DNA of 64,000 nucleotides from a virus. The position numbers were made by a program, and so were the translations under genes. The stretch lies in IMG/VR virus record IMGVR_UViG_3300031578_000005, positions 32,001 to 96,000 of that record. One strand, written 5' to 3'. Each line of letters starts with the position of its first letter. Within the stretch, counting starts at the first letter, position 1. The notes under the pieces are model-generated. The model was not told the origin of the DNA, ran no database searches, and saw nothing but the letters and a program-made list of their open reading frames with translations. Below are positions 1-64,000 of the stretch, one piece after another.

Positions 1-162
1 TTCAGTAATATTTTTGTTGATTTTAAAGACGATGAAAAGAACATTGAAAAAATGGAAGCAATAAAAAACAAATATGGTTCATTTTTTATGTTTTTTAATA
101 ATAGTGATGAAGGTATAGATTTCTGGAAGAACAATCCAATTACGATAGTACCAAAGGTTTAA
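1..162 (+). CDS. partial hypothetical protein (5' truncated by window)
   Basis: frame 1 open from base 1 to TAA at 160-162. Confidence 0.5.
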   Translation, partial: FSNIFVDFKDDEKNIEKMEAIKNKYGSFFMFFNNSDEGIDFWKNNPITIVPKV

Positions 163-235
163 TTAACCATAACGTAAATAATATGGCAAGTTTGCCAACC
201 AAATAAGTAGAAACTTTAATAAAATATACAAAATT

Positions 236-469
236 ATGATTACATGTAAAGAAAGAAAAAAGAGAAGCAAATTTGCTATATTTAGTGTTAGCAACAGGTT
301 TGTTATTAAGGACTTGAATGAAGAGCAGTGGTATGTTCGCACGTATAAAGGACATAAACCACCGAACTTTGTTAGTTGCACTGGATATGCTAAAAAATAC
401 AAATTTAGATTAATTGCACAAATACGTGCGTGGTTACTTGGCAACTGTGTTGTTCAAACTTGTTGCTAA
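236..469 (+). CDS. hypothetical protein
   Basis: 77 aa ORF; no recognisable motif. Confidence 0.4.
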   Translation: MITCKERKKRSKFAIFSVSNRFVIKDLNEEQWYVRTYKGHKPPNFVSCTGYAKKYKFRLIAQIRAWLLGNCVVQTCC

Positions 470-566
470 CTACTCAATATAAACAACTGTCGTAACAGTC
501 TATAAATCAATGATTATGAAACAATCTTTGACGGACTTACTTATAAAGTATGTCAAAGATTAAGTA

Positions 567-2654
567 TTATTTAGTTCTTAATCCATCAAATAGCCATGAA
601 TTCGAAATATATGGATTTAATGGTGATGCACTTGATGGTGAAATTATCGGTCGGTTTTTTATTTCTTTTTTACTTCCAATTTCGGATATGTCATTATTTG
701 TTATAATTGCATTAAGCATTTTTTCTGTAATTCCTTTGCTTTGTTTAAATCTTGCCATATCGAAATTAATTACGAATAACCCCAATGATAACCCCATAAT
801 GGAATCATCATGAAATGAACGCTTATGATCTGCAACACGATTACCAGCAATTGTTACAAAGGTCTTTAATTCGTTTAGCAATCTGAATGACCTTATTATA
901 ATATCCTCTAGGTGGATTGCTCTTTGCATTTCAAGTAAAATTGATGCACGGTTATTGCCGATAAAAAATCCCGGAATTAAATCAACATTAACAATATTAC
1001 CATCAGACATAATTTTTTGACCTCTTTTTACATATCCTTGTAATCTGTCTCTACTTGGTTTATGTGTTACTTCGGCATAATGCAGATTCTCATATCCAAA
1101 TTCAAGCAATTTTTCAACAGTCTGAATACCATAACCCCCGGTGATATCAACAACACAATAAGCATCATTATATCTTTTTCCATATTGATATGCAATTTCG
1201 GCAAGCATTTGTGGTGTGACTTTACCATAATATTCTGCAACTTGCTCGACTTTATGTCGTTTTATTTTCACTTTTTTTGCTTTTTCATTTTTAATAACGA
1301 CCTTTTCTTCAATCGTTTCAACGGTTTTTAGAATATTAATTGTTGAATTATCTTCGCCATGTCCGGGTGATGCATCGATTGCCATGATATATGTTTCGCC
1401 AGCTAACACATCTTCCCAAACCCACATGTTTTTGTCAAGATATTCTTGTCTTATTGGTGGTTTAATTTCATTTTCCTCAATACGTTTTAAATATTCTTCG
1501 GCAATAAAATTATCACCAGACCCAAGAAATGAGCAAACAATTTCCTGTGCAATACGTTTCATATCACCATTTGCATTTTGGATTTGTATTTCAAACCAAG
1601 GCGAACTTGCCTCCCAACCATCATTAGCTAATTGAATTCTTTTCTCAGCAGACCAATTTTCATCAGGTAATCTTATTTCATTATTTTTATTTTTATTTTT
1701 TAACCAAACCAAGTTTTTATTATATCTAGGATCATTATACCACCACAATTCGACTGCTTTGAATGTATTTTTTGGATTACCATTTTCATCCAATTCTCTT
1801 GCACCCATAAATGTTTTATAAAAAACCGGGTCCAATCCATTTGGCGTTGACACCATAATTGCTGAACCACCGGTTTGCAGTGTTGGAAATGCAGCCGTCC
1901 AGAATTTATCACCCTTTTCCGTCCAAGCAGTTTCGTCCCAAAATAATAATGTTGGGGTTGTACCACGCAAACCACCCTTAGCTGAAAATGCTCCCAATGC
2001 GGAGCCATTATCATATCGTTTTAGTTTTTGTGTATCTTTAAAATTTTGTTCAGATTCTTTACCAGTTTTGGGACGTAGCCATGTAGGACAGTTATTAATG
2101 AATTCAACAACATCATTCATTAATTCATCACGTGCAGTATCTAATCTATCAGCAACAATCGCAACAGTACGATTAGAATTAAACATCACATACCAAGCAA
2201 TATATGCACAAGTTGTTGTACTTACCCCTGCTTGCCTGTATTTATTAGCAATAAGAAATCTATTCTGGGGATTATGATAATTATTGATTAAATCTTTTTG
2301 TGATTCGAATAATTTAAATGGAACAATTAGACCTGCATTTCCTTGTGTTTGGTCAAAAATTGTTAAGTACGTTTCAATAAAATATATTGGATTTGCTGCA
2401 CAACGAATTATTTCATTTTCTTGCTCAATATATGTTAATTTACTTGCTTGCTTAACAACACCTGATTTGGTAACAATAATCGGTTCGACTTTAGCAGATT
2501 TTTTTCTAAGTTCAGCATATAGCTTTCTCGCAGATTCTTTTTCACGTTCCCTTAATATATCAATTGGAACAACTGGTGCATGTTCAGGAACTAATGATTC
2601 TAATTTTTCAATTTTTTCTCTTTCCTTTTCTTCGTCACTTAAATATCTTCTCAT
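567..2654 (-). CDS. terL: terminase large subunit (T4 gp17-like)
   Basis: Walker A KYRQAGVST, Walker B LFWDETAW, STPNG motif, RNase H-like nuclease IDAS...DNS...HDD; ACTATTTATGC upstream. Confidence 0.93.
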   Translation of the reverse strand: MRRYLSDEEKEREKIEKLESLVPEHAPVVPIDILREREKESARKLYAELRKKSAKVEPIIVTKSGVVKQASKLTYIEQENEIIRCAANPIYFIETYLTIFDQTQGNAGLIVPFKLFESQKDLINNYHNPQNRFLIANKYRQAGVSTTTCAYIAWYVMFNSNRTVAIVADRLDTARDELMNDVVEFINNCPTWLRPKTGKESEQNFKDTQKLKRYDNGSALGAFSAKGGLRGTTPTLLFWDETAWTEKGDKFWTAAFPTLQTGGSAIMVSTPNGLDPVFYKTFMGARELDENGNPKNTFKAVELWWYNDPRYNKNLVWLKNKNKNNEIRLPDENWSAEKRIQLANDGWEASSPWFEIQIQNANGDMKRIAQEIVCSFLGSGDNFIAEEYLKRIEENEIKPPIRQEYLDKNMWVWEDVLAGETYIMAIDASPGHGEDNSTINILKTVETIEEKVVIKNEKAKKVKIKRHKVEQVAEYYGKVTPQMLAEIAYQYGKRYNDAYCVVDITGGYGIQTVEKLLEFGYENLHYAEVTHKPSRDRLQGYVKRGQKIMSDGNIVNVDLIPGFFIGNNRASILLEMQRAIHLEDIIIRSFRLLNELKTFVTIAGNRVADHKRSFHDDSIMGLSLGLFVINFDMARFKQSKGITEKMLNAIITNNDISEIGSKKEIKNRPIISPSSASPLNPYISNSWLFDGLRTK

Positions 2655-2744
2655 TAAATAGATATGTATTTAAGCATAAATAGTTGGGTTTGGAAAAATC
2701 TTGCTTAATTAAAATTTAAACAGTACATTTACAAAAAAATTGTT

Positions 2745-3053
2745 ATGATAGGAAAATACAAAGTCATCACACTATGCGGTAGTACAAAATTCAAAGAACA
2801 ATTTCTAGTTGAACAAAAACGTTTAACACTTGAAGGAAATATAGTAATAAGCGTTGGGTTATTTGGACACAGTGGTGATGACGAAGTTTGGACCGAAAAT
2901 ACTAAAGAAATGCTTGATGAGATGCATAAAAGAAAAATTGATTTGGCTGATGAAATTTTTGTAATAAACGTTGATGGCTATATTGGCTCATCAACAAAAG
3001 GTGAAATTGAGTATGCCGAACATACGAATAAAATTGTGAGATATTTGTGTTAA
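2745..3053 (+). CDS. small Rossmann-like conserved protein (ITLCGSTKF family)
   Basis: ITLCGSTKF...HKRKIDLADEIFVIN..GYIGSST..EIEYA pattern. Confidence 0.7.
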   Translation: MIGKYKVITLCGSTKFKEQFLVEQKRLTLEGNIVISVGLFGHSGDDEVWTENTKEMLDEMHKRKIDLADEIFVINVDGYIGSSTKGEIEYAEHTNKIVRYLC

Positions 3054-3169
3054 AAAAGACTGAATTTAACTGGGTCAGTGATGAATCAAGCACGCTCAGG
3101 CAATTATACGGTAATGTTTATAAAATCTAATACAGGATTTAAATACAAGCCCGTTCGAACAAAAGGTTC

Positions 3170-3661
3170 TTAAAACTTTATTGACGCAGCCTCAATAAAT
3201 TTATTATTTTTTAATATTATCTTCTTTGTGCTTAAAATATCTTTAATTTTTCCCAATGTCATGCCATAATGAAACACTAACAATGGTGAGTCATCATCAT
3301 CATTATGTTCGAACATCTTATCATAATCACTAACACCATTTGCATTGATTCCATCAGAATTCTCATCCTCATACGCCAAAGCGTGAATTGTATAATATCC
3401 ATGCATATATGGTCTATCAACAGCCTCATGCAAACAGAATAAATTAAATGATCGTGTTTTTAACTCAATAATTGCATTAATATAATCTTCATCGGGAGGC
3501 AAGGCATTATCACAAGCAGGAGATAAATCCCAACACCAGTTATCCATATCAATATTTGTTGGATCAAGTGAAAATATGAATTCATATAGTCCATCACCAA
3601 CAGTATTGTAACCGATTTTCTTTACAAAAATTAGTTTTAATTTATTGTCATCATATTCCAT
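3170..3661 (-). CDS. conserved phage hypothetical protein
   Basis: 163 aa ORF with AGTATTTATG late motif upstream. Confidence 0.75.
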   Translation of the reverse strand: MEYDDNKLKLIFVKKIGYNTVGDGLYEFIFSLDPTNIDMDNWCWDLSPACDNALPPDEDYINAIIELKTRSFNLFCLHEAVDRPYMHGYYTIHALAYEDENSDGINANGVSDYDKMFEHNDDDDSPLLVFHYGMTLGKIKDILSTKKIILKNNKFIEAASIKF

Positions 3662-3692
3662 ATTAACGTTTACGCATAAATACTATACTTAA

Positions 3693-4109
3693 TTAATTTT
3701 TATTTCCTTGGATTCCAGATATTTTGTATATCTCACCTAAAGTAATTGTTAATGAAAAGTCATATAATTTTATTTGGCGATTTAATTTTCTTTTTAAAAG
3801 ATACGTAATTATTTTGAATATAATTGAAACCAATAAAAACACCAGTGATAATAATTTATATTTAAATAAAATTGCACTTAATAAAATCGTTAATATCGAA
3901 AAATAATTTAGGCTATTCCTCCAACTTAAAATTACATTTAAAAAATCATCATAATAAAAAATAATCATTCTTTTAAATTTGAACCAATCACAATTAATGT
4001 TGTTATTTTCATCATCCTGTACAATCGAAAACATCTCCAATTCTTTTTTCTTTGAGCCACCAATATAAGTTCTCATGAACTTATAATTAGAAAATGTTCG
4101 ATTAATCAT
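3693..4109 (-). CDS. hypothetical membrane protein
   Basis: two hydrophobic segments; TGTAAC-N16-CGTA promoter at 4128-4156 (minus). Confidence 0.65.
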   Translation of the reverse strand: MINRTFSNYKFMRTYIGGSKKKELEMFSIVQDDENNNINCDWFKFKRMIIFYYDDFLNVILSWRNSLNYFSILTILLSAILFKYKLLSLVFLLVSIIFKIITYLLKRKLNRQIKLYDFSLTITLGEIYKISGIQGNKN

Positions 4110-4155
4110 ATTAAATAGTTTTAAGTTAATACGTTAATATCTATGTTAATGTTAC

Positions 4156-4185
4156 AAAAAAAACTCGAAATATTTCGAGTTTTTT
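4156..4185. terminator. bidirectional intrinsic terminator
   Basis: AAAAAACTCGAAA-TA-TTTCGAGTTTTTT hairpin. Confidence 0.8.
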
Positions 4186-4187
4186 AT

Positions 4188-4526
4188 CTAAAATCCACCA
4201 AAACTATTCATTCCTCCTGTGCCTTTGCCACGCATTGGACTTACAATTGCCTTATTTTGAACTTCGGGTGATGCGTATTGTAATCTTCCGTCCTTACCAA
4301 TTCTTAATGTGCCACCATTATTTTCAACATATAATTTAACCAAGTCATATTTACTTTCAATGGGTGTACTACTTGCAGCTTTTTTGATTGCCCCCCAATT
4401 ATTGAGAATTTCCCTAAATGCTTTGTTAAATAACTCCTCAATACCTTTAGCGTCATCGGGTCTTAAACTTTTAAATTTTTCTGCAACACTTAACCCAAAA
4501 ATTTCGTTCAGTTCACTTTTTTTTTT
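4188..4526 (-). CDS. C-terminal extension of the 806 aa protein in the -1 frame (no own start codon)
   Basis: open frame KKKSELNEIFGLSVAEKF...GGMNSFGGF* starting at A10 run 4517-4526; terminator right after its stop. Confidence 0.6.
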   Translation of the reverse strand, partial: KKKSELNEIFGLSVAEKFKSLRPDDAKGIEELFNKAFREILNNWGAIKKAASSTPIESKYDLVKLYVENNGGTLRIGKDGRLQYASPEVQNKAIVSPMRGKGTGGMNSFGGF

Positions 4527-6928
4527 AATGTTACTCCCTCAAATAACTTATATTGATTGTCAATCATTGCATCTAATTTTTTTAATGCATCAGACTTTTT
4601 GCTTTCAGTTAATATTGGTTTTCTCAACCCCGCATGTTCTTCAAGTCTATTGTGAATGTATTTTCTAACCTTAAGTTCACTTTCAGTCATTTGTTTCTTA
4701 TTATTTTCAACACCTTCTTTTTTCATGTTTTTCCACATAGCAGCTGCGGCCACTTTTTCACCAGCTTCTTTACTGCCATATTCTTTTTCAGCTTTTTTTG
4801 CTACCTTTTCAAACCCCTTGCCCTTTTTTCCAATATCTTCACCAGCCTTAGCCTTTTTTACCACTTCGCTTTTCTTCTCTTTTGATAAACCAGCAGATGG
4901 TTTTTCTTCATTAACAACTTTAGCACCTTTCATGATGGGGACTTTATTTCCACCCTTCGTTTCATTCACCAAAGCATTTAATGTTTCACGTAATTTCTGA
5001 ACCACTTCATTTACTGAAATATTAACGGTCTTACTTTGACCATCAACATTTATGTCAATTCCAGTTGTTGGTGCACCATCAGGTTTAACAACACCTCCAC
5101 CCAATGATTGTGCTTCTGGAGCAAAATCGAATTCATTATTATCTTCAGTATCTGTTTCCTCGGTATTATCAATATCCAAATCTTCACCTTCGGGTTCTTC
5201 TTCTTCTTTAATTGCTTTTACCGGGACGTTTGTGCTGAGTTTTTTTCCAGTTTTTTCAGGAATCTTAATTTCTTCAAGCTGTTCCATATTGGGTTGAGTT
5301 TCAATATTTGCGGGATCAACGCCTTCGGCTTTATATTTGGACAAATCAACACCTCCACCCGTTTTTCTAAGCTGATTTGACATAGTTTGTAATAAACTCC
5401 CAACATTTATTGGTTCTTGTCCTGCTTTAGCTGCACCAGCATTTGCAGCGGCAATTTGATTAACTAAATTACCTGCCATTGCTTGAATTTTATCTAGAGA
5501 TGCGTTTCTTTTTTTAATGCCGCTTTTAATATCTTGTGTTTGACTACCAGCTTGATATGCTTGTTTACCTCTTTCAACGGCATTACCAACACCTGTACTA
5601 ACATTCTTAGCAGCATTACCAACAGCATTACCAATACCCGTACCAGCTTTCTTAATGCTACCAAGAGCTGCTTTTCCCAAACCCGCTAATCCACCACCCC
5701 AAGCTTCATCAATTTTTGCATGAATATCCTCTTCGGTTGATTCATCCATTGAGTTAACTTCGGGTTCTAATTCGTTAGCATAATCGTCATGGCCATATTC
5801 ATTTTTTAGGATATCTAATACTTGTGGCATGAGTTTAATAAATAATGCAACAGTCTTATGATCCCCATCATTTTCACCTTCGCCATATGCATTAGCATAC
5901 CCACTAACCAAATTACCCATTTCTTCTTCACCACATTCCATTAAAGATTCTTTAGAATAACCTCTAGATTCAGCATATTTTGCAAAGCCACCGCATTCAG
6001 AGCATTGCCCCTCTGCCATTTCTTCATTACCTGCGGTATCTTCAACATTTTGTCCTAAACCTTCAATGTCTTCATCAGGAACTACTTTAGTAATTTTATC
6101 AGCCATTGCTTTTCTATCTTCAACTTCAACATCAGGAAATTTATCCTTGAATGCTGATAAAAATGTATTCACATATGACTTAACTTGAGAATCGGTTAAT
6201 TCTGTTTTTCTTAATTTATTGGTTAATTTTCCCAATGACTTTTCAATTTCTTCTGTCGTAATATCTTTATTTTCTTCACCCTCTGGATTAGGCATCTCTT
6301 CTTCGCCATCATCAGATGGTAATTCATCAGTAGGCATCTCTTCTTCGCCATCATCAGATGGTAATTCATCAGTAGGCATTTCTTCCCCACCCTCTGGACT
6401 AGGCATTTCTTCGCCACCATCAGATGGTAATTCATCAGTAGGCATTTCTTCCCCACCCTCTGGCGATGGTTGATTTACAGGCATTTCAGCAGCACTGGTT
6501 GCAGCGTCCAAATCACCTAATTTATTTTCGGCATTTTCGATTTCTTTACCCGCAACGTCTTCATTTAATCTTTTTTTACTACCAGTTTTACTTGGCTTAT
6601 TTACGATTGCCTCATTTATTGAGTGAAACATCATATTTCGTTGTTTATCTGCTTCAGCTAATGACTTATACTGAAAATTCGTTATATTTGCTAATCCACC
6701 AACATATGCAAAGTCTGAAATATTTGGGTCTTGTTTTAAACCAGCTATTTTAACATAATAATTATGATTTTCTTTAATGATACCATAGGCAACACCATTT
6801 GCTGCTCTTTTATAATCAATTAAAGTACCATTTGTACGATTTTGAGATTCTTTCGTTATTTTTTTATTGACTTCAGCTAACGTTCTCATTCTTTCGTAAT
6901 GTGCTTCTTCTGATATATGTCTTTTCAT
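4508..6928 (-). CDS. large acidic protein, probable head/scaffold-like virion protein
   Basis: E/D-rich, many (L/I/V)xE motifs, EEMPTDELPSD repeats; late motif at ~6971. Confidence 0.7.
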   Translation of the reverse strand: MKRHISEEAHYERMRTLAEVNKKITKESQNRTNGTLIDYKRAANGVAYGIIKENHNYYVKIAGLKQDPNISDFAYVGGLANITNFQYKSLAEADKQRNMMFHSINEAIVNKPSKTGSKKRLNEDVAGKEIENAENKLGDLDAATSAAEMPVNQPSPEGGEEMPTDELPSDGGEEMPSPEGGEEMPTDELPSDDGEEEMPTDELPSDDGEEEMPNPEGEENKDITTEEIEKSLGKLTNKLRKTELTDSQVKSYVNTFLSAFKDKFPDVEVEDRKAMADKITKVVPDEDIEGLGQNVEDTAGNEEMAEGQCSECGGFAKYAESRGYSKESLMECGEEEMGNLVSGYANAYGEGENDGDHKTVALFIKLMPQVLDILKNEYGHDDYANELEPEVNSMDESTEEDIHAKIDEAWGGGLAGLGKAALGSIKKAGTGIGNAVGNAAKNVSTGVGNAVERGKQAYQAGSQTQDIKSGIKKRNASLDKIQAMAGNLVNQIAAANAGAAKAGQEPINVGSLLQTMSNQLRKTGGGVDLSKYKAEGVDPANIETQPNMEQLEEIKIPEKTGKKLSTNVPVKAIKEEEEPEGEDLDIDNTEETDTEDNNEFDFAPEAQSLGGGVVKPDGAPTTGIDINVDGQSKTVNISVNEVVQKLRETLNALVNETKGGNKVPIMKGAKVVNEEKPSAGLSKEKKSEVVKKAKAGEDIGKKGKGFEKVAKKAEKEYGSKEAGEKVAAAAMWKNMKKEGVENNKKQMTESELKVRKYIHNRLEEHAGLRKPILTESKKSDALKKLDAMIDNQYKLFEGVTLKKKVN
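6278..6465 (-). repeat. coding tandem repeats (EEMPTDELPSD / EEMPSPEGG)
   Basis: three near-identical CATCAGATGGTAATTCATCAGTAGGCAT units. Confidence 0.85.
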
Positions 6929-7006
6929 TTGAATATTTTTTATTTGCTAATTATTTACGTTATATTTTTTTATAAATACTTATGTAACAACAAAAGGGTT
7001 GATACA

Positions 7007-7255
7007 TTAAATTATTTCTTGTTTTTCATTAATGATTTTATTTTTAATTAACATTTCATTAATTTCAGTTGTTATTAAATTTTTTCTAAAATAATCATTA
7101 ATAACTGATTGATTTACATTTTTTAATGAAACATTTTCATTTAAATTTTTGACATTTTTATGCAATGCCTCTAATATGTCATAATAAATTCTTTCTAATT
7201 TTTTATTATTAACATATTCAATTAATTGTTCTTTTTTCACTATAAATCTTTTCAT
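7007..7255 (-). CDS. hypothetical protein
   Basis: 82 aa ORF in late minus-strand operon. Confidence 0.65.
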   Translation of the reverse strand: MKRFIVKKEQLIEYVNNKKLERIYYDILEALHKNVKNLNENVSLKNVNQSVINDYFRKNLITTEINEMLIKNKIINEKQEII

Positions 7256-7258
7256 AAA

Positions 7259-8071
7259 CTAAATAGCAAATTCATCTAAACTTAATTCCTTCGTCAAATA
7301 ATTATTTTTCATTTGCATTAATTTCTCAAGATATCCTGAATTTCTTAAAATTTTAAATACTAAATTTTCAATTGAATATTCACCACCATTATCTAATCCA
7401 GATTGTCGATATTTTTTAATTTTATTTTTCAATGCCTCATATTTTTCAATGAAATCCTTTTTATTTTTATTATTAGTTAAATCATCAATAGCATTCATGA
7501 GATCAGCAGTTTTTAATTGTACTGCACTTGTATTAATATTTATTATTTTTTTGGTTGGCTTAATTACCCAATCATTTTTAATTAAAGAATATGTACCAGA
7601 TGAATGATGTAACTCATTAATGTCTTGAAAATACATTTCTACCTCATGTCCTTTTACTTGGATGGGCAAATTATTAGCCCATAATTGTTTTTTTAATTTT
7701 AAAAAATCACCAACAAATTCCGTATTTATTGAAATTTGACTAAAATCTGTAATAATGTGAACATCCAAATCAGAGTTTTCATTATAATTATAATTAGCCA
7801 AGCTTCCTGTCAAAATAATATCGTTAAATTTAAGCATTTCAACATCACAAAATTCTATAAATCTTTTTGCATTCATTAATAATATTTTTCGGATTTCTGG
7901 TTTTAATTTCATATTATTATCCCATATAAATGGACTTAGCTCATCGTGTATTTGAATAGACGATGTATTAACGTCATCAGGCTCAACGACTTCTTTTAAA
8001 ACATCCGAGATATTATTTTTTGCCCAAAATCTACTTGACCATGAACGTGGTTTTTTATTGTCTTCAATCAT
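7259..8071 (-). CDS. nucleotidyltransferase-fold protein (pol beta superfamily)
   Basis: ILTGSLANYNY..NSDLDVH (GS...DxD) motif. Confidence 0.75.
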   Translation of the reverse strand: MIEDNKKPRSWSSRFWAKNNISDVLKEVVEPDDVNTSSIQIHDELSPFIWDNNMKLKPEIRKILLMNAKRFIEFCDVEMLKFNDIILTGSLANYNYNENSDLDVHIITDFSQISINTEFVGDFLKLKKQLWANNLPIQVKGHEVEMYFQDINELHHSSGTYSLIKNDWVIKPTKKIININTSAVQLKTADLMNAIDDLTNNKNKKDFIEKYEALKNKIKKYRQSGLDNGGEYSIENLVFKILRNSGYLEKLMQMKNNYLTKELSLDEFAI

Positions 8072-8075
8072 AACA

Positions 8076-8507
8076 TTATTTACCTACTTTAGCTATATCA
8101 ACAACAGGTATTTTAGGTTTTGATTCATTTGTTGTTACATCTTTTTTTGATTTATCAACATTATCCTTATCATCTTCGTTTTCTGAATCATCTTCATCTG
8201 TTTTCTTTTCGAAATTCCATTTTTTTCTCTCACTAATTTCGACCTCAGTGCTTTCACCAGAGTCTTCACTTGGAATTTCCTCAGATTCTTCACCATGTAT
8301 CATAGAATATAATTCGTCAACCTTATTTTTTAGTTCTTCGTATTTTTCTTCAACTGATTGTTCTTCAGCAGGTGACTCATCACCAGTTTCAACAGGTAAA
8401 TTCTCTGTGTTATTTAGTTCTTCAAAATCTTCGTTTAATTTAGGTTTAAATGTTTTATCCAACCTGCCCATAACTTCAAAAAGTCTTACTCTACTGTCTT
8501 TTTTCAT
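8076..8507 (-). CDS. acidic hypothetical protein
   Basis: 143 aa; late motif at ~8522. Confidence 0.7.
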   Translation of the reverse strand: MKKDSRVRLFEVMGRLDKTFKPKLNEDFEELNNTENLPVETGDESPAEEQSVEEKYEELKNKVDELYSMIHGEESEEIPSEDSGESTEVEISERKKWNFEKKTDEDDSENEDDKDNVDKSKKDVTTNESKPKIPVVDIAKVGK

Positions 8508-8642
8508 ATTTTTTGTTTTTATATAAATACATATTATTTTAAATCGTACATTTTTAATTTTTGTACAATTTCATCATTATTTAATAAATACTTAGTTATA
8601 TTCAAATGGATTTAGTATTTATAATTAAAATCTTAGTGTAAA

Positions 8643-10643
8643 ATGAATTTAGACTGTTTAAATAACATAATAACAACCAACCTAGCTGTTCAAATAGATA
8701 TTAGTAAATTAAAATCATGGAATTTGAATGCTGATTTAACCACGTTTAGCATAACAAAATGGAATGATGCTGTTTCTGATAACATCAACTTAATTGATTT
8801 TGGATTAACTGCTTTTGATAATGGTAGAACAAATATTATGTGGAGCGGAATCACACTAACACCACAAGATAATTTATTTTCAATGTATCGTGTTGGCTAT
8901 AATGACGTATATAACCCAATAAACACTGAAACTAGTGGAATTACGGCAATTACACAATACTTGCCAATTAGTGCAATTACAACAAGTACGGCAGGAAATT
9001 ATTTTGATTTAAATGGTGGATATTTGCAAGGATTTTTTAAATTAAATGGGTATAACTATGAATTATTACCATCAAGGTATAATGACGGAATTACAATTGA
9101 AACATTGTTATATCTATACCCAAATTCTAGTGGGATTTTTTATATGATGGGAGCACGTGCTGAAGATAAATATAATCCATATTTTAGTGGGGAAATTATT
9201 ACCGGTAATACTACAATTGGTGTTGTGAGTAGTTCTGATAATTATTTGGATGCAATAATTTCATCTGAGATTTTAAAAGAAAGCTTTTCAACACCAGAAA
9301 ATAACACCAATACAATATATACAGAAACCGATCCAATTAATAACATAAAAAATAATGTAATTGCCTTTGAAATAACTACTGAAGGTAATCTTAGTTATAA
9401 ATATGTCGATGATAATGGCGTTATTGTTAATAATTCATCACTAAATATCATTACAGCAACAGGATTTACGTTAATATCAATAGTATTTACGCCTTATAGT
9501 AAAATAACTGATATTGATTTATTATATTGTACTAAACAAAGAAGAGGTGATTTAGTTTTTTATGTCAACGGTCGCACAATCTGGGCAGTAAAAGATTTTC
9601 CAGAGTTTTATTTTAAATCATTTACAAATAATAATGAAAAACAATTAGGTGTTCCATATTCAATTAGCTGGGGTGGTGGCAGCTTTGGACTACAAAATTC
9701 TTGGCACTATGATTATCAAACATATATTATATATAGTGGACAAAACAGTAATTATATTAATTCAAAATTTTTCGTAACGAACAATCCGTTACCAAATATA
9801 TGCCGAATAACATCAACTGGCGATACGTATCTATCGGGATTATCATTAAGTGCTAATTCAACAACATTTATTAAAACAGATACTTGTAACCCAACAGTTC
9901 AAATTCCTGTTACAGTAATGTGTATTAATTATACTGGTAGTACAGGGAACACATATTTTGTCAGATTTAACCAACCAATATCAGTTATCTCTAATAGGGA
10001 TTATACCGTTAATTTATCGGTATATAATAACAATTTTTTTATGGCTAATACTGATAATAAGTTATCAATCTTAGCTTATAGTAATACTGTTGATATTAAC
10101 GTTATTGACGATACTGAATATATGTACCCATTACCATATAATATAAATAATATTGATAGCGAACTACATAAATTTAATGATGCTCAGGAATATGAATATA
10201 TTTTAAATGGCGTAATGTATTATGGGGTATCTGGACTTGAGGTAACACAACAAAATTCGCTAATTCAAAATAGCGATACAATAATGGCAAATAATGATAC
10301 GTGGTTGCCAATGACAAGTATTTTTAGAAGTACTGAGAATAGCGGTCAAAATAATATATATTTGGGATTATTAATTGAAACTGATGGAATTTTTAATACT
10401 GGTGGAACCCTATATGTTAAAGACTTTACATATACAGCTGCGGATATTTTAGTTCAGGATGAAAGAAAAGATAATTTATTAATTGAACAAAATTTTAATA
10501 CAAGTTTTATTGGTGGTATTCAAAAACTTAGAATATATGATATGGCATTAACATCACCAGAGATATTGCATAACGCATTATTTGAGGCAAATTTAAACTC
10601 AGATGTTATTGTAAACAAAGGTGGAAGAATAATACATAGATAA
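8643..10643 (+). CDS. putative structural protein with LamG/concanavalin-like segments
   Basis: FYVNG...GGGS and FIGGIQKLRIYDMALTSPEI motifs; T/S/N-rich; late motif at 8615. Confidence 0.65.
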   Translation: MNLDCLNNIITTNLAVQIDISKLKSWNLNADLTTFSITKWNDAVSDNINLIDFGLTAFDNGRTNIMWSGITLTPQDNLFSMYRVGYNDVYNPINTETSGITAITQYLPISAITTSTAGNYFDLNGGYLQGFFKLNGYNYELLPSRYNDGITIETLLYLYPNSSGIFYMMGARAEDKYNPYFSGEIITGNTTIGVVSSSDNYLDAIISSEILKESFSTPENNTNTIYTETDPINNIKNNVIAFEITTEGNLSYKYVDDNGVIVNNSSLNIITATGFTLISIVFTPYSKITDIDLLYCTKQRRGDLVFYVNGRTIWAVKDFPEFYFKSFTNNNEKQLGVPYSISWGGGSFGLQNSWHYDYQTYIIYSGQNSNYINSKFFVTNNPLPNICRITSTGDTYLSGLSLSANSTTFIKTDTCNPTVQIPVTVMCINYTGSTGNTYFVRFNQPISVISNRDYTVNLSVYNNNFFMANTDNKLSILAYSNTVDINVIDDTEYMYPLPYNINNIDSELHKFNDAQEYEYILNGVMYYGVSGLEVTQQNSLIQNSDTIMANNDTWLPMTSIFRSTENSGQNNIYLGLLIETDGIFNTGGTLYVKDFTYTAADILVQDERKDNLLIEQNFNTSFIGGIQKLRIYDMALTSPEILHNALFEANLNSDVIVNKGGRIIHR

Positions 10644-10753
10644 CTTATGACAGAAGATCAATATTATGATTATTATGAAGATTATGATAATCTATTTCGT
10701 GAGATATTAGAGTTAATGATAAATAAATTCGATTAACAAAAATCAATCCTAAT

Positions 10754-11209
10754 ATGTATCAAAAGGCACTTAATGAATTTACCAGATATGGTGGTTTAAT
10801 GAATTATCCGACAAAATATGTCGAACAATGGAAGGATATTATTATTAACAATTTTATGTATCTGGATGTTATTACAATGTTTTTGGGCCATACTAGTTAT
10901 TTCGATGTTGATACTTTTAACGATGTCGTATTATACGATGATGGGAATGAAGATAATTATGTTCATGATTGGAACGATGCAATGGAATATATTGAAAAAA
11001 TGGGATATGATGATTTTTTAGATAACATCTTACCGCATTTCTCAAATGGTCAGGATTTAATTAGTGATTATGGTCTGGAACCACTAAGAAAAATAGTTGA
11101 AGAATTATATGGTGAAACCGATCCTAATAAAATATTGGTTTTAATTAATAGAGCATTAGATATTTCACATCAGAGATCGAATTTATCAGAATTATTTATT
11201 GAGGGTTAA
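10754..11209 (+). pseudogene. 5' part of a phage gene interrupted by an IS607-family element
   Basis: ends ...LFIEG at the IS junction; continues in frame at 15926; probable extra break near 10735 (upstream MTEDQYY... ORF from 10647). Confidence 0.75.
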
Positions 11210-11301
11210 TCAACTGCTACGATAATATTACACAAAATTATACAATATTTAATAAAAATTAACAAAATTTTTCGTATTTTTACAAAAAATATACTATTTA
11301 T

Positions 11302-11517
11302 ATGAAAAGAAGAAATAAAATTATGGAAAATTTGAAGAACCAATCGTTGAAAGTTGTTCGTGTTGACAAACATGAATTTGAACTTGATAACGGGGATGTA
11401 TATCCGATACCTTTCGAATTGGATGTTGATGAAGATATTTCCGTTGAAGAATTTCAGAAGATTCTGGACTCTTCAAAAGAACTGATGCTAAAGATACTTG
11501 AACAGTCAAATGAATAA
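11302..11517 (+). CDS. small hypothetical protein inside the IS
   Basis: 71 aa ORF overlapping tnpA start. Confidence 0.6.
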   Translation: MKRRNKIMENLKNQSLKVVRVDKHEFELDNGDVYPIPFELDVDEDISVEEFQKILDSSKELMLKILEQSNE

Positions 11518-12166
11518 GTTATTATCCATACAACAAGTATCTCTGACTCTTGGTGTCACCAAGAAAACATTAAGGATATGGGATAACGAAGGTAAACTCA
11601 TATCTGTTAAAACCGTTGGTGGACACCGTAAATACCGTGAGGAAGACATTAACAACTACATGGGTGAACACAGTGTCGAAGTTGTTATAACTGGTGTCGC
11701 CACATATAGTCGTGTCAGTTCACATGAACAGAAAACCAAAGGAGATTTGGACAGACAGTCTCAGAGGATTTCTGAATACTGTGCGAAGAAAAAATATAGT
11801 GTTGAACATATTATTAAAGATGTCGGGTCTGGACTTTCGGACACCCGTGTTGGTTTTGTTAAACTCGTGGATTTGGTTATTAAGAAAAAAATTAGTAAAA
11901 TTGTAATCGAAAACAAAGACCGTCTTACCAGATTTCAATTCAACCTGATTAAGACATTCTTTAACAGTTATGATGTTGAGCTGGAATGTGTGGACAATAA
12001 CAACATATCCAATGAGGAAGAATTCGTGAACGACATCATGATGCTCATGGCTTCGTTCTCTGGAAAACTTTACGGGAAGCGTAGCGTTAAGCGTAAAAAA
12101 GAATTGAAAGAAGAAAAATTGAAGTTACAACAATTAAAAGAGAAAAATGAACAACCAGTGGTTTGA
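11498..12166 (+). CDS. tnpA: IS607-family transposase (MerR HTH + serine recombinase)
   Basis: TLRIWDNEGK...GGHRKY HTH; YSRVSS, DVGSGL, KDRLTRF, ASFSGKLYG motifs. Confidence 0.93.
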   Translation: MNSQMNKLLSIQQVSLTLGVTKKTLRIWDNEGKLISVKTVGGHRKYREEDINNYMGEHSVEVVITGVATYSRVSSHEQKTKGDLDRQSQRISEYCAKKKYSVEHIIKDVGSGLSDTRVGFVKLVDLVIKKKISKIVIENKDRLTRFQFNLIKTFFNSYDVELECVDNNNISNEEEFVNDIMMLMASFSGKLYGKRSVKRKKELKEEKLKLQQLKEKNEQPVV

Positions 12167-14783
12167 AAGTAGAAATCTGAGAGTATTAACATACCAAGAT
12201 ACCGCAATTACTAAAGTACAGGAAAGTCTTGAACAGCGTGAGATAACTGTTCTCGCTGCCTGTCCGTCAGCAGGAAAAACTCTTATGACAATTTATATGA
12301 TGGAAGAATGGCTTCGTCAGAATCCCAATAGTAAAATAATGGTACTGGCTCACGGTACAACAATTCTCCGTACACAGTTTCATGATGTTCTCAAAGAGAC
12401 TAAACCAAATTTCACATACAACCTTGTTGAGAAATTCACTCAGTATGATGTTACCGCAGATGTCAATATTTGTTTACCTCAGACTCTTGCAGGAAATGTC
12501 TTGGATAAGATTGACTTTCTCATAGTCGATGAAGCGCACCAATTTTACTTCGCTGAGAAGATGATGAAAGACATCATCAAACAGACCAAGCCGAAGAAAC
12601 AATTGCTTCTCACGGGTACACCATCACCATTCATCAGAAAAGGTTTTAAAATCATTCCTGTTACGCTCAACACGATATTTGATGAAGGTATGATTTCAGA
12701 CCTTTATGTTGAGATAGCAACATCATCGTACACCTTTGACCCGATGACTGACTTCAATCAAGATGATGAACTAAAACTTGGCGTTTATATAAAGGATTCT
12801 GAGACAAAGAAAACACTTGATGACCTTGTAAGTAAGATTGTTGAAAGGCTCAAAAGTATTAGAGGTAATGATTATCAGAACTTGCTTCCCGAATGGTTAC
12901 CCACATTAAAAAGACTACAAAAGACGATGATTGCTTGTAGGAGTCAACAACAGGCAATGCAAGTTAAACATTACTTTGACAAGATGGGTGTTAAATCAGC
13001 ATTAAGCATATCAGACATTGATTATAACAGCAGTGAGATTGAAGTCTTCAAACAAGATGTTGATTGTCTTATTCTTATTGTAGTGGGTCGTGGTATACTT
13101 GGCTTTAATTATCCAGAACTTGTGAATGTTGTTGATATGACCACAAGTCAGAATGTTGATAGGATATATCAGTTGCTCTGTCGTGTTATCCGTAAACATC
13201 CCGAAGGTCAGAAGAAACTATTTTTCAAGGTTGCTCCGAATATTCATAGTGATTACTACAAATACATAATGACCGCAGTATTATCATTGTCAGATGAATC
13301 ATTTTTTACCAAGTTCAACGGGAAGAATTTCTCAGAAATGATTATTCCTATCATCAAAACAAAGAGAGAACATCACGAACCAAATAATGGTGGTGGTAAT
13401 GGTAAACCAAGACCGAAAACATTAAAACCAATTGACTTTGAGGGTTTACCAGTTTTCGAATTTTTCAAAGACCTTTATCATAAGAAGGATGCGTTGCTTC
13501 ATGTTTATGCATACACAACGGTAAGGGATGTACGAGCAGAATTTATGAATTTTAAACCAAGCGGTTATTGGACTTTTGAAAAATGTATGGAAAGTGCATC
13601 ACACTATATTAGTAGTGGAGATTGGTTTAAAAATGATTCGGGTGCATATACTGCTGCCATCGAAAAGAAATGGTTTGAAGCATGTACGAAACATATGTTA
13701 AATGTTAGAAAACCAAATGGTTTTTGGACAAAAGAAAAATGTATAGAAAGTGCATTAAAATATAAAACTAAAAACGAATGGAGAATACATAATAATAAAG
13801 CATTAAATGCTGCATTATTAAATAATTGGTACGATGAATGTACCAAACATATGGTGGATATGCATAATTCATGGACGAAAGAAAAGTGTATTGAGAGTGC
13901 GAAAAAACATAATAATAAAACCGCTTGGTTTAAAAATGACGGGAACGCCTACTCTGCTGCGAAAAATAATGGATGGTTCGAAGAATGCGTTACTCACATG
14001 GAAAAATTAACAGGATTTTGGACATTTGAAGCATGCAAAACAAGTGCTTTAAAATATAATACCGTTAAAGAATGGTTAAAAAATGAAAGTGGAGCATATC
14101 ATAAAGCCAGAAATAATAATTGGTTGGAAGAATGTTGTAGTCATATGTCACGATTAAACAGAAAACCATATACTAAAGAAGAATGTATTGAAAATGCGAA
14201 AAAATATACGAAATTATTCGATTGGAGAAAAGAGAATTGTAATTTATATGCTGCTGTATTAACCAACGGATGGCTGGAAGAATGCACATCACATATGACA
14301 AGATTGGTAAAAAAGCGTTGGACACTTGACACATGTAAAGTAAGTGCTCTCAAATATAATACAAGAAGAGAATGGTTTGATGGCGAAATGTCTGCATATA
14401 ACGCTGCTCGTATAAATAAATGGTTGGATGAATGTTGTCCACATATGACAAGAGAATCGTTTCCAAAAAATTACTGGACGAAAGATAAATGTTTAAAAAT
14501 TGTATTAAATTATCGAACATCCAAAGAATGGAAAATCGGTGATAATAAATCCTATACCGCAGCACAAAGATATGGATGGCTTAATGAATGCACTAATCAC
14601 ATGAAAAATAATTTAAATAACAGCAATATGGAAAACGAAAAATTTGAACAAAGAAACTATGTTAAACCTGCTTGGCAGCCAACTGAAAAGGAAATGGCAC
14701 AGGAGAAACAAATCATTACAAACGAACCAACACCCGAACCTGCTCCAGTAACAACAGAAGGTGATAATACAAACAACGAGTAA
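12147..14783 (+). CDS. SF2 DEAH-box helicase with C-terminal ~50 aa Trp/Cys repeats
   Basis: PSAGKT, VDEAH, LTGTP, YQLLCRVIR; about eight WTKEKC..SAKKY...W...C..HM repeats. Confidence 0.85.
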   Translation: MNNQWFESRNLRVLTYQDTAITKVQESLEQREITVLAACPSAGKTLMTIYMMEEWLRQNPNSKIMVLAHGTTILRTQFHDVLKETKPNFTYNLVEKFTQYDVTADVNICLPQTLAGNVLDKIDFLIVDEAHQFYFAEKMMKDIIKQTKPKKQLLLTGTPSPFIRKGFKIIPVTLNTIFDEGMISDLYVEIATSSYTFDPMTDFNQDDELKLGVYIKDSETKKTLDDLVSKIVERLKSIRGNDYQNLLPEWLPTLKRLQKTMIACRSQQQAMQVKHYFDKMGVKSALSISDIDYNSSEIEVFKQDVDCLILIVVGRGILGFNYPELVNVVDMTTSQNVDRIYQLLCRVIRKHPEGQKKLFFKVAPNIHSDYYKYIMTAVLSLSDESFFTKFNGKNFSEMIIPIIKTKREHHEPNNGGGNGKPRPKTLKPIDFEGLPVFEFFKDLYHKKDALLHVYAYTTVRDVRAEFMNFKPSGYWTFEKCMESASHYISSGDWFKNDSGAYTAAIEKKWFEACTKHMLNVRKPNGFWTKEKCIESALKYKTKNEWRIHNNKALNAALLNNWYDECTKHMVDMHNSWTKEKCIESAKKHNNKTAWFKNDGNAYSAAKNNGWFEECVTHMEKLTGFWTFEACKTSALKYNTVKEWLKNESGAYHKARNNNWLEECCSHMSRLNRKPYTKEECIENAKKYTKLFDWRKENCNLYAAVLTNGWLEECTSHMTRLVKKRWTLDTCKVSALKYNTRREWFDGEMSAYNAARINKWLDECCPHMTRESFPKNYWTKDKCLKIVLNYRTSKEWKIGDNKSYTAAQRYGWLNECTNHMKNNLNNSNMENEKFEQRNYVKPAWQPTEKEMAQEKQIITNEPTPEPAPVTTEGDNTNNE

Positions 14784-14785
14784 CA

Positions 14786-15922
14786 ATGAAACTAATCAGG
14801 TCAACTAAATGTAGTCTGAAGTTCGCTACTGCGAAGAAAAAGAATGATTTACTAACTATCTTGAGTGAATACTCAAAGGTGGTTAATATCTTCATTGACT
14901 ATTTCTGGTTGAATTCTGATAAAGCAACAAAAGGAGAACTTCTTAAACCCGTTGTGGATTTACCACAAGACTCATGGTTGTCGGCTCGACTGAGAAAAGT
15001 TGCAGCAAGAGAAGCAATCGACATGATTAATGCCAGTAAGCAACGATGGAAAGAGAAAGCCGTTAAGCCATTACACAAAGGTCAGAGGATGTATGTTAGT
15101 TGTACCATTGCTGACCTTGTATCAACCAAAAACAATGGTTATAAAACCGAAGACAGCAGACTTTTTGATGCTTGGTTACACATAGCCAGTGTTGGTAATA
15201 AGATGATAATGGACTTGCCGATAAAATACCATAAGCACTTCAACAAATACAATAACATTGGTAGGAGACTGAATTCATATATCATTACCAAGAACTATGT
15301 GCAATTCAGTTTCGAGATAATTACCGAGACAAAGAAGGAAGGTAAACATTGTATCGGTATTGATACAGGTATAAACGCATTGGCAAGTCTTAATAATGGT
15401 AATCAGTATGGTAAGGACATCAAAGGTTGTATCGAGAGAGTTAAAAGATGCAAGCAGAAGTCCAATGGTTATTATGTAGCCAAGAGAGCATTGAAACAAA
15501 GGATTGATGAAACAGCAAAGGAAATATTAGTTAAAGAAACCCCAGATTTAATTGTTGTAGAGCAACTAAAGAAAATGGGATTTAAAAGTAAAGCCAAACG
15601 CTTGTTGGCTAAAAATATCAGGCGTTCTATCGGAACTTGGAATTGGAAGTATTGGTTGAAAAGGTTAGAAGCACAATGCGAGATTAACCGTGTTAGTTTT
15701 CGCAGTGTAGCACCTTATTACACCAGTACAACCTGTCCAATATGTGGTCATTCCGATAGGGGAAATCGACTCGGAGAAGTGTTCTTGTGTCTCAGTTGTG
15801 GTCACGGAGACAATGCAGATATAAATGCGGGTAAGAACATTTTGAATCGATTTCTCACGGGACAATACGGTGCTCGTTACAAGGAAATAAAGGATGTGCA
15901 AGTTTGTGCAGATTTATTTTAA
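14786..15922 (+). CDS. tnpB: TnpB RNA-guided nuclease
   Basis: RuvC GIDTG, VVEQL, NADINA; Zn finger CPICG...CLSCG. Confidence 0.92.
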   Translation: MKLIRSTKCSLKFATAKKKNDLLTILSEYSKVVNIFIDYFWLNSDKATKGELLKPVVDLPQDSWLSARLRKVAAREAIDMINASKQRWKEKAVKPLHKGQRMYVSCTIADLVSTKNNGYKTEDSRLFDAWLHIASVGNKMIMDLPIKYHKHFNKYNNIGRRLNSYIITKNYVQFSFEIITETKKEGKHCIGIDTGINALASLNNGNQYGKDIKGCIERVKRCKQKSNGYYVAKRALKQRIDETAKEILVKETPDLIVVEQLKKMGFKSKAKRLLAKNIRRSIGTWNWKYWLKRLEAQCEINRVSFRSVAPYYTSTTCPICGHSDRGNRLGEVFLCLSCGHGDNADINAGKNILNRFLTGQYGARYKEIKDVQVCADLF

Positions 15923-15925
15923 CGG

Positions 15926-16019
15926 TGGTGAAAGTTCATTAAATAGAATTTCAGGCATGAATGAAAATGTCATAAGAATAATCAATGAGGAAATATTAAA
16001 ATTTATTTATTATGAGTAA
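15926..16019 (+). pseudogene. 3' part of the interrupted gene (GESSLNRISGMNENVIRIINEEILKFIYYE*)
   Basis: in frame with the 10754 ORF after removing the IS. Confidence 0.75.
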
Positions 16020-16215
16020 ACTAACCGAAATATATGATGGGTGGAAAAATTTAACGTTTCCAAATCCAAACATCGAAAAACTCGCAAAAACAAGAATTGG
16101 GATTTGTGTCGATTGTGACAAATTAACAAGGAATAATACTTGTAAACTTTGTGGATGTTATATGCCAGCCAAAGTTCGCTCAAAACAAAGTAAATGTAAT
16201 TTAAATAAGTGGTGA
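16012..16215 (+). CDS. small Cys-rich Zn-binding protein
   Basis: CxxC...CxxCGC...C...KW pattern. Confidence 0.75.
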   Translation: MSKLTEIYDGWKNLTFPNPNIEKLAKTRIGICVDCDKLTRNNTCKLCGCYMPAKVRSKQSKCNLNKW

Positions 16216-16312
16216 TAGCTTATTAAGTTGAATAATAAGTACCTCTCGTTTCTTATCAATTATTTTACAAATTTTTTTTAATAATTCTTTTTTATTGTTC
16301 ATTATTAATTTG

Positions 16313-16927
16313 TTAGCAATATGGAATATTCTGAATATTATCTTTCATTTCAGGTGTTCTAATATCTAGATTGGTATGATTACTAATATAATCAGCGATA
16401 TACTCTCTAATAAAGAGTACTTTTATCTTATTTGGCGCAATCCTGAATGCTTTAAAATCAATTTCATCACCGTTTGTCGTATTTAGTGTAACATTAATAT
16501 CACCCCAATCAAAACTATTAAACCATTCATCATTTGTTTGTTGTGTATAGCTATCAGTACTGATATTATCTGATTCTTCTTTACCAATACTAATGTTATC
16601 ACTGTAAAAATCTAAATCAAACACAATTGGTTCCTTTTCTTGATCATATGAATATTCTATATTTAAAAAATATCTAATCGTTAATGTTGAAGTATCTTCA
16701 GGGGAATTCTCCCAATCGCCACCAATTGTGGATTCGGTTACATCGATTTTTATTTTATTTTGTTTATTTAATAATGAATCACATATGAATTGTTTCTGGA
16801 AATCTTCATTATTTAGTATATCAACAGATTCTTTTTCTTTCTGATACTTATCGTTATTTAAAAAATCAAAATCAGAAATTTCTTCATTAATAATCCTTAT
16901 AAAGTCCTTTTTTTGCATTGTACTCAA
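16313..16927 (-). CDS. hypothetical protein with IINEE leader (probable virion protein)
   Basis: 204 aa; late motif at ~16932. Confidence 0.7.
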   Translation of the reverse strand: MSTMQKKDFIRIINEEISDFDFLNNDKYQKEKESVDILNNEDFQKQFICDSLLNKQNKIKIDVTESTIGGDWENSPEDTSTLTIRYFLNIEYSYDQEKEPIVFDLDFYSDNISIGKEESDNISTDSYTQQTNDEWFNSFDWGDINVTLNTTNGDEIDFKAFRIAPNKIKVLFIREYIADYISNHTNLDIRTPEMKDNIQNIPYC

Positions 16928-17264
16928 TTTTAAATAAATACTGTTTATCTAATATAAATTTATGTTTTTTAATAAATTTTTTGTGATAATATTAATGCAT
17001 AGAGTATTTATTGGTATAGAATCATCGCTTAATATTGACATTAAGCTAAGTCTGAAAAAAGTCAGGAATGATTTTAAAAATTTATCGCCCGACAGTGGTT
17101 ATGTAAATTTTTAATACTTGACAAAAATGCATCAATACCAATGGTGCATTTTTTATGTGCAATTGGTATTTATATTAAAAATTAATTAATGTCCAAAAAC
17201 AATAAAAATAGATTATTGGAAATAATGAAGCTAGTTAATCCTTCATTTATTACCGAAGATTTTA

Positions 17265-17468
17265 ATGACAAGCCATTACCAACGAGCTGTGAAAAATTCA
17301 TCAGCAGTACAATACTCAAATTCACGTATAGATACTCCAGTTGAGTTCGAAGACGCATTTAAAGTATGGTTTAGCTCAACGGGTTTTCATCCAGAAAAAA
17401 GTAATTTAACCATATCACAAGCACAGGTATTTGTAAAAAAAGTCATGCAAGAATTGGGATATAAATAA
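17265..17468 (+). CDS. hypothetical protein
   Basis: 67 aa ORF. Confidence 0.45.
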   Translation: MTSHYQRAVKNSSAVQYSNSRIDTPVEFEDAFKVWFSSTGFHPEKSNLTISQAQVFVKKVMQELGYK

Positions 17469-17483
17469 TTATTTTAAAAATTA

Positions 17484-17527
17484 TTTGCAGTTATTGTAAC
17501 ATTTACTATCTTTGCTACGTATTTATA
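17484..17527 (+). promoter_or_regulatory. composite promoter of tRNA cluster 1
   Basis: TTTG-N19-TATCTTTG nested with TGTAAC-N17-CGTA and GTATTTATA. Confidence 0.75.
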
Positions 17528-17745
17528 AAAAGGAGTATAAATTCCATCCATTGTTTTTACGTGAATGGAATGTAAGCGGCAAATGCTAATCCTGATTGAG
17601 AATATACTAAAGTAAGGAATAATCATATTGTCGGGTTCAGGGATTGAATCCTACATTAAGCAAAAACGGGATGAGGCGTTGCCATTAGGTGAGTCTATGA
17701 CCCCCGAAGCCCAACCCGTCAGTTTTGCTGTGGGTGGTAGTTCAC
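17527..17745 (+). mobile_element. IS200/IS605-derived MITE (omega-RNA-like right end)
   Basis: ends GAAGCCCAACCC...GGGTGGTAGTTCAC; left part resembles 45357-45440. Confidence 0.7.
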
Positions 17746-17797
17746 AAAATGCAAGCCTATTATTTAGGCAGTTAATTAAATTGAAGAATTAGAAATT

Positions 17798-17872
17798 ATG
17801 AAAAATTTTACACATACTCAGCCCCAACCGCAACAACATCCACAAGAAGTTGAATGGGGAAAATATGTTTAA
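17798..17872 (+). CDS. leader peptide 1 MKNFTHTQPQPQQHPQEVEWGKYV
   Basis: 10 of codons 6-16 are Pro/Gln/His; GAATGGGG pairs with terminator 5' arm. Confidence 0.85.
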   Translation: MKNFTHTQPQPQQHPQEVEWGKYV

Positions 17873-17901
17873 AAATTTTAAGAATATTTTAAAATGAACA
17901 T

Positions 17902-17931
17902 AGACCCCATTCGAAAGAGTGGGGTTTTTTT
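17902..17931 (+). terminator. attenuator terminator 1
   Basis: ACCCCATTC-GAAA-GAGTGGGGT followed by T-run. Confidence 0.85.
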
Positions 17932-17984
17932 GTAACAAAAAATTTGATATTACGTATAGTTGTTCTTTGAAATATAATTTAAAA

Positions 17985-18058
17985 CTGGGAGTGGGAAAAT
18001 TGGTTAATCCGCTTGCCTTGGACGCAAGAGACTGCTGAATCGTACTCAGCCTCCCAGA
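17985..18058 (+). tRNA. tRNA-Pro(TGG)
   Basis: cloverleaf; CTTGC-ctTGGac-GCAAG; atypical T loop. Confidence 0.8.
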
Positions 18059-18067
18059 CAATTTTAT

Positions 18068-18156
18068 CGAGTAGTAGCTCTGTAGCTGGTAGCAGTCCCG
18101 TCTTGGAAACGGGTGGAATATAAAATCCCTCGCAGGTTCGAACCCTGCCTATTCGA
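18068..18156 (+). tRNA. tRNA-Pro(TGG), long variable region
   Basis: CCCGT-ctTGGaa-ACGGG; GGTTCGAACCC. Confidence 0.8.
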
Positions 18157-18214
18157 CTGGTAGTCAAAGAGTTATATTGATTTCTACTTTGACTGTAAAA
18201 AAATCCATATATAT

Positions 18215-18289
18215 GGTGGTATTAGTGTAGTGGTTAGCACGATACTCTGTGAAAGTATTAGCACCAGTTCAAATCTGGTATATCACCCC
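18215..18289 (+). tRNA. tRNA-His(GTG)
   Basis: ATACT-ctGTGaa-AGTAT; GTTCAAATC. Confidence 0.85.
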
Positions 18290-18295
18290 AAATAT

Positions 18296-18369
18296 TACTC
18301 TCTGGTGTAATTGGTTAACATTTTGGAATTTGACTCCAAAGATTGTAGGTTCAAGTCCTACGAGAGTAA
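18296..18369 (+). tRNA. tRNA-Gln(TTG)
   Basis: TTGGA-atTTGac-TCCAA; GGTTCAAGTCC. Confidence 0.85.
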
Positions 18370-18375
18370 CAATAT

Positions 18376-18458
18376 TGTCCTCTGGCAGAATGGCTATTGC
18401 ATCGCCCTTTGAAGGCGACACCCGAAACGGTTTACAGGTTCGAATCCTGTGAGGACTA
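18376..18458 (+). tRNA. tRNA-Gln(TTG) with long variable arm
   Basis: TCGCC-ctTTGaa-GGCGA; CCG-AAA-CGG variable stem. Confidence 0.75.
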
Positions 18459-18466
18459 CACTATAT

Positions 18467-18537
18467 TACCAAATGGTGTAATGGTAACACCCAATCCTCT
18501 GAAGGTTGTGTTCTTGGTTCGAATCCAAGTTTGGTTA
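18467..18537 (+). tRNA. tRNA-Gln(CTG)
   Basis: CAATC-ctCTGaa-GGTTG; GGTTCGAATCC. Confidence 0.85.
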
Positions 18538-18628
18538 CTAAGATAGTTGAATCAATTATTATGAATGCATAAGAATTATTAATGGGCTTAGAACTTGGAA
18601 TTAAATATTAATTCATTATATTTGCAAA

Positions 18629-18856
18629 ATGGAAGCAGAAGAATTAATAAAAAAAATAAAGAAGTTTGTCGAAGAACTTGATAATAACTTCGAATCAATA
18701 CTTATTCCAACTAAGTATGATCCTAATGATATACAGTATGATGTTTCTTTTATTATGATGGAGAAAGTCGAAGATGATAGAAGTACGCCAAGATTCATTG
18801 TAAATGTAACTGATTTAAATAAAGATGATAATGTCAAAACTAAGAGTGGGAAATAA
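18629..18856 (+). CDS. hypothetical protein
   Basis: 75 aa; TATATTTG promoter element just upstream. Confidence 0.6.
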   Translation: MEAEELIKKIKKFVEELDNNFESILIPTKYDPNDIQYDVSFIMMEKVEDDRSTPRFIVNVTDLNKDDNVKTKSGK

Positions 18857-18980
18857 AGAAAACGCTAAAATAAATGGTGAATGGGGCGACCATGTAAGAA
18901 AATGGGGCAAATTTTTCACAGCTAAATTACGTAGAAATATTGATAAACAAATAATTAAAAAAGAGTACGATGAATTATAA
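18831..18980 (+). CDS. small basic hypothetical protein (MSKLRVGNKE...)
   Basis: 49 aa ORF overlapping both neighbours; not in the ORF track. Confidence 0.5.
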   Translation: MSKLRVGNKENAKINGEWGDHVRKWGKFFTAKLRRNIDKQIIKKEYDEL

Positions 18981-19377
18981 TTTATTCTTAGATGATATAA
19001 GAGTTCCTAGAAATGTATACTCATATATACATAATCCCATATACGCTATGGATGAGTGGATAATTGTTCGAAACTATGATGATTTTGTAAAATACATTGA
19101 AAAAAATGGTATGCCCGAAAAAATTTCTTTTGATCATGATTTATCAGCAGAACATTATGACCCGGACTTATATGGTAGTGAAACATATGATGAAGTATAT
19201 GATCAATTTGAAGAAAAAACCGGATATGATTGTGCTAAATGGCTCATTAATTACTGTATTGAAAATAAATTAGATTTGCCCAATGAAATCCTAATTCACT
19301 CGATGAATATTACCGGTGGGTTGAACATCAAATCATTATTTGATACTTACAATAAATCATTAAAAGTAAATTCGTGA
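18970..19377 (+). CDS. cyclic-phosphate-processing receiver-like domain protein
   Basis: LFLDDIR...VRNYDDF...ISFDHDL...TGYD...IHSMN pattern. Confidence 0.7.
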   Translation: MNYNLFLDDIRVPRNVYSYIHNPIYAMDEWIIVRNYDDFVKYIEKNGMPEKISFDHDLSAEHYDPDLYGSETYDEVYDQFEEKTGYDCAKWLINYCIENKLDLPNEILIHSMNITGGLNIKSLFDTYNKSLKVNS

Positions 19378-19488
19378 TTTGCAAATTGCAAATTATTATG
19401 TGTTGAGATTATAAGTACTAAAATTTATTACTAGAACATATTAATAATCAACAACATATAAATTAAACTAAAAATAATTTAAAAAAAG

Positions 19489-19530
19489 TTTGCAGATATT
19501 GTAACATTTACTAACTTTGTTGCGTATTTA
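19489..19530 (+). promoter_or_regulatory. composite promoter of tRNA cluster 2
   Basis: TTTG-N19-TAACTTTG + TGTAAC-N17-CGTA + GTATTTA. Confidence 0.78.
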
Positions 19531-19576
19531 GATAAAACGAATTAAGAATTTTTGAATAATTAAATAAATAATACAA

Positions 19577-19666
19577 ATGAAAAATTTACTCGACATATTG
19601 ATGGTAGTCTTAGCAGTTGACCTATTATGGGCAGATGCAGAGGATAAACTATGTTTAGTCGGGTAA
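19577..19666 (+). CDS. leader peptide 2 MKNLLDILMVVLAVDLLWADAEDKLCLVG
   Basis: 23 of 26 codons after MKN are L/V/D/A/E/W/G/M; GTCGGGT pairs with terminator 5' arm. Confidence 0.85.
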   Translation: MKNLLDILMVVLAVDLLWADAEDKLCLVG

Positions 19667-19693
19667 TGAAAAATTACACTCCTTTCTTAATTG

Positions 19694-19727
19694 AAAAACC
19701 CGACAACTAAAAATGGTCGGGTTTTTT
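19694..19727 (+). terminator. attenuator terminator 2
   Basis: AAAAACCCGAC...GTCGGGTTTTTT. Confidence 0.85.
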
Positions 19728-19807
19728 GTTTTTATAGAAAGGATGTTCTTTGACATGTTGGAAATTTAAAAATAATTGGAGTGGGTTTGTAATCCACTCC
19801 TAAATAA

Positions 19808-19879
19808 CGACTGCGTAGTATAATGGCTAGTATTTCTCACTGTCTATGAGAGGGCGGGGTTCGAATCCCACGTAGTCGG
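19808..19879 (+). tRNA. tRNA-Asp(GTC)
   Basis: TCTCA-ctGTCta-TGAGA; GGTTCGAATCC. Confidence 0.85.
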
Positions 19880-19882
19880 CAT

Positions 19883-19956
19883 GGTGCGTTTGGCAAGTTG
19901 GTTAAGCCGTAAGACCTTCAATTTTACATTCATGGGTTCGAGTCCCATACGCACTA
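19883..19956 (+). tRNA. tRNA-Glu(TTC)
   Basis: TAAGA-ccTTCaa-TTTTA; GGTTCGAGTCC. Confidence 0.8.
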
Positions 19957-19962
19957 CGATAT

Positions 19963-20034
19963 GTTCGGTTCGAATAATGGTCAGTTCACAAAATTTTCAA
20001 TTTTGTTATAGCGGTTCAAATCCGCTACCGAGTA
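19963..20034 (+). tRNA. tRNA-Glu(TTC)
   Basis: CAAAA-ttTTCaa-TTTTG; GGTTCAAATCC. Confidence 0.8.
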
Positions 20035-20173
20035 CATTTAAAAACATACGGTTTAGGACCGTTATGGTTTCGACCATAGAAGAGTGACGATGTTCGCTAC
20101 TACGTCACTCTTTAATTTAAAAATCTTGACAATACCGCTATTATTTAATACATTTGCAATAAATCTTGAAATC

Positions 20174-20665
20174 ATGGCATTGGATGTTAATAGTGAAAAG
20201 GGTAAAGAAAGCGTTCGTCAAGAAGCTGAAATGTTAAAAGGTGTTGAAAAATGCTGGAATTATAATGTCGTTGTGACAAATAAAAATAAAGAGGCAATTT
20301 GTGATGGTTTTTTAGTAAAAAAAAGAGAAGTTGTTGCAATATTTGAAAGTAAATGTAGGGACCTATCATATAATGAATTGGAAAATTATGGTTCATGGCT
20401 TATTACATATGATAAAATAAAAACCTGTAAATATTTATCTGAATTATTGAAAGTACCATTTATTGGTTTCTTGTATCTAATCAAAGACAATATCACACTT
20501 TTTTGGAAAATCACTGATTCAGATGGAAAGTACTTATTTGAATTTAATCATAATAAAACATTAACGCAAGAAACAATTAATGGTGGCAAAATATACAGAG
20601 ATAATGCATATTTGCCATTTTCAGAAGCTAAATTTGTTCACAAAGAAGAAATTATGTTTCCATAA
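20174..20665 (+). CDS. PD-(D/E)XK-like nuclease-fold protein
   Basis: CDGFL...IFESKCR; likely start MALDVNS after TACATTTG promoter. Confidence 0.55.
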   Translation: MALDVNSEKGKESVRQEAEMLKGVEKCWNYNVVVTNKNKEAICDGFLVKKREVVAIFESKCRDLSYNELENYGSWLITYDKIKTCKYLSELLKVPFIGFLYLIKDNITLFWKITDSDGKYLFEFNHNKTLTQETINGGKIYRDNAYLPFSEAKFVHKEEIMFP

Positions 20666-20715
20666 TGAATGATATTACAAACACAATTAATTAATTTGTT
20701 TATAATATAGTACAT

Positions 20716-20786
20716 GGGGAATTGGCGTAAAGGTAGCGTATTTGGCTTACATCCAATTGGCAATAGTTCGATTCTATTATTCCCTA
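20716..20786 (+). tRNA. tRNA-Val(TAC)
   Basis: TTGG-ctTACat-CCAA; GTTCGATTC. Confidence 0.7.
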
Positions 20787-20942
20787 CTTCGTCTGGAAAA
20801 TCCAGAAATAAATTAGCAGTTATCGGCTTATTCATCGATAAACATTCGTTATCGGTTATTAAGACGATAAAGCTATCTGGAAAATTCAGATAATTTCACA
20901 AAATCATTGTTTTATTTAAAATAAACTCAGTATATTTATAAC

Positions 20943-21089
20943 TTGTCAGTATAAGACATTAAAACCTCGTTAGGGACTAACGAGTACACGAGTGGAGTAA
21001 AAGTAAGACTTCTAGCTTTTCGGAGCAGTAAGCAAATTGCCGTGAAACTCGAAGCTCAATCCATCACGAAGTGTGGATGGGTAGTTCAC
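20943..21089 (+). mobile_element. omega-RNA-like IS200/IS605 right-end element (copy B)
   Basis: near-identical to 45960-46109; ends GGGTAGTTCAC. Confidence 0.7.
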
Positions 21090-21175
21090 ATAGGTATCGT
21101 CTAAAGGTAAGACGCTTCCCGTCCGAGGGAAGAGATGGGAACTGCAGATAAGGTTCAATTCCTCCTGCCTATGCA
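21088..21175 (+). tRNA. degenerate tRNA, probably Gly(TCC)
   Basis: CATAGG/CCTATG acceptor; irregular anticodon loop containing TCC. Confidence 0.45.
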
Positions 21176-21178
21176 AAT

Positions 21179-21262
21179 GCTCTTATGGTGCAACTGGAGT
21201 GAGACACAGCAGTCTTAGAAACTGTTTCTTAAATGGTGTGGGTTCGAGTCCCACTAAGAGCA
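21179..21262 (+). tRNA. tRNA-Leu(TAG)
   Basis: GCAGT-ctTAGaa-ACTGT; GGTTCGAGTCC. Confidence 0.85.
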
Positions 21263-21975
21263 CAATTTACTTCTAACTTATTATTGATTACATTAATAAC
21301 AATATTTAAATATTTTATTGAGGTTTGTTCTTTGAAATACTTTTGTTGGGAGACATCGATTATACATAATTCAATTCCTTGTTCTAAACAGGCTTGAAAC
21401 TTACGTTGGTCATTATTTTGGATTTGACCTAATTTATCTTCACCAAATATTGGTTCGTAATGGAAAATACCATTAAGTTCAAATGCTAATTTAAGTGAGG
21501 GAATGTAAATATCTAATTCTGAATTGATGGTTGTTTTATTATTGAATAATATTTCTAAATTTCGGTATTGTTTGGTTAATTCAGTTTCAAGATATTGCTC
21601 AAGTTTCGACCTACGATTACCATTTGTTTTGTGTTTATTATTATATGTGGCAGCACATGAACGTGAACAAAAGTGATTGGTAGATTTTTTTTTATCTGAT
21701 AATTGAATCGTAATATTGTTGCCACAATTAGTACATTGAATTATTTCTTTTTTACCTTGTGACGATTGATAACAATTTAATGAACAATATTTACCACTAA
21801 ATTTAGCACTTTTACATGGGATTTGTTTTATTTTACGTTTTGTTAAATAAAAAATATTTGCACAGCCATAACATTTGCATGGTAATTTATCTAATGATTT
21901 TGATGTTAAAAACTCTTGTTCTGTATATAATTTAATCATATAATGATGTTTATAATAAATACTTATAATATTCAT
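21229..21975 (-). CDS. Zn-finger + PD-(D/E)XK/Vsr-like free-standing endonuclease
   Basis: CxxC...YCSxxC, FCSRSC; ELDIYIP..AFELNGIFHY...DQRK. Confidence 0.75.
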   Translation of the reverse strand: MNIISIYYKHHYMIKLYTEQEFLTSKSLDKLPCKCYGCANIFYLTKRKIKQIPCKSAKFSGKYCSLNCYQSSQGKKEIIQCTNCGNNITIQLSDKKKSTNHFCSRSCAATYNNKHKTNGNRRSKLEQYLETELTKQYRNLEILFNNKTTINSELDIYIPSLKLAFELNGIFHYEPIFGEDKLGQIQNNDQRKFQACLEQGIELCIIDVSQQKYFKEQTSIKYLNIVINVINNKLEVNCALSGTRTHTI

Positions 21976-22088
21976 TTTCTGTACGTATCATCAGTACAAA
22001 ATTTATCGAAATAAAAAACTGCTTATTCTGGGGGATGATAGTAAGTTCCAGACACTAAGGTAGGGGTGATAGTCTACATAGGCGTAAT

Positions 22089-22162
22089 GGGGTCGTAGCT
22101 CAATTGGCGAGAGCACCGCACTTGCAATGCGGAGGTTAGGGAATCGTGCTCCCTCGACTCCA
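22089..22162 (+). tRNA. tRNA-Ala(TGC)
   Basis: GGGG start with G3:U70; CCGCA-ctTGCaa-TGCGG. Confidence 0.85.
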
Positions 22163-22216
22163 CAAATGACTGTAAATCAACAATTTACAGTCATTATTTA
22201 AAGTAATCATTTACAT

Positions 22217-22303
22217 GGCTCAGTGGTGGAAATGGCAAGACACGCAGGACTTAAAATCCTGTCCACCGAAAGGTGGGTGTGGGTTCGACTCCCATCTGAG
22301 CTA
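22217..22303 (+). tRNA. tRNA-Leu(TAA)
   Basis: CAGGA-ctTAAaa-TCCTG; long variable arm. Confidence 0.9.
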
Positions 22304-22392
22304 CAATTACCGGATATTGCCAGATAAAATTTTAGTTTATTGATTATCAAATATTTAATAAATTATATTTTACCAGATATTGCCGGATACAT

Positions 22393-22466
22393 GGCTCTAT
22401 AACCCAAATGGTAGAGGTGGTGTCTTCAAACGGCATTTGTTTTCAGTTCGAATCTGAATAGAGCTA
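22393..22466 (+). tRNA. tRNA-Leu(CAA), short variable loop
   Basis: GTGTC-ttCAAac-GGCAT; GTTCGAATC. Confidence 0.7.
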
Positions 22467-22494
22467 CAACAGTATTTATAATAAAACTAAGGTT

Positions 22495-22980
22495 ATGAAT
22501 TATAAATTATTTTCTTACTTAATGATGATACTGGTGTTTGTATCATATGTTGTATTCATCTGGTCAAGATATGGCATACAAAAATCAATATCTGCCAGTT
22601 ATTATGTATTGCCTGAAAAAATCAATGTGTTATTCACATTATTTTGTTGGGGATTTGCATTTCCTGCGATAATTGTTGCACAAACGCCATTAATGTTTTT
22701 GGCAGGTTCTGCAATTGTTTTTGTTGGTGCTGCCGCAAGATTTAAAGAAAAACTAACAAAATCTGTTCATATGATAAGTGCTACAATTGGTGTTATTTTA
22801 AGTCAGGCATCAATATTTTTTGATTATCACCTGTGGCATCTTAATGCAATATTTGTATTATCGTCATTAATTATATTAGGTGTGCTATATTTTAAACACA
22901 TCGATAAATATATATGGTGGATTGAAATTTTTGCATTTTCAACAATATGTATTGCATTAGGTATTAATTCAATATTTTAA
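22495..22980 (+). CDS. multi-pass membrane protein
   Basis: several hydrophobic helices, SISASYY motif; late motif at 22471. Confidence 0.75.
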   Translation: MNYKLFSYLMMILVFVSYVVFIWSRYGIQKSISASYYVLPEKINVLFTLFCWGFAFPAIIVAQTPLMFLAGSAIVFVGAAARFKEKLTKSVHMISATIGVILSQASIFFDYHLWHLNAIFVLSSLIILGVLYFKHIDKYIWWIEIFAFSTICIALGINSIF

Positions 22981-22985
22981 AATAC

Positions 22986-23056
22986 ACGTCTTTGTTGTAA
23001 TGGTAGCATAAATCTCTCCAAAAGATTTAGTACTTGTTCGAATCGAGTAAGACGTG
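22986..23056 (+). tRNA. tRNA-Trp(CCA)
   Basis: AATCT-ctCCAaa-AGATT. Confidence 0.8.
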
Positions 23057-23118
23057 CAAAATAAAGTTTATTGAAACAATTACTTTTGCTGTTCGAGATT
23101 GTTTTTATGTTAAAATAA

Positions 23119-23475
23119 ATGATTATGAATAGCAAAACAGATAATTTTTCAGATATTGAAATAATTAAAATACTTTCAGAGTGTAAATCATTTAGAGAGG
23201 TTTTAATTAAAATCGGTTATAGTAGTAATGGAAGCGGTGGTTATAGTCTACTCAAACAACAATTAAAAAAACGTGGCATTCAAATACCTAAATATCATTA
23301 TTATGGTGATGGAAAAAAACGTAGCTTATATACATTAGATGAAATTTTAGTTGAGAATTCAACATATACTGCAAGAGGTCGATTAAAAAAACGTTTGGTT
23401 AAAGAAGGTATGTTAGAATATAAATGTGTTTCTGATAACACAATACGTAAATGGCTTAAATTATATGAAAAATAA
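23119..23475 (+). pseudogene. HNH-type endonuclease with apparent internal deletion
   Basis: LDEILVENSTY...LKKRLVKEG..EYKC joins directly to VSDNTIRKW; no HNH core. Confidence 0.55.
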
Positions 23476-23489
23476 ATGTGCTAATACAT

Positions 23490-23562
23490 GCGTCTATCGT
23501 TCAACGGTAAGACAACTGCTTCCAAACCAGTTAATGAGGGTTCGATTCGTTCCCGGTGTGCT
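23490..23562 (+). tRNA. degenerate tRNA (Gly TCC or Trp CCA)
   Basis: D arm and GGTTCGATTC present; anticodon register ambiguous; poor 3' pairing. Confidence 0.4.
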
Positions 23563-23689
23563 AAATCGAATTTAAATTTTAGTGGAATAATTTCAGCTTT
23601 GATTTTCATTTGTAACAAAACCAATTTTTTTTCGTATATATTACCAATAATATTTGTTAATTAACACAAAATGATTTAAATTTGCTATT

Positions 23690-24406
23690 ATGTATATAAT
23701 CTCAAAAAAGAAAGATTTTTATGATGGTGTTGTCTCGACAATGGGTATTGATAAGTCTATTGTTTTTAATCGAGATGATGTTGAAATTGGAGAAAATGAA
23801 TATCCAAAATTATTTAGCCACTCCAAAGGTTATTGGAATTCATTAATGAATGATACCATTAATAATTTACATCACCACAATATAAAAAAAGAGCATAAAG
23901 GCGATTATCAAGCATATAACTATTTTGTTATTGGATTTTGTGGAAAACTTTATTTGGGTATGAAGTTATATACAAAAAGTCAGAACATCTTTGATGGTTT
24001 AACAACAAAAATAATTTATGATATTGACTTAATTACTGAAATTATTGAAAACACCGGCTATCGAAGCAATTTAATTGATGAAATTAATTATGTTCGTAAT
24101 TATAATGCATTAGACATTTTTAGAAAATTTAATACACCTGTATTTGTATATGATAATGACTATAACCGAATCTCGATCAATGATAGAAATGAGCATAAGT
24201 TCATTATTAACGCCAATATATACGAATATGAATTTTATAAAATCTTTGATAGTTTTCATGCATTCCAAGAAATTCAAATGTTTATTAGCGGTGTATTGGG
24301 TAGTGGTGAAAAGGAAATAATCAAAATTACAGATAAAGATAAAATCGCTCAACATGGCTTTGACTATAAATATAGTTTTAGAAAAGATAAAGAAAATAAA
24401 AAATAA
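23690..24406 (+). CDS. conserved phage hypothetical protein
   Basis: 238 aa; KKDFYD N-terminus and HGFD..SFRK C-terminus. Confidence 0.75.
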   Translation: MYIISKKKDFYDGVVSTMGIDKSIVFNRDDVEIGENEYPKLFSHSKGYWNSLMNDTINNLHHHNIKKEHKGDYQAYNYFVIGFCGKLYLGMKLYTKSQNIFDGLTTKIIYDIDLITEIIENTGYRSNLIDEINYVRNYNALDIFRKFNTPVFVYDNDYNRISINDRNEHKFIINANIYEYEFYKIFDSFHAFQEIQMFISGVLGSGEKEIIKITDKDKIAQHGFDYKYSFRKDKENKK

Positions 24407-24413
24407 GTTCTTT

Positions 24414-24776
24414 GGGGGTGACCGGATTTGACAGCATGTTAGACTGGTAATGTAAGCAGGTAGTAGTTGAATCAGGCTACTTTAAAAAGGTTCAAAGTTA
24501 TAAACGCAAACAATTCCGAGGACATTATGTCCATTCCGACTTCACACTTAATTGTGGGAAGAAGTGCATTTGCAGAGAAAACTGAACTCGCATTTGCTGC
24601 ATAGGAAATAACTAATACAGTTAAGAACTCCTGAGTTGAAAGGATAAATTTAATACAGTTTCATGTTTGAACTGGTAGAATCAATCAATACTTTGTCGGT
24701 TTAGAGAAATCGAATAAACCTGTAGAAAACGTATTAATCACATGTGTGGACGTGGGTTCGAATCCCACTACCTCCA
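24414..24776 (+). ncRNA. ssrA: tmRNA
   Basis: GGGGGTGACCGGATTTGAC 5' end, tRNA-like 3' end GGTTCGAATCCCACTACCTCCA; tag ORF 24506-24604 ending AFAA*. Confidence 0.92.
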
Positions 24777-24796
24777 CTTAAGTAATTATAAATAAG

Positions 24797-25231
24797 ATGA
24801 TTATGAGTACAGCAAGAAGTAGATTTATTGAAGCGATTGATGTTTGGATTAAGTCTGACGACGGAGAAGCCTACCTTAAAGACGAACGAATTCGACATGA
24901 AATTCAAATTGGAAGATATAAACGTTTTGATGACTGGTTGAAATGCAATGACTTTGATCTGCTAATATATCGACTAATTTTAAAGCATGACATAAGCTAT
25001 CGTGAAAAATATTATCATAATGGATTCGAACCCGGACCAAATAATTTATTACAATTCATTTTTGACTATATCGACAATAAATTCGAACCAATTGCCGTAG
25101 CTGAACTTGATTGCGAATTTTCAAATAATATCTGGTTATTTAAAGGATATTATTTTCAATGTATTTATGGTCAAGGAGCAATATTTAAAATATATAATAA
25201 AGCAGATATGCGAGAAATAATATCAATATAG
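24797..25231 (+). CDS. hypothetical protein
   Basis: 144 aa ORF. Confidence 0.7.
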   Translation: MIMSTARSRFIEAIDVWIKSDDGEAYLKDERIRHEIQIGRYKRFDDWLKCNDFDLLIYRLILKHDISYREKYYHNGFEPGPNNLLQFIFDYIDNKFEPIAVAELDCEFSNNIWLFKGYYFQCIYGQGAIFKIYNKADMREIISI

Positions 25232-25383
25232 ATGAAAAAAATCAAGCAACAAAAAAACGATGACTGTAATTGTGGTAAGTCAGTTAAAATAACAGAAAGA
25301 AAAAAATTAATATATAAGAACAATAAGAAATGAAAGAAAATTTTAAAGTCTTGTAATGCAACTCAAATGTTGCTACAAGAATA

Positions 25384-25713
25384 ATGAAAGTAAAAAAAAT
25401 TGTAGATTCAACAACAAATCGTTATGTATTCAATCGTGCGTATAAAGAATATTTAGAACGCAAAGGTAAAATTCGTTGCTCTTATTGCCAATTTCATAAA
25501 AATGAAAATGATAATAGAAAATGGTATGGTGGAATAAAACATAATGAATTTTATGATGATATGTTGACATGTTATGGTGGTGTTAAAGAAACTCATACTA
25601 GATATCCTAATTGGAAATTAATTTCTAAAAATAAGAAACAGTGGATGAATAAAGGAATTAAAATCACTGAAAAATATGATTTAAAACGTATTTATATTGA
25701 AATAAAATTTTGA
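25384..25713 (+). CDS. hypothetical protein with CxxC-H motif
   Basis: 109 aa ORF. Confidence 0.65.
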   Translation: MKVKKIVDSTTNRYVFNRAYKEYLERKGKIRCSYCQFHKNENDNRKWYGGIKHNEFYDDMLTCYGGVKETHTRYPNWKLISKNKKQWMNKGIKITEKYDLKRIYIEIKF

Positions 25714-25723
25714 GGTAATCACA

Positions 25724-25798
25724 TGGCGACATCGTTCAATGATAGGACAGCTCTCTCATAAGGAGTTGATACGAGTTCAATTCTCGTTATCCCAACCA
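25724..25798 (+). tRNA. tRNA with CAT anticodon (Met or Ile2)
   Basis: CTC(T)-ctCATaa-GGAG; ends ACCA; imperfect acceptor stem. Confidence 0.65.
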
Positions 25799-25845
25799 TT
25801 GGTCATTTTTGTACTAAGATAGTATTTATATTTAAAAGTACATTT

Positions 25846-26499
25846 ATGGCAAGAAAGGAAAAAACATATCATTTTATTTACAAAACGACCAATCTATTGA
25901 ATGACAAATATTATTATGGAATGCATTCCACTTATGATTTGAATGATGGATATTTAGGTAGTGGTAAAAGGTTGAGATATTCAATAAATAAACACGGAAA
26001 AGAAAATCATGTTAGAGAAATTATTGAATTTTTACCAAATTATAATGAATTGATTAAAAGAGAAGAAGAAATTGTAAATTTAAATGAAATTGCAAAAGAA
26101 AATTGTTTAAATTTAAGAGTTGGAGGTTCTGGTGGTTTGAATGGATTATCTAAGGAATCGTTAATGAAGATTAGAATTGCATCGTCTAATTATATGAAAA
26201 GTTTGTGGAAAAATGGTGGTGAAGAATATCGAAATAAATTCAGTAAAATTAACACAATAAATCTAACAAATGCACATAAAAACAATAAAATAAAATATGA
26301 TAATTTTAAAAACAGAAAACATCGAAATGAAACGATTGAATTAATGAAAAAAAAGAAAATTGGTTTTGGACGTGGAAGCGATAATTCTCAATATAATACC
26401 TGTTGGGTTACAAGAAACGGAATAAATAAAAAAATAAAAAAAGAGAAACTGTCCGAATTCATTAAATTGGGATGGATTAATGGAAGAAAATTTAAATAA
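25846..26499 (+). CDS. GIY-YIG (Seg-like) homing endonuclease with NUMOD3
   Basis: FIYKTTNLLNDKYYYG.HST...YLGSG. Confidence 0.85.
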   Translation: MARKEKTYHFIYKTTNLLNDKYYYGMHSTYDLNDGYLGSGKRLRYSINKHGKENHVREIIEFLPNYNELIKREEEIVNLNEIAKENCLNLRVGGSGGLNGLSKESLMKIRIASSNYMKSLWKNGGEEYRNKFSKINTINLTNAHKNNKIKYDNFKNRKHRNETIELMKKKKIGFGRGSDNSQYNTCWVTRNGINKKIKKEKLSEFIKLGWINGRKFK

Positions 26500-26522
26500 T
26501 CCTAAGTTGGCTCTGGTTTAAT

Positions 26523-26960
26523 TTAAAATTTAACAATACAATTTTTATTTTTAAAATCAAAACTTAGACCATTAATATATAATGAACTGCCCTTTTGAAG
26601 ATTTGCGTCATTATCGATAATAAATTTCCATTCGAAGTCATTGATATTTTTTGGTGTTTCTTGTTTTTGTTCATCATTTTGTTTATCAAATAATTTTAAT
26701 AAAAACGTGCCTTCGACGCTTTCAACATCAACAATAAAATTTTCAACCCCCATGTCATTTAACCAGAAAGAAATTCCCCAATTAACAACAATATCACTTT
26801 CAGTAACTTCACTATCAAATTCATTTGTGAATGCACTGTAATTGTAAAAAGATGAATTAGTTAGCCTTTCTTTAAAATGAAATCTATCATCATTCATTAT
26901 ATATGATTCATTGAGAAATTTCTGTATTTCCTCAAAAATTATAGTTTCACTTAACTTCAT
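26523..26960 (-). CDS. hypothetical protein with IIFEE..LNE leader
   Basis: 145 aa; late motif at ~26978. Confidence 0.7.
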   Translation of the reverse strand: MKLSETIIFEEIQKFLNESYIMNDDRFHFKERLTNSSFYNYSAFTNEFDSEVTESDIVVNWGISFWLNDMGVENFIVDVESVEGTFLLKLFDKQNDEQKQETPKNINDFEWKFIIDNDANLQKGSSLYINGLSFDFKNKNCIVKF

Positions 26961-27065
26961 AACAAATATATTTTAAATATAAATACTATTAATTCAATTA
27001 AAATTAATATATTTGTTTTCTGTAACAAATATAAAAACTTTACGTATATAATTTAAACATTAAAA

Positions 27066-28163
27066 ATGAAATTACTTGAAAAAATTAATTGGGAAGTCCT
27101 AGATACATATATTGAAAATGGATTGATTATGTCCAATAAGCATCCTGAATACGATATTTGGATTTTAAATTACACACCAAAAACACAATCAAAAAAGTTA
27201 TGGGATGTATATACTATATCATGTCGTGGATTAATTATCGATGTTGATGGTAATATTTTAGCCCGACCTTTTCAAAAATTTAAAAACTTTGAGGAACATG
27301 ATTCTTCAGAAATTGATATGTCATTACCTTTTGAAATATTTGAAAAGCGTGATGGATCATTAATTATATTATTTTACTACGAACTCAGAATGGAATGGAT
27401 TGTTGCATCAAGAGGTTCATTTGCTTCAGAACAATCAATTGAAGCTAAAAAAATATTAGAGTCAAAAGAAAATGCTTTTAAATTCTTAGACATAAAAAAT
27501 ACGTATTTATATGAAGTTCATTATGGCGAAAATAGAATTGTGGTAGATTATGGTGACTTAAGAGACGTGGTGTTATTAACTGTTATTAATTCAAAAACCG
27601 GCTATGAATTATCTTATGATGCAATGAATGAACAATATTCAAATTATTTTGCAATTGTCAAAAGGTTTGATATAAATATTAATTCACTGGATGATTTAAA
27701 AAAACTTGAAGAAGAAAATAAAGAAGGTTTTGTTGTTAAATTTTCGAACAATTTTAGAGTTAAAGTAAAATTTAGTGAATACATTAGATTGCATGGAATA
27801 TTAACAAATGTTTCAAACATAATTGTCTGGGAACATTTGAAGAATAACTATGATTTCGACACATTATTAGACAGAGTTCCTGACGAATTTTATTCATGGC
27901 TTAACAAAACCATTGATAAATTAAAAGGTAATTTCAATGAAATTGAAAGATTATCATTAAAAGAATTTATTAGAATTTACTATATTAATGAGATATCTAC
28001 TCGCAGAGAATTTGCAATGGAAGCAAAGAAGTGTAAATATCGATCGATCTTATTTAAATTGTATGATAAAAATCAATACGATGAAATTATCTGGAAAATG
28101 ATTAGACCAGTTTATAGTAAGCCGTTTTCTCGTCATTTTGAAAATAGTTTGGAAATTAATTAG
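27066..28163 (+). CDS. RNA ligase (T4 Rnl1-like)
   Basis: CRGL, RPFQKF, EKRDGS (KxDG), EGFVV, RVKVK motifs. Confidence 0.88.
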   Translation: MKLLEKINWEVLDTYIENGLIMSNKHPEYDIWILNYTPKTQSKKLWDVYTISCRGLIIDVDGNILARPFQKFKNFEEHDSSEIDMSLPFEIFEKRDGSLIILFYYELRMEWIVASRGSFASEQSIEAKKILESKENAFKFLDIKNTYLYEVHYGENRIVVDYGDLRDVVLLTVINSKTGYELSYDAMNEQYSNYFAIVKRFDININSLDDLKKLEEENKEGFVVKFSNNFRVKVKFSEYIRLHGILTNVSNIIVWEHLKNNYDFDTLLDRVPDEFYSWLNKTIDKLKGNFNEIERLSLKEFIRIYYINEISTRREFAMEAKKCKYRSILFKLYDKNQYDEIIWKMIRPVYSKPFSRHFENSLEIN

Positions 28164-28204
28164 TCCATTATACATTGTCATAGTATTTATATTAAAATAA
28201 TATT

Positions 28205-28999
28205 ATGGCATATGTATATAAACATCTCAGAAAAGATAATAATGATGTATTCTATATTGGCATTGGATTATCTAAAAATTTTAAACGAGCATATTCTAAA
28301 TGTAATAGAAATAACTATTGGAAAAATATTGTGAATAAAGTAGATTATATTATTGAAATTATTCATACAAATATTACATGGGAAGAAGCATGTAATATTG
28401 AAATAAAATTAATAAAAGAATATGGTCGAAAAGATTTGAATGAGGGTGAATTGGTTAATATGACTAACGGTGGAGATGGTATTGTTGGGTTAATTCAGAC
28501 TGATGAACATAGAAGAAAAAATAGTGAAGCAAATAAAGGAAGACCTAAAAGTACCAAACATATTGAAAAATTCAAAAATAGAATTCAGTCTGATGAAACC
28601 AAACGAAAAATTAGTTTAAAGAATAAAGGAAGAATTTGTACTGATGAAACCAAACGAAAAATTAGTGATAAATTAAAAAATAAGATGATTGGTGATAAAA
28701 ATCCGTTCTTTGGTAAAGAACATACTAATAAAGCTAAAGAACAAATAAGTAATTCCTTGAAAGGACGCAAATTGTCCGAAACAACAAAAAATAAAATATC
28801 TGAATCAAATAAAGGAAAAACTCGCATAATTTCCGAAAAATCAAAAATTAAAATGAGTATTTCTGCAAAACATAGAAACATTAGACCACCATCAAGAAAA
28901 GGAACGTGTTGGGTAACAAAAAATGGTGTAACTAAATCAATTAAAATTAATGATTTAGATTTTTACATTTTTGATGGTTGGGTAAGAGGACGTAAGTAA
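28205..28999 (+). CDS. GIY-YIG-like homing endonuclease with NUMOD3 repeats
   Basis: YVYKH...FYIGIG...LVNMTNGGDG; repeated ETKRKIS. Confidence 0.85.
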   Translation: MAYVYKHLRKDNNDVFYIGIGLSKNFKRAYSKCNRNNYWKNIVNKVDYIIEIIHTNITWEEACNIEIKLIKEYGRKDLNEGELVNMTNGGDGIVGLIQTDEHRRKNSEANKGRPKSTKHIEKFKNRIQSDETKRKISLKNKGRICTDETKRKISDKLKNKMIGDKNPFFGKEHTNKAKEQISNSLKGRKLSETTKNKISESNKGKTRIISEKSKIKMSISAKHRNIRPPSRKGTCWVTKNGVTKSIKINDLDFYIFDGWVRGRK

Positions 29000-29083
29000 T
29001 TATATAATTTTCTTTACTATTTATTAGTATGGATATTATTAAAATAATAAAAGAAGAAATTGAAACACTGATGTAGTATTGGT

Positions 29084-29176
29084 TATAACGGTTGGGTGTA
29101 TGAGAAGGTTTGCTTAGATGAACTTTCAAATTATCCACAACTGCTGATAGCAAACTTTCTTATACACCTTGTTATA
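29084..29176 (+). repeat. attC-like imperfect palindrome 1
   Basis: TATAAC...GTGTATGAGAAGGTTTGCT / AGCAAACTTTCTTATACAC...GTTATA. Confidence 0.6.
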
Positions 29177-29292
29177 CACAGTACGGTTTAATTAGGTAGA
29201 AACTAAATTGAAAACGAAATAAAAACTTTTTAAAAATGTGTGATGGAAAATTTAATTCTGAATATTTATATATAAAATAAAAACGAAATACT

Positions 29293-29685
29293 ATGAGTAA
29301 AGAAATTAGACAAATGATTGATAAAGTTAAGAACTTTAAGCAATTTGTGAATGAACAAAGAGTTCCATATAACGAATTACAAAATATGGTTAAAGATTTC
29401 TTGAATAAAGAAATTCAATTTACAATGGATGATATTCAAAAATATGTTGTTGGTAACATTGAAAGTATTGATTATCACACAAATGGTAGAGGGTTTGAAG
29501 TTAGTGTTGGTAATTATAAAAGTGGTGACGGTGTTAAAGATGGTAGGGGGTCATTATCAATATTTCCAGATGAAAATAAAATTATCTTTTCACATAATGA
29601 TTTTAAACCACACCCAGTTAGTGGTTTGAATGAATTTACGAATAATTTTTTTCAATTTATTAGTAAAATAGATTTCAAAAAATAG
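29293..29685 (+). CDS. cassette-like ORF with MSKEIRQMIDKVKNF leader
   Basis: 130 aa; lies between attC-like sites. Confidence 0.75.
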   Translation: MSKEIRQMIDKVKNFKQFVNEQRVPYNELQNMVKDFLNKEIQFTMDDIQKYVVGNIESIDYHTNGRGFEVSVGNYKSGDGVKDGRGSLSIFPDENKIIFSHNDFKPHPVSGLNEFTNNFFQFISKIDFKK

Positions 29686-29776
29686 TGAATATTTTTTGAA
29701 TGTAAAAATGTGTGGTGGAAATCTTTAAAAAGTTTTTTACATAGAACTTAATTTGAAACACTAATATAGTATTGTG

Positions 29777-29865
29777 TATAACGTTGAGTGTATGAAACGT
29801 AGCATGCACAACACTTAATATAAACCACTAACCTTGATTGGCTATGTTTTATACACGTTGTTATA
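29777..29865 (+). repeat. attC-like imperfect palindrome 2
   Basis: TATAAC...GTGTATGAAACGTAGC / GCTATGTTTTATACAC...GTTATA. Confidence 0.6.
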
Positions 29866-29976
29866 ACCAGTACGGTAAAATTACCACAAATGTTAGATTG
29901 AAACACCGAACAAAAACTTTTAAAAATGTGTGACGGTAATATAATTACACTACTATTTATATTAAAATATTATTAT

Positions 29977-30299
29977 ATGGAAAATGAAATGAGAAAACTG
30001 ATTGACCAAGTTAAGAATTTTGGTAAATCATTAAACGAAAATGTTGGTAATACAACATACGCAATATATTTAGGAACTGATATTATTTATAATCATTTAT
30101 CTAATGAAAGATTAAAATCAGTACTCTATTCATTGGTGAAGATTTAGGTGAAGATTTAGGTGATTACATTATTGTTCAAAACGGAACAAACCACACCAAA
30201 CCAGCAGATGAATTAGGATGGGATTTGTCAAACGTAAAACCTTTTGATAACATTAATTCACTACGTACCAAAATAGATAATATTGCCAACAGAATTTAA
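29977..30299 (+). pseudogene. second cassette ORF (MENEMRKLIDQVKNF), frameshifted
   Basis: stop at 30147 within GGTGAAGATTTA duplication; another frame runs on to TAA ~30299. Confidence 0.55.
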
Positions 30300-30503
30300 T
30301 TTTTTATTGTGGATTGGAGATTTTTAAAAGTTTTTGTAACAAAATGCTAATTAGAACGTATAATGTAGTATTGGTTATAACTATTATATATAAAACATAA
30401 CACTTAACTAATTGATTGTAAACATTAAAAACAAGTCAACTTTAGGAAAGTATAAAAAATTTTTTAAAGTTAAACGTAGTATTTAAAAATAATTTAAAAT
30501 TTT

Positions 30504-30545
30504 TGTAACATTTATTAGTTTATTACGTATTTATGATTAACTTTG
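30504..30545 (+). promoter_or_regulatory. composite promoter of tRNA cluster 3
   Basis: TGTAAC-N16-CGTATTTAT followed by TAACTTTG. Confidence 0.7.
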
Positions 30546-30565
30546 TAGAATTAAAATTTGAAATA

Positions 30566-30667
30566 ATGAAAAAAGGTAACACATATTATAAAAAGTATTA
30601 TTATAAACATTATGTTTGTAAGACTGGCAATACTGTGTTGTTATCTGAAAAGGAAACTGATAATTAA
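30566..30667 (+). CDS. leader peptide 3 MKKGNTYYKKYYYKHYVCKTGNTVLLSEKETDN
   Basis: 9 of codons 7-16 are Lys/Tyr; TAAGACTGG pairs with CCGGTCTTA. Confidence 0.85.
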   Translation: MKKGNTYYKKYYYKHYVCKTGNTVLLSEKETDN

Positions 30668-30684
30668 AGATAAACGATACTAAC

Positions 30685-30723
30685 AAAAAACCCGGTCTTA
30701 ATTTAATAAGACCGGGTTTTTTT
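30685..30723 (+). terminator. attenuator terminator 3
   Basis: AAAAAACCCGGTCTTA...TAAGACCGGGTTTTTTT. Confidence 0.88.
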
Positions 30724-30743
30724 ATGCTTATTTTCATTGTAAT

Positions 30744-30824
30744 TGGGTGGTAGGTAAGTGGTTAAAACGGATTGACTGTAAATCAATTGCTTCGGCTTCG
30801 GGGGTTCGAATCCCTCCCGCCCAA
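30744..30824 (+). tRNA. tRNA-Tyr(GTA)
   Basis: ATTGA-ctGTAaa-TCAAT; variable arm; GGTTCGAATCC. Confidence 0.88.
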
Positions 30825-30831
30825 CAATAAT

Positions 30832-30915
30832 GCATCCATGCCAGAGAGGTTATGGACTGGACTTTTAATCCAGACTCCGAACGGAGTAACGTAGATTCGA
30901 GTTCTACTGGATGCA
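30832..30915 (+). tRNA. tRNA-Lys(TTT) with long variable arm
   Basis: CTGGA-ctTTTaa-TCCAG; ACTCCG/CGGAGT extra stem. Confidence 0.7.
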
Positions 30916-30968
30916 CAGTGGGGACTGTTTATAATTTTCATAGTACATGAAAGCGTAGAAAATTAAAT

Positions 30969-31042
30969 GACTCCATAGCTCAATTGGTAGATGTAACTGG
31001 CCTTTAACCAGTGGGTTCTGGGTTCGAGTCCCAGTGGGGTCA
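30969..31042 (+). tRNA. tRNA-Lys(TTT)
   Basis: ACTGG-ccTTTaa-CCAGT; GGTTCGAGTCC. Confidence 0.85.
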
Positions 31043-31126
31043 CTAACTAAACTTTAATGAACTGAAGTTTTGTCAACCACCAATCATGATTAGGTTCATA
31101 GGCGGGGAAGATTTATAAGTTCAAAC

Positions 31127-31194
31127 GCCAACGATTCAGGGTATGGACGGCTCTGTAAAAGCCCAGCCTGAAGGTTCGAGTCCTTCCGGTGGCA
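31127..31194 (+). tRNA. non-canonical tRNA-Tyr(GTA) lacking a normal D arm
   Basis: GGCT-ctGTAaa-AGCC; GAAGG-TTCGAGT-CCTTC. Confidence 0.6.
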
Positions 31195-31325
31195 CAATGT
31201 TTAATTAAGTAGCTATCAATTTATTATGATAACTACTTAATTAAAATATTTAAATTACTTGCATTTTTATTTAAGATTAATTATCTTTGTTGAAAATAAC
31301 TTTATTTTAATGCTTATGTATAAAA

Positions 31326-32039
31326 ATGGCAAATAATAAAAAGAAAGTAACTACTGTAGTTACTACAACAACAGAAATCATTAATAATCCCATCAATGAA
31401 AAAACTCAAATAATCTGTATTCTTGATAGAAGTGGTTCTATGTCAAGTATTATGTCAGACAGTATTGGTGGATTTAATACTTTTCTTAAACAGCAAAAGG
31501 AATTAAAAGACGAAGCAACATTAACAATTGCATTATTTGATGACAAATATGAAATGCTTTATGATGATGTTGACATTAAAAAAGTTGATGAACTCACCAA
31601 TAAGATTTGGTATCCTCGTGGAACTACTGCATTATATGATGCAATTGGAAAGACAATTAATACCGTTAAAGCAAATCATTTAAAATCTGGCAACGAAAAA
31701 CCCACCAAAGTACTGGTATGTATTGTAACTGATGGACATGAAAATGCCAGTAGCGAATATGGACATGACATGATTAAAAAACTCATTAAAGATTGTGAAG
31801 ATGATGATTGGAATTTTATTTATTTTGGCGCAAACCAAGATGCATTTGCAGTAGGAAATTCACTTAATATTAGTGGAAATAATACATACACTTATACATC
31901 TACCAGTACTGGTGTTCAAGATATGTCATTTATATTAAGCAATACTGTAACTAGCTATCGTTCAATGAATACTAGTGATAGTAATTTTAAATATTCCTCC
32001 AAACATTTGATTGATTCAAAAAATAATGAAGATAATTAA
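31326..32039 (+). CDS. vWA domain protein
   Basis: ILDRSGSM MIDAS, TALYDAIG, VTDGHENAS. Confidence 0.88.
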   Translation: MANNKKKVTTVVTTTTEIINNPINEKTQIICILDRSGSMSSIMSDSIGGFNTFLKQQKELKDEATLTIALFDDKYEMLYDDVDIKKVDELTNKIWYPRGTTALYDAIGKTINTVKANHLKSGNEKPTKVLVCIVTDGHENASSEYGHDMIKKLIKDCEDDDWNFIYFGANQDAFAVGNSLNISGNNTYTYTSTSTGVQDMSFILSNTVTSYRSMNTSDSNFKYSSKHLIDSKNNEDN

Positions 32040-32050
32040 AATATTTCTTT

Positions 32051-33133
32051 TTGAAAAAATTAACGATTAAAGAAATGCAAGAAATTGCAAAAAAAAGGAA
32101 TGGAAAATGTTTAAGTAATGAATATATTAATATTGACACAAAATTAAGATGGAAATGCGATAAGGGACATGAATGGGAAACTATACCATATTTAATAAAA
32201 AAAGGATGTTGGTGTCCAGAATGTGCTAATAGAAAAAAACATACAATTGAAAAAATGCAAGAAATTGCAAAAAAACGAGATGGAGAATGCATAAGCAATG
32301 AATACATTAATCTGAATCTAAAATTAGAATGGAAATGTAATAAGGGTCATAAATGGAAAGCATCACCAATTAAAATAATTAAGGGTACTTGGTGTCCAGT
32401 ATGTAGTAGAGAACCTACATACACCATTAACGACATGAAAAAAATAGCTATTAATAGAAATGGAAAATGTTTAAGTAATGAATATGTAAATTCATCATCG
32501 AAATTAGAATGGGAATGTGAACATGGGCATAAATGGAAAGCATCTCCAAATCAAATTAAATCAAATAAAACTTGGTGTCCAATATGTTTTAAGAATAAAA
32601 CTATGAAAACTATTGAAGACGCTCACAATCTTGCAAAATTAAGAGAAGGTGAATGCTTAAGCAATAAATATATTAATGTTTTTCATAATCTAAAATGGAA
32701 ATGTAATAAAGGGCATGAGTGGAAGGCTGCATTTCATAATGTTGAGTCAGGTAATTGGTGTCCTATATGCAGAGAGTCTCGTGGCGAAAATAAAATTGCA
32801 ACATTTTTAAGAAAAAATAATATTCAATTTGAAAGACAAAAAACATTTGAAGAATGTAAAAACATTAGAAAATTACCATTTGATTTTTATTTGCCGAAAT
32901 ATAATATTTTGATTGAATTCGATGGTGAACAGCATTTTAATCCCAATTGTTATCATAATAAAAAATATGAGTTTTCGAAAATTAAAAATAATGACAATAC
33001 TAAAACTAATTTTTGTACTAGGAATAATATAATTTTAATTAGAATAAAATATGATGAAAAAAATATAGATAATTTTTTGTCAGAAAAATTTATTACTAAT
33101 TTTATTGATGATGACGATAAAAATCAAAAATAA
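32051..33133 (+). CDS. Zn-ribbon repeat endonuclease (Vsr/DUF559-like C-terminus)
   Basis: four WKCxxGHxW...WCPxC repeats; PFDFYLP...IEFDGEQH. Confidence 0.8.
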   Translation: MKKLTIKEMQEIAKKRNGKCLSNEYINIDTKLRWKCDKGHEWETIPYLIKKGCWCPECANRKKHTIEKMQEIAKKRDGECISNEYINLNLKLEWKCNKGHKWKASPIKIIKGTWCPVCSREPTYTINDMKKIAINRNGKCLSNEYVNSSSKLEWECEHGHKWKASPNQIKSNKTWCPICFKNKTMKTIEDAHNLAKLREGECLSNKYINVFHNLKWKCNKGHEWKAAFHNVESGNWCPICRESRGENKIATFLRKNNIQFERQKTFEECKNIRKLPFDFYLPKYNILIEFDGEQHFNPNCYHNKKYEFSKIKNNDNTKTNFCTRNNIILIRIKYDEKNIDNFLSEKFITNFIDDDDKNQK

Positions 33134-33153
33134 CTACAACTTATTTTATAATT

Positions 33154-33182
33154 AAAGGGATGCCACATGACATCCCTTTTTT
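33154..33182 (+). terminator. intrinsic terminator
   Basis: AAAGGGATG...CATCCCTTTTTT. Confidence 0.75.
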
Positions 33183-33324
33183 GTTAATTCTTTATTAACT
33201 AAACAGTTAAAAAAAACGAAAAAATTATTTTAAAATTATATACAAAATTTCTTTAATGTCTTGTATTTATTGAAACTAATCAATAAGTTTGTAAAAATAA
33301 TTTTTATAAAAATTAATAAAAAAA

Positions 33325-35955
33325 ATGAATGAAAAAAATCAAAAAAGTTATTCTTTAAATGAAATAAGAAAAGCAACGTTAGAATATTTTAACGGAGATG
33401 ATTTAGCTACTGATGTATGGATAAAAAAATATTGTTTAAAGGATGATAAAAATTATTATGAATTAACTCCCGATGATATGCATCGAAGACTTGCCAAAGA
33501 AATTGCAAGAATAGAACAAAAATACAAAAATCCTCTTACCGAAGAAGAAATCTACGCAACACTTAGGAATTTTAAACGAATCGTACCACAAGGATCGCCA
33601 ATGTCAGGTATTGGAAATGATTTTCAGGTAGTTTCACTAGGAAATTGCTTTGTTATTGGCTATAAAGCCGATTCTTATGGTGCCATTATGAAAGTCGATG
33701 AAGAACAAGCACAATTAATGAAAAGAAGAGGTGGTGTTGGACATGATTTATCATATATTCGTCCAGCGGGCACCCCAGTAAAAAATAGCGCAATAACAAG
33801 CACAGGTATTGTTCCTTTTATGGAAAGATATTCAAATACGACAAAAGAAGTGGCACAGGATGGTCGTCGTGGTGCATTGATGTTGTCAATCTCAATAAAT
33901 CACCCGGATTCTGAAGCATTTATTGATGCAAAAATGACCCAAGGAAAAATTACTGGAGCAAATATTTCGGTAAAAATTCACGATGATTTTATGAGAGCAG
34001 TTTTAACCGAGCAAGATTATTATCAAACATTTCCAATTAATTATGATATTTCTAGTTATACTGACCGGTCAAATCATCAATATAATGTACTAGAAGAACA
34101 TGTATTTGGCGACGATATTGTTTATATAAAACGTATTGATGCCAAAAAACTCTGGAATAAAATTATACACAACGCTTGGAAATCGGCAGAACCGGGAATA
34201 TTATTTTGGGACACATTAACCACAGAATCAGTACCATCTTGCTATGGTGTTGAGTTTGAGGAAGTTAGCACAAATCCTTGTGGCGAGCTTCCATTAACAC
34301 CATATGATAGTTGTCGATTATTAGCAATAAATTTATTTGGATACGTTATAAATCCATTTACTCCCGAAGCCAGTTTTAATTGGGGTTTATTTAAAGCGGA
34401 TGCAGTAATTGCCCAACGTTATATGGATGATATAATTGATTTAGAACTGGAAAAAATTGATAAAATCTTAGAAAAAATCGAGAATGATTCAGAATCAAAT
34501 GAAATTAAAACCGTTGAGAAAAACTTGTGGTTAAAGTTTAAAGAAAAGGCCATTCAAGGTCGTCGTACCGGTCTAGGAATAACGGCAGAAGGTGATATGC
34601 TTGCTGCATTAGGACTTAGATATGGAACAGATGAGGCAACTAACTTCGCAGAAGAAGTACATTTGCAATTAAAATTATGCGCTTATCGATCATCAGTTAT
34701 ATTAGCCAAAGAACGTGGTGCATTTCCAATTTATAGTTCAACAAATGAATTAAATAATCCATTTATCAAAAGAATTGCTGAAGAAGATTTGGAACTATAT
34801 CAAAGCATGATTATTTATGGCCGTAGAAATATTGCTTTACTAACAATTGCTCCGACTGGAACTGTGAGCCTTATGACGCAAACAACTTCAGGAATTGAAT
34901 CGGTTTTCTTACCCGTTTATAAACGTAGACGTAAAATTAATTCACAAGAGAAAAATATTAAAATTGACTACGTTGATGATGAAGGTATTGCTTGGCAAGA
35001 ATATGCAGTATTTCATCATAAATTTGAAATGTGGCTAGAAATAAATGGATATGACGTTAATGTTGTTAAATCTATGACAGATGAGCAACTAAATGAGATT
35101 ATAAAAAAATCTCCATACTATAAAGCAGCATCAAATGATGTTGATTGGATTAAAAAGGTCGAAATGCAAGGCAAAATTCAAAAACATATTGATCATTCAA
35201 TTTCAGTTACAGTTAATTTACCTAAAGACGTTAGTGAAGAAATTGTCTCCAATGTTTATGAAACTGGATGGAAAAGTAAATGTAAAGGAATTACAGTTTA
35301 TCGTGATGGTAGCCGTTCAGGAATATTAATTTCAGATAATGATAAAAAAGAAAAAGAAAAAATGGATGCATTACATGATATTCATGCACCAAAACGTCCA
35401 AAAAGATTAAAAGCGGAAATTCATCGTTTTCAAAATAATTTGGAAAAATGGATTGCCGTTGTTGGGATTAAAGATGGAAGACCTTATGAAATATTTACTG
35501 GTGTAAATGCTAATGGATTAACTAATTTACCAACTAATATTAAAGAATGCGAAGTAGTAAAAAATATAATCGAGACCGATGATTTAAATGAAAAGGGCGA
35601 TAAAATTAAAATCAAAAGATATGATATTGAATATATTGATAGTGATGGTATAAAGCAAATTCATACTGGTTTAAATCATGCATTCAATCCTGAATTTTGG
35701 AATTACGCTAAATTAATATCTGGAATTTTGAGACATGGTATGCCTATAGTATATGCCTATGAATTGGTTGATTCACTTAATTTTAAAGAAGACTATATTA
35801 ATACATGGAAAAATGGTGTTGCACGTGTTATTAAAAAGTTCATTAAAGAAGGTGAAAAAACAAAAGGTAAATGCCCTGAGTGTGGTGGTGAAGATTTTGA
35901 ATTTAAAGAAGGGTGTTTATTATGTCAAAAATGCGGGTGGTCAAAATGTTCCTAA
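33325..35955 (+). CDS. nrdJ: class II (B12-dependent) ribonucleotide reductase
   Basis: TNPCGE, TIAPTGTVS, DHSISVTVN, KGITVYRDGSR; C-terminal CxxC..EGC..CxxCGWSKC. Confidence 0.93.
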   Translation: MNEKNQKSYSLNEIRKATLEYFNGDDLATDVWIKKYCLKDDKNYYELTPDDMHRRLAKEIARIEQKYKNPLTEEEIYATLRNFKRIVPQGSPMSGIGNDFQVVSLGNCFVIGYKADSYGAIMKVDEEQAQLMKRRGGVGHDLSYIRPAGTPVKNSAITSTGIVPFMERYSNTTKEVAQDGRRGALMLSISINHPDSEAFIDAKMTQGKITGANISVKIHDDFMRAVLTEQDYYQTFPINYDISSYTDRSNHQYNVLEEHVFGDDIVYIKRIDAKKLWNKIIHNAWKSAEPGILFWDTLTTESVPSCYGVEFEEVSTNPCGELPLTPYDSCRLLAINLFGYVINPFTPEASFNWGLFKADAVIAQRYMDDIIDLELEKIDKILEKIENDSESNEIKTVEKNLWLKFKEKAIQGRRTGLGITAEGDMLAALGLRYGTDEATNFAEEVHLQLKLCAYRSSVILAKERGAFPIYSSTNELNNPFIKRIAEEDLELYQSMIIYGRRNIALLTIAPTGTVSLMTQTTSGIESVFLPVYKRRRKINSQEKNIKIDYVDDEGIAWQEYAVFHHKFEMWLEINGYDVNVVKSMTDEQLNEIIKKSPYYKAASNDVDWIKKVEMQGKIQKHIDHSISVTVNLPKDVSEEIVSNVYETGWKSKCKGITVYRDGSRSGILISDNDKKEKEKMDALHDIHAPKRPKRLKAEIHRFQNNLEKWIAVVGIKDGRPYEIFTGVNANGLTNLPTNIKECEVVKNIIETDDLNEKGDKIKIKRYDIEYIDSDGIKQIHTGLNHAFNPEFWNYAKLISGILRHGMPIVYAYELVDSLNFKEDYINTWKNGVARVIKKFIKEGEKTKGKCPECGGEDFEFKEGCLLCQKCGWSKCS

Positions 35956-35975
35956 TTTAATTCACATTTAATATT

Positions 35976-36006
35976 AAAAACTCTTGGAGATGTCCGGGAG
36001 TTTTTT
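35976..36006 (+). terminator. intrinsic terminator after nrdJ
   Basis: AAAAACTCTTGGA...TCCGGGAGTTTTTT. Confidence 0.7.
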
Positions 36007-36046
36007 ATTTTTACCTGAAATTTTATTGTAAATTAAATACTGAAAT

Positions 36047-36139
36047 ATGAAAGACTGGTTTGAAAGTAAAGGTCTTAAGGTTTTGACATACCAAACAGAC
36101 ACAATCGAAAAAGTTAATGAAAGTTTAAAATATGGGTAA
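36047..36139 (+). pseudogene. N-terminal remnant of a paralog of the IS607 cargo helicase
   Basis: MKDWFESKGLKVLTYQTDTIEKVNESL vs MNNQWFESRNLRVLTYQDTAITKVQESL. Confidence 0.75.
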
Positions 36140-36183
36140 GTATAGAGTAAAGATAACAGTAGCAGTTGACCCAAAAACTCAAG

Positions 36184-37107
36184 TTAATTAATTAATCCAT
36201 TATTAAGTTCATTAACAATATTTTGTTTATAATTTATACGCATTAATTTAATATTGTTTTCAATACAAAACTTATTTTTAATTTCATCATGTTTTTGAAT
36301 TAATATTAAATTGTCCACGCCCCCCCAAATCTTTTTAGGTATGAAATGTTGACTACCATCAAATTCAATACATATGTTATATTCGGGTAAATAAAAATCG
36401 AAAGGTAATGATCTATTATCTTTACATTCATCGAATCTCATTTGTTCTACAAAATTAATATTTTTTTCATTTAAATATTTAATTATAGTTAATTCACCCT
36501 TAGATTTTCTACAATTAGGACAACCACTGTTATTATGAATAAAATTACGGTAGACTGGATTCCATGTAAAATTACAATGAATACACTTAACATTCAACCT
36601 AACCTTTGCTCCAGAATACGAGCCACCAATAAAACCATTAAATTTATATTTTTTTTCACTACATATTTTATTAATAACATTAATTGCCGATTCTTCTGAC
36701 CTCATTAAGGTATTACCACATACTGGACAACCACTATTTTTAATAACGAAATTATTATAGTTTGGTTGCCAAATATGTCCGTCTTTTAAACATTTAACAT
36801 TAAATTTAGATTTTGTATTAATTTTTTCATTATTGAAACCAATAAATTCAAAATTTTTATCTGAACAAATTTTAATAATATCTGATTTAATTACATCCTT
36901 TGTTTTCTTTATTGTATTAGAGCATTTGGGGCATCCTGTTTTTTTTGAAATAAATGAAACATATGTGGGTTGCCAGATATGTAAATCTTTATTACATTGT
37001 AACATTAATTTACTTTTATTATTTTTATAGGTATTATTAACAAAACCTAAAAATGTGTAATTCATTTCCTCACACCTATCATTTATTTTATTTATTATAT
37101 TATCCAT
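36184..37107 (-). CDS. Zn-ribbon repeat endonuclease (Vsr/DUF559-like C-terminus)
   Basis: three GCPxC repeats; PFDFYLP..IEFDGSQH. Confidence 0.8.
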   Translation of the reverse strand: MDNIINKINDRCEEMNYTFLGFVNNTYKNNKSKLMLQCNKDLHIWQPTYVSFISKKTGCPKCSNTIKKTKDVIKSDIIKICSDKNFEFIGFNNEKINTKSKFNVKCLKDGHIWQPNYNNFVIKNSGCPVCGNTLMRSEESAINVINKICSEKKYKFNGFIGGSYSGAKVRLNVKCIHCNFTWNPVYRNFIHNNSGCPNCRKSKGELTIIKYLNEKNINFVEQMRFDECKDNRSLPFDFYLPEYNICIEFDGSQHFIPKKIWGGVDNLILIQKHDEIKNKFCIENNIKLMRINYKQNIVNELNNGLIN

Positions 37108-37258
37108 TTTTTATTAATATTTTATTTTCAACATCCATTTTCATTAAATATTTAATTCTTGTTGATATTTTCATTTGCATTTCAGATGCTTTTTTAGAAA
37201 AACTATTTTTTAATTCATCATCAATTTTAATTAATATTGTTTTTGTTTGCCGATTCAT
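37100..37258 (-). CDS. small ribbon-helix-helix-like protein (MNRQTKTILIKIDDELK...)
   Basis: 52 aa ORF after late motif, overlapping the endonuclease start; not in the ORF track. Confidence 0.55.
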   Translation of the reverse strand: MNRQTKTILIKIDDELKNSFSKKASEMQMKISTRIKYLMKMDVENKILIKNG

Positions 37259-37354
37259 AATAATCATTTTTTATAAATACTAAAAATATTTTGAAAAGTA
37301 TATACTTTATAATAAATAAATATATATATTTGCTAATATATTAATTATAAATTT

Positions 37355-39619
37355 ATGCTAATGAAAAAACATGTAAAATTTGATGAGAATTTTAATCTCA
37401 TTGCTCAGGAAATTAACAGTAAGACAACTATTGAAGTAGTTAAGAGTGTGAACCACATCATCATTATTGATGTTAGTGGGTCGATGTCATGGGATTTACC
37501 TGAAATTAGAAAAAATCTAAAAAACAAAATTTCTAATTTAATTAAAGGTGAAGATGACACAATTTCAATTATTTGGTTTTCGGGTAGAAATGATGCTGGT
37601 ATTTTAAAAGAAGAGATTCATGTGAACTCACTTAAACAGCTTAACGACTTAAATGATGCGATTGATAAATATTTAAAACCAGTTGGTTTAACTGCATTTA
37701 CTAAACCATTAGAACTTGCTAATGATATTATTGAACGTATTAGTAAAAATAATCAAGATGGATTGTTTTCGTTAATTTTTATGACTGATGGTTATTCTAA
37801 TAACGACATTTCATGGAATAACGTTAGAAACGCAGTAAAAGAAATATCACCTAAACTATCATCATCATTAGTTGTAGAATATGGGCATTATTGCGATACA
37901 AGAAAACTCATTGAAATTAGTGAACTTTTAGGGGGGGAGAAAATTGATTGCACTGGGTTTGAGGAATATGACATAGTAATTGCTAAGGGATTCACAAAAA
38001 AATTAAGTGGTGGTAAAAAGGTTGTTGTTGAAATAACCGATAAGCATCTATTTGATTTTGCATTTTCAATTGATAATGATGGTAGTGTTTTGGTATATAA
38101 TATCACAGACAATAAGATTATGGTTGGTGATAATGTTAATGAAATACATTTTTTCAGTGATAATGCTATTGGTGATGAAAATAATCATCAACACACAGCT
38201 TTATATGCAGCAATTTACTTACTTTCCGAACGATTCATGTCTGATGAAGCTGAAAAGGTATTTTACTCATTAGGTGATAATCATTATTATAAAATGTTAT
38301 CCAATGCATTTGGAAAACAAAAGCTCAATGAATTTAAAACAGCAATTAAAGAATGTGTTGCTGATGTATCAAAAAGATTTCCAGATGGTATTGCTAAAAT
38401 TCAACCAGTTAGTGATAATGCTTATTGTTTAATGAATCTTATTGAAGATTTGGGTAATATCGACAATTGTTTATTTTATCCTAATCATCCTGATTTTACT
38501 TATAATCGAATTGGTAGGAAAAAAATTGCTGTTGGCTCAACACTAACGGATGCAGATAAACAAAGACTTAATGAAGCCAAAAATATTGATGAGGCTTCGA
38601 CCATACTTAAAGAACTCGAAGAAAAGAAAGTCGATATTAAATTCATTAACTCCAATCCAGATAGAGGTTATTCATTAACTGATTTGGTTTGGAACGATTC
38701 TCGTTCCAATCTAAGTGTTCGAATTTATATTGAAGGTGAAGCAATTTTACCAAAAAATAATTTCAATATTGAAAAGGTTGCTTCATTCAAATATAATACA
38801 TTTACTTTAATTAAAGATGGTATCGTAAATGTTGAAAAACTACCAGTAAATTATTCATTGGAATTAATTTCTTTATTAAAGGCAAATGGTGTTAAATATG
38901 AGATTTATACAGCAAAGGATAACTTTGACAATACCGTTGTTATTGATCTTTCAAGTCTGCCTATCATTAACAGAGGCATGGTAAAGTCAATTTCAGCAAA
39001 TGATTTGGCAAATAAGGAATGGAACTTAATTAAATTACAGGGGGATAAAAAGGTATATGATTATTACAAAAAATCGTTATTTCCTAAAACAAGTAAATCT
39101 TTTACTGAATTACTTGGTCAAGAAGCTGCTGATTGGTTAAAGGAAATAGGAATTACCGATTTTAATGGGTTTGCACCCAAAGTAACTTCCGCAGAAGCTA
39201 CTGATTTTTATATGTCAGTTAATCTCACAACAAAAATCAAGGGATTGTCGAGTCTACCAAAAGTAGAAGATGTTGTAGCTAAAATTAAGGACAAAAAGCC
39301 ATTAAAATTAAATGAATGGATTATGTCTGATGCAATCATTAAATATAATTCTCAATTGGAATCTGATATGTATAAATCACTTTCAGCAGAACAACAATTG
39401 GGCGTATTAAAAACATATTTGGAAACTAAATCTGCTATGCTTAATAAAAAACGAAGAAAAGTTTTGCAGGAGATTGCAGAAATTAAATTCGCTTTGATTC
39501 TCAGCAAACGAAATTTTATTGAATTTAAAACGTTTGATGAAAACACACTCAACATTAAATTAGATGATCAGGAGCTAACATTTACTTTCGAATTTAGTGA
39601 AAAAGAAGAAAAGATATAA
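37355..39619 (+). CDS. large vWA domain protein
   Basis: IIDVSGSM, FMTDG. Confidence 0.8.
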   Translation: MLMKKHVKFDENFNLIAQEINSKTTIEVVKSVNHIIIIDVSGSMSWDLPEIRKNLKNKISNLIKGEDDTISIIWFSGRNDAGILKEEIHVNSLKQLNDLNDAIDKYLKPVGLTAFTKPLELANDIIERISKNNQDGLFSLIFMTDGYSNNDISWNNVRNAVKEISPKLSSSLVVEYGHYCDTRKLIEISELLGGEKIDCTGFEEYDIVIAKGFTKKLSGGKKVVVEITDKHLFDFAFSIDNDGSVLVYNITDNKIMVGDNVNEIHFFSDNAIGDENNHQHTALYAAIYLLSERFMSDEAEKVFYSLGDNHYYKMLSNAFGKQKLNEFKTAIKECVADVSKRFPDGIAKIQPVSDNAYCLMNLIEDLGNIDNCLFYPNHPDFTYNRIGRKKIAVGSTLTDADKQRLNEAKNIDEASTILKELEEKKVDIKFINSNPDRGYSLTDLVWNDSRSNLSVRIYIEGEAILPKNNFNIEKVASFKYNTFTLIKDGIVNVEKLPVNYSLELISLLKANGVKYEIYTAKDNFDNTVVIDLSSLPIINRGMVKSISANDLANKEWNLIKLQGDKKVYDYYKKSLFPKTSKSFTELLGQEAADWLKEIGITDFNGFAPKVTSAEATDFYMSVNLTTKIKGLSSLPKVEDVVAKIKDKKPLKLNEWIMSDAIIKYNSQLESDMYKSLSAEQQLGVLKTYLETKSAMLNKKRRKVLQEIAEIKFALILSKRNFIEFKTFDENTLNIKLDDQELTFTFEFSEKEEKI

Positions 39620-39639
39620 TTTGCATTAACATTACAATT

Positions 39640-39673
39640 AAAATCCTCAAATATAATTATTTGAGGATTTTTT
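39640..39673. terminator. intrinsic terminator
   Basis: AAAATCCTCAAATA...TATTTGAGGATTTTT. Confidence 0.75.
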
Positions 39674-39945
39674 ATTTTAAGATGTGATGATGTTAGCTTA
39701 ACATATGTCATATATTATTCAAGTAATTAGATATAAACAAATATATATGATACATTTATTGTTGCAAACATTTACAGTTATAGTTATATTTAGCACAACC
39801 ATTAATATTTGTCTGGTTAATGGTTGTGCTATTAAACTTAATGCTAATTTAGTCTTCTATGAAGAAAAAGATTCAATAATATTTAATCGTAATATATTGA
39901 CAACCAGAGTAAATTAATTATTATTATAAAATAATTTAAAAAAAG

Positions 39946-39987
39946 TTTGCAGATATTGTAACATTTACTAACTTTGTTACGTATTTA
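39946..39987 (+). promoter_or_regulatory. composite promoter of tRNA cluster 4
   Basis: near-identical to 19489-19530. Confidence 0.78.
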
Positions 39988-40019
39988 GATGAAACGAATT
40001 AAGAAAATTGAATAATTTT

Positions 40020-40145
40020 ATGAAAACATTAACGATAAATATAAACATTTCTACATCGACATCAAGTCGCATTGGAGACTCTATATTCTGTTCAAATTTT
40101 AATGGCAGAATTGGAAACATTTTATCGGGTTTTAGTTTTTATTAA
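40020..40145 (+). CDS. leader peptide 4 MKTLTININISTSTSSRIGDSIFCSNFNGRIGNILSGFSFY
   Basis: 35 of 39 codons after MK are T/I/N/S/R/G/F/C; TCGGGTTTT pairs with AAAACCCGA. Confidence 0.85.
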   Translation: MKTLTININISTSTSSRIGDSIFCSNFNGRIGNILSGFSFY

Positions 40146-40168
40146 ATATAAAAGCACTAAATAAATTC

Positions 40169-40200
40169 AAAACCCGAATTCAAAAGATTCGGGTTTTTTT
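40169..40200 (+). terminator. attenuator terminator 4
   Basis: AAAACCCGAAT...ATTCGGGTTTTTTT. Confidence 0.88.
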
Positions 40201-40341
40201 GTGATTATAATTTAAATGTGAATTGAAAAATTCACAAAGTTCATTGACATACTGGTTTTTGGTAATCAAATAAAACTACCTGCTCGTGGTGATTACCGCA
40301 CAATTAATTAATATTAATTGACTAAATGTTTTATGTTATAT

Positions 40342-40430
40342 ATCGGAATGCTTGAGTGGTTTAAAAGCGTGGTCTGCAAAACCAATGGTAATCAATGAAT
40401 TACACGTGAGTTCGAATCTCATTTCCGATT
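40342..40430 (+). tRNA. tRNA-Cys(GCA), long variable arm
   Basis: TGGT-ctGCAaa-ACCA; U discriminator. Confidence 0.8.
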
Positions 40431-40475
40431 CAAAGTTAATTTAAGTTTAAACTATTTATGTAAAATGTTATTAAC

Positions 40476-41084
40476 ATGATACCAATATTATATACAAAAA
40501 GAATTAAATCATTAATTAAAGAGGAATTAAATAGGCTTATTGTTGAAGTTTTTGAAGGTGAATTGAATACAAATTATCAAGAACTATCACAAAAATATGA
40601 TACATATAATGTAATTACATATAGGTTTGAAACCAATTCAAAAACCTCATATGATTTGGAATTTATTTTTAATTATGTTTTAGGTAATGAAAAAATGTCT
40701 GATGGTTCAGAACTATATACACACATATTAAACATGAAACGTACTGATTACATGGAAAGTATTGATATTGGATTTACATTAAGTGATAGAATCAATAATT
40801 TTGGTTTAGATTCTATCGAAGCTAATGAATTTACAAAGAATTCAAATAAGAACGAACCAATCGAATTAATGGGTCGTATTAGCTATTTAATTAAAATGTT
40901 TATAAATTCTAATGAGAATATCAATATTTTTATTGTCGGTAAAAATACTGATAGGAGTAAATTAAAAATTTACAGAACAATATTTAAAAATATCTTTAGC
41001 AATAATTTCATCCTTTTAGAAGGTGAGCATCATGGCTATAATGATGGTGCTTTATATTTCATAAAGAAAACAATATTGACTTAA
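40476..41084 (+). CDS. hypothetical protein with LIKEE leader
   Basis: 202 aa; ACTATTTATG upstream. Confidence 0.7.
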   Translation: MIPILYTKRIKSLIKEELNRLIVEVFEGELNTNYQELSQKYDTYNVITYRFETNSKTSYDLEFIFNYVLGNEKMSDGSELYTHILNMKRTDYMESIDIGFTLSDRINNFGLDSIEANEFTKNSNKNEPIELMGRISYLIKMFINSNENINIFIVGKNTDRSKLKIYRTIFKNIFSNNFILLEGEHHGYNDGALYFIKKTILT

Positions 41085-41256
41085 AATATTAAAGTCTGTG
41101 TTTTGCATATATTGCTATAATATGTAGATTATTGCAAAACATAAACAGTTATTAATATGCTAGTGTTGCTTTAATGGTTTCATATTTAAATTTTATTATA
41201 AAAACTCGAAAATTTAATTTCGAATCATTATTTGTGCACAAAAATAAAAACTATTT

Positions 41257-41329
41257 GGACATATAGCTACAATGGTAGAGCGTCATCCTGTTAAGTTGAA
41301 AGGTCTTGGTTCGAATCCAAGTATGTCCT
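41257..41329 (+). tRNA. tRNA-Asn(GTT)
   Basis: ctGTTaa loop; GGTTCGAATCC. Confidence 0.82.
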
Positions 41330-41339
41330 CATTTTAATT

Positions 41340-41413
41340 ATCCGTGTATATCAATTGGTTAGATGAACACCCTGATAAGGTGTGGGTTGGTGGTTCAAGT
41401 CCACCCTCGGATA
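41340..41413 (+). tRNA. tRNA-Ile(GAT)
   Basis: ACACC-ctGATaa-GGTGT. Confidence 0.85.
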
Positions 41414-41428
41414 CAAAATAAAAATAAT

Positions 41429-41502
41429 GCAGGTAACGCATAAATGATGGTGCACCAGTTTACCAAACTGGAATAGAGTCGGTTTGATTCCGATTACCTG
41501 CT
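41429..41502 (+). tRNA. tRNA-Gly with ACC anticodon
   Basis: GCAGGTA/TACCTGC-T acceptor; CCAGT-ttACCaa-ACTGG. Confidence 0.7.
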
Positions 41503-41565
41503 CATTTACAATTAGTTGAAAATACATTTAGAATGTATTAAAATGAGTTTTGGCTCATTAACATT

Positions 41566-41670
41566 TTATCGTTGACGGAGTGGATTAACGTTGATACGAT
41601 ACTAAAGTCTGAGAGTGATAGTACGTTATCAATACTCAAGGACTCATGGGTTCGAATCCTGTACGATAAT
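41566..41670 (+). ncRNA. tRNA-like RNA with greatly extended anticodon arm
   Basis: acceptor TTATCGT/ACGATAA, D arm and GGTTCGAATCC T arm; long central stem. Confidence 0.55.
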
Positions 41671-41676
41671 TATTAC

Positions 41677-41769
41677 GGTAGAGTACTCAAATTGGTAAAG
41701 AGGTTTGTCCTGAAAACAAATAGGTCGTGTGATGAGCATGATGCGTGGGTTCGAACCCCACTTCTACCT
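41677..41769 (+). tRNA. tRNA-Ser(TGA)
   Basis: TTTGT-ccTGAaa-ACAAA; long variable arm. Confidence 0.85.
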
Positions 41770-42034
41770 CAAACAATTTAACCTGCAAGTTATTTTGTTT
41801 CTCATACAATACTATAAACAAGTTGTTATTGCAGTAATGAATTGATGTAAAGTATGTGTAAATTTTGGGTTGCATAAGAGGCTTTATTTTAATGTTCTGT
41901 GGATTGTTGTATTATACCCGTGGTTGGCAACTCGGAAAATAAGAAAACATTTGAGAGACATTATTATACTTGTAAAATGGTATTGAATAAGTGAGTAGGA
42001 GGCTCACCCCAAAATTTTTAATTTATTATTAAAT

Positions 42035-42109
42035 AGAGATGTAGCTGAGTAGGTTTAGCACCAGTTTGAAGGTCTGGGATTAACGTGGGTTCGATTCCCA
42101 CCGTCTCTA
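42035..42109 (+). tRNA. tRNA-Phe(GAA)
   Basis: CCAG(T)-ttGAAgg-(T)CTGG; GGTTCGATTCC. Confidence 0.7.
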
Positions 42110-42224
42110 CACAAGGTCTTATGAATGTTATTAATTAAACATATTATATTGTTACAATTATATATTACATTATTTTTATGAATTATTTAGTATTTATATT
42201 AAATTCGTCTATAAGACATGAATT

Positions 42225-43454
42225 ATGCAATTAGTTGAACAACATATTATCAATCGTAATCATATATTCTATAATGAATGTGATTCGTTATGTTTTAAAA
42301 CTAAAAATCTATATAATTCATGTTTATATGTCATACGTCAGGCATATATCAATGATAAGGTTAATTTATTATATGATTTACACTCATTAATGAAAGATAC
42401 TGAACAGTATAAAGAACTACCCGCTAAAGTGTCTTCCACAGTGTTGTTAATGATTCAAAAGAATTTCAAATCTTATTTCAAATCAAATGCAGAATTTTAT
42501 AAAAATTCATCTAAATTTAAAGATAGACCTAAATTACCCAATTATTTGGATAAAATAAATGGTAGATATTTTGCTTCATATACAAATCAAGCCATATCAA
42601 AAAAAGTGTTTAATAAATCACATAAAATATTATTATCTAAAACCAACATCGAGTTAACAACCAAAATAGTTGATTTTAATATCATCGATTGTGTTAGAAT
42701 TGTACCGAGATTAGACCACTATGTTATTGAAATAGTATATACCATTCCAGATAAACCTAAATTACCTAACAATAATAAATATTTATCTATTGATTTTGGT
42801 GTTAATAATTTAGCAACAATAACGTCAAATGTTAAAGATGTTAAACCTATTATTATTAATGGTAGACCATTAAAATCAATTAATCAATATTATAACAAAA
42901 AACTGGCACACTATAAATCTAAATTAGAATTGATTAATAAAAAGAAACATAGCAATAGGACAAGGAAATTGACTAACAAAAGAAAAAATAAAGTTGATTA
43001 TTATTTACATAAAGCAAGTAAGACAATTGTTAGTTTAACAAAAAACAATAATATTAACACCATAATAATAGGTAAGAACGATAATTGGAAACAAGGTATC
43101 AACATGACAAAGGCTAATAATCAAAACTTTGTTAATATACCACATAGTAGATTTATAGATATGATTATTTATAAATGCGAAATAGAAGGAATCAATGTTA
43201 TACTACAAGAAGAAAGTTACACAAGTAAAGCATCTTTTTTAAACTTAGATAATATACCTATTTATGGTGATAATCAAAAAAAGCATTTCAGTGGTTATCG
43301 TTATAACAGGGGTTTATATAAAATAAGAGGAAGAAAAGAATTTATTAATGCAGATGTGAATGGTAGTTATAACATATTAAGAAAAGCAATCCCAAAAGCA
43401 TTTGCTGATGGGATAGAGGGTATAGGAGTATATCCAATTAAACTTATGATTTAA
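42225..43454 (+). CDS. tnpB: solo TnpB (IS200/IS605, IS1341-like)
   Basis: SIDFGVNN, LHKAS, QEESYTSK, INADVNG; no Zn-finger Cys; no tnpA adjacent. Confidence 0.88.
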   Translation: MQLVEQHIINRNHIFYNECDSLCFKTKNLYNSCLYVIRQAYINDKVNLLYDLHSLMKDTEQYKELPAKVSSTVLLMIQKNFKSYFKSNAEFYKNSSKFKDRPKLPNYLDKINGRYFASYTNQAISKKVFNKSHKILLSKTNIELTTKIVDFNIIDCVRIVPRLDHYVIEIVYTIPDKPKLPNNNKYLSIDFGVNNLATITSNVKDVKPIIINGRPLKSINQYYNKKLAHYKSKLELINKKKHSNRTRKLTNKRKNKVDYYLHKASKTIVSLTKNNNINTIIIGKNDNWKQGINMTKANNQNFVNIPHSRFIDMIIYKCEIEGINVILQEESYTSKASFLNLDNIPIYGDNQKKHFSGYRYNRGLYKIRGRKEFINADVNGSYNILRKAIPKAFADGIEGIGVYPIKLMI

Positions 43455-43530
43455 TGAAAAAATAATATTTTATATTATTTTAAACTCTGAGGGAGTCCTT
43501 TAAAGATATAAATAACCTGTCCCTCTCCAT

Positions 43531-43603
43531 GCAGCATTGGTGTTTAACGATAGCATATGACTCTTCCAAAGTCGAGGTTTCGGTTTGAATCCGAAATGCT
43601 GCT
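43531..43603 (+). tRNA. tRNA-Gly(TCC)
   Basis: GACT-ctTCCaa-AGTC; GCAGCAT/ATGCTGC-T. Confidence 0.8.
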
Positions 43604-43616
43604 CTCTTATTGATAT

Positions 43617-43690
43617 TGTGGTGTAGCATGATTGGTTTATGCATCTGTCTTATACACAGGAGATTAAGGGTTCAAGTCCCTTCACCACAA
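43617..43690 (+). tRNA. tRNA-Ile(TAT)
   Basis: CTGT-ctTATac-ACAG; GGTTCAAGTCC. Confidence 0.75.
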
Positions 43691-43791
43691 CAAAAAGGTT
43701 GGAAATACGAAAATCAAAGCAGTAACTTTGAGAAGTAAATATTATACCTTCTATGAAAAATGAATTTTACTGATGAAATTTAGTAGTAGTT

Positions 43792-43863
43792 GTTTTATTA
43801 GCATAGCGGATAGTGCGTCTTGCGTTGAGCGAGAAGAGCTTGGTTCGAATCCAAGATAAGATC
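43792..43863 (+). tRNA. degenerate tRNA, anticodon uncertain (GTT or TTG)
   Basis: D and T arms present; irregular anticodon loop. Confidence 0.45.
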
Positions 43864-43928
43864 AAAATTCCTCAATGGAAAGTAGATTTGTTTGTTACGA
43901 TATTATAACTATCTTTACAAAAAAAATG

Positions 43929-44826
43929 ATTATGAAAAGAATTATGTTTTTAACATTTATTTTATTATCAACAATAGCATTTTCGGCAACATATTCTTCA
44001 ATCACCTCTGGTGATTGGAATATTGTTGGAACATGGAATAATAGCATACCAGTTGATGCAAATAATAACATTGTAACAATTAGCGCAGGACATACTGTAA
44101 CTGCAACTAATTTAATTTTTAATAACAGATTTACAATTAATATTGAATCTAGTGCTACATTAATAATTTATGCAAATCCTGTTGATGGAGATGCAATAAC
44201 AGTTAAAAATAATTTAACATTAAATATTGCTGATGGTGGATTAATAATTATTAGCGGTAATTTCAAAGTTAACTGTTGATGGAACATTAACAATTGATGG
44301 AGATTTATCTGCGGGAAATGGTTCGGTATTATTAGGAACTGGAAACGTTACTGTTACAGGAACTGTAACCGGGCCATCAGGATTTGTAACTGATTCACAA
44401 TTGCCTGTTGAATTATTATATTTTAACGCATATTATCAAGATGATGCTGTCGTAATTAATTGGGCAACAGCAAGTGAAACTAATAACGATTATTTTGCTA
44501 TTGAATATTCAGCTAATGCTCAAAATTGGTATTTTCTAACAAAAATAAATGGTGCTGGTAATTCTAAAATCAAAATTGATTATACCTATAAGTATAATGC
44601 CAATAATGATAATTATTACAGGCTTACACAGGTTGATTATAACGGCAAATCAGAAATCTTTACATCTGATATTGTGTATGTTAGCACGCATTATCTAAAC
44701 AAAAACATTAACTATGATATCTATGATATTAATGGTAGATATTTAGGAAATAAAGCAATTAAAAATTTACAGCATGGTATATTTTTAATTAAAAACGACA
44801 ATGAATTTAAGAAAATAATTCATTAA
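43929..44826 (+). pseudogene. Bacteroidota-type secreted protein (signal peptide, LPVEL module, T9SS CTD-like tail), frameshifted near 44265
   Basis: SGDWN..GTW; LPVELLYF..WATASETNNDYF..GAGNS; IYDINGR..GIFLIK. Confidence 0.7.
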
Positions 44827-44833
44827 TTGTAAT

Positions 44834-44918
44834 GCCGATGTCGCATAGTTGGTCAATTGCGCCACACTTGTAATGTGGAATCGTAAGAATGTCGTGGGTT
44901 CGAATCCTACCATCGGCT
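44834..44918 (+). tRNA. tRNA-Thr(TGT)
   Basis: CCACA-ctTGTaa-TGTGG; enlarged variable region. Confidence 0.85.
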
Positions 44919-44947
44919 CTCACTTTAACATAATAAATAACTGAAAT

Positions 44948-45349
44948 ATGAGTTTACAATCAAAAATTAGGACTGACATGGTAGCTGCCATGAAATCCAG
45001 AGATACTGAAACATTGTCATTATTAAGAGTTGCTGCTGGAGAATTTGGAAGGAAAATGAATAACGGCATTGAGCTTCCTGATAACCAAGTAATTGCAATT
45101 CTTAGAAAGATGTGTGAAAATGCTGTTGAAATGGGAAATTTTGGTGAAGTTGAGATTCTCAATAGATACATCCCCAAAATGCTTGATAAAGACCAAACAA
45201 AGGATATTATCGTAGATATTGTCAATAAGAATGGTTTTTCTGGAATTAAGGATTTGGGTAAGATCATGAGTGAATTAAAAAAGATATCTATGGCATCACA
45301 AGTTAATGGCAAATTAGCGAGTGATATTGCCAAACAAATTTTGCAATAG
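44948..45349 (+). CDS. GatB/YqeY domain protein
   Basis: IRTDMVAAMKSRD...LLR...E..ILNRYIPK..GKIMSELKK...NGK. Confidence 0.8.
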   Translation: MSLQSKIRTDMVAAMKSRDTETLSLLRVAAGEFGRKMNNGIELPDNQVIAILRKMCENAVEMGNFGEVEILNRYIPKMLDKDQTKDIIVDIVNKNGFSGIKDLGKIMSELKKISMASQVNGKLASDIAKQILQ

Positions 45350-45356
45350 TATTTAT

Positions 45357-45659
45357 AAACAGGAGAGTAAAACCAATTCATCGCTTTAGCGTGGATGGGA
45401 TGTAAGCGACAAACGTAAGTTTAACCCTGATTTACAGTATTTTACAGAAAAATTAAAAAACTTTAAAGTGAAAGCAACTTTTTGTATATTTATACGTATT
45501 TAATAATATATGCTAAAGTCATTTAAATATTAAGAACTTTGCGTTAAGAAATAATGTATCTGGGACGGATACTAAAACTCGGAACGAACTGCCTACATTA
45601 GTAGGAGTGTTGACTTCCGAAGTCCAACCCATCAGTTTTGCTGTGGGTGGGTAGTTCAC
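45357..45659 (+). mobile_element. internally deleted IS200/IS605 element (MITE)
   Basis: tnpB-like start MLKSFKY joined to a tnpB-like end; right end GGGTAGTTCAC. Confidence 0.72.
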
Positions 45660-45695
45660 AAGTAAATAACATTATTAATTATACAAACATGAAAA

Positions 45696-45929
45696 GTGAT
45701 GAGGGTCCTAAGCAGAGAAAAAACAGCAACATTGTTCTTATTTTTAGGAACATTTTTCAACCCTTTGGGTTACGATGCCCTTTTAAAATGGCTAATGGAT
45801 ACGACAGGGAGTTATTGGTTTTCAATTTCTATTTTTTACCTGTTATCTCTATCATGCTTTATCTCATACTTTGCCTTGGCTAAGATAAATCCATTTAAAT
45901 TAATAAAAATTAGAAAAAATAAGAAATAA
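45696..45929 (+). CDS. small membrane protein
   Basis: two hydrophobic helices, FFNPLGYDAL. Confidence 0.6.
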   Translation: MMRVLSREKTATLFLFLGTFFNPLGYDALLKWLMDTTGSYWFSISIFYLLSLSCFISYFALAKINPFKLIKIRKNKK

Positions 45930-45959
45930 TTAGTAATAGTTATTTCTTATTTTTGTAAT

Positions 45960-46109
45960 TTGTCAGTAATAAGACATTAAAACCTCGTTAGGGACTAACG
46001 AGTACACGAGTGGAGTAAAAGTAAGACTTCTAGCTCTTCAGAGCAGTAAGCAAATTGCTGTGAAACTCGAACCCCAATCCATCAGCTTTGCTGTAGGTGG
46101 GTGGTTCAC
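45960..46109 (+). mobile_element. omega-RNA-like right-end element (copy D)
   Basis: near-identical to 20943-21089. Confidence 0.7.
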
Positions 46110-46131
46110 AAAAATTGTTATATGAGAAAAC

Positions 46132-46205
46132 GTTCGGTTAGCATAATTGAATAATGCACGGCATTTCTAACGCTGCGACTACAGGTTTGAATCCTGTACC
46201 GAACA
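46132..46205 (+). tRNA. tRNA-Arg(TCT)
   Basis: ttTCTaa loop; GTTCGGT/ACCGAAC acceptor. Confidence 0.75.
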
Positions 46206-46333
46206 CAATAAAAAATATATGTGTAGATCAATTGGATTAGTGCCTCACGTTCCTAAAGTGAATATTATGAATTCGAATCTCATTAGTTAAAACATGAATA
46301 TACTATTAGCGAGTCCCGTCTCCGTCACTAAAT

Positions 46334-46405
46334 GTTCCCATAGTTTAATTGGAAAAATTTGGATTTCCTAAATCTAAGACTCAGGTTCAACTCCTGATGG
46401 GAGCA
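46334..46405 (+). tRNA. tRNA-Arg(CCT)
   Basis: TGGAT-ttCCTaa-ATCTA. Confidence 0.75.
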
Positions 46406-46436
46406 CAATAAATTTTAACAATTAAAACTTAAAAAG

Positions 46437-46712
46437 ATGAATATAATTAAAATTGAAAATGTAAAACAAATAACGGGGTTTCAAAATCGACTTGAGATCA
46501 AATCTGATTATAAGTATTCTTCAGAAAATTCGATAATGGCTATCTTAAGTGATGATGATATTAATAATGATAATTGCTTAGTTAAATTAAGAGGATATGT
46601 TATCAACATATTATTATTACCAAAAAGATATAAATATACTTTTAATGAAACTAAAACTGGTGAACTAATTGCAATACAATTAAGTAAAAATTGTGTTATT
46701 AGTTATTATTAA
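46437..46712 (+). CDS. hypothetical protein
   Basis: 91 aa ORF between tRNAs. Confidence 0.55.
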   Translation: MNIIKIENVKQITGFQNRLEIKSDYKYSSENSIMAILSDDDINNDNCLVKLRGYVINILLLPKRYKYTFNETKTGELIAIQLSKNCVISYY

Positions 46713-46715
46713 CAT

Positions 46716-46787
46716 GTCCCCATAGTTTAATTGAAAAAATGAAAGTCTTCGAAACTTAGGATATCGGTTTGACTCCGGTTGGGGATA
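46716..46787 (+). tRNA. tRNA-Arg(TCG)
   Basis: AAGT-ctTCGaa-ACTT. Confidence 0.72.
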
Positions 46788-46845
46788 CGAAATATAAACG
46801 TCTCTATGGTGTAATTGAATAGTACAATTTTACGAAAATAAATAT

Positions 46846-46921
46846 GTGCCTGTATCGCACTTCGCTACGAACGAAGAGAAGCGTAATTGGATACATGTGG
46901 GTTCGAGTCCCATCGGGCATT
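46846..46921 (+). tRNA. non-canonical tRNA-Arg(ACG) lacking a normal D arm
   Basis: CTTCG-ctACGaa-CGAAG; GGTTCGAGTCC; TGTATC pairs with GATACA in the variable region. Confidence 0.62.
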
Positions 46922-46993
46922 CAAAAATAATTAATGTTATTTTGTAACAATATCAGATTATTTTCGTAAAATTGTATAAATAAAAATTATATT

Positions 46994-47878
46994 ATGATAT
47001 CAAGAAGAGGTGGTTTAAAAGAACTGGCAATTTTCGATAATTTCGAAATTGATCGTAAGTTGCCAAAATATGCAAAAGATGATGCATCGGGTAAAAAAAG
47101 TAATAGCAATTTTATTAATTTTAATAATACCGGTGACTCAGAATCTGATGAAGGTGGTGTATGGCTGACAACGCAAACTACGAGTGGTAATGTTTCGATG
47201 AAACAACCATTTGGCGGTAACAGTTTTAGAAACAAATTAGTTAATTGGTTATTAAGAAAACCAAAAGTAATTGTGCCTGTTGCTAAAATTGGCGTAATTG
47301 AATTTTTCACCAATTTATCTAAATCATATACGGAATTAACACCAATTGCTGATATTGCTACACATTATAAAAATGCGTTGCTTCAAGCAAATAATATGGG
47401 ACAAACTGCATTGGTTGAAAAGCTCAAGAACCTTATTGATGTAGTGAGAGGTGAAGCACATTTAATTCAAATGAATTTAAGAAAATATGTTACAGAAAAA
47501 CAAGTAATTGATTTTTATGAACTTGTTGGTGAAGATAAGAATTTAAAACTGACATGGATTAAGAATTTTGGTAGAATTATTCCAGATGAGGTTTATGAGA
47601 TCAAAAAAAATGTTGATGAAAGAAATGTTTTTGATAATTACGTTATTCTTCACTATGATCCGGAAAATAATGGTGAAGCTTTAACTAAAGCAGAAATTGA
47701 AAAGAAAAAAGACCCGATATTATTTGGTGTAATAAAAAACAGTAAAAAACTTTATTATGTTGCTGACTGGAAAGATGATTATTGCGAATTAACATTAGAA
47801 GAAATGTTTACAAAACTAGGTGATAAGGTGTTGAAGATTAATAATAAAAACGTTAAAACATTTATTGATAAAGTATGA
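46994..47878 (+). CDS. conserved phage protein (KKKDPILFG...YYVADWKDDYC family)
   Basis: 294 aa; ECF-type promoter at 46943. Confidence 0.75.
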   Translation: MISRRGGLKELAIFDNFEIDRKLPKYAKDDASGKKSNSNFINFNNTGDSESDEGGVWLTTQTTSGNVSMKQPFGGNSFRNKLVNWLLRKPKVIVPVAKIGVIEFFTNLSKSYTELTPIADIATHYKNALLQANNMGQTALVEKLKNLIDVVRGEAHLIQMNLRKYVTEKQVIDFYELVGEDKNLKLTWIKNFGRIIPDEVYEIKKNVDERNVFDNYVILHYDPENNGEALTKAEIEKKKDPILFGVIKNSKKLYYVADWKDDYCELTLEEMFTKLGDKVLKINNKNVKTFIDKV

Positions 47879-48231
47879 ATACAACAGTAACTAAATTAGC
47901 AAATAATATTTCAAAGTTAACGACAGAAGAAATTGATGAATTAAATACCGTGCTTATAAATATGGGAATCGCATCAAATATTTATAAGTATTCAAATGGA
48001 ATTATTAATAATTCTCAATCAACGGCATATAATGTTTATCTCACAAGTGCTGGTGATAAAAAAATACTTATGGTCAAAACGCTTAAAGAATTATTTGGTA
48101 TTGGACTTAGAGAAGCTAAGGATATTATTGATAGTATACCTTGTCTTTTAGCTGAAGATGTTTCAATTGACATTGCTGAAGCATATAAAAATGATATCGA
48201 AAGTATTGGTGGTAAGATTGAAATAAAATAA
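47875..48231 (+). CDS. rplL: ribosomal protein bL12 (L7/L12) homolog
   Basis: VYLTSAGDKKI.MVKTLKELFGIGLREAKDIID..P...GGKIEIK matches the L12 CTD pattern. Confidence 0.8.
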   Translation: MNTTVTKLANNISKLTTEEIDELNTVLINMGIASNIYKYSNGIINNSQSTAYNVYLTSAGDKKILMVKTLKELFGIGLREAKDIIDSIPCLLAEDVSIDIAEAYKNDIESIGGKIEIK

Positions 48232-48237
48232 TATATA

Positions 48238-48582
48238 ATGAAAAAATATTTATTTGTTGGTGAAAAACGCTCAAATACTGCAATTCGAATGAATGTGACA
48301 TGGATAGATAAAAAATTAAGTGCAGGACATTTATCAAAAGCGGTTGAAAATATTGGGATTAATTGGGATGAATGTGCATTCAAAAACGTATTTGAAGACA
48401 ATATCGAGGATATTGCATCTTTTGATGGTATTATTATTGCAATGGGCAGAAAGGTTGAGAAAGAACTTAAAAAATATCAAATTAAACATGAATTTATATT
48501 TCATCCCGCAACGCGTGGCGAAGTTAGAAACATTGAAAAATATAAACAACATGTCAAAGATAGAATAGGGCATATCGTATGA
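48238..48582 (+). CDS. UDG-superfamily-like small protein
   Basis: LFVGE...IIAMGRK...FHPA motifs. Confidence 0.45.
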   Translation: MKKYLFVGEKRSNTAIRMNVTWIDKKLSAGHLSKAVENIGINWDECAFKNVFEDNIEDIASFDGIIIAMGRKVEKELKKYQIKHEFIFHPATRGEVRNIEKYKQHVKDRIGHIV

Positions 48583-48601
48583 CTATTTCACACTCTAATA
48601 T

Positions 48602-48692
48602 GGAAGATTGCCAGAGCTGGTTGATTGGGACACCCCGCTAAGGTGTTGTACAACTTAGACTTGTACCGTGGGTTCGAATCCCACATCTTCCT
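48602..48692 (+). tRNA. tRNA-Ser(GCT)
   Basis: ACACC-ccGCTaa-GGTGT; long variable arm. Confidence 0.85.
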
Positions 48693-48978
48693 CTTGGTTG
48701 TTTTTGTACTCTCATTGTTTTTATGGAAAAGCACAATTATGGAAATTATGCTGAATATTTTACTAAGCATTTTAGTATTTATTACCAAACAAAATGTATG
48801 TGGGAATATGATAGAGTCGTAATTAAATTCAAACAAAATGATGAATTACTTGAAAGAATTAATCATTTGGGTGCTAATGGGTGGGAAATTATAAGTTATA
48901 TTGAAAATACACCAAAAAAATTTAGTGATTCTTGGGAAAGTACTATACTTATAAAAAGAAAATTAAAATAAAACCAGT

Positions 48979-49389
48979 ATGAAACTATTAGATGAAATTA
49001 AAGACATAATAAACCAGTATAACTTAACTCCATTAATTTTACCCGATGGTTATAAAAATGTGTATCAATACATCAATGATAATCCCAAAGCATTGGATGA
49101 ATTTAAATCAGAAATTTCCGATTCAGAATTATATTTAAAATATAAAAAATATATTCCTAAAGGTTGGTATGGTTTTGATATTGGTCAACCAATAATATCG
49201 TCATGGTCAGTAATTATTGATAAGATATTAGAAATTTGTGTAATAAACGATAATGATTTTGAGATTCATCAAATCAAACTAAAATTTGGCGGAATTCGAT
49301 TTTATGTTCAAAGTAATGCAATTGAAGATATTTTCGAAATTGATGATTATATTGAAAATAATTTATATGATGAAGCATTAATTTATTAA
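48979..49389 (+). CDS. hypothetical protein (QIKLKFGGIRFY family)
   Basis: 136 aa ORF. Confidence 0.7.
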   Translation: MKLLDEIKDIINQYNLTPLILPDGYKNVYQYINDNPKALDEFKSEISDSELYLKYKKYIPKGWYGFDIGQPIISSWSVIIDKILEICVINDNDFEIHQIKLKFGGIRFYVQSNAIEDIFEIDDYIENNLYDEALIY

Positions 49390-49398
49390 CATATTACA

Positions 49399-50004
49399 AT
49401 GAATATTATATCCGAAATAATTAAAGAAGAATTTTCGAAATTATTTGAGAACGAAATCATTCCCCCAGACATCCCCAATACAATGAATTTTTGGCATGGT
49501 GGTAATCTTGACGATTACAATGATATTATCTCACAAAAGAATGGAAGATATGAATATGGTGCGGGATTATATGCCACAACACATTATGATACAGCAAAAA
49601 AATACTCAAAAGGTAGCAGAAAGTTGTATTTAATTACAATTGAAAACGGTGTCGATATCAACAAAGCCCAATTAAATATTGAAGATGTTAAAATTTTTAT
49701 TAATACGTATTTAATTGGTGGCATGAGAAAAATAATATGGAATAGATATCAACCATACATAAAAGATGATGTAATTAATGCTGGTATTTTTAATAATGTC
49801 ATTTTAAATGAAAAAGCAATCAAATCAACAAATACAAGATATTTACGAGAATTTTATGTCAATAATGGTATTGATTATGAGATAATTAATAATGCCTATG
49901 GTTGGGGGGAAAAAATGATGGTATTATATAATATGAAAAAAATTATTAATGTCATCACAATTAAACCAACAGATAAAATCACTAAATATGATTTGTTAAA
50001 ATAA
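49399..50004 (+). CDS. ADP-ribosyltransferase-fold-like protein with IIKEE leader
   Basis: FWHGG...YGAGLYAT...AKKY. Confidence 0.55.
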   Translation: MNIISEIIKEEFSKLFENEIIPPDIPNTMNFWHGGNLDDYNDIISQKNGRYEYGAGLYATTHYDTAKKYSKGSRKLYLITIENGVDINKAQLNIEDVKIFINTYLIGGMRKIIWNRYQPYIKDDVINAGIFNNVILNEKAIKSTNTRYLREFYVNNGIDYEIINNAYGWGEKMMVLYNMKKIINVITIKPTDKITKYDLLK

Positions 50005-50049
50005 ATTATTGATATATTGAAAAACTATTAATATAGTAAAAACACATTA

Positions 50050-50125
50050 CGAATTAGAGTGGTCTATCTCACCAGTCTCATAAGCTGGACTACCCATAAG
50101 GTAACCGTCCGGGATTCTGGCTAAA
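50050..50125 (+). pseudogene. degenerate tRNA with CAT anticodon
   Basis: CCAGT-ctCATaa-GCTGG; T arm not recognisable. Confidence 0.4.
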
Positions 50126-50192
50126 TCCAATTAACGACAAAAACGTTAATGCTATTGTTATTGCTATGTTTTTCATACTTAAATAACTTAAA

Positions 50193-50438
50193 TTAAATTA
50201 TTATTTCAGCTTCATCCTTAAATTGTAATTTGGATATGTCTGTAATAACGTTTCCCTTGCCATCAAGCGTAGCTACCTGAACATTTTTAATAGGAATATT
50301 GTCCACAACCGAAGCCGGAAATACCCAACTACTACTGACTAATTCAGGAATGGGTCTAAACACGTTTAGGATAGTCTTAAGTAAACCCCCTGAACGCTTT
50401 CCCAAATTACCTAATTTGCCAAATTGTATAAACTGCAT
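50193..50438 (-). CDS. hypothetical protein
   Basis: 81 aa, downstream of the 50771 ORF. Confidence 0.5.
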   Translation of the reverse strand: MQFIQFGKLGNLGKRSGGLLKTILNVFRPIPELVSSSWVFPASVVDNIPIKNVQVATLDGKGNVITDISKLQFKDEAEIII

Positions 50439-50447
50439 ATTTTTATT

Positions 50448-50771
50448 CTATAGCATTGGTATTATATTTAATGTCACTGATCCAATCACAGCAATTTGAT
50501 TACCGGCAGGTAAACTTAAATATGTTTCAACATCGCCAAGTAATCTAGCACCAGTATTTGTTGTAACTACGGGGTTACCACCAATTTTTATATAACAATC
50601 ATCAGTAGGTAATAATCTAATAATTTTGCTTGTAGTGTATCCCGAAAATTGTACGGAGGTACCAGTACTGGTTAAATTATATACATTATTTGTATCCCAA
50701 GAGCCTACTTGAAATTCCCTATTATTTCCATCATATGGAACATATGAATTAACTTCATTTTCTTTTAACAT
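50448..50771 (-). CDS. small beta-rich late protein
   Basis: 107 aa; late motif at ~50798. Confidence 0.65.
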   Translation of the reverse strand: MLKENEVNSYVPYDGNNREFQVGSWDTNNVYNLTSTGTSVQFSGYTTSKIIRLLPTDDCYIKIGGNPVVTTNTGARLLGDVETYLSLPAGNQIAVIGSVTLNIIPML

Positions 50772-50890
50772 TCTGTGTAAATTTTATATAATATCATATA
50801 TAAATACAAACTAAATATGATTTGTTAAAATAAATTATTGATATTATTGTAACATTGATAATTTATTTACGTATAACAAATAAAAATAAA

Positions 50891-51190
50891 ATGAGAAGTA
50901 CTGAACTAAAAGTTGAAATCACTGAATTATTCATGGCAAAAGCAGATTTTGACAGGCGATTTTACGGAACCGTAAAAAGGGAAATTGATGAAGATGGTAA
51001 TACAATTCTTTATGGTAAAATTTTAGTGAAAAATGATATCCATAATGGATATATATACGGCACAGCAGTGGATAATTATGAATTATCAAAAAACTTGGAT
51101 AAGCTAGTTAAGATGATTCTTGATGAAAATCTTCATGATAACAAAAGTGTTGTCATTAACGGAAAAATGTTTGAATATAATCTGAATTAA
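50891..51190 (+). CDS. hypothetical protein
   Basis: ATG at 50891 after TGTAAC-N16-CGTA promoter (50848). Confidence 0.65.
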   Translation: MRSTELKVEITELFMAKADFDRRFYGTVKREIDEDGNTILYGKILVKNDIHNGYIYGTAVDNYELSKNLDKLVKMILDENLHDNKSVVINGKMFEYNLN

Positions 51191-51215
51191 GAACAAATAG
51201 TAAACCATAGAAATT

Positions 51216-51425
51216 ATGAATAAATCGAAAACATTTAAAGTAGCACAAGGCAATGAAATTTTACCGTGTGTTATCAGCCATAATTCTGAAATAGTGGTAT
51301 GTGGTTGTGGTTGGAAAGGACATGAAACTGAGTTAAAAACAAAAAAAGTAACTATAATAGCAAACTGCCCCGAAGATATTGAAGTATGTCCCAAATGTGA
51401 AAGCGAATGGTTGACATTCTACTAA
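51216..51425 (+). CDS. small Zn-finger protein
   Basis: CGCGW...CPKC. Confidence 0.6.
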   Translation: MNKSKTFKVAQGNEILPCVISHNSEIVVCGCGWKGHETELKTKKVTIIANCPEDIEVCPKCESEWLTFY

Positions 51426-51649
51426 TTATGGTTGTTAACTGTACGCAGGTTTGATTAGTTGCATGAAAACGGCAAAAGATTAAATTGAAATACTGATGAT
51501 AAGTTGAGTTTAAAACTTTTTTAGAAGCAGGAAAAAGAAATTAACTAAGTCTATTGTTATAAATTAATTGAATTAATATTATTTTTCTTGCAATTAATTA
51601 AAATTAGTATTAGTTTTACGGAAAATAATTACAATACAATAAATAACAA

Positions 51650-51896
51650 TATGGGAGAAAATATCGAATTACAAGATGTAGAAGTAATTGAAAATTCACT
51701 AGATACCGTAGATACTGTGCCAGTAGAACTTTCAGAAGAAGAAAAACAATTGATTGAACGCAAACAACGTATTCAAGAAATAATCACAGCTAAAAATATT
51801 AGCAAACCCAAAAAGCATTATGGTGTTAAATATAAAAAAGAACGTCAGAAAAAAAATAAACAAACAAAAAAATCACGTAGAGCAAATCGTAAATAA
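51650..51896 (+). CDS. hypothetical protein with basic C-terminus
   Basis: MGENIEL... to TAA 51896. Confidence 0.6.
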
Positions 51897-52234
51897 TATG
51901 GGACAATCACCATACTCAGAAACCGATTTGAATAACTATGTATACGTAGTACCAAATAGTCATTTTTGGACTGATTTGAATCAATTAACCAATGCTTTAG
52001 AGATTGATCCGCCATCTAAAGAATATATATTAATTGGACTTGATAATACCATTAAAAACGGATATGATATTCAGTTAATTAATTCTGATATAAAACATGA
52101 TACACCAGTAGTTAAATCAGTTAATGATATTATTAATTACATTAATGATGATAAGACCTATAGCAATAATATTCTATTCTTAATGCTTAACTATATGATA
52201 CATTTTGGATATAATCTAGTTAAAACCACTGCAA

Positions 52235-52591
52235 ATGAATATTGATCTTAATAGTACGTATTGGGATAGACTAAAGGGTTATGTCACAAAACTACGGGTA
52301 GATGCCCGTTGGGTATTACGTGATAATATCACCAATAAATCATATGGATCATTAAGAATTGTTTCACATCCAGATTTGCCACCCGGACATTTACGTGCAT
52401 TTTTTACATATGTGGTGACAATAACCCCTAAGACTAGGGAGGAAAAGATTCAAACAATTGAAGATTATCAAATGGAAATTACTGAACTTGAAGTTTATTC
52501 AATTGAAGATAGCATTAACACTGAAAATAAAACATATGAAGCACCATATAAAGAACTTGAAGAAATGTTTGGTGTAAAAGTATTTGAATAA
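52235..52591 (+). CDS. hypothetical protein
   Basis: 118 aa in operon. Confidence 0.7.
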   Translation: MNIDLNSTYWDRLKGYVTKLRVDARWVLRDNITNKSYGSLRIVSHPDLPPGHLRAFFTYVVTITPKTREEKIQTIEDYQMEITELEVYSIEDSINTENKTYEAPYKELEEMFGVKVFE

Positions 52592-52602
52592 TAGCATACC
52601 AA

Positions 52603-53640
52603 ATGAAAAAGAAATATAAATTATTAATTATTGGTCACATGCGACATGGTAAAGATACTGTTGCGGGAATGATTGAAGAATTTACGGGAATGTCATTTAA
52701 AAGCTCATCAGAAATGGCAGCTGAGATTTTTATTTATGACAAACTAAAGGATGAATATGGATATTCAACATTTATTGAATGTTTTGAAGACCGCATGGCT
52801 CATCGTGCGGAATGGCATGATTTAATTTGTGAATATAATATGCCTGATAAAGCAAGGTTAGCAAAAGAAATATTGGAATATAATGACATGTATGTTGGAA
52901 TGCGGAGTCAAGATGAGATACAGAAGTGTATTGATGATAAAGTCTTCGATATGATTATTGGTGTTTATGATGAAAATAAACCATTAGAACCGAAAGATTC
53001 ATTTAACATCGATTTATTTTCATCAAGTGATATTATCATACCAACAGGTGATTTGAATTTGGTAAAATTAAAAGTAAAAAAAATCTGTGATCTTTTATTA
53101 AACCAAGACTCAGATAGACCCAAAAAATTTCTTAAATTTCCAAAAATTGGCTTAGACGTTGATGGTGTATTAGCTGATTTTACCGGTGCTTGGGCTAATT
53201 TATATTCAGATGTTAATGCCACACCAAGTTCATGGTATTTTGATAGGAAAATTGTTGAAAGATTTGAAGCAATGAGAGAAAATAATACTTTAGATGATTT
53301 TTATTTAAACATTGAGCCATTAATAGGGGAAAGCGAATTACCATTTGAACCACATTGTTACATCACCTCAAGACCCGTTTCGAAAGAAATTACTGAGGCA
53401 TGGTTAGATAAGCATAATTTTCCACGTAAACCCGTAATTAGTTTGGATATTAAAACCAGTAAAGTCGATGCTGCAAAAAAAGCTGGTGTTGAAATATTTA
53501 TTGATGATTCATTTGAAAATTTTGTTGATTTAAATAATAACAATATTTTCACCTATCTATTTACAGCACCTTGGAATATAAAATATGATGTTGGACATAT
53601 GAGGCTTAATTCATTAAAAGACATGTCATTATTAAAATAA
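52603..53640 (+). CDS. fusion: dNMP kinase-like P-loop + HAD 5'(3')-nucleotidase
   Basis: GHMRHGKDT; LDVDGVLADF, ITSR, FIDD. Confidence 0.8.
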   Translation: MKKKYKLLIIGHMRHGKDTVAGMIEEFTGMSFKSSSEMAAEIFIYDKLKDEYGYSTFIECFEDRMAHRAEWHDLICEYNMPDKARLAKEILEYNDMYVGMRSQDEIQKCIDDKVFDMIIGVYDENKPLEPKDSFNIDLFSSSDIIIPTGDLNLVKLKVKKICDLLLNQDSDRPKKFLKFPKIGLDVDGVLADFTGAWANLYSDVNATPSSWYFDRKIVERFEAMRENNTLDDFYLNIEPLIGESELPFEPHCYITSRPVSKEITEAWLDKHNFPRKPVISLDIKTSKVDAAKKAGVEIFIDDSFENFVDLNNNNIFTYLFTAPWNIKYDVGHMRLNSLKDMSLLK

Positions 53641-53731
53641 TAATAACGTAAAATTAGTTGAAATATTAAACTAAACGGTCATCTCATAGTATTTATGTTT
53701 GATTTAAAACATTAACATTAACTAAAAAAAT

Positions 53732-54199
53732 ATGAGTAATATTGTAGCTGATATCGTCGAGAGCGTTGAGATAAAACCAAATAAAACAAAGAGCATTTTA
53801 AAATGGATTATCAGTATTTCAGTCACACTGATTAGCTTAGCATTTGTTTTTGGCGAAATTAAAGCAAATTATTTAAATAAGTTAAATAATATTGAAATCA
53901 CAACCAAAAAGAATACTGAATCTGTAGTTGAATTAAAACATGAAATGAATATTAACGTTAATAAACTCAATAATAGAATTAATAAAGTTTATGATGATGG
54001 ATATGAGATTTTTGTTGATTTTCAAGAATACAATCAAAGACAACTTGAGTTATTTATTGATTACGGTGCAAGTAATAAAGAAATATTAAAAAAGGTATTA
54101 CAAATAAGTATTACAGAAAAAAATAAGGAAGTAAGAACTATCATGGAAAAAGCAAAAAACTATGATAAAGATACTCTCAATAATACAATAAAACATTAA
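53732..54199 (+). CDS. membrane-anchored coiled-coil protein
   Basis: single TM segment near the N-terminus. Confidence 0.65.
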   Translation: MSNIVADIVESVEIKPNKTKSILKWIISISVTLISLAFVFGEIKANYLNKLNNIEITTKKNTESVVELKHEMNINVNKLNNRINKVYDDGYEIFVDFQEYNQRQLELFIDYGASNKEILKKVLQISITEKNKEVRTIMEKAKNYDKDTLNNTIKH

Positions 54200-54201
54200 C
54201 G

Positions 54202-54516
54202 ATGAAAGTACTTGCAATGAATTATAATAAAAATGAATTTATTAAATTTCTCACGAAATTAAATTGTGATGACGCAATAATAAATAAGTTCATAGAACTA
54301 CCTGAATTGGTTAAGCGTAATGGCAATACGTATGAGATATACATAAACACAACATGGTATAATATTGATAGACCATACTATAATTTTGAACTAAATTACT
54401 ATTCAGAATATCTAAATGAGTTTTTATTTAATACAAAAATTTTAAATAAAGTCGAATTAAGCATTAATAACTTATTATATGAATTAACTAATGCTAAATT
54501 AATAACCAGAAAATAA
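54202..54516 (+). CDS. hypothetical protein
   Basis: 104 aa. Confidence 0.6.
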   Translation: MKVLAMNYNKNEFIKFLTKLNCDDAIINKFIELPELVKRNGNTYEIYINTTWYNIDRPYYNFELNYYSEYLNEFLFNTKILNKVELSINNLLYELTNAKLITRK

Positions 54517-55175
54517 TGAAAATTACAATCGCAATAATTTCAGATACACATAATAAGCACAAACAATTAAATTTACCTGATGCTGACGTTATTATTCATT
54601 GTGGTGACTTTACTTCTGTTGGTAAAGAACATGAGATTCGTAATTTTTTTAAATGGTATTCTAAGTTAGAACAATATAAACATAAAATAGTTATTGCCGG
54701 AAATCATGATTGGTTATTTGAAACCAATAGTTTATTAGCAAAAAGTTTGGTGCCCAAAAATGTGATTTATCTTGAAGATTCTGGTGTTGAAATCGAAGGA
54801 ATTAAATTCTATGGTACTCCTGTTCAAAGACCATTCAATAATTGGGCATTTAATCGTCCAGAAGAAAAACTTGAAAAACATTGGCAAGCAATTCCAGATA
54901 ATATCGATGTATTAATTACACACAGCCCACCATACTCAATTATGGATTTAAGCATATATAATGGAGATTGCTGTGGCTCACCGAGTTTATATAATGAGGT
55001 TGTAGAACGCATTAAACCATTAGTTCATTTAATGGGACATATCCATGATGGCTATGGCGTTAAGATTATTAATGGTGTTGTTTTTATCAATGCCTCAAAT
55101 CTTGATGAAAGTTATAATTGTGTAAATAAACCAATATTAATTGAATTGATTAATGGTAAAGTAAATATTCTTTAA
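54516..55175 (+). CDS. metallophosphoesterase
   Basis: SDTH, GDFT, GNHD, THSPP, GHIH. Confidence 0.9.
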   Translation: MKITIAIISDTHNKHKQLNLPDADVIIHCGDFTSVGKEHEIRNFFKWYSKLEQYKHKIVIAGNHDWLFETNSLLAKSLVPKNVIYLEDSGVEIEGIKFYGTPVQRPFNNWAFNRPEEKLEKHWQAIPDNIDVLITHSPPYSIMDLSIYNGDCCGSPSLYNEVVERIKPLVHLMGHIHDGYGVKIINGVVFINASNLDESYNCVNKPILIELINGKVNIL

Positions 55176-55185
55176 ATCATATAAT

Positions 55186-56037
55186 ATGAAAAACAAATTA
55201 CAACAACATATAAAACACATTAAAACGATGTTTTATACTCTCATTGGGTGCAAGTTGAAGAGGAAAGATAGTACTAACTATATTAGGCATTACGAATATC
55301 AATTAAGATATATTGAAGATGGTTTTCATAAACAACTATTTGATCAAATTATGACATATATTGTAGCTGGAAGATTTAAAGAGAAAACATTTCTAATGAC
55401 TGATTGTGTTGGAACACCACCAAATGGTGAACATATGTTTTGTAATAAGTTGATTAGATTAAAAAGCACCGTAAATGAAACATACTCAACGATAACCGGA
55501 TATGATACATTTCAAGTTGCAATTAATTTGTTTGATAGAAAATGTTTTGAAAATGATATAATATTTGATGTTGAGAATGAAAATCATATTAATGAAATAT
55601 TGGAAATATATGGATTACTAAAAAATAATTCAGATTACAATAAGGGGGTTGACATTGAAAAAGATTTTCTTCATAGTGGGTTATTTTTTATTGAAAAGGG
55701 TAAAATTTGTTATTATATCATTAAAAAGGATGATAATGATAAAATGTTTATACGTGATAAAAAATATGTCGAAAACAATAGTGTATTTAATGATTATTTA
55801 TTTTTATCATTCGATATTACAGATGCAAAATATGACAATACCAATGAGATAATCGAATATTGTAAAAACTCAATAAGAAAACATTATAAACTAAAAGAAG
55901 ATACGAAACATCTTGATTTAAAAGATAGGTTTTCGTTTATAATATTCGATGATGATAATAAAATAAAGAACTTACCTTATTTAAATAACATTGATTTTGT
56001 ATTATCTGAAATTGGTTGTAAATATGAAGATATTTAA
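55186..56037 (+). CDS. hypothetical protein
   Basis: 283 aa, followed by an attC-like site. Confidence 0.65.
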   Translation: MKNKLQQHIKHIKTMFYTLIGCKLKRKDSTNYIRHYEYQLRYIEDGFHKQLFDQIMTYIVAGRFKEKTFLMTDCVGTPPNGEHMFCNKLIRLKSTVNETYSTITGYDTFQVAINLFDRKCFENDIIFDVENENHINEILEIYGLLKNNSDYNKGVDIEKDFLHSGLFFIEKGKICYYIIKKDDNDKMFIRDKKYVENNSVFNDYLFLSFDITDAKYDNTNEIIEYCKNSIRKHYKLKEDTKHLDLKDRFSFIIFDDDNKIKNLPYLNNIDFVLSEIGCKYEDI

Positions 56038-56054
56038 GGATAATAACAACCAGC

Positions 56055-56185
56055 ACCCAACACCGTGTATAGTGCATTTGGTGGGTATAGGTTATTTGTA
56101 ATACATCACATTTAATTAACATTATAATGACTTGATAATTAGGTGCAATAAAAACCAAACGCCACCATACACGTCAACGTTGTAA
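56055..56185 (+). repeat. attC-like imperfect palindrome 3
   Basis: ACCCAAC..CGTGTAT...ATACACG..GTTGTAA. Confidence 0.5.
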
Positions 56186-56246
56186 TTTATTTAAATCACA
56201 ATATAAATGATAAACATTTTATGAATAAAAATAATTAAAAATTAAT

Positions 56247-57281
56247 ATGAAAGATTTGAAACCAAAATTCGATTTTAATGATATATCATTAGTACCTGCG
56301 ATATTATCCAATATCATTTCAAGAAATGAGATAAATATTTTTGACATTAACAATAAATTACCAATATTTGTGTCACCAATGGATACAGTCGTTGATGATG
56401 GTAATTATAAAACATTCATTGATTTAGGCATGTATGTTTGTATGCCAAGAAATTATAGCGAATCAAATAAAAAATATGAAGATGAATGCTTCATTTCTTA
56501 TGGTCTTGATGATATTGAATCAATCATAAATAACGGCGAAGAACTACCAAAAAGGGTATTAATCGATGTTGCTAATGCACATTCAATCAGGGTATATGAA
56601 GTATCAAAAAAGATTAAAGAAAATTATAATATTGAATTAATGGTTGGTAATATTGCCAATCCAGAAACATATATTAAATATGCAAAAATTGGTGTCGATT
56701 ATATTCGCTGTGGAATTGGTGCGGGGCAAAGCTGCACAACTTCAGCAAATAGCTCCATACATTATCCAATTGCTTCATTAATACATGAAATATCAAAAAT
56801 AAAAAAAGAATTAAAATTTAAAAACGCACCAAAGATTATTGCTGATGGTGGATTTAAAAACTATGATGATGTAATTAAGGCAATTGGAATTGGTGCTGAT
56901 GGCGTGATGTTGGGCAGTATTATAAATAAATCTATTGAGTCTTGTGGTGATAATTTTATAGTAAAAAATAATGAATATATTAAGATTGATAATGACGATG
57001 CAATAAAATTATATGGAGAAGGAATAACAATTTTTAAAAGATTTAGAGGCATGAGTACAAAAGAAGTCCAAATAAAATGGGGGAAAAAAGAGTTGCGCAC
57101 ATCCGAAGGAATTGTTAAATTTAACAAAGTCGAATATTCGATATCGGGATGGATTGATAATTTTAAGGATTATTTAAAATCATGCATGTCATATCAAAAT
57201 AAACTAAATATTTCTGAATTTATTGGTAATTCTGATTTTATCTTTATAACAAAAAATGCATATGACAGATTCAATAAATAA
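56247..57281 (+). CDS. GMP reductase / IMP dehydrogenase family protein
   Basis: SPMDTV, IDVANAH, GIGAGQSCTT, IIADGG, FRGMST, SEG. Confidence 0.85.
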   Translation: MKDLKPKFDFNDISLVPAILSNIISRNEINIFDINNKLPIFVSPMDTVVDDGNYKTFIDLGMYVCMPRNYSESNKKYEDECFISYGLDDIESIINNGEELPKRVLIDVANAHSIRVYEVSKKIKENYNIELMVGNIANPETYIKYAKIGVDYIRCGIGAGQSCTTSANSSIHYPIASLIHEISKIKKELKFKNAPKIIADGGFKNYDDVIKAIGIGADGVMLGSIINKSIESCGDNFIVKNNEYIKIDNDDAIKLYGEGITIFKRFRGMSTKEVQIKWGKKELRTSEGIVKFNKVEYSISGWIDNFKDYLKSCMSYQNKLNISEFIGNSDFIFITKNAYDRFNK

Positions 57282-57681
57282 AACAGATAATCTAGCAGAA
57301 ATCATCAGTAGTTTATCTACCAATGAGATTAATAACTTATATGGTAAATATTCAGATGTTCTGGAACTCTATGTAATTAGAAATCGTGAACAGTTGCCAT
57401 ATCTAGCATATGCAATTGATACGGCATATAATTATATCAAAGAAAATCATGGCGATTTAGATAAGGACTGGAAAACAATGACAGTTCTGGTAATAACGAA
57501 ACTATTAATTGATGGTAATATTAATAGCGTAAATGATGTGACAAAATTAATTGATGATTTCATCAAGTACCATAATCAAAATTATGAAAAATATGTTAAT
57601 GACTTGATTATTTTTGATGATATTGATAATTATTTAAGATTCACACATAAATTCACGGGGAAAAACATCAATAATAAATAG
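57256..57681 (+). CDS. hypothetical protein
   Basis: 141 aa. Confidence 0.6.
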   Translation: MHMTDSINKTDNLAEIISSLSTNEINNLYGKYSDVLELYVIRNREQLPYLAYAIDTAYNYIKENHGDLDKDWKTMTVLVITKLLIDGNINSVNDVTKLIDDFIKYHNQNYEKYVNDLIIFDDIDNYLRFTHKFTGKNINNK

Positions 57682-57688
57682 AGTATTT

Positions 57689-57919
57689 ATGAACAAAGAC
57701 GACATTATGGAAAGATCAATTAAATACCGGAGATTTGAAGAATTCTTAAATACTGCTTCAAATACATCAGATGAATCATCATTACAAATTTTTCTTGATA
57801 AATTAGTTACTGAGGGTTGGAACATTATTTATTATAACGAAGAAAAAACCGACCCGAATCATAAGGACGAATTACATGTTGTTATTTTAGCAAACAAACG
57901 ACAAAATAGCATTATATGA
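57689..57919 (+). CDS. hypothetical protein
   Basis: 76 aa. Confidence 0.6.
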   Translation: MNKDDIMERSIKYRRFEEFLNTASNTSDESSLQIFLDKLVTEGWNIIYYNEEKTDPNHKDELHVVILANKRQNSII

Positions 57920-58086
57920 GCAAAGATTCTGGATATTTAGTTGAAACTAAAACAGGCAAAAATGGTAGAACATACCATCGTGAGAACTTAATCGATAAAA
58001 AAATAATTGTCCACGTTATTGATGATAACAACCTGAAAATATTATGCGATCCCCAAACAATAAAAATTACTGGATATATTGATTAA
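57916..58086 (+). CDS. small hypothetical protein (MSKDSGYLVETKTGK...)
   Basis: 56 aa, ATGA overlap with upstream gene; not in the ORF track. Confidence 0.6.
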   Translation: MSKDSGYLVETKTGKNGRTYHRENLIDKKIIVHVIDDNNLKILCDPQTIKITGYID

Positions 58087-58091
58087 AAGCT

Positions 58092-58505
58092 ATGATTATG
58101 GAAAATATTAAATTAATACCAAAACACACTTATCTATTTAAAATTAGATCATCAAATAATTTAAGTGCCGGAACAATACTTGCAATTACAAATACTGCAT
58201 GCTATATCAAATGGAATAATGGTAGTAATAATACATATATATGGTATGAGAAGGAATATGTTGATATATACATGAGCATTATTGAAGACATTACAGAATT
58301 TGATGATGTTGTTAATACCAAACGGGTATTGAATGATGTTGTTAATACCAAACGGGTATTGAATGATGCCGTAACACCAATAAAATATATTCCATGCAGG
58401 AAATGTAACGGTACTGGTAAAATCCTTGATGACGGATCAAGTACTGGTGATAGTGTTTGCAATATCTGTTGGGGAGCAAAGATCACCGTTATTGGTGGAG
58501 ATTAA
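58092..58505 (+). CDS. protein with DnaJ-like CxxCxGxG Zn finger
   Basis: CRKCNGTG...CNICWG; 30 bp tandem duplication. Confidence 0.65.
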   Translation: MIMENIKLIPKHTYLFKIRSSNNLSAGTILAITNTACYIKWNNGSNNTYIWYEKEYVDIYMSIIEDITEFDDVVNTKRVLNDVVNTKRVLNDAVTPIKYIPCRKCNGTGKILDDGSSTGDSVCNICWGAKITVIGGD

Positions 58506-58809
58506 TTGTGATTTCAAATATACGTTGATCAATATAATGGTTTGACTCGACTATTTTAACATCGAATTTATTGTCGATATCGAAAAACATCAAACCAATG
58601 TCATCAGGTAAATTATCTGGATATTTTACGGCAATTTCAAAATAAATTTGATGGGCATTAACATAATTTATTTGAACGATAAAATCAAAATTTTCCTTCA
58701 ATAATTCTAAGCCGGATAATAACTTCGAGTTTAATTTAATAAGTTCTGCATTTACTTTTAATGCTTTAGCCGAATTTATTATTGTGATGTTCTCATAAAT
58801 GTCATACAT
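58489..58809 (-). CDS. hypothetical protein
   Basis: 106 aa. Confidence 0.55.
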   Translation of the reverse strand: MYDIYENITIINSAKALKVNAELIKLNSKLLSGLELLKENFDFIVQINYVNAHQIYFEIAVKYPDNLPDDIGLMFFDIDNKFDVKIVESNHYIDQRIFEITINLHQ

Positions 58810-58910
58810 AAGTCTGTAATTTTACAGAAGTAAATTTAATCAAAATTACTTTAAAATGCAATAGTATTTATAAATAAATAAATAGATTTTATCACGTTAA
58901 TTATAAACAC

Positions 58911-59816
58911 ATGAATAATTATTATCAGATATTAATTATGAATAGTGGCAACATCATTCATAATGCTTTTGCGACATCACATAAAGACTTAATCAATAAG
59001 TATTTGGCCAATTCAGATGTTCAAAATAAAACATATTTTAAAGCAACATTTACACCCAGAGAAAATTCCAGACTAGATGATGTAGATAATTACCAATTGA
59101 TTATAAATGAAAATTATGTTCCCGAATGGTTTCATGGTGAATTGGCAGAAAATATCGTCATTGACTTAAAAATAATAATCACTTCAATGATAATCAGAAG
59201 CTATAAACGGCTATTATTAAATGAGGGTGCAATACTAATTGGTAATGCAATAATTGATGACGTTAAGAATTCAATTGTTTTTGGAATGTATGATAACGCC
59301 AAAATAAAAACACTGGATGATACTTCAAGAATTATATTAATGACAGGTAGTGCTGGTGTAGATGTTATGACTGATGTTACAATTATTGATGAAATGCGTG
59401 AAGGTGCAAGCGTCAGGCAAATGCTGGGCTATAGTAAGATATTATCAATGTTCGAACAAACACGTGTTAATTCAATTAATGACTACGCCAGAATTGGTAT
59501 ATTAAAAGGAAGTTCAAAAATAAATGAAATGCATGATGATTCAAAAGCCGATAGACTTAAACACATCTCATCAATAACTGAAATGCATGGTCACGCAGTT
59601 ATTGAGGAAATGTGGGATTGGTCAGTTGTTGAGAAAATGTTCGATCAATCAAAAATTAATTACATGGACGAAGATACTAAGGTCTTGGAAATGTATGGTG
59701 AATCAACCATTAATGAAATGCATGGAAATGCTGTTGTTGAGAGATTATGCGAAAATTCATTGGTGAGAAAATTATATAATGCCGCACAAATACTAAGAAA
59801 TGAACTTGAAGGATAA
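58911..59816 (+). CDS. beta-helix-like repeat protein
   Basis: 11-residue EMHGxAxI-type repeats. Confidence 0.7.
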   Translation: MNNYYQILIMNSGNIIHNAFATSHKDLINKYLANSDVQNKTYFKATFTPRENSRLDDVDNYQLIINENYVPEWFHGELAENIVIDLKIIITSMIIRSYKRLLLNEGAILIGNAIIDDVKNSIVFGMYDNAKIKTLDDTSRIILMTGSAGVDVMTDVTIIDEMREGASVRQMLGYSKILSMFEQTRVNSINDYARIGILKGSSKINEMHDDSKADRLKHISSITEMHGHAVIEEMWDWSVVEKMFDQSKINYMDEDTKVLEMYGESTINEMHGNAVVERLCENSLVRKLYNAAQILRNELEG

Positions 59817-60150
59817 TATGTTGAAAAAATTAGTAATTATAATGTTGATGTTAATCAGTATGAACGCATCTGCTAAACATTATCGGATATATAATTATAA
59901 TGGCAGTAAATGTGAGATGATTAGTTATAATGACAATCTCGAATTAGATGGTACCTGCAAAACATGGAATAATAACGTCTTAATCAGCATCAGTCACTAT
60001 AAAAACGGCATCAAAACCCGGACGTGGAAAGTCTATTATCGCAATGGCGGTTTAGAATATAAAATTAAATACAGAAATGGTGTAAAGACTGGCACGTGGA
60101 AACATTATGACGAACATGGTGTTGTTATTGAAGAAAAACAATATCAGTAA
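59800..60150 (+). CDS. MORN-variant repeat protein with signal peptide
   Basis: YKNG.K..TWK.YY.NG repeats. Confidence 0.7.
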   Translation: MNLKDNMLKKLVIIMLMLISMNASAKHYRIYNYNGSKCEMISYNDNLELDGTCKTWNNNVLISISHYKNGIKTRTWKVYYRNGGLEYKIKYRNGVKTGTWKHYDEHGVVIEEKQYQ

Positions 60151-60228
60151 TTGCTATAAACATAACGTAATTTTAAGCTATGGAGAAAAACACAGACAGT
60201 ACATATAAATGCATCTGTTAAAACTCCA

Positions 60229-60422
60229 AAAAATTTCCAGAATTTTTTGATGGCCAGAATTTTTGCTAATTACTTATAGCATAAGGATTTTCGGAATTTT
60301 TGAAAATTTTTTCTGGGAAAATTTTTGCAGTCTTTATGTGAGGCTACAAGTGTAGCACCCCGGCCCCCTCAGAGGGGGGGTCTAACGGGGGGGTGTAAGG
60401 GGGGGATACGTAGGGGGTGGGG
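60229..60422. other. non-coding boundary element: AAAATTT(T)CC/GG repeats followed by five G-tracts
   Basis: G7 at 60374, 60387, 60399; G5 at 60413; G4 at 60419. Confidence 0.6.
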
Positions 60423-60522
60423 TGTATATATGTTAAAACCATATAAGACTTAAATAAACCCAGCAAATTCGAAAGATAATATAAAAGTAATACATCACAC
60501 CCATTTAGGATAGGAATTAAAA

Positions 60523-60548
60523 AACAGGGCTAAAACTGGCCCTGTTTT
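60523..60548 (-). terminator. intrinsic terminator
   Basis: AAAACAGGGC...GCCCTGTTTT. Confidence 0.7.
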
Positions 60549-60568
60549 GGTTGGTGTTTTAGTGGATG

Positions 60569-61135
60569 TTATTTAACACGTTCGAGGGTTTCACCATTGA
60601 TTTTAATTTCGTCGAGGTTTCCAACGAGGAAATCCCTGAATTTATCTGATCGAAGATCGAGGTGTTTTTTTATTGCTGATTTGGCAAGCGTTTTGTCTGA
60701 ACTTTTTACGGTTTTATATTGGCCTTTTACCAGAACTTTTTTACTAATGCTTTGACCGAAAATATGAACCTGCATAGTATCTTTATGCAAACGTATTGCA
60801 GGGGTTAAATTAATATAAGCATCAATTTGTCCCTTGCTTTGGTTGCTATGATCTTCAATATCAGCTGATAGGTTTTTTTCTGCTGATGCAAGCAATTCCT
60901 GTAGTGCTTGTTTGCAAATATCCACGGCAATACCAGAACTGGCAGAAATATTTAACAAGTCATTGTCATTGCAGGCTTTCAATCGTTGCAGATCGGTTTC
61001 TTTTGCATTTTTAACGCTGATGTTAACATTTACAACATAGTTTGCGATCTCCATCGTTGATTTGCTTTCATAACCATTAATGGCAATGAATGAACTACCT
61101 TTTAAGTTTTGAAATTTGTCGAAAAATGCTTTCAT
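60569..61135 (-). CDS. hypothetical protein
   Basis: 188 aa; ECF-type promoter at 61166-61191 (minus). Confidence 0.75.
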   Translation of the reverse strand: MKAFFDKFQNLKGSSFIAINGYESKSTMEIANYVVNVNISVKNAKETDLQRLKACNDNDLLNISASSGIAVDICKQALQELLASAEKNLSADIEDHSNQSKGQIDAYINLTPAIRLHKDTMQVHIFGQSISKKVLVKGQYKTVKSSDKTLAKSAIKKHLDLRSDKFRDFLVGNLDEIKINGETLERVK

Positions 61136-61417
61136 AATATCGATGTTTTGGTTTATATGTACTAATACGGTTTTTACTGGAAAAGGTTACAAAATAACTA
61201 GTTTTTTTCTGATAAAACCAGATTATTTTTATCTTTGCCCGATATTTACTGCCATTATATATATATTGAAATTATCTGCACTCATAACTATTTGATTTAC
61301 AGCGATGTTACAAATTAATTAAAAATAATCTAATAAAAATGCAACCTTTTTTGTAACATATCGTACACAGGGATATAAAACAAAACAAACACAGTACTAA
61401 CAATAAATTTTGACAAG

Positions 61418-62110
61418 ATGAAAGCAAATGTAAATAACAAAAAAAATCAGAGTAGGTACAACAAGTCTGAAATTTTGAAACGGGCATGGAAAATTTTCAA
61501 GTCAGAAAACAATGATAAGAACTTTGGTGATTGCTTGCGTGAAAGTTGGAGTATTGCCAAAAATGGTAATAACGTATCTACTTTTGAGGAGATATATAAA
61601 AAGTATAATAAACAACTATACTATTTTATACTGGCAATGATAAAAAACGAAGACAGTGCCAAAGAAATTCTGCAAGATGTTTTCATGAGGTTAGACCGGC
61701 ATTTTGAGGAGTATGATGTATATAAGGCAAAAATTTCGACATGGTTACATACAATAGCGAAGAATCTTGTAATTGACTATATAAGAAAAGAAAAACAAAC
61801 CCGTAACACCGTTAATGTGAGTGATTACGTAGATAGTGAAGGCAACGAATTTTTTATTGTTCCTGATAGCAGTAAAAGTTCGGGTTTAGTTGAGAATAAA
61901 GAGATCAGCGTAAAAATCGAATTAGCATTTGCAAATTTAAGTCCTAAACTCAAAAAAATCGCTGAATTGTATTTTATTGAGGAAAAACAATATCTGGAAA
62001 TTTCAGATATTTTAAATATGCCAATGGGATCGGTAAAAGGTTATATTAATCGCATACGCTTGCAATTACAAACTGAATTAAAACAAGTCTACCAAACCAT
62101 TGATCAATAG
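61418..62110 (+). CDS. ECF-type RNA polymerase sigma factor with N-terminal extension
   Basis: region 2 AKEILQDVF...STWLHTIAKNLVIDYIRK; region 4 YLEISDILNMPMGSVKGYINR. Confidence 0.9.
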   Translation: MKANVNNKKNQSRYNKSEILKRAWKIFKSENNDKNFGDCLRESWSIAKNGNNVSTFEEIYKKYNKQLYYFILAMIKNEDSAKEILQDVFMRLDRHFEEYDVYKAKISTWLHTIAKNLVIDYIRKEKQTRNTVNVSDYVDSEGNEFFIVPDSSKSSGLVENKEISVKIELAFANLSPKLKKIAELYFIEEKQYLEISDILNMPMGSVKGYINRIRLQLQTELKQVYQTIDQ

Positions 62111-62246
62111 GACAATGTTCAGAACTGGTCGCAAATTGCAACCAGTTCATTTAATAAATACGGTTGTTATAAATGTAACTATTTTTAAATAAAAACGTAT
62201 AAGTACATATACAATGTTCAGAGTATAAACCTAAAATTATAAAGCA

Positions 62247-62573
62247 ATGACAATTAATTTAATAACACAATATGAATATGATTTATTAAAATCTATTCAA
62301 AAGGATTATCCAATACTTACATTCCAAAATAATGGGTATGAATATATCAATAAAAATATGTTTTCTGAAATGGATAAAATTGCATTTGATAATATACATA
62401 ACATATTAGCAAAGGCCATTGTTGGGTTTGTTAGGTTTGATAATTTTAAGTTGTCAAAGAAGGGTGAAATTAGAATACGTTTTCAATATTATTGGGATGA
62501 AAGATTTGCCGGTGTTGGTTATCTTGACTTAATTACTCTTTTAAATGGGTTTGAAGAAAATGAGTTGTGTTAA
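62247..62573 (+). CDS. hypothetical early protein
   Basis: 108 aa after repeat. Confidence 0.7.
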   Translation: MTINLITQYEYDLLKSIQKDYPILTFQNNGYEYINKNMFSEMDKIAFDNIHNILAKAIVGFVRFDNFKLSKKGEIRIRFQYYWDERFAGVGYLDLITLLNGFEENELC

Positions 62574-62633
62574 TTGTAACCTTTTCAGGTCAATTTACGT
62601 ATAAGTATATATAACCAATTAAATCATAAAGCA

Positions 62634-62891
62634 ATGGCAACAACTAAAGCAAAACCAGCAGTAAGAAACTTATCAGTAATTTGTAGTGAGATTCGTAAAG
62701 ATTGGGGATCAAAAATGTATTTTGGTGCCGTACCTTATTTTCAGGCAATGCAATGTTTGAATAGTGTCAATGACAATTACGGCATGGACAGCGGTAAAAG
62801 TATTGTGCTGTATTTTTTAAGCAATGCCGGAATGTGGCGGGGTGATGTAGCCAAAAGAATTAAATTGGAATTGAAAGCATTGTGTAAATAG
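62634..62891 (+). CDS. conserved small phage protein
   Basis: AVPYFQAM..DNYGMDSG..IVLYFLSNA..WRG. Confidence 0.75.
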   Translation: MATTKAKPAVRNLSVICSEIRKDWGSKMYFGAVPYFQAMQCLNSVNDNYGMDSGKSIVLYFLSNAGMWRGDVAKRIKLELKALCK

Positions 62892-62902
62892 CTTTATTCC
62901 TA

Positions 62903-62938
62903 AAAAAAAACCCTTATGTTATTGTAAGGGTTTTTTTG
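62903..62938 (+). terminator. intrinsic terminator
   Basis: AAAACCCTTA...TAAGGGTTTTTTT. Confidence 0.75.
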
Positions 62939-63013
62939 TTTTAATCCGTAACCTTTTCAAGTCAATGTACGTATAGATATTATGACAATATACTAACATA
63001 AAAACGCAAAGCA

Positions 63014-63274
63014 ATGGATATTAATCTTGACCTAATAACAACGAAAAACTATCCCAATTCTACAATATTAGGAATTAACGAAACATTTTACCCAAATGAG
63101 GGCTGGGTTAATAAAGGTAATAGTATCGTTCTTAATCAACCAATTGATGTGTTAAAAACAATTATTAAATTAAGAATTGCCAACGGTGCAACAAATTTCA
63201 ATTTTATTGTTAAGGATGAGTTTGATCAGATTCGTTATCCCGATTATTCGGCAAAGGAATTAATTGTTGCGTAA
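63014..63274 (+). CDS. hypothetical early protein
   Basis: 86 aa after repeat. Confidence 0.7.
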   Translation: MDINLDLITTKNYPNSTILGINETFYPNEGWVNKGNSIVLNQPIDVLKTIIKLRIANGATNFNFIVKDEFDQIRYPDYSAKELIVA

Positions 63275-63334
63275 TCCGTAACCTTTTCAGGTCAATGTAC
63301 GTATATGTACATATAAACCAAAAACATTAAAGCA

Positions 63335-63628
63335 ATGACAACTACTAATAATATCAGAACGTTTTACTTTAATACAGGTGTTAATCCCGCTAATGTACAT
63401 AACCCCGAATTTCCTTATGAATATCATAAGAGGGTTGGCAATGTTATCCGTAACGGTGTTTTACAGATACCATTCGATTGTGAGAATGTACCTGAAAATG
63501 CCACATTCAAATTTTTGACCAGTAATCCCGAATTGGATGAAGCAAAAAACCCTGAAATTATTGTACGTAAAGTTTTAAATTCGTCTATGGCTAGTGAATA
63601 TGCTTACTTTATTGTGCCATCACTGTAA
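63335..63628 (+). CDS. hypothetical early protein
   Basis: 97 aa; stop TAA lies inside the next TGTAAC. Confidence 0.7.
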   Translation: MTTTNNIRTFYFNTGVNPANVHNPEFPYEYHKRVGNVIRNGVLQIPFDCENVPENATFKFLTSNPELDEAKNPEIIVRKVLNSSMASEYAYFIVPSL

Positions 63629-63682
63629 CCTTTTCTGGTCAATGTACGTATAGATATCATAAACCAATTAAAACATCAGGCA

Positions 63683-64000
63683 ATGACAACAATTAGAAAA
63701 ACGTCAGAAAAAGCAACATATTTAGAGGGTAATTTTTATTTACGTGATGAGAAAATTAATTGGGCACACCCAATTAATTTTCCAACAATTTTCGTTGCAT
63801 ATGGAGCAGCAATAAAAAGTGGTAATTGGCAGAAATGTACAAGTATTAATACACCTCAATACGTTATTGATAATTATTTTAACAAACAATCAAGAGTATT
63901 AAGTGGTTTGTGGAAATATTGTTTTGAACTTGAAAAAATAACATGGAAACAAGTAAATGAAAATAAAGACCAAGTACTACAACTCATTAATTTGGCAAAC
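63683..64000 (+). CDS. partial hypothetical early protein (MTTIRKTSEK...)
   Basis: open to window end after repeat. Confidence 0.65.
   Translation, partial: MTTIRKTSEKATYLEGNFYLRDEKINWAHPINFPTIFVAYGAAIKSGNWQKCTSINTPQYVIDNYFNKQSRVLSGLWKYCFELEKITWKQVNENKDQVLQLINLAN

What the first reader, a model, noticed from the sequence alone, without database searches (positions are those of the whole stretch)
19577..25798. Attenuator 2: Leu/Val/Asp/Ala/Glu/Trp/Gly/Met leader before the matching tRNAs and tmRNA
23 of 26 codons after MKN match the downstream tRNAs (Asp, Glu x2, Val, Gly-like, Leu TAG/TAA/CAA, Ala, Trp, CAT). Leu codons TTA, TTG and CTA each have a cognate tRNA. GTCGGGT spanning the last codons can pair with ACCCGAC of the terminator or with upstream ACTCGAC. 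The tmRNA lies in the same co-oriented stretch, although other promoters intervene.
Basis: partly seen in the sequence, partly recalled or inferred. Interest (0 to 1): 0.88.

Follow-up and report, generated by a model that had tools for sequence, protein, structure and literature searches.

The report
Leader-peptide attenuators before phage tRNA genes
A large phage places a tiny test gene and a transcription stop signal before each block of its tRNA genes, and each test gene is written in the codons that its block of tRNAs reads, so the phage probably makes more of a tRNA only when ribosomes run short of it.

Summary
At 19577-19666 a 29-codon ORF ends on GTCGGGT. That heptamer can pair with ACTCGAC at codons 4-6 or with the 5' arm of an intrinsic terminator (19696-19727), 81 nt before tRNA-Asp. 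After MKN, 22 of 26 codons encode Asp, Glu, Val, Leu, Ala, Trp or Met, the amino acids of the tRNAs that follow (background 0.34, P about 1e-7).

It is one of four such units in the window:
- His/Gln/Pro leader before Pro-His-Gln tRNAs
- this unit
- Tyr/Lys leader before Tyr-Lys-Lys
- Thr/Ile/Asn/Ser/Phe/Gly/Arg/Cys leader before the rest

All four share one promoter variant. Relatives at 43-53% protein identity keep the design. I found 52 non-redundant units. The match to the downstream tRNAs is best in the ORF's own frame in all 52, and 46 of the 51 tested keep the leader-tail to terminator-arm pairing.

Leader content tracks tRNA content. Arg codons (always CGN) occur only where tRNA-Arg follows. 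Interior Val codons are absent where tRNA-Val is absent.

Best reading: ribosome-mediated attenuation of phage tRNA operons, inferred from sequence only. The tmRNA has its own promoter, and the Gly match rests on an aberrant tRNA-like gene. Six literature searches found no precedent.

The parts
19501..19530 (+). Promoter P1 of unit 2: GTAACA, 18 nt, TATTTA. It belongs to the phage's promoter class, in the -10 variant found only at the four leaders.
   Evidence: There are 41 strict sites on the + strand of the record. The 4 with TATTTA are exactly the 4 leader promoters.
19577..19666 (+). Leader ORF 2, 29 codons plus TAA. Codons 4-23 form the sensing stretch: 19 of 20 are in D/E/V/L/A/W/M.
19586..19594 (+). 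Region 1 (TTACTCGAC, codons 4-6), the 5' base of the leader hairpin.
   Evidence: The 1:2 stem is paired in 92.8% of cells over 17 relatives.
19658..19666 (+). Region 2 (GTCGGGT plus the rest of the stop codon). It pairs with region 1 or with region 3.
19679..19690 (+). Conserved CTCCTTTCTTAA element between the stop codon and the terminator. Function unknown.
   Evidence: Present in 14 of the 17 aligned L2 units, and also in L104.
19696..19727 (+). Intrinsic terminator: region 3 AAACCCGAC, 11-nt loop, region 4 GTCGGGTTT, T run.
   Evidence: -11.9 kcal/mol; 3:4 paired in 98.0% of cells
19745..19766 (+). Conserved GTTCTTTGACATGTTGGAAATT just before the first tRNA. Function unknown.
   Evidence: Found in 14 of 17 L2 units.
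19808..20035 (+). tRNA-Asp(gtc), tRNA-Glu(ttc), tRNA-Glu(ttc)
20716..23057 (+). tRNA-Val(tac), aberrant tRNA-like gene (21090-21173), Leu(tag), Ala(tgc), Leu(taa), Leu(caa) and Trp(cca). Protein ORFs are interspersed, one of them on the - strand (21229-21975).
23612..24777 (+). Separate promoter (23612), a 238-aa ORF (23690-24406) and the tmRNA (24414-24777). Probably not dependent on attenuator 2.
25725..25794 (+). Weak tRNA(cat) call
   Evidence: (42 bits)
17496..18538 (+). Sister unit 1. It holds P1, the leader MKNFTHTQPQPQQHPQEVEWGKYV (17798-17872), a terminator (17903-17931), a second promoter (17932), and tRNA Pro, Pro, His, Gln, Gln, Gln.
30505..31043 (+). Sister unit 4. It holds P1, the leader MKKGNTYYKKYYYKHYVCKTGNTVLLSEKETDN (30566-30667), a terminator (30688-30723), and tRNA Tyr, Lys, Lys.
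39958..48693 (+). Sister unit 3. It holds P1, the leader MKTLTININISTSTSSRIGDSIFCSNFNGRIGNILSGFSFY (40020-40145) and a terminator (40170-40200). The tRNAs that follow are Cys, Asn, Ile, Ser, Phe, Gly, Ile, Gln, Thr, Arg x3 and Ser.

Best explanation
The element is a ribosome-mediated (leader-peptide) transcription attenuator set before a block of phage tRNA genes. It is one of four that between them cover all 20 amino acids.

Proposed mechanism (inferred):
1. Transcription starts at P1 (about 19537). Ribosomes load on the A-rich, Shine-Dalgarno-less leader and translate the 29-codon ORF while RNA polymerase moves on.
2. If Leu-, Val-, Asp-, Ala-, Glu- or Trp-tRNA is plentiful, the ribosome runs to the stop codon and covers GTCGGGT (region 2). 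Region 3 then pairs with region 4 and transcription ends at 19727.
3. The same happens without translation, because region 2 is locked to region 1 in the long leader hairpin.
4. If any of those charged tRNAs is scarce, the ribosome stalls inside codons 4-23 and melts the hairpin. Region 2 is freed, pairs with region 3 as soon as it is made, and blocks the terminator.
5. Polymerase then reads into tRNA-Asp, Glu, Glu and probably on to Val, Leu, Ala, Leu, Leu and Trp. The new tRNAs relieve the stall, which makes a negative feedback loop on tRNA supply.

Shown here (sequence and computation only): the ORF, the terminator, the alternative pairings, the frame-specific codon-tRNA match, and its conservation and co-variation.

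Inferred: translation of the ORF, stalling, kinetic competition, and how far read-through extends.
For: 1. Four paralogous units in one window.
- A 25-nt promoter box occurs 3 times against 0 expected. A fourth, related copy precedes the Tyr-Lys block.
- Each is followed by a short ORF, an intrinsic terminator and a tRNA block.
- The share of leader codons that encode the amino acids of the leader's own block is: 10/23 for PHQ (P 2e-6), 22/28 for DEVLAWM (2e-6), 13/32 for YK (3e-4), 35/40 for CNISFGQTR (1e-7).
- All 12 off-diagonal comparisons give P >= 0.68.
- Among 631 short ORFs of the record, only the leader itself reaches the observed fraction for units 1 and 2, none does for unit 4, and 3 do for unit 3.

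2. Frame specificity. Over 52 non-redundant units, the mean in-set fraction is 0.49 in the ORF frame, 0.16 in frame +1 and 0.15 in frame +2. The ORF frame is highest in 52 of 52.

3. Relatives at 43-53% identity of a neighbouring protein keep the design. The leader matches its own block best in 34 of 34 comparisons. With free choice among all candidate ORFs it does so in 33 of 33.

4. Co-variation of leader content with tRNA content.
- Among unit-1-type leaders, 14 have an Arg codon and 13 of those have tRNA-Arg downstream. Nine have neither. Fisher P is 1.2e-5.
- The Arg codon is always CGC, CGT or CGA, never AGR, and tRNA-Arg(acg) is the species present.
- Among unit-2-type leaders, 14 of 14 with tRNA-Val have 2-4 interior Val codons and 3 of 3 without it have none. 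Fisher P is 0.0015.

5. Alternative pairing.
- The leader tail pairs with the terminator's 5' arm at a mean of -13.45 kcal/mol. The value is -5.49 for shuffled tails and -7.96 for tails paired with terminators of other unit types.
- 46 of 51 units reach P <= 0.05.
- The pairing sequences differ between unit types and, for unit 4, between genomes.
- Within unit 2, the 2:3 helix is paired in 98.3% of 119 cells. One lineage changed regions 2, 3 and 4 together.

6. Constrained folding of unit 2, with the transcript cut before region 4. Region 3 is paired upstream at 2.6 of 9 positions with no ribosome. The value is about 7.1 of 9 with a ribosome at most of codons 2-23, and 3.1-4.9 at codons 24-30. 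This permissive window coincides with the enriched codons 4-23.

7. No room for another promoter. Only 4 of 52 units have a promoter-like box between terminator and first tRNA. The spacer is often 3-40 nt. Unit 2 of the window has no such box.

8. Reading frame and stop codon. Indels inside the sensing stretch come in multiples of three. The stop codon directly follows region 2 in 14 of 17 unit-2 leaders.
Against: - There are no expression, 3'-end or ribosome data of any kind.
- In full-length equilibrium folding of unit 2 the terminator wins at almost every stall position: 6.1-8.9 of 9. Regulation would therefore have to be kinetic.
- For units 1, 3 and 4, equilibrium folding lets 2:3 form even without a ribosome.
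- Within unit 2 the covariation is thin. Two pairs changed on both sides, both in a single lineage, and the 1:2 stem shows none.
- The co-variation events (Arg gain, Val loss) sit largely in the same group of rearranged genomes. They may be one or two evolutionary events, so the Fisher P values overstate independence.
- My regexes that sorted leaders into types used composition. removes the bias in ORF choice but not in unit choice.
- Exceptions:
  - L095 keeps Asp/Glu codons but no Asp or Glu tRNA was found.
  - L124 has Ala codons but no tRNA-Ala.
  - L100 has a Trp codon but no tRNA-Trp.
  - L117 has an Arg codon but only an uncalled Arg-like gene.
  - Leader 3 has no Gln codon although its block holds a tRNA-Gln.
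  - In leader 2, CTC, ATA, AAA and TGT have no cognate tRNA in the block.
- A second promoter lies after the terminator in unit 1 of the window and in unit 2 of three relatives. There the attenuator cannot be the only route to the tRNAs.
- Differences among leaders are only mildly biased to third codon positions: 648/771/1061.
- There is no Shine-Dalgarno sequence.
- The 3.3 kb from tRNA-Asp to tRNA-Trp holds protein ORFs, including one on the opposite strand.
Confidence: 0.8

Rival explanations
1. The four short ORFs are ordinary small genes or short RNAs with constitutive terminators. The tRNA blocks would be transcribed from other start sites, and the codon-tRNA match would have no regulatory meaning.
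For: A second promoter of the phage's class lies after the terminator in 4 of 52 units, including unit 1 of the window. The unit-2 peptide is fairly conserved. Full-length equilibrium folding favours the terminator.
Against: 48 of 52 units have no promoter-like box between terminator and first tRNA, and the spacer is often only 3-40 nt. The match to the tRNA set is frame-specific in 52 of 52 units. Leader codons track gain and loss of tRNA-Arg and tRNA-Val. The tail-to-terminator-arm complementarity is kept although its sequence changes. This model explains none of these.
Confidence: 0.06
2. The leader senses general translation capacity (ribosome availability, host shut-off, antibiotics) rather than particular charged tRNAs. 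Any slowing of ribosomes would open all four units alike.
For: The hairpin design lets a stall at almost any of codons 2-23 free region 2. Units 2 and 3 each contain codons for seven to nine amino acids, so their specificity is broad.
Against: Composition differs sharply between the four leaders and matches only the leader's own block: 34 of 34 comparisons, with off-diagonal P >= 0.68. A general sensor has no need for His/Gln/Pro or Tyr/Lys runs, nor for CGN Arg codons that appear together with tRNA-Arg.
Confidence: 0.07
3. The RNA binds tRNA directly, in the manner of a T-box or another riboswitch, or binds a protein. On this view the ORF is incidental.
For: Conserved untranslated elements of unknown role lie next to the terminator: CTCCTTTCTTAA and GTTCTTTGACATG.
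Against: No Rfam family other than tRNA and tmRNA matches 17400-26000 at E <= 1, apart from two weak plastid hits. The start codon, ORF length and stop position on region 2 are kept. Indels in the sensing stretch are multiples of three. The match to the tRNA set exists only in the ORF frame.
Confidence: 0.04
4. Leader translation controls processing or stability of the tRNA precursor rather than transcription termination.
For: A conserved motif and, in the window, a hairpin (19778-19800) lie between the terminator and the first tRNA.
Against: The structure after the ORF is a canonical GC-rich stem followed by a T run in all 52 non-redundant units analysed. Its 5' arm is the partner of the leader tail. 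That geometry is the one used in termination control.
Confidence: 0.03

Closest known systems
Multivalent leader-peptide attenuators of amino-acid biosynthesis operons in Proteobacteria (ilvGMEDA, ilvBN, thr; also trp, his, leu, pheA). Recalled from textbooks. The general principle is stated in the abstract of PMC1183508, seen in the listing.
   Same: The layout is promoter, short ORF rich in regulatory codons, 1:2 / 2:3 / 3:4 alternative hairpins, and an intrinsic terminator. The stop codon is placed so that a terminating ribosome masks region 2. One leader senses several amino acids, as in ilv and thr.
   Different: The regulated genes are tRNAs, not biosynthetic enzymes, so the product acts directly on the sensed quantity. 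The element is in a phage. Four units partition all 20 amino acids, and one leader covers up to seven to nine. The sensing codons are spread along one long hairpin instead of a short run. No Rfam leader family matches.
pheST (pheM leader) and hisS leader-peptide attenuators. pheST is recalled. For hisS I read passages of PMC2965389.
   Same: Leader-peptide attenuation controls a gene of the translation apparatus that serves the same amino acid.
   Different: Those control aminoacyl-tRNA synthetases, with one amino acid each, in cellular genomes.
T-box riboswitches (recalled)
   Same: They link the state of a particular tRNA to read-through of a terminator through an antiterminator.
   Different: A T-box binds uncharged tRNA directly through a specifier codon and needs no translation. 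Here there is an ORF, the match is frame-specific, and no T-box hit was found.
tRNA gene clusters of large phages such as T4 and jumbo phages (recalled)
   Same: Clusters of co-oriented tRNA genes, sometimes with a tmRNA, in a large phage genome.
   Different: The literature I could search describes no leader-peptide control of such clusters.

Membership tests
Ribosome-mediated (leader-peptide) transcription attenuator | A short ORF with its own start codon lies in the transcribed leader, downstream of a promoter. | tested here: met
   ORF at 19577-19666. A promoter-class site lies at 19501-19530. The promoter's activity was not tested.
Ribosome-mediated (leader-peptide) transcription attenuator | The ORF is enriched in codons cognate to what the regulated genes supply. 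| tested here: met
   22 of 26 codons, P 1.5e-7. The leader's own block is the best match in 34 of 34 comparisons. The match is frame-specific in 52 of 52 units.
Ribosome-mediated (leader-peptide) transcription attenuator | An intrinsic terminator lies between the ORF and the regulated genes. | tested here: met
   A 9-bp GC-rich stem and T run at 19696-19727. It is paired in 98.0% of cells over 17 relatives.
Ribosome-mediated (leader-peptide) transcription attenuator | An antiterminator (2:3) is mutually exclusive with the terminator. | tested here: met
   GTCGGGT pairs with ACCCGAC. 98.3% of cells are paired. 46 of 51 units beat shuffles. This is computation only.
Ribosome-mediated (leader-peptide) transcription attenuator | An anti-antiterminator (1:2) sequesters region 2 when the leader is not translated. 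| tested here: met
   For unit 2: the MFE hairpin, 92.8% of cells paired, and region 3 paired upstream at only 2.6 of 9 positions without a ribosome. For units 1, 3 and 4 equilibrium folding does not show it.
Ribosome-mediated (leader-peptide) transcription attenuator | The stop codon is placed so that a terminating ribosome masks region 2. | tested here: met
   The stop codon directly follows GTC GGG (GTC GGA in L120) in 14 of 17 unit-2 leaders. Masking lowers the 2:3 pairing at codons 24-30.
Ribosome-mediated (leader-peptide) transcription attenuator | The ORF is translated, and read-through rises when the cognate charged tRNA is scarce. | not testable with these tools
   No RNA run was listed. 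The host is unknown.
Rfam leader families (Trp, His, Leu, Thr leaders; names recalled) | A match to the family's covariance model. | tested here: not met
   All 4227 Rfam families were scanned over 17400-26000 at E <= 1. Only tRNA, tmRNA and two weak plastid hits were found.
T-box riboswitch | A match to the T-box model (specifier loop and T-box sequence). | tested here: not met
   No such hit.

The most novel reading that the evidence does not exclude
The four attenuators form a codon-resolved sensor array. Host ribosomes run over four test ORFs that together contain codons for all 20 amino acids. From their speed the phage reads which charged tRNAs are limiting and switches on only the matching block of its own tRNA genes. 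Such shortages could arise when host tRNAs decay after shut-off or are cut by tRNA-targeting defence nucleases. Phage tRNA genes would then be a demand-driven repair kit rather than a constitutive codon-usage supplement.
Probability: 0.45. Interest if true: 0.95.

Novelty: new variant of a known kind. Interest (0 to 1): 0.88.

Why it matters
- Why phages carry tRNA genes is a long-running question. The candidate answers are codon-usage compensation, replacement of decaying host tRNAs, and escape from tRNA-cleaving defences. An attenuator whose test ORF is written in the codons of the tRNAs behind it would show that the phage makes these tRNAs on demand. It would also give a direct experimental handle: which shortage opens which unit.
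- In the literature I could search, it would be the first case of tRNA genes under leader-peptide attenuation, and the first set of attenuators that divides the whole amino-acid alphabet among themselves.
- The units are compact natural sensors of charged-tRNA supply for defined groups of amino acids, which could serve as reporters.
- The family is widespread in soil, sediment, freshwater and sludge metagenomes. 139 of the 595 pattern-matched stretches encode a relative of the neighbouring protein.

Tried and rejected
- RNA evidence: no RNA holder was listed for 17450-21000. Two soil DNA runs hold it, and one may be the source. Read laying was not used, because DNA contigs cannot show termination.
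- Close relatives among deposited phages: blastn of 17400-20200 found only three short tRNA or gene-fragment hits.
- Promoter-box 16-mer in viral contigs: 55 loci, all chance hits. None carries a leader.
- Bacteroidota-type promoter consensus (recalled): 9 matches against 5.9 expected, so not enriched. I dropped the host guess based on it.
- Generic sigma-70 scan: 56 sites found against 56.0 expected, which is uninformative. The simple terminator scan misses the unit-2 terminator because its loop is 11 nt.
- Second ORF MKNYTPFLIEKPDN (19666-19710), which overlaps the stop codon and runs through region 3. Its start and frame are not kept in G004 (reading), so I rejected it as a conserved feature.
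- Pairing partners for CTCCTTTCTTAA (leader GAGGAT, the 5' UTR, the sequence after the terminator): none is conserved (by eye).
- The 255-nt insert between P1 and leader 1: fold z -1.84, no Rfam match and no phage match.
- Nine detector hits were dropped as not leader-like. One of them, L104, is a true unit-2 leader that my regex missed.
- L093, L108 and L139 were left out of the codon-position count because their tails are frame-shifted or extended.
- Supplements of papers were not consulted.

Full report
**What the window is.**
- It is 29.6% G+C.
- It holds 31 tRNA genes and a tmRNA by ARAGORN, all on the + strand. Rfam finds 32 tRNA matches plus the tmRNA.
- It is part of a 128.5-kb virus record estimated at 39% complete.
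- Pfam finds a T4-type terminase large subunit, a ribonucleotide reductase, a helicase and a TnpB/Cas12f-like protein.
- This is a fragment of a phage of roughly 350 kb. Two relatives are complete at 340 and 349 kb.

**The observation.**
- The ORF at 19577-19666 reads MKNLLDILMVVLAVDLLWADAEDKLCLVG.
- Its last two sense codons plus the first base of the stop codon are GTCGGGT.
- Thirty nucleotides on lies AAACCCGAC, an 11-nt loop, GTCGGGTTT and a T run ending at 19727. tRNA-Asp starts at 19808.
- The RNA folds as one long imperfect hairpin from codon 4 (TTACTCGAC) to the stop codon, followed by the terminator: z -3.8, 0 of 200 shuffles as stable.
- After MKN, 22 of 26 codons encode D, E, V, L, A, W or M. 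These are the amino acids of the tRNAs called downstream. The proteome background is 0.339 and P is 1.5e-7.
That rests on a tRNA-like gene (21090-21173, 30.6 bits) with a 6-nt anticodon loop, which relaxed ARAGORN calls 'Gly|Arg'.
- Codons 4-23 are in-set at 19 of 20 positions, by my count on the peptide.

**Three sister units.**
- A 25-nt box upstream of the leader occurs three times in the window against none expected, at 17484, 19489 and 39946. A related copy sits at 30505.
- Each is followed by a short ORF, a terminator and a tRNA block:

| Unit | Leader peptide | tRNA block |
|---|---|---|
| 1 | MKNFTHTQPQPQQHPQEVEWGKYV | Pro, Pro, His, Gln, Gln, Gln |
| 4 | MKKGNTYYKKYYYKHYVCKTGNTVLLSEKETDN | Tyr, Lys, Lys |
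| 3 | MKTLTININISTSTSSRIGDSIFCSNFNGRIGNILSGFSFY | Cys, Asn, Ile, Ser, Phe, Gly, Ile, Gln, Thr, Arg x3, Ser |

- In the 4 x 4 table of leaders against blocks, the diagonal gives P of 2e-6, 2e-6, 3e-4 and 1e-7. All twelve off-diagonal cells give P >= 0.68.
- Among the record's 631 short ORFs, only the leader itself reaches the observed in-set fraction for units 1 and 2, none reaches it for unit 4, and 3 reach it for unit 3.
- All four fold as leader hairpin plus terminator, with z from -3.8 to -4.95.

**The promoter.**
- The box belongs to a promoter class of this phage: GTAACA, 17-18 nt, then usually TATAAT.
- There are 41 strict sites on the + strand and one on the - strand, mostly 20-60 nt before ORF starts.
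- The four sites with the -10 variant TATTTA are exactly the four leader promoters.
- Between 19727 and 23612 no further site of the class was found, even with a relaxed pattern.
- The site at 23612 precedes a 238-aa ORF and the tmRNA, so the tmRNA has its own promoter.
- A recalled Bacteroidota promoter consensus is not enriched. I make no host claim.

**Relatives.**
- A protein next to the tmRNA led to three viral contigs.
- A leader-derived pattern led to seven stretches from four distinct genomes.
- A profile search of metagenome contigs found 139 stretches that encode a relative. 80 were kept, at 43-53% identity.
- The block order Pro-His-Gln, then Asp-Glu-Val-Leu-Ala-Trp...Met, then Tyr-Lys, then the rest recurs.
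- A detector for 'terminator, short ORF before it, tRNA within 400 nt after it' flagged 78 units.
- After removing duplicates and nine non-leader hits, 52 non-redundant units remained: 23 of type 1, 17 of type 2, 3 of type 3 and 9 of type 4. One more type-2 unit, in L104, was found by eye.

**Tests on the relatives.**
- *Own block.* Each leader matches its own block best in 34 of 34 within-genome comparisons. When the ORF is chosen freely among all candidates, the figure is 33 of 33.
- *Frame.* The mean in-set fraction is 0.49 in the ORF frame against 0.16 and 0.15 in the other two. The ORF frame is highest in 52 of 52. Base composition or RNA structure alone therefore does not explain the match.
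- *Arg co-variation.* In genomes where tRNA-Arg(acg) or tRNA-Arg(tcg) has joined the Pro-His-Gln block, the leader carries an Arg codon in its core.
  - The 2 x 2 counts are 13, 1, 0 and 9, with Fisher P of 1.2e-5.
  - The one exception, L117, has an uncalled Arg(acg)-like gene.
  - The Arg codon is always CGC, CGT or CGA.
- *Val co-variation.* In genomes whose second block lacks tRNA-Val, the type-2 leader has no interior Val codon (3 of 3). All 14 with tRNA-Val have 2-4.
- *Independence.* These genomes are related, and the two changes sit largely in one rearranged group. The number of independent events is small.
- *Exceptions.* L095 has Asp/Glu codons but no Asp or Glu tRNA was found. L124 has Ala codons but no tRNA-Ala. 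L100 has a Trp codon but no tRNA-Trp.

**The switch.**
- The tail of each leader is complementary to the 5' arm of its own terminator.
  - The mean is -13.45 kcal/mol, against -5.49 for shuffled tails and -7.96 for terminators of other unit types.
  - 46 of 51 units reach P <= 0.05.
  - The window's unit 4 fails this test, because its complementary stretch lies further up in the ORF.
- The pairing sequences differ by type (GAATGGGG/CCCCATTC, GTCGGGT/ACCCGAC, TCGGGTTTT/AAAACCCGA). For type 4 they also differ between genomes (TAAGACTGG/CCGGTCTTA here, GAATCGGG/CCCGATTC in relatives).
- Within type 2, the 2:3 helix is paired in 98.3% of 119 cells. One lineage changed regions 2, 3 and 4 together.
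- Folding with a ribosome footprint held single-stranded gives the behaviour the model needs for unit 2. Before region 4 is made, region 3 pairs upstream at:
  - 2.6 of 9 positions without a ribosome;
  - about 7.1 of 9 with a ribosome at most of codons 2-23 (range 4.6-7.2);
  - 3.1-4.9 of 9 at codons 24-30.
- For unit 1, a ribosome at codons 7-13 (Thr-Gln-Pro-Gln-Pro-Gln-Gln) tips even the full-length equilibrium to the antiterminator.
- For unit 2 the full-length equilibrium favours the terminator, so control would be kinetic.
- For units 1, 3 and 4, equilibrium folding does not predict the locked state without translation.

**Is the terminator really in the path to the tRNAs?**
- In 48 of 52 units there is no promoter-like box between terminator and first tRNA. 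The spacer is often only 3-40 nt.
- The four exceptions are unit 1 of the window (17932) and unit 2 of G001, G002 and G004. In those, the attenuator can only add to a basal supply.
- Unit 2 of the window has no such box.

**Coding signals.**
- The start codon and ORF length are kept: 26-34 sense codons in type 2.
- Indels inside the sensing stretch are multiples of three.
- The stop codon directly follows region 2 in 14 of 17 type-2 leaders.
- Differences are only mildly biased to third positions (648/771/1061) and are mostly non-synonymous. This fits selection on composition and RNA pairing more than on a peptide sequence.

**What is known.**
- Six full-text searches found no description of leader-peptide attenuators before tRNA genes or in phage tRNA clusters. 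I saw listings and abstracts only.
- Passages of PMC2965389 state that in 2010 leader-peptide systems were known only from Proteobacteria and Actinobacteria, plus the Firmicutes hisS cases reported in that paper.
- No Rfam family covers these leaders.
- No deposited phage resembles the region.

**Verdict.**
- The attenuator reading is supported as far as sequence analysis can go, and it extends to a four-unit system.
- The mechanism class is known. Its target (tRNA genes), its setting (a phage) and its partition of the amino-acid alphabet appear to be new.

Noticed in passing
Whole record G000; in the window e.g. 17932, 23612, 27022, 30336, 50849: A phage promoter class (GTAACA, 17-18 nt, mostly TATAAT, preceded by CG). 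There are 41 strict sites on the + strand and 1 on the - strand of 128.5 kb, mostly just before ORFs.
   Followed up: partly
window 19679-19690 and the homologous place in relatives: CTCCTTTCTTAA lies between the leader stop and the terminator in 14 of 17 aligned type-2 units, and also in L104. It is preceded by a small hairpin (GTAAT..ATTAC) that includes the stop codon. From recall, it resembles the pyrimidine-rich 3' end of 16S rRNA. I found no conserved pairing partner.
   Followed up: partly
window 19745-19766, 17963, 40240; relatives: GTTCTTTGACATG(TTGGAAATT) recurs between the terminator and the first tRNA: 14 of 17 type-2 units, 2 of 3 type-3 units and 4 of 23 type-1 units. It is too close to the tRNA to be a promoter and may be a processing signal.
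   Followed up: partly
window 21090-21173, 41429-41502, 46846-46921: Three tRNA-like genes are found by Rfam but not by default ARAGORN. The first has a 6-nt anticodon loop. The third has an ACG anticodon loop and an odd D-arm region, and a similar gene follows the Arg-bearing leader in L117.
   Followed up: partly
window 17536-17790: A stretch of about 255 nt, richer in G+C, lies between promoter P1 and leader 1. It is absent from relatives G001 and G004. It has a T-arm-like hairpin. Fold z is -1.84, with no Rfam or phage match.
   Followed up: partly
window 19480-19560 versus 39937-40015: The promoter and 5' UTR of units 2 and 3 are nearly identical over about 75 nt within this genome. In G004 they are again nearly identical to each other, but differ from the window's. 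This points to concerted evolution or a shared binding factor (sequences).
   Followed up: no
window 19666-19710: A second small ORF, MKNYTPFLIEKPDN, starts in the TAATG overlap with the leader's stop codon and runs through region 3. It is not conserved in G004.
   Followed up: partly
window 24414-24777 and relatives: A phage-encoded tmRNA with a long tag ending in ...ELAFAA lies directly after a conserved 238-aa ORF of unknown family (no Pfam hit).
   Followed up: no
L078:1559, L089:3325, L093:2971: A further leader-like small ORF (MKNYLNILEIFRQKMPSIKPKIWINL and variants) is followed by a terminator. In L093 it lies just after the 238-aa gene, where the window has its tmRNA. What it precedes is unknown.
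   Followed up: no
G004 (L075), end of the fourth tRNA block: A tRNA with anticodon CTA, an amber-reading tRNA that ARAGORN labels Pyl, occurs in the complete 349-kb relative.
   Followed up: no
window 14786-15922: A TnpB/Cas12f-like ORF (Pfam Cas12f1-like TNB domain, 3e-15) lies inside the phage genome.
   Followed up: no
window 19778-19800: A 7-bp hairpin (GGAGTGG..CCACTCC) lies immediately before tRNA-Asp. It is not seen in the relatives I read.
   Followed up: no

What the first reader, a model, noticed from the sequence alone, without database searches (positions are those of the whole stretch)
30566..31194. Attenuator 3: Lys/Tyr leader before tRNA-Tyr x2 and tRNA-Lys x2
The run YYKKYYYKHY is followed by TAAGACTGG (30619-30627), complementary to CCGGTCTTA in the terminator. 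Only Tyr and Lys tRNAs follow. Established: tRNA-Lys(UUU) is the PrrC target and tRNA-Tyr is a colicin E5 target. A dedicated Lys/Tyr sensor fits an anti-defence role (inference).
Basis: partly seen in the sequence, partly recalled or inferred. Interest (0 to 1): 0.9.

Follow-up and report, generated by a model that had tools for sequence, protein, structure and literature searches.

The report
Leader-peptide switch gating phage tRNA-Tyr/Lys genes
A giant uncultured phage puts a tiny test gene rich in tyrosine and lysine codons, wired to a switchable transcription stop, in front of its tyrosine and lysine tRNA genes, so it probably makes these tRNAs mainly when ribosomes read those codons slowly.

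Summary
A phage promoter motif (30505-30530) precedes a 33-codon ORF (30566-30667). Codons 7-16 read YYKKYYYKHY, the only one of 133,402 stop-free 10-residue windows in the 128.5 kb record with 9 or more Lys/Tyr.

TAAGACTGG (30619-30627) pairs with the terminator's 5' arm (30692-30700). The terminator (30685-30722, about -22 kcal/mol) ends 20 nt before tRNA-Tyr(GTA). Then come tRNA-Lys(UUU), tRNA-Lys(UUU) and a weak fourth tRNA-Tyr(GTA).

Across 41 related loci I found 28 distinct Lys/Tyr-rich leaders, each ahead of Lys/Tyr tRNAs. The antiterminator strand keeps its place but sits in all three reading phases, and in the window both helix strands are exchanged together.

It is one of four units in this window whose leaders mirror their downstream tRNAs. 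My reading is a trp-style leader-peptide attenuator acting on tRNA genes (about 0.85). Six paper searches found no account of this.

The anti-defence idea is untested. A T4 Rnl1-type RNA ligase lies upstream throughout the clade, which fits it. All tRNA blocks carry such sensors, which weakens a special role.

This scan already noted the same design on this genome and on other phage DNA.

The parts
30505..30530 (+). Phage promoter motif (GTAACA, 14 nt, ACGTAT; ECF-sigma-like), 36 nt before the leader ATG
   Evidence: The motif occurs 8 times in the window against 0.19 expected, and 0 of 100 shuffles reached 8. In the record it occurs 28 times forward and 1 reverse, against 1 and 0 for the control pattern. 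The same motif precedes the leaders at 19577 and 40020. It is the best-conserved block in the alignment with relatives. The record encodes a sigma factor with r2 and r4_2 domains.
30566..30667 (+). Leader ORF, 33 codons plus TAA. An in-frame upstream ATG at 30533 lies inside the promoter motif.
   Evidence: It has no Shine-Dalgarno sequence, like the phage's other genes: 86 ORFs show no G peak and an A-rich stretch at -13 to -9. The ORF is kept open at 19-33 codons in 28 distinct homologous leaders.
30584..30613 (+). Regulatory run YYKKYYYKHY: six TAT, two AAA, one AAG and one CAT
   Evidence: It is the only one of 133,402 stop-free 10-residue windows in the record with 9 or more K/Y. K/Y make up 11 of 16 residues before the antiterminator strand and 2 of 16 after it.
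30601..30621 (+). 9-bp hairpin inside the Tyr/Lys codons that takes in the first 3 nt of the antiterminator strand. It is a candidate pause or anti-antiterminator element.
   Evidence: It appears in the minimum-energy and centroid folds. A hairpin at the equivalent place in relatives has one compensatory pair. Its role is inferred.
30619..30627 (+). Antiterminator 5' strand TAAGACTGG
   Evidence: It pairs with 30692-30700 in the fold of the transcript that lacks the terminator's 3' arm (-18.8 kcal/mol, z -2.8). It sits at leader nt 54-62. The homologous strand starts at nt 53-59 in 11 of 11 units but in phases 1, 2 and 3.
30635..30680 (+). Inner helix of the antiterminator (30635-30646 with 30668-30680), spanning the leader stop codon
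   Evidence: A ribosome placed at the stop codon removes this helix, and the terminator arm then has 0 upstream pairs.
30685..30724 (+). Intrinsic terminator: 16-bp stem, 6-nt loop and a T tract
   Evidence: -22.4 to -22.6 kcal/mol. It ends 20 nt before the first tRNA, which leaves no room for the roughly 26-nt promoter motif.
30744..30825 (+). tRNA-Tyr(GTA), class II with a long variable arm
   Evidence: (52.6 bits)
30832..30916 (+). tRNA-Lys(TTT), 85 nt, with an unusual 5-bp variable-arm hairpin
   Evidence: (56.8 bits)
30969..31043 (+). tRNA-Lys(TTT), ordinary class I
   Evidence: (53.9 bits)
31127..31195 (+). Weak fourth tRNA, Tyr(GTA): 69 nt, short D arm, short variable loop
   Evidence: 29.7 bits against a cut-off of 29. 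ARAGORN calls it only at a relaxed threshold.
31196..31250 (+). A+T-rich 22-bp hairpin that closes the unit. It may be the 3' end or a processing site.
   Evidence: -17.1 kcal/mol, z -5.3, and 0 of 200 shuffles fold as well. Its function is inferred.
27066..28163 (+). Context, not part of the switch: a T4 Rnl1-type RNA ligase gene with its own promoter motif at 27022-27047
   Evidence: Pfam RNA_lig_T4_1 at 59.9 bits against a cut-off of 28.3. T4 RNA ligase 1 structures 2C5U and 5TT6 match at E 1e-14. It lies upstream of the Lys/Tyr unit in relatives.

Best explanation
This is a self-contained phage tRNA operon (tRNA-Tyr, tRNA-Lys, tRNA-Lys and a weak fourth tRNA-Tyr) under a leader-peptide transcription attenuator.

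How it would work:
- Transcription starts at a phage-type promoter, probably read by the phage's own ECF-like sigma (inferred).
- A ribosome begins the 33-codon leader.
- If charged tRNA-Tyr or tRNA-Lys is scarce, the ribosome lingers on codons 7-15. The strand at 30619-30627 stays free and pairs with the terminator's 5' arm as that arm emerges. No terminator forms, and RNA polymerase runs on into the tRNA genes 20 nt downstream.
- If these tRNAs are plentiful, the ribosome runs over the antiterminator strand and on to the stop codon. It then covers the strand or sits inside the would-be antiterminator loop. The local 16-bp terminator hairpin folds and transcription stops.

The result is negative feedback that matches the supply of these two tRNAs to decoding demand.

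Shown here: the parts, their alternative pairings, their conservation and their co-variation. Inferred: that the leader is translated, that stalling occurs, the timing relative to the polymerase, and the direction of regulation.
For: Layout:
- Promoter motif, ORF, terminator and tRNAs lie in one line.
- The gap from the end of the terminator stem to the first tRNA is about 27 nt in the window, that is 20 nt after the T tract.
- In 17 of the 28 correctly parsed loci that gap is 8-25 nt. In those loci the tRNAs can only be transcribed through the terminator.

Codon signal:
- The run is the most K/Y-rich 10-residue window of 133,402 in the record.
- 13 of 32 leader residues are K/Y against a background of 0.148, binomial P 3.5e-4.

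Alternative pairing:
- The antiterminator forms in the pre-terminator transcript.
- With a ribosome mask, the terminator arm has 7-9 upstream pairs when the A site is on codons 1-15, and 0-3 pairs on codons 17-26. It has 0 at the stop codon.
- Four relatives gave the same pattern. In L015 the arm stayed paired at every ribosome position.

Conservation:
- 41 loci, duplicates included, give 28 distinct leaders of 19-33 aa. Their best 10-residue windows hold 6-9 K/Y, and each lies ahead of Lys/Tyr tRNAs.
- K/Y codons vary synonymously (AAA 43, AAG 15, TAT 40, TAC 5 in 11 leaders).

RNA-level constraint:
- The antiterminator strand starts at leader nt 53-59 in 11 of 11 units, but in phase 3 (window), phase 1 (L012) or phase 2 (the other 9).

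Co-variation:
- The window has TAAGACTGG with CCGGTCTTA where relatives have GAATCGGG with CCCGATTC.
- The window's Pro/Gln/His unit has GAATGGGG with CCCCATTC, a compensated pair.

Structure model:
- A covariance model built only from 10 relatives' leaders, with the antiterminator as structure, gives as its two best hits in the 64 kb window the Pro/Gln/His unit (33.2 bits, E 2.7e-4) and this unit at exactly 30566-30701 (19.0 bits, E 0.19).
- A sequence-only model from the same alignment finds neither.

Family pattern:
- All four leaders of the window are enriched in the amino acids of their own downstream tRNAs (P 1.8e-6, 1.3e-6, 3.5e-4 and 1.3e-7).
- The true pairing of leaders to tRNA sets scores best of 24 permutations.
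- Relatives G001-G003 repeat the four-unit layout.
Against: - There are no expression data. No RNA run holds the stretch.
- The static folding model is not clean. With the ribosome on codons 27-33 of the window, 7-8 upstream pairs of the terminator arm come back.
- In L009, L010 and L012 they come back at the stop codon too. In L015 the arm kept 6-8 upstream pairs at every ribosome position.
- Termination in the unstalled case therefore needs a steric or kinetic argument that I could not compute.
- At equilibrium the full transcript always folds the terminator, so the switch must be kinetic.
- A true anti-antiterminator is not conserved. In relatives the hairpin abuts the antiterminator strand but does not overlap it.
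- Helix co-variation rests on few independent events: the window's swap, the paralogue's compensated pair, and a shifted 7-bp pairing in L061/L062 that I read only by eye.
- L040 has a Lys/Tyr leader and a terminator, but I found no convincing antiterminator.
- Lys is the commonest amino acid of this A+T-rich phage (9.8%), so some K/Y richness is expected.
- The model hit on this unit is marginal (E 0.19).
Confidence: 0.85

Rival explanations
1. The unit is an anti-defence sensor. It exists chiefly to detect loss of tRNA-Lys or tRNA-Tyr to host anticodon nucleases and to release replacement tRNAs. The mechanism is the same as in the best explanation; only the purpose differs.
For: - Phage-supplied tRNA-Tyr counters retron-Eco7 PtuAB, and tRNA-Lys counters PrrC170 (PMC11555353, abstract).
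- PARIS AriB is described as a tRNA nuclease countered by viral tRNAs (listing and the start of the abstracts only).
- A T4 Rnl1-type ligase sits upstream of the unit in the window. From recall, this is the enzyme class that repairs PrrC-cut tRNA-Lys in T4.
- That ligase also lies upstream in 29 of 30 relatives that have 1.5 kb or more of downstream flank.
- Each amino acid is represented by one ordinary and one structurally odd tRNA.
- The Lys/Tyr-only grouping is kept throughout the clade.
Against: - The same switch guards all other tRNA blocks, so nothing marks Lys/Tyr as special.
- His, Asn and Asp, the other colicin E5 targets (recalled), lie behind three different leaders.
- No polynucleotide kinase-phosphatase domain was found in the 128.5 kb fragment. 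PF08645 and PF13671 each gave 0 of 1, though the record is only 39% complete.
- All relatives are one syntenic clade (ligase 59-70% identical), so adjacency is not independent evidence.
- The one distant ligase locus (L069, 37% identical) has no such unit.
- Earlier notes of this scan report Lys and Tyr grouped with other amino acids in other phages (not checked by me).
Confidence: 0.2
2. It is a small protein gene with its own terminator. The ORF encodes a functional Lys/Tyr-rich peptide, the terminator merely ends that gene, and the tRNAs are made by leak-through or from another promoter.
For: The ORF is conserved, and part of the peptide (the stretch like YY.GKKSYKK) is similar across relatives.
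Against: - The conserved residues after the run follow from a fixed RNA strand that is read in different phases.
- There is no room for a promoter before the tRNAs.
- The terminator arm has a conserved partner inside the ORF.
- Three other leaders of quite different composition share the layout, and each matches its own tRNAs.
Confidence: 0.04
3. The RNA senses tRNA directly, like a T-box. The leader RNA would bind uncharged tRNA itself, without translation.
For: The logic is the same (tRNA status controls a terminator), and an antiterminator-terminator pair is present.
Against: - No T-box family appears among the 41 Rfam matches listed at E up to 10 for 30400-31300.
- No specifier-like stem was seen.
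- The unit instead carries an ATG-started ORF whose Tyr/Lys codons vary synonymously.
Confidence: 0.02
4. It is a chance product of base composition. In a 29% G+C genome AAA and TAT runs arise freely, and the complement to the terminator is accidental.
For: K is the top amino acid and Y is at 5%. The complement test on the window alone is only 11 of 2000.
Against: - The run is unique among 133,402 windows, and it lies directly before the record's only Lys/Tyr tRNAs.
- It is conserved in 28 distinct leaders.
- The leader-to-tRNA match holds four times over.
Confidence: 0.02

Closest known systems
Leader-peptide transcription attenuators of amino-acid operons (trpL, hisL, pheL, thrL, leuL, ilv leaders; recalled knowledge)
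   Same: A short ORF with clustered codons for the sensed amino acid, an intrinsic terminator, and an antiterminator that uses the terminator's 5' arm. Ribosome position decides between the two folds.
   Different: - The controlled genes are tRNAs, not biosynthetic enzymes.
- The owner is a phage.
- The sensor is bivalent (Tyr and Lys).
- There is no Shine-Dalgarno sequence.
- The ORF runs 37 nt past the antiterminator strand.
- There is no sequence membership. Phe, Thr and Trp leader models score 18.8-23.1 bits against cut-offs of 41-55.
pheST (phenylalanyl-tRNA synthetase) attenuator with its Phe-rich leader (recalled)
   Same: A leader-peptide attenuator controls a component of the decoding machinery for the same amino acid it senses.
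   Different: It controls the synthetase, not the tRNA, and it is bacterial and monovalent.
T-box riboswitches (recalled)
   Same: A terminator-antiterminator choice is set by the state of a specific tRNA.
   Different: A T-box binds uncharged tRNA directly and needs no translation. No T-box match was found here.
Phage tRNA supply against tRNA-targeting defences (T5 tRNA-Tyr against retron-Eco7; tRNA-Lys against PrrC170; PMC11555353, abstract read)
   Same: Phage-encoded tRNA-Tyr and tRNA-Lys are the species concerned.
   Different: By that paper's section heading, supply there comes from a strong promoter. Here supply would be gated by a decoding sensor. No defence system or resistance feature was tested here.
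The other three attenuators of this phage and the Lys/Tyr units of its relatives
   Same: They share the promoter motif, the ORF length, the antiterminator placement and the terminator type. The model built from relatives hits the window's Pro/Gln/His unit at 33.2 bits.
   Different: The leaders are written in other amino acids. The window's Lys/Tyr unit has a different helix sequence from all relatives.

Membership tests
Leader-peptide transcription attenuator (mechanistic class) | Short ORF upstream with clustered codons for the sensed amino acid(s) | tested here: met
   33 codons, with 9 of 10 consecutive codons Tyr or Lys. This is unique among 133,402 windows.
Leader-peptide transcription attenuator (mechanistic class) | Intrinsic terminator between the leader and the controlled genes | tested here: met
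   16-bp stem plus a T tract, about -22 kcal/mol, ending 20 nt before the first tRNA.
Leader-peptide transcription attenuator (mechanistic class) | Antiterminator pairing that excludes the terminator and is exposed or hidden by ribosome position | tested here: met
   One search gives the fold, another the ribosome masks and the shuffles. The structure model finds the unit and the sequence model does not. The helix is swapped on both strands relative to relatives.
Leader-peptide transcription attenuator (mechanistic class) | Anti-antiterminator or pause hairpin (segments 1:2) | tested here: inconclusive
   The window has a 9-bp hairpin overlapping 3 nt of the antiterminator strand. In relatives the hairpin only abuts the strand.
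Leader-peptide transcription attenuator (mechanistic class) | Sensed codons correspond to the function of the controlled genes | tested here: met
   Only Tyr and Lys tRNAs follow. The same holds in relatives and for the other three leaders.
Leader-peptide transcription attenuator (mechanistic class) | Read-through depends on translation of the leader and on charged tRNA | not testable with these tools
   No RNA data. This needs reporter or coupled in vitro assays.
Rfam leader families (Trp_leader, Thr_leader, Phe_leader) | Score at or above the family's gathering threshold | tested here: not met
   18.8, 21.7 and 23.1 bits against cut-offs of 41, 55 and 55.
T-box riboswitch | Match to the T-box model | tested here: not met
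   Absent from the 41 matches at E up to 10 for 30400-31300.
Anti-defence tRNA supply | The phage encodes the tRNA species that known nucleases target | tested here: met
   tRNA-Lys(UUU) and tRNA-Tyr(GUA) are present. The targets are named in the PMC11555353 abstract.
Anti-defence tRNA supply | The phage tRNAs resist the nuclease, or supply rises on attack | not testable with these tools
   The host and its defences are unknown. Only unusual tRNA architectures were noted.

The most novel reading that the evidence does not exclude
The Lys/Tyr unit and the neighbouring T4 Rnl1-type ligase form a sense-and-restore module against anticodon nucleases. The leader would detect in real time that Lys or Tyr codons can no longer be decoded. 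It would then open transcription of replacement tRNAs. These include structurally atypical copies (a tRNA-Lys with a long variable arm and a minimal tRNA-Tyr) that might escape the nuclease, while the ligase mends cut tRNAs. More broadly, the phage would run a four-channel closed-loop controller of its whole tRNA supply.
Probability: 0.17. Interest if true: 0.95.

Novelty: new variant of a known kind. Interest (0 to 1): 0.85.

Why it matters
Leader-peptide attenuation is a textbook mechanism, but as far as I know only for amino-acid supply and a few synthetase genes. Here the same device appears to regulate tRNA genes themselves, in a virus, with the sensor written in the codons those tRNAs read.

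- It would be a direct feedback loop on decoding capacity.
- It would help explain how giant phages with 30 or more tRNAs avoid wasteful or harmful over-expression.
- It gives a compact, portable sensor of the availability of a chosen tRNA.
- It makes the debated purpose of phage tRNAs testable with one reporter: codon-usage matching, replacement of degraded host tRNAs, or escape from tRNA-cutting defences.

Six full-text searches found no description of it.

Tried and rejected
- Near-identical DNA in the phage collection: no match.
- Sequencing runs: no RNA holder listed; only soil-metagenome DNA contigs hold the stretch. No reads were laid.
- Rfam leader, sRNA and T-box families: nothing above threshold in 30400-31300 apart from the tRNAs.
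- Static ribosome-mask folding as a full test of the switch: it supports the stalled state but not, on its own, the unstalled state.
- Equilibrium folding of the whole leader always gives the terminator, so it cannot decide the question.
- Polynucleotide kinase-phosphatase as a partner for the ligase: PF08645 and PF13671 were not found in the 39%-complete record.
- Neighbouring small ORFs 29293-29685 and 29926-30147: no Pfam or PHROG family.
- Loci not assessable for lack of upstream sequence: L023, L024, L028, L030, L034 and L035.
- L011 has no tRNA in its flanks.
- Loci with no Lys/Tyr tRNA found: L050, L060, L065 and L068. Their contigs end 13 to 1950 nt after the ligase.
- In one search my script chose a wrong terminator for L052. 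I read that unit by eye. My later attempt to translate it by coordinate was off by one, so it is not in the 28 distinct peptides.
- I did not build a column-by-column pair count. MAFFT did not keep the window's swapped helix in register, so I used the covariance-model test instead.
- The supplements of the papers could not be seen, and none was needed for a claim made here.
Full report
WHAT IS THERE. The window is bases 32001-96000 of a 128,513-bp virus record. The record is estimated to be 39% complete and has 29% G+C. Related contigs reach 320-360 kb, so this is a giant phage. The window carries 31 tRNA genes and a tmRNA gene by ARAGORN, all on the + strand. Rfam adds a few more tRNAs.

At the finding I read the following, in order:
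- a promoter motif GTAACA-N14-ACGTAT at 30505-30530;
- an ORF from ATG 30566 to TAA 30665-30667;
- an intrinsic terminator at 30685-30722, followed by T's;
- twenty bases later, tRNA-Tyr(GTA) at 30744-30825;
- tRNA-Lys(TTT) at 30832-30916;
- tRNA-Lys(TTT) at 30969-31043;
- a weak tRNA at 31127-31194;
- a 22-bp A+T-rich hairpin at 31196-31250 that closes the unit.

The weak tRNA scores 29.7 bits against a cut-off of 29. ARAGORN calls it Tyr(GTA) only at a relaxed threshold. The next gene, a vWA-domain protein, has its own upstream region.

Codons 7-16 read YYKKYYYKHY (30584-30613). TAAGACTGG at 30619-30627 pairs over nine contiguous positions, one of them G-U, with CCGGTCTTA at 30692-30700, the terminator's 5' arm.
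- Among 133,402 stop-free ten-residue windows in all six frames of the whole record, this is the only one with nine or more Lys/Tyr.
- The record's only Lys and Tyr tRNAs are those directly behind it.
- A complement of that length to the arm arose in 11 of 2000 shuffles of the upstream 121 nt.

THE PROMOTER. The motif occurs 8 times in the window against 0.19 expected. In the record it occurs 28 times forward and once in reverse, against 1 and 0 for a control pattern. From recall it resembles ECF-sigma promoters. The record encodes a 243-residue open frame with Sigma70 r2 and r4_2 domains. That this sigma reads this promoter is my inference.

The phage's genes lack a Shine-Dalgarno signal. Upstream of 86 ORFs there is no G peak, and positions -13 to -9 are 52-71% A. 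The leader also lacks one, so it looks like an ordinary start for this phage. This pattern is typical of Bacteroidota (recalled), which is my guess at the host.

THE ALTERNATIVE FOLDS.
- The terminator alone folds at -22.4 to -22.6 kcal/mol.
- The transcript that lacks the terminator's 3' arm folds into the antiterminator, -18.8 kcal/mol, z -2.8. In it, 30619-30627 pairs with 30692-30700 around an inner helix, 30635-30646 with 30668-30680.
- A 9-bp hairpin at 30601-30621 lies within the Tyr/Lys codons and takes in the first three bases of the antiterminator strand.

I then masked a ribosome footprint at each A-site codon and refolded the pre-terminator transcript.
- On codons 1-15 the terminator's 5' arm keeps 7-9 upstream pairs.
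- On codon 16 it keeps 4.
- On codons 17-26 it keeps 0-3.
- On codons 27-33 it regains 7-8.
- At the stop codon it has 0.

Four relatives show the same loss once the ribosome passes the Lys/Tyr run. Three of them, L009, L010 and L012, regain the pairing at the stop codon. In L015 the arm kept 6-8 upstream pairs at every ribosome position. The stalled state is therefore well explained. The unstalled state needs a further argument: a ribosome inside the 52-64-nt antiterminator loop hinders its closure while the local terminator hairpin folds first. That argument is an inference. At equilibrium the full transcript always forms the terminator, so control must be kinetic, as it is in known attenuators (recalled).

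RELATIVES. Three routes gave related DNA:
- the vWA protein, in viral contigs and metagenome contigs;
- the promoter pattern;
- the upstream RNA ligase.

Eleven distinct Lys/Tyr units were analysed in detail: the window, L009, L010 (L027 is identical to it), L012, L015, L025, L026, L029, L031, L032 and L033. In all eleven:
- an ATG-started ORF of 28-33 codons holds a core of 6-9 Lys/Tyr in 8-11 residues;
- few Lys/Tyr follow the antiterminator strand (0-2 of 9-16);
- the antiterminator strand starts at leader nt 53-59;
- a stop codon lies 18-37 nt after that strand;
- a terminator follows.

The ligase route gave 34 loci.
- 29 have Lys/Tyr tRNAs with a terminator within 400 nt upstream.
- 4 have contigs that end 13-1950 nt after the ligase and show no Lys/Tyr tRNA.
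- 1, the only distant one (37% identity), has a tRNA-Tyr but no such unit.

Of the 29:
- the script found an 8-nt complement between leader and terminator arm in 19;
- it found a 6-nt one in 6, a limit of how I delimited the arms;
- for L052 it chose the wrong terminator, and by eye L052 is a standard unit;
- L061 and L062 have, by eye, a shifted 7-bp pairing that uses two loop bases;
- in L040 I found no convincing antiterminator.

Over all routes, 41 loci (several from the same contigs) give 28 distinct leader peptides. In those units ARAGORN lists only Lys(ttt or ctt) and Tyr(gta) behind the terminator. The one exception is a doubtful Leu(cag) call in L063, in the gap where other relatives carry an odd tRNA-like element. 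The gap from the end of the terminator stem to the first tRNA is 8-25 nt in 17 of the 28 correctly parsed loci. In those loci the tRNAs must be transcribed through the terminator.

RNA CONSTRAINT AND CODON CONSTRAINT. The antiterminator strand is conserved as nucleotides but is read in different phases: phase 2 in nine of the eleven units, phase 1 in L012 and phase 3 in the window. The conserved residues after the run are therefore a by-product of the RNA.

The Lys/Tyr run behaves like codons. It shows synonymous variation (AAA 43, AAG 15, TAT 40, TAC 5 across 11 leaders) and in-frame three-base indels.

The window's helix differs on both strands from every relative: TAAGACTGG with CCGGTCTTA, against GAATCGGG with CCCGATTC. 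The window's Pro/Gln/His unit has GAATGGGG with CCCCATTC, a compensated base pair.

A covariance model built only from ten relatives' leaders, with the RNAalifold antiterminator as its structure, was run over the 64 kb window. Its two best hits were the Pro/Gln/His unit (17798-17916, 33.2 bits, E 2.7e-4) and this unit at exactly 30566-30701 (19.0 bits, E 0.19). A sequence-only model from the same alignment found neither; its single hit was 3.7 bits elsewhere. The hit on this unit is marginal by E-value, but it begins at the leader ATG and ends one base past the antiterminator's 3' strand.

ONE OF FOUR. Three other places in the window have the same layout.
- The leader at 17798, rich in Pro/Gln/His, precedes Pro, Pro, His, Gln, Gln, Gln. 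A second promoter motif follows its terminator.
- The leader at 19577, rich in Leu/Val/Asp/Ala/Glu/Trp, precedes Asp, Glu, Glu, Val, Leu, Ala, Leu, Leu, Trp, the tmRNA and Met.
- The leader at 40020, rich in Thr/Ile/Asn/Ser/Arg/Gly/Phe/Cys, precedes Cys, Asn, Ile, Ser, Phe, Gly, Ile, Gln, Thr, Arg x3 and Ser.

The share of each leader made of its own set's amino acids, against the share of those amino acids in 58 long ORFs, is as follows:

| Leader | Own-set residues | Background | P |
|---|---|---|---|
| 17798 | 10 of 23 | 0.072 | 1.8e-6 |
| 19577 | 22 of 28 | 0.334 | 1.3e-6 |
| 30566 | 13 of 32 | 0.148 | 3.5e-4 |
| 40020 | 35 of 40 | 0.473 | 1.3e-7 |

The true pairing of leaders to tRNA sets scores best of all 24 permutations. 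Relatives G001, G002 and G003 repeat the layout.

THE ANTI-DEFENCE IDEA. I could not test it.

In its favour:
- The abstract of PMC11555353 reports that retron-Eco7 PtuAB degrades tRNA-Tyr and that a T5 tRNA-Tyr protects against it. It also reports that a supplied tRNA-Lys counters PrrC170.
- Listings and the start of abstracts describe PARIS AriB as a tRNA nuclease countered by viral tRNAs.
Pfam gives 59.9 bits against a cut-off of 28.3. T4 RNA ligase 1 structures match at E 1e-14, with the lysine-aspartate-glycine motif aligned.
- From recall, this is the enzyme class that, together with polynucleotide kinase, repairs PrrC-cut tRNA-Lys in T4.
- This ligase gene lies 0.1-4 kb upstream of the Lys/Tyr leader on the same strand wherever the flank is long enough.
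- Each of the two amino acids has one ordinary and one odd tRNA: a tRNA-Lys with a 5-bp variable-arm hairpin, and a 69-nt tRNA-Tyr without the long arm usual in bacteria.

Against a dedicated role:
- Every tRNA block has such a sensor.
- The other colicin E5 targets (recalled) lie behind the other three leaders.
- No kinase-phosphatase domain was found in the partial record.
- The relatives form one syntenic clade, so adjacency says little.
- Lys is simply the most used amino acid of this phage (9.8%), so plain demand is a sufficient reason.

I put the defence reading, as the main purpose, at about 0.2. It does not change the mechanism.

COMPARISON WITH WHAT IS KNOWN. The unit works like the trp, his, phe, thr and ilv leader attenuators and like the pheST leader (recalled). 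It is not a member of any Rfam leader family and is not a T-box. What differs is the target, which is tRNA genes, and the owner, which is a phage. Six full-text searches gave no paper describing leader-peptide control of tRNA genes. I saw only listings for most of those hits, and journals outside the library are not covered.

Earlier notes of this scan describe the other attenuators of this genome and similar units on other phage DNA. These include a unit whose leader matches the one I found in L025. I used those notes as leads only. The four-unit pattern, the promoter motif and the sigma gene I checked myself. The claims about other genomes I did not check.

VERDICT. The attenuator reading is supported at about 0.85. 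The anti-defence purpose remains open. This is a new variant of a known kind of control, of high interest.

Noticed in passing
window 30832-30916 and 31127-31195: The unit holds one ordinary and one odd tRNA for each amino acid. One is a tRNA-Lys(UUU) with a 5-bp variable-arm hairpin, an architecture usual for Leu, Ser and Tyr. The other is a 69-nt tRNA-Tyr(GUA) with a short D arm and no long variable arm. Several other tRNAs of the window are also over-long: Pro 90 nt, Gln 84 nt, Cys 90 nt, Thr 86 nt.
   Followed up: partly
window 27066-28163: A T4 Rnl1-type RNA ligase gene with its own promoter motif at 27022-27047. It lies upstream of the Lys/Tyr unit throughout the clade. No kinase-phosphatase partner was found in the partial record.
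   Followed up: yes
window about 61590-62070 (G000:C1:93592-94068): A 243-residue open frame with Sigma70 r2 and r4_2 domains. It is a likely phage ECF-type sigma factor that could read the GTAACA-N14/15-ACGTAT promoters, which occur 28 times forward in the record.
   Followed up: partly
L009 2355-2441; L026 623-707; L031 2590-2673; L033 1865-1950: A conserved tRNA-like element lies between the attenuator and the first tRNA-Lys in four relatives. Its D and T arms are normal, but its anticodon loop is about 13 nt. ARAGORN calls it Ala or Ser only by assuming a 5-7-nt intron. It is absent from the window.
   Followed up: partly
window 17932-17957: In the Pro/Gln/His unit a second copy of the promoter motif lies after the terminator and 28 nt before tRNA-Pro. 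That operon may therefore have an attenuator-independent input.
   Followed up: no
window 17523-17797: A comparatively G+C-rich stretch of about 275 nt lies between a promoter motif (17496-17522) and the Pro/Gln/His leader. It may be a structured RNA.
   Followed up: no
window 30336-30504: Another promoter motif at 30336-30361 is followed by about 140 nt with no convincing ORF before the Lys/Tyr promoter. It may be a small RNA or a tandem promoter.
   Followed up: no
window 30533: An ATG inside the conserved end of the promoter motif is in frame with the leader in the window, L012 and L015, but not in L009 or L010. If the transcript starts there, it could be a leaderless start. The Lys/Tyr run is read in the same frame either way.
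   Followed up: no
reverse-complemented join of L020 and L021 (G003:C1:49000-88468), positions 37955-38029; G000:C1:113888-113962: ARAGORN calls a tRNA with anticodon CTA (an amber-reading type) in relative G003. It also calls a tRNA-Phe with the unusual anticodon AAA in the window's own record, outside the window.
   Followed up: no
window 25846-26499, 28205-28999, 32051-33133: Homing-endonuclease-like genes (NUMOD3, HNH, treble-clef zinc fingers) are scattered among the tRNA units. They account for the variable spacing between the ligase and the Lys/Tyr unit in relatives.
   Followed up: partly

What the first reader, a model, noticed from the sequence alone, without database searches (positions are those of the whole stretch)
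40020..48692. Attenuator 4: Thr/Ile/Asn/Ser/Arg/Gly/Phe/Cys leader before the matching tRNAs
35 of 39 codons after MK belong to the eight amino acids whose tRNAs follow (Cys, Asn, Ile GAT/TAT, Gly x2, Ser x2, Phe, Thr, Arg x4). Three ATA codons match the unusual tRNA-Ile(TAT). TCGGGTTTT at 40125-40133 pairs with terminator arm AAAACCCGA.
Basis: partly seen in the sequence, partly recalled or inferred. Interest (0 to 1): 0.88.

Follow-up and report, generated by a model that had tools for sequence, protein, structure and literature searches.

The report
Phage tRNA operon leader-peptide attenuator
A giant phage seems to switch on each block of its own tRNA genes only when ribosomes stall on a short test peptide built from exactly the amino acids those tRNAs carry, a control so far known for amino-acid synthesis genes, not for tRNA genes.

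Summary
A 41-codon ORF (40020-40145) has 35 of 39 codons after Met-Lys for the eight amino acids (Cys, Asn, Ile, Gly, Ser, Phe, Thr, Arg) whose tRNA genes follow at 40342-48693. No dinucleotide shuffle reaches this count (0 of 20000).

An intrinsic terminator (40170-40200) follows the ORF. Its 5' arm can instead pair with 40124-40134, inside the ORF end.

It is one of four such units in the window. Each has a promoter box, a leader ORF, a terminator and a matching tRNA block, and together they cover all 20 amino acids.

Five complete relatives (327-365 kb phage genomes) keep the same four tRNA groups. With the window's genome, 24 of 24 blocks have a leader and terminator.

Across 26 distinct homologues of this leader:
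- all eight amino acids occur in every one;
- the bias is frame-specific (0.83 versus 0.31 and 0.41);
- the antiterminator pairing is kept with compensatory changes.

Best reading: classical ribosome-mediated attenuation, here controlling tRNA genes, so tRNA supply is fed back on itself. No expression data exist, so regulation is inferred. Eight literature searches found no description. Verdict: new variant of a known kind, high interest.

The parts
39946..39976 (+). Promoter-like two-box element inside a roughly 45-nt box shared by the four leader units. The transcription start is inferred a few bases downstream.
   Evidence: The strict two-box pattern matches 5 times on the + strand of the window, and 3 of these precede leaders. 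The core of the box occurs 4 times in the window and 4 times in the whole 128.5-kb record, only before the four leaders. Repeat D1.
40020..40145 (+). Leader ORF 4: 41 codons plus TAA, with 35 of 39 codons after Met-Lys for Cys/Asn/Ile/Ser/Phe/Gly/Thr/Arg.
   Evidence: Homologous ORFs were found in 14 of 14 related loci that carry the tRNA block and as 26 distinct sequences overall.
40033..40039 (+). Possible region 1: a weak AU-rich pairing with 40121-40127 in the full-length fold (anti-antiterminator candidate).
   Evidence: Minimum-free-energy structure. Its conservation was not tested.
40048..40115 (+). Two internal hairpins (40048-40078 and 40080-40115) in the nucleotide-conserved core of the leader. 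They are pause or synchronising hairpin candidates.
   Evidence: Folds. The invariant columns of alignment A1 fall here.
40124..40134 (+). Region 2: the antiterminator 5' arm, lying inside the ORF 9-19 nt before the stop codon.
   Evidence: Best complement of the terminator 5' arm, dG -12.8, reached by 0 of 200 and 1 of 500 shuffles. It forms in the fold of the transcript cut before region 4.
40170..40180 (+). Region 3: the terminator 5' arm, which pairs either with region 2 or with region 4.
40186..40200 (+). Region 4: the terminator 3' arm (40186-40196) and the T-run up to 40200.
   Evidence: Terminator scan. Hairpin 40170-40196 has dG -13.0. It forms in the full-length fold.
40239..40250 (+). 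Conserved 12-nt motif between the terminator and the first tRNA. Its function is unexplained.
   Evidence: There are 4 matches in the window against 0.63 expected; 3 follow leader terminators. The motif keeps the same place in relatives and is rare elsewhere in five complete genomes.
40261..40333 (+). Candidate HDV-like self-cleaving ribozyme just 5' of tRNA-Cys (below threshold).
   Evidence: Rfam RF02682 scores 28.2 bits against a gathering score of 44. A homologous element sits in the same place in L119, with one compensatory pair. It was not recovered at E<=0.5 in 13 other loci.
40342..40431 (+). tRNA-Cys(GCA)
41257..41330 (+). tRNA-Asn(GTT)
41340..41414 (+). tRNA-Ile(GAT)
41429..41502 (+). 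tRNA-Gly(ACC); the anticodon was read by hand.
   Evidence: Rfam 42.5 bits. Fold. ARAGORN calls Gly(acc) at the same place in relatives.
41677..41770 (+). tRNA-Ser(TGA)
42035..42110 (+). tRNA-Phe(GAA)
43531..43604 (+). tRNA-Gly(TCC)
43617..43691 (+). tRNA-Ile(TAT)
43792..43863 (+). tRNA-like gene with an aberrant anticodon loop. ARAGORN calls it Gln(TTG), but it is most like the window's Asn(GTT) tRNA.
   Evidence: Relatives have a second Asn(GTT) after Ile(TAT).
44834..44919 (+). tRNA-Thr(TGT)
46132..46206 (+). tRNA-Arg(TCT)
46334..46406 (+). tRNA-Arg(CCT)
46716..46788 (+). tRNA-Arg(TCG)
46846..46921 (+). Weak tRNA-like sequence with an ACG anticodon loop read by hand and no normal D arm.
   Evidence: Rfam 30 bits against a gathering score of 29.. 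Relatives carry Arg(acg) here.
48602..48693 (+). tRNA-Ser(GCT), the last tRNA of the block.
17798..17931 (+). Sister unit 1: leader ORF 17798-17872 (10 of 22 codons Pro/His/Gln), antiterminator arm 17851-17868, terminator 17902-17927. It precedes tRNAs Pro x2, His and Gln x3.
19577..19733 (+). Sister unit 2: leader ORF 19577-19666 (21 of 27 codons Asp/Glu/Val/Leu/Ala/Trp), antiterminator arm 19657-19665, terminator 19693-19727. It precedes tRNAs Asp, Glu x2, Val, Leu x3, Ala and Trp.
30566..30723 (+). Sister unit 3: leader ORF 30566-30667 (12 of 31 codons Tyr/Lys), antiterminator arm 30618-30628, terminator 30688-30719. It precedes tRNAs Tyr and Lys x2.

Best explanation
This is a ribosome-mediated (leader-peptide) transcription attenuator that gates a block of the phage's own tRNA genes.

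Proposed sequence of events:
1. Host RNA polymerase starts at the conserved promoter box near 39946-39976 and transcribes the 41-codon leader.
2. A ribosome translates the leader, which works as a codon test strip for eight amino acids.
3. If every needed charged tRNA is plentiful, the ribosome runs to the stop codon at 40143. It then covers or has just unwound region 2 (40124-40134), so region 3 (40170-40180) pairs with region 4 (40186-40196) and the polymerase terminates at the T-run.
4. If any of the eight tRNA kinds is scarce, the ribosome stalls upstream. 30 of 32 codons between codon 3 and codon 34 belong to the set. Region 2 then stays free and pairs with region 3, the terminator cannot form, and transcription continues into the tRNA genes for Cys, Asn, Ile, Gly, Ser, Phe, Thr and Arg.

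The product, tRNA, relieves the stall, which gives negative feedback on tRNA supply. Three sister units do the same for Pro/His/Gln, for Asp/Glu/Val/Leu/Ala/Trp and for Tyr/Lys.

Shown by sequence analysis: the ORF, its frame-specific bias, the terminator, the alternative pairing and their conservation. Inferred: translation, stalling, read-through, and how far the read-through transcript extends.
For: Codon bias:
- 35 of 39 codons belong to the set; binomial tail 5e-9; 0 of 20000 shuffles reach this count.
- The cross table of four leaders against four tRNA sets is dominated by the diagonal. Leader 4 scores 35 in its own set against 0, 3 and 1 in the others.
- By hand, 11 of the 13 well-supported anticodons of the block have a cognate or wobble codon in the leader, including ATA x3 for Ile(TAT).

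Structure:
- Terminator dG is -13.0. Region 2 pairs with region 3 at dG -12.8.
- The transcript cut before region 4 folds into the antiterminator; the full transcript folds into the terminator.
- All four leaders of the window have such an arm near the ORF end. Shuffles reaching the observed energy: 0, 2, 7 and 1 of 500.

Conservation:
- 14 of 14 related loci with this tRNA block have the leader and terminator.
- 10 of 10 examined Lys/Tyr blocks have them.
- In five complete relatives, 4 of 5 Pro/His/Gln blocks and 5 of 5 Asp/Glu/Val/Leu/Ala/Trp blocks have them within 500 nt, and the fifth Pro/His/Gln block has them further upstream.

Across the 26 distinct leader-4 homologues:
- the best partner of the terminator 5' arm lies in the last 45 nt of the ORF in 26 of 26;
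- native region 2:3 energy averages -13.7 against -11.1 for mismatched partners, reached by 0 of 10000 derangements;
- 8 of 12 antiterminator pairs show changes on both sides, 74.8% of cells are paired against at most 54.7% when the register is slid, and 0 of 500 shuffles reach the covariation score;
- the own-set share is 0.83 in frame against 0.31 and 0.41 in the other frames, higher in frame in 26 of 26, and all eight amino acids are present in 26 of 26.

Operon continuity: all tRNAs are on the + strand. The only + strand terminator-like hit between 40200 and 48693 is one weak pattern match inside an ORF at 43997.
Against: - There is no RNA evidence; no RNA run holds the sequence.
- The block spans 8.5 kb and contains nine protein ORFs, including a TnpB-type insertion. 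Internal promoters of an unknown phage type cannot be excluded.
- A conserved motif sits between the terminator and the first tRNA. If it were a promoter, it would bypass the attenuator.
- In several homologues region 2 ends 20-28 nt before the stop codon. A ribosome parked at the stop would not fully cover it, so the off state depends on timing.
- The leader core is conserved at synonymous sites too. RNA-level constraints therefore act alongside, or instead of, coding constraints.
- Arg(CCT) and Arg(TCG) have no cognate codon in this leader.
- The segments in alignment A2 were chosen with my own duplex search, so the counts lean towards the structure.
Confidence: 0.78

Rival explanations
1. 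Same hardware, different signal. The attenuator reports amino-acid starvation or general translation slowdown of the host, not tRNA abundance, and is used as an infection-state switch for a block of early genes that happens to hold tRNAs.
For: Stalling depends on charged tRNA, so starvation would also open the gate (established for classical attenuators; recalled). Protein genes, including a YqeY-like protein and an L7/L12 C-terminal domain protein, lie in the same block.
Against: A general sensor would not need four leaders that partition the amino acids exactly as the tRNA blocks do. This partition is conserved in six genomes. Making more tRNA does not cure amino-acid starvation.
Confidence: 0.08
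2. The promoter, small ORF and terminator form a free-standing small gene, encoding either a peptide or a small RNA with its own function. The tRNAs would then be transcribed from a separate start downstream, for instance at the conserved motif at 40239-40250, and the codon match would serve another purpose.
For: The motif is conserved between the terminator and the first tRNA. The peptide core is conserved. The terminator is strong.
Against: In several relatives the motif directly abuts the tRNA, at 13 nt or at 22-29 nt, which leaves little room for a promoter. It occurs only 1-5 times in each 330-365 kb genome. A free-standing gene does not explain the antiterminator pairing being conserved with compensatory changes.
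Confidence: 0.08
3. The leader is an untranslated structured RNA, for example a tRNA-binding switch comparable to a T-box, and the open frame is incidental.
For: Nucleotide conservation is strong at synonymous sites, and two conserved internal hairpins are present.
Against: The own-set bias exists only in frame 0, in 26 of 26 homologues. The other frames carry 1.6 and 3.4 stops on average. The ORF stays open, at 35-49 codons with ATG starts, in all homologues. There is no T-box or other Rfam match at gathering score or at E<=1.
Confidence: 0.03
4. The codon composition is a by-product of AT-rich sequence and chance.
For: The window has 29.6% G+C. Asn, Ile, Ser, Thr and Phe are common in its proteins, and the eight-amino-acid set has a background share of 0.448.
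Against: 0 of 20000 dinucleotide shuffles reach the observed count. The binomial tail is 5e-9. Lys, the commonest residue in the background (10%), makes up 1% of the pooled leaders, while rare Cys is present in 26 of 26. The three other leaders are biased towards different sets.
Confidence: 0.005

Closest known systems
Leader-peptide attenuators of amino-acid biosynthesis operons (trp, his, leu, pheA; recalled from textbook knowledge)
   Same: A short leader ORF is rich in regulatory codons, followed by an intrinsic terminator. The terminator's 5' arm can pair with a segment at the ORF end, and a stalled ribosome selects the antiterminator.
   Different: The regulated genes are tRNA genes, not enzymes. 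The leader tests eight amino acids rather than one. The element is phage-borne, and four units divide the 20 amino acids between them. There is no match to any Rfam leader family.
Multivalent attenuators (thr leader with Thr and Ile codons; ilv leaders with Ile, Leu and Val codons; recalled)
   Same: The leader mixes codons for several amino acids, so shortage of any one of them gives read-through.
   Different: The known cases mix two or three metabolically linked amino acids. Here eight amino acids with no shared pathway are grouped only by which tRNA genes lie downstream.
pheST (pheM leader) attenuator, which controls a tRNA synthetase (recalled)
   Same: An attenuator senses charged tRNA and regulates a component of the translation apparatus rather than a biosynthetic enzyme.
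   Different: Its product is the charging enzyme for one amino acid. Here the product is the sensed tRNA itself, for many amino acids.
T-box riboswitches (recalled; Rfam RF00230)
   Same: A terminator/antiterminator switch that reports tRNA status and controls translation-related genes.
   Different: T-boxes bind uncharged tRNA directly and need no translation. No T-box match was found here, and the signal here is read by a ribosome.
tRNA arrays of large phages (general knowledge)
   Same: Dozens of tRNA genes and a tmRNA are clustered in a jumbo phage genome.
   Different: My eight literature searches returned no paper that describes leader peptides or attenuators in front of such arrays.

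Membership tests
Ribosome-mediated (leader-peptide) transcription attenuator | Short ORF in the 5' leader, enriched in codons cognate to what the operon supplies | tested here: met
   35 of 39 codons; 0 of 20000 shuffles reach this; frame-specific in 26 of 26 homologues.
Ribosome-mediated (leader-peptide) transcription attenuator | Intrinsic terminator between the leader ORF and the regulated genes | tested here: met
   Hairpin 40170-40196, dG -13.0, with a T-run to 40200. Present in 26 of 26 homologues, dG -11.0 to -18.3.
Ribosome-mediated (leader-peptide) transcription attenuator | Antiterminator: the terminator 5' arm pairs with a segment at or in the ORF end that a terminating ribosome would mask | tested here: met
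   40124-40134 pairs at dG -12.8. The partner lies within the last 45 nt of the ORF in 26 of 26. Covariation.
Ribosome-mediated (leader-peptide) transcription attenuator | Upstream region 1 that sequesters region 2 when nothing is translated, or a pause hairpin that synchronises ribosome and polymerase | tested here: inconclusive
   A weak AU-rich pairing of 40033-40039 with 40121-40127 and two conserved hairpins appear. Leader 2 shows a clear 1:2 pairing. Conservation was not tested.
Ribosome-mediated (leader-peptide) transcription attenuator | Regulated genes are amino-acid biosynthesis or aminoacyl-tRNA synthetase genes | tested here: not met
   The downstream genes are tRNA genes with a few inserted ORFs. 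This is the point of novelty.
Ribosome-mediated (leader-peptide) transcription attenuator | Read-through rises when the cognate charged tRNA is scarce | not testable with these tools
   No RNA holder was listed. An experiment is needed.
Rfam leader families (Trp, His, Leu, Thr and similar leaders) | Match to a curated covariance model | tested here: not met
   No such match at gathering score over the whole window or at E<=1 over 39900-48800.
T-box riboswitch | Match to the T-box model (specifier loop, T-box bulge) | tested here: not met
   No match.
HDV-like ribozyme (side element 40261-40333) | Score at or above the family's gathering score | tested here: not met
   28.2 bits against 44. The core alignment and a homologue with one compensatory pair keep it as a candidate only.

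The most novel reading that the evidence does not exclude
A virus carries a codon-resolved homeostat of the tRNA pool. Four multi-amino-acid leader peptides together cover all 20 amino acids, and each gates transcription of exactly the tRNA genes that decode it. This would be the first attenuator whose product is the sensed molecule itself.

Such a device would let the phage top up only those tRNAs that the host lacks, or that host anticodon nucleases destroy. It would then also be a damage sensor in the tRNA arms race. The same region encodes a T4 Rnl1-like RNA ligase and a tmRNA.
Probability: 0.6. Interest if true: 0.93.

Novelty: new variant of a known kind. Interest (0 to 1): 0.88.

Why it matters
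How phages control their tRNA genes, and why large phages carry near-complete tRNA sets, are open questions.

If this reading is right, the phage measures decoding capacity for each amino acid and makes tRNA on demand. That extends leader-peptide attenuation from metabolism to the translation machinery itself.

It also gives a directly testable system, because the predictions for single codons and single tRNAs are sharp. It would supply compact natural sensors of individual tRNA pools for synthetic biology.

The conserved split of the 20 amino acids into four groups is unexplained and may reflect which tRNAs tend to fail together.

Tried and rejected
Searches that found nothing or were not possible:
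- Megablast of 20 kb against the phage collection gave no match. The nearest isolates share only about 30% identity in the neighbouring VWA-domain protein.
- An exact promoter-box pattern in viral contigs gave 0 hits.
- Sequencing runs: no RNA holder was listed, and read laying was not used.
- The search for related loci with the 26-row peptide alignment and with the single peptide returned errors because the queries were unsuitable. A narrower alignment worked.

Alignments not used:
- MAFFT alignments A1 and A3 are out of register in the terminator 5' arm. They were not used for pair counts.

Ideas tested and not supported:
- I asked whether an extra Leu(CAG) tRNA at the head of the Lys/Tyr block in L012 is mirrored by a cognate leader codon. 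It is not: the extra Leu codon there is CTT.
- By eye, I asked whether the presence of Thr(GGT) tracks ACC/ACT codons in the leader. No clear relation emerged.
- The motif after the terminators is not a general phage promoter. It occurs only 1-5 times per complete genome.
- The HDV-like element was not recovered at E<=0.5 in 13 related loci.

Step stopped:
The own-set counts stand in for it. The peptide of G002 leader 1 was seen but not counted.

Rows dropped:
- Of the 19 loci, 5 have no tRNA block downstream in the DNA held: L013, L017, L018 and L021 have none, and L019 ends at the match.
- For the Lys/Tyr count I left out L008 (block at the locus edge), L005 and L015 (a single tRNA), and L010 and L016 (none in the flank).
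- Of the 68 pattern matches, 38 are unrelated sequences. L071, whose terminator T-run is interrupted, was left out of the fold counts.

Full report
**What the window is**

The window is AT-rich (29.6% G+C). It is part of a 128.5-kb IMG/VR virus record that CheckV estimates at 39% complete.

Phage identity is supported by PHROG matches to a large terminase subunit, a helicase, ribonucleotide reductase, homing endonucleases and a T4 Rnl1-like RNA ligase.

It carries 31 tRNA calls and a tmRNA, all on the + strand. Three more tRNA-like genes are seen only by Rfam or at a relaxed threshold.

The closest relatives are uncultured phage genomes of 327-365 kb, two of them with terminal repeats. Megablast against the isolate collection finds nothing. 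The nearest isolates share about 30% identity in one protein.

**The observation**

The ORF at 40020-40145 has 41 codons. After Met-Lys, 35 of 39 encode Thr 4, Ile 7, Asn 5, Ser 8, Arg 2, Gly 4, Phe 4 and Cys 1. The exceptions are Leu x2, Asp and Tyr.

The tRNA genes that follow up to 48693 are Cys GCA, Asn GTT, Ile GAT, Gly ACC, Ser TGA, Phe GAA, Gly TCC, Ile TAT, Thr TGT, Arg TCT, Arg CCT, Arg TCG and Ser GCT. Two doubtful tRNA-like genes are also present:
- 46846-46921 scores 30 bits and has an ACG anticodon loop read by hand. Relatives have Arg(ACG) at this place.
- 43792-43863 is called Gln(TTG) by ARAGORN, but it lacks U33 and is most like the window's own Asn tRNA. Relatives have a second Asn(GTT) at that position.

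So no well-supported tRNA of the block falls outside the eight amino acids.

By hand, 11 of the 13 well-supported anticodons have a cognate or wobble codon in the leader, including three ATA codons for Ile(TAT). Arg(CCT) and Arg(TCG) have none.

**Chance**

- The eight amino acids make up 0.448 of the window's long ORFs, which gives a binomial tail of 5e-9.
- None of 20000 dinucleotide-preserving shuffles of the leader reaches 35; the mean is 21.8 and the maximum 32.
- Among 267 small ORFs in all six frames, only the leader itself reaches its share.

AT bias alone is therefore rejected.

**The other three units**

The same roughly 45-nt promoter-like box occurs four times in the window and four times in the whole record, always upstream of a short ORF followed by a strong terminator. 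The leaders are biased towards the amino acids of their own downstream tRNAs:

| Unit | Amino-acid set | Codons in set | Shuffles reaching this (of 20000) |
|---|---|---|---|
| 1 | Pro/His/Gln | 10 of 22 | 4 |
| 2 | Asp/Glu/Val/Leu/Ala/Trp | 21 of 27 | 0 |
| 3 | Tyr/Lys | 12 of 31 | 12 |
| 4 | Cys/Asn/Ile/Ser/Phe/Gly/Thr/Arg | 35 of 39 | 0 |

The cross table is dominated by its diagonal: leader 4 has 0, 3 and 1 codons of the other three sets. With tRNA-Met at 25726, the four blocks cover all 20 amino acids.

**Structure**

- The terminator hairpin at 40170-40196 has dG -13.0 and a T-run to 40200.
- Its 5' arm is complementary to 40124-40134, inside the ORF and 9-19 nt before the stop, at dG -12.8. 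This energy is reached by 0 of 200 and 1 of 500 shuffles.
- The transcript cut just before the 3' arm folds into this antiterminator. The complete transcript folds into the terminator.
- All four leaders of the window have such an arm near the ORF end. Leader 2 also shows a clear region 1:2 pairing.

**Comparative evidence**

Loci were found through the neighbouring VWA-domain gene, which makes the set unbiased with respect to the leader.
- Of the 19 loci, 14 have the same tRNA block downstream, and 14 of 14 have a 39-45-codon leader with 29-36 own-set codons plus a terminator right before the first tRNA.
- The Lys/Tyr block has a Tyr/Lys-rich leader and terminator in 10 of 10 loci examined.
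- Five complete relatives keep the same four tRNA groups.
- They have leader and terminator before the Pro/His/Gln block in 4 of 5 within 500 nt. The fifth lies about 780 nt upstream, behind an inserted endonuclease gene.
- They have them before the Asp/Glu/Val/Leu/Ala/Trp block in 5 of 5.
- Counting the window's genome, 24 of 24 blocks have a unit.

A pattern scan of viral contigs added more leader-4 homologues. Of 68 matches, 28 passed my leader filter, two more were added by eye, and 38 were unrelated.

Across the 26 distinct sequences:
- the best partner of the terminator 5' arm lies in the last 45 nt of the ORF in 26 of 26;
- native pairing is stronger than pairing with another sequence's arm, -13.7 against -11.1, reached by 0 of 10000 derangements;
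- on alignment A2, 8 of 12 antiterminator pairs have changes on both sides, and 74.8% of cells pair against at most 54.7% in slid registers.

One homologue (L068) changes the central C of region 3 together with the central G of region 2, while region 4 keeps pairing through a wobble. A caveat applies: the A2 segments were cut using my own duplex search, so these counts lean towards the structure.

**Evidence for translation**

- The own-set share is 0.83 in frame 0 against 0.31 and 0.41 in the other two frames, and it is higher in frame 0 in 26 of 26.
- The other frames carry 1.6 and 3.4 stops on average.
- All eight amino acids, including rare Cys, occur in 26 of 26.
- Lys falls from 10% in the background to 1%.

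Against a purely coding constraint, the leader core is also conserved at synonymous sites and forms two hairpins. Either RNA structure or selection for particular codons, meaning particular isoacceptors, acts as well. I cannot separate the two.

**Mechanism proposed**

The mechanism is classical attenuation. A ribosome that stalls on any set codon leaves region 2 free to pair with region 3, and the polymerase reads into the tRNA genes. Set codons make up 30 of 32 codons between codon 3 and codon 34, all upstream of region 2. A ribosome that reaches the stop codon masks region 2, and the terminator forms.

The ribosome footprint sizes behind this argument are recalled, not computed. In homologues where region 2 ends 20-28 nt before the stop, the off state must rest on timing rather than on a parked ribosome. 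The promoter fits the two-box consensus reported for Bacteroidota (recalled), which suggests host polymerase and a Bacteroidota host. This is an inference.

**Open points**

- The block holds nine protein ORFs. They include a TnpB-type gene, a YqeY-like protein and an L7/L12 C-terminal domain protein.
- The only + strand terminator-like hit between 40200 and 48693 is one weak pattern match inside an ORF, and there is no further strict promoter match. Phage-specific promoters cannot be excluded.
- A conserved 12-nt motif lies between each terminator and the first tRNA and is rare elsewhere. Its role is unknown.

**Known or new**

Rfam has no match to any leader or T-box family.

Eight full-text searches returned no paper on leader peptides or attenuators in front of tRNA genes (I saw listings and the starts of abstracts only). 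In the attenuator survey PMC2965389 I read passages by term search, and "tRNA genes", "tRNA operon" and "phage" each occur 0 times. Subscription journals are not covered, and no supplementary files were consulted.

I therefore rate this a new variant of a known kind. The switch is classical. The new elements are the regulated product, the eight-amino-acid leader, the four-way partition and the viral setting.

Noticed in passing
window 40261-40333; L119 6220-6290: Candidate HDV-like ribozyme directly 5' of tRNA-Cys. Rfam RF02682 scores 28.2 bits against a gathering score of 44. A homologous element occupies the same position in a related contig, with one compensatory pair. If active, it would cut the leader off the read-through transcript.
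   Followed up: partly
window 17962-17973, 19745-19756, 21327-21338, 40239-40250: A conserved 12-nt motif follows the leader terminators and lies 13-29 nt before the first tRNA in relatives. It is rare elsewhere, at 1-5 copies per complete genome. It may be a processing or pause signal; a promoter role seems unlikely.
   Followed up: partly
window 17528-17775: In unit 1 only, a roughly 250-nt stretch that is richer in G+C (0.36-0.39) sits between the promoter box and the leader ORF. It folds at -65.6 kcal/mol (z -1.97) and has no Rfam match at E<=1.
   Followed up: partly
window 43792-43863, 41429-41502, 46846-46921: Three odd tRNA-like genes: an Asn-like tRNA lacking U33 that ARAGORN reads as Gln(TTG); a tRNA-Gly with an A34 anticodon (ACC); and a sequence with an Arg ACG anticodon loop but no normal D arm.
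   Followed up: partly
window 27066-28163, 24414-24777, 44948-45349, 47875-48231: Translation and tRNA-repair cargo lies among the tRNA blocks: a T4 Rnl1-like RNA ligase, a tmRNA, a YqeY-like protein and a protein with an L7/L12 C-terminal domain.
   Followed up: partly
window 42225-43454, 14786-15922, 32051-33133, 21340-21950 (- strand): Mobile genes are inserted in and around the tRNA blocks: a TnpB-type OrfB_IS605 gene inside block 4, a second transposase, an HNH homing endonuclease, and an unexamined reverse-strand ORF between tRNA-Leu and tRNA-Ala.
   Followed up: partly
L118, L119 (genome contigs): Two relatives are deposited as contigs of Patescibacteria/Paceibacterota metagenome-assembled genomes. 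One contig has 362,763 bases, the same length as virus record G003. These are probably phage genomes binned as tiny bacteria.
   Followed up: no
L071 (- strand, two matches): Leader 4 is duplicated. The first copy stops after about 30 codons and is followed by unrelated sequence; the second copy is complete, but the T-run of its terminator is interrupted.
   Followed up: no
G001 282907, G004 33976, L119 11205, L013, L017: Relatives carry a tRNA with anticodon CTA (a TAG suppressor, labelled Pyl by ARAGORN) at the far end of block 4. None was found in this window, and all four of its leaders end in TAA.
   Followed up: no
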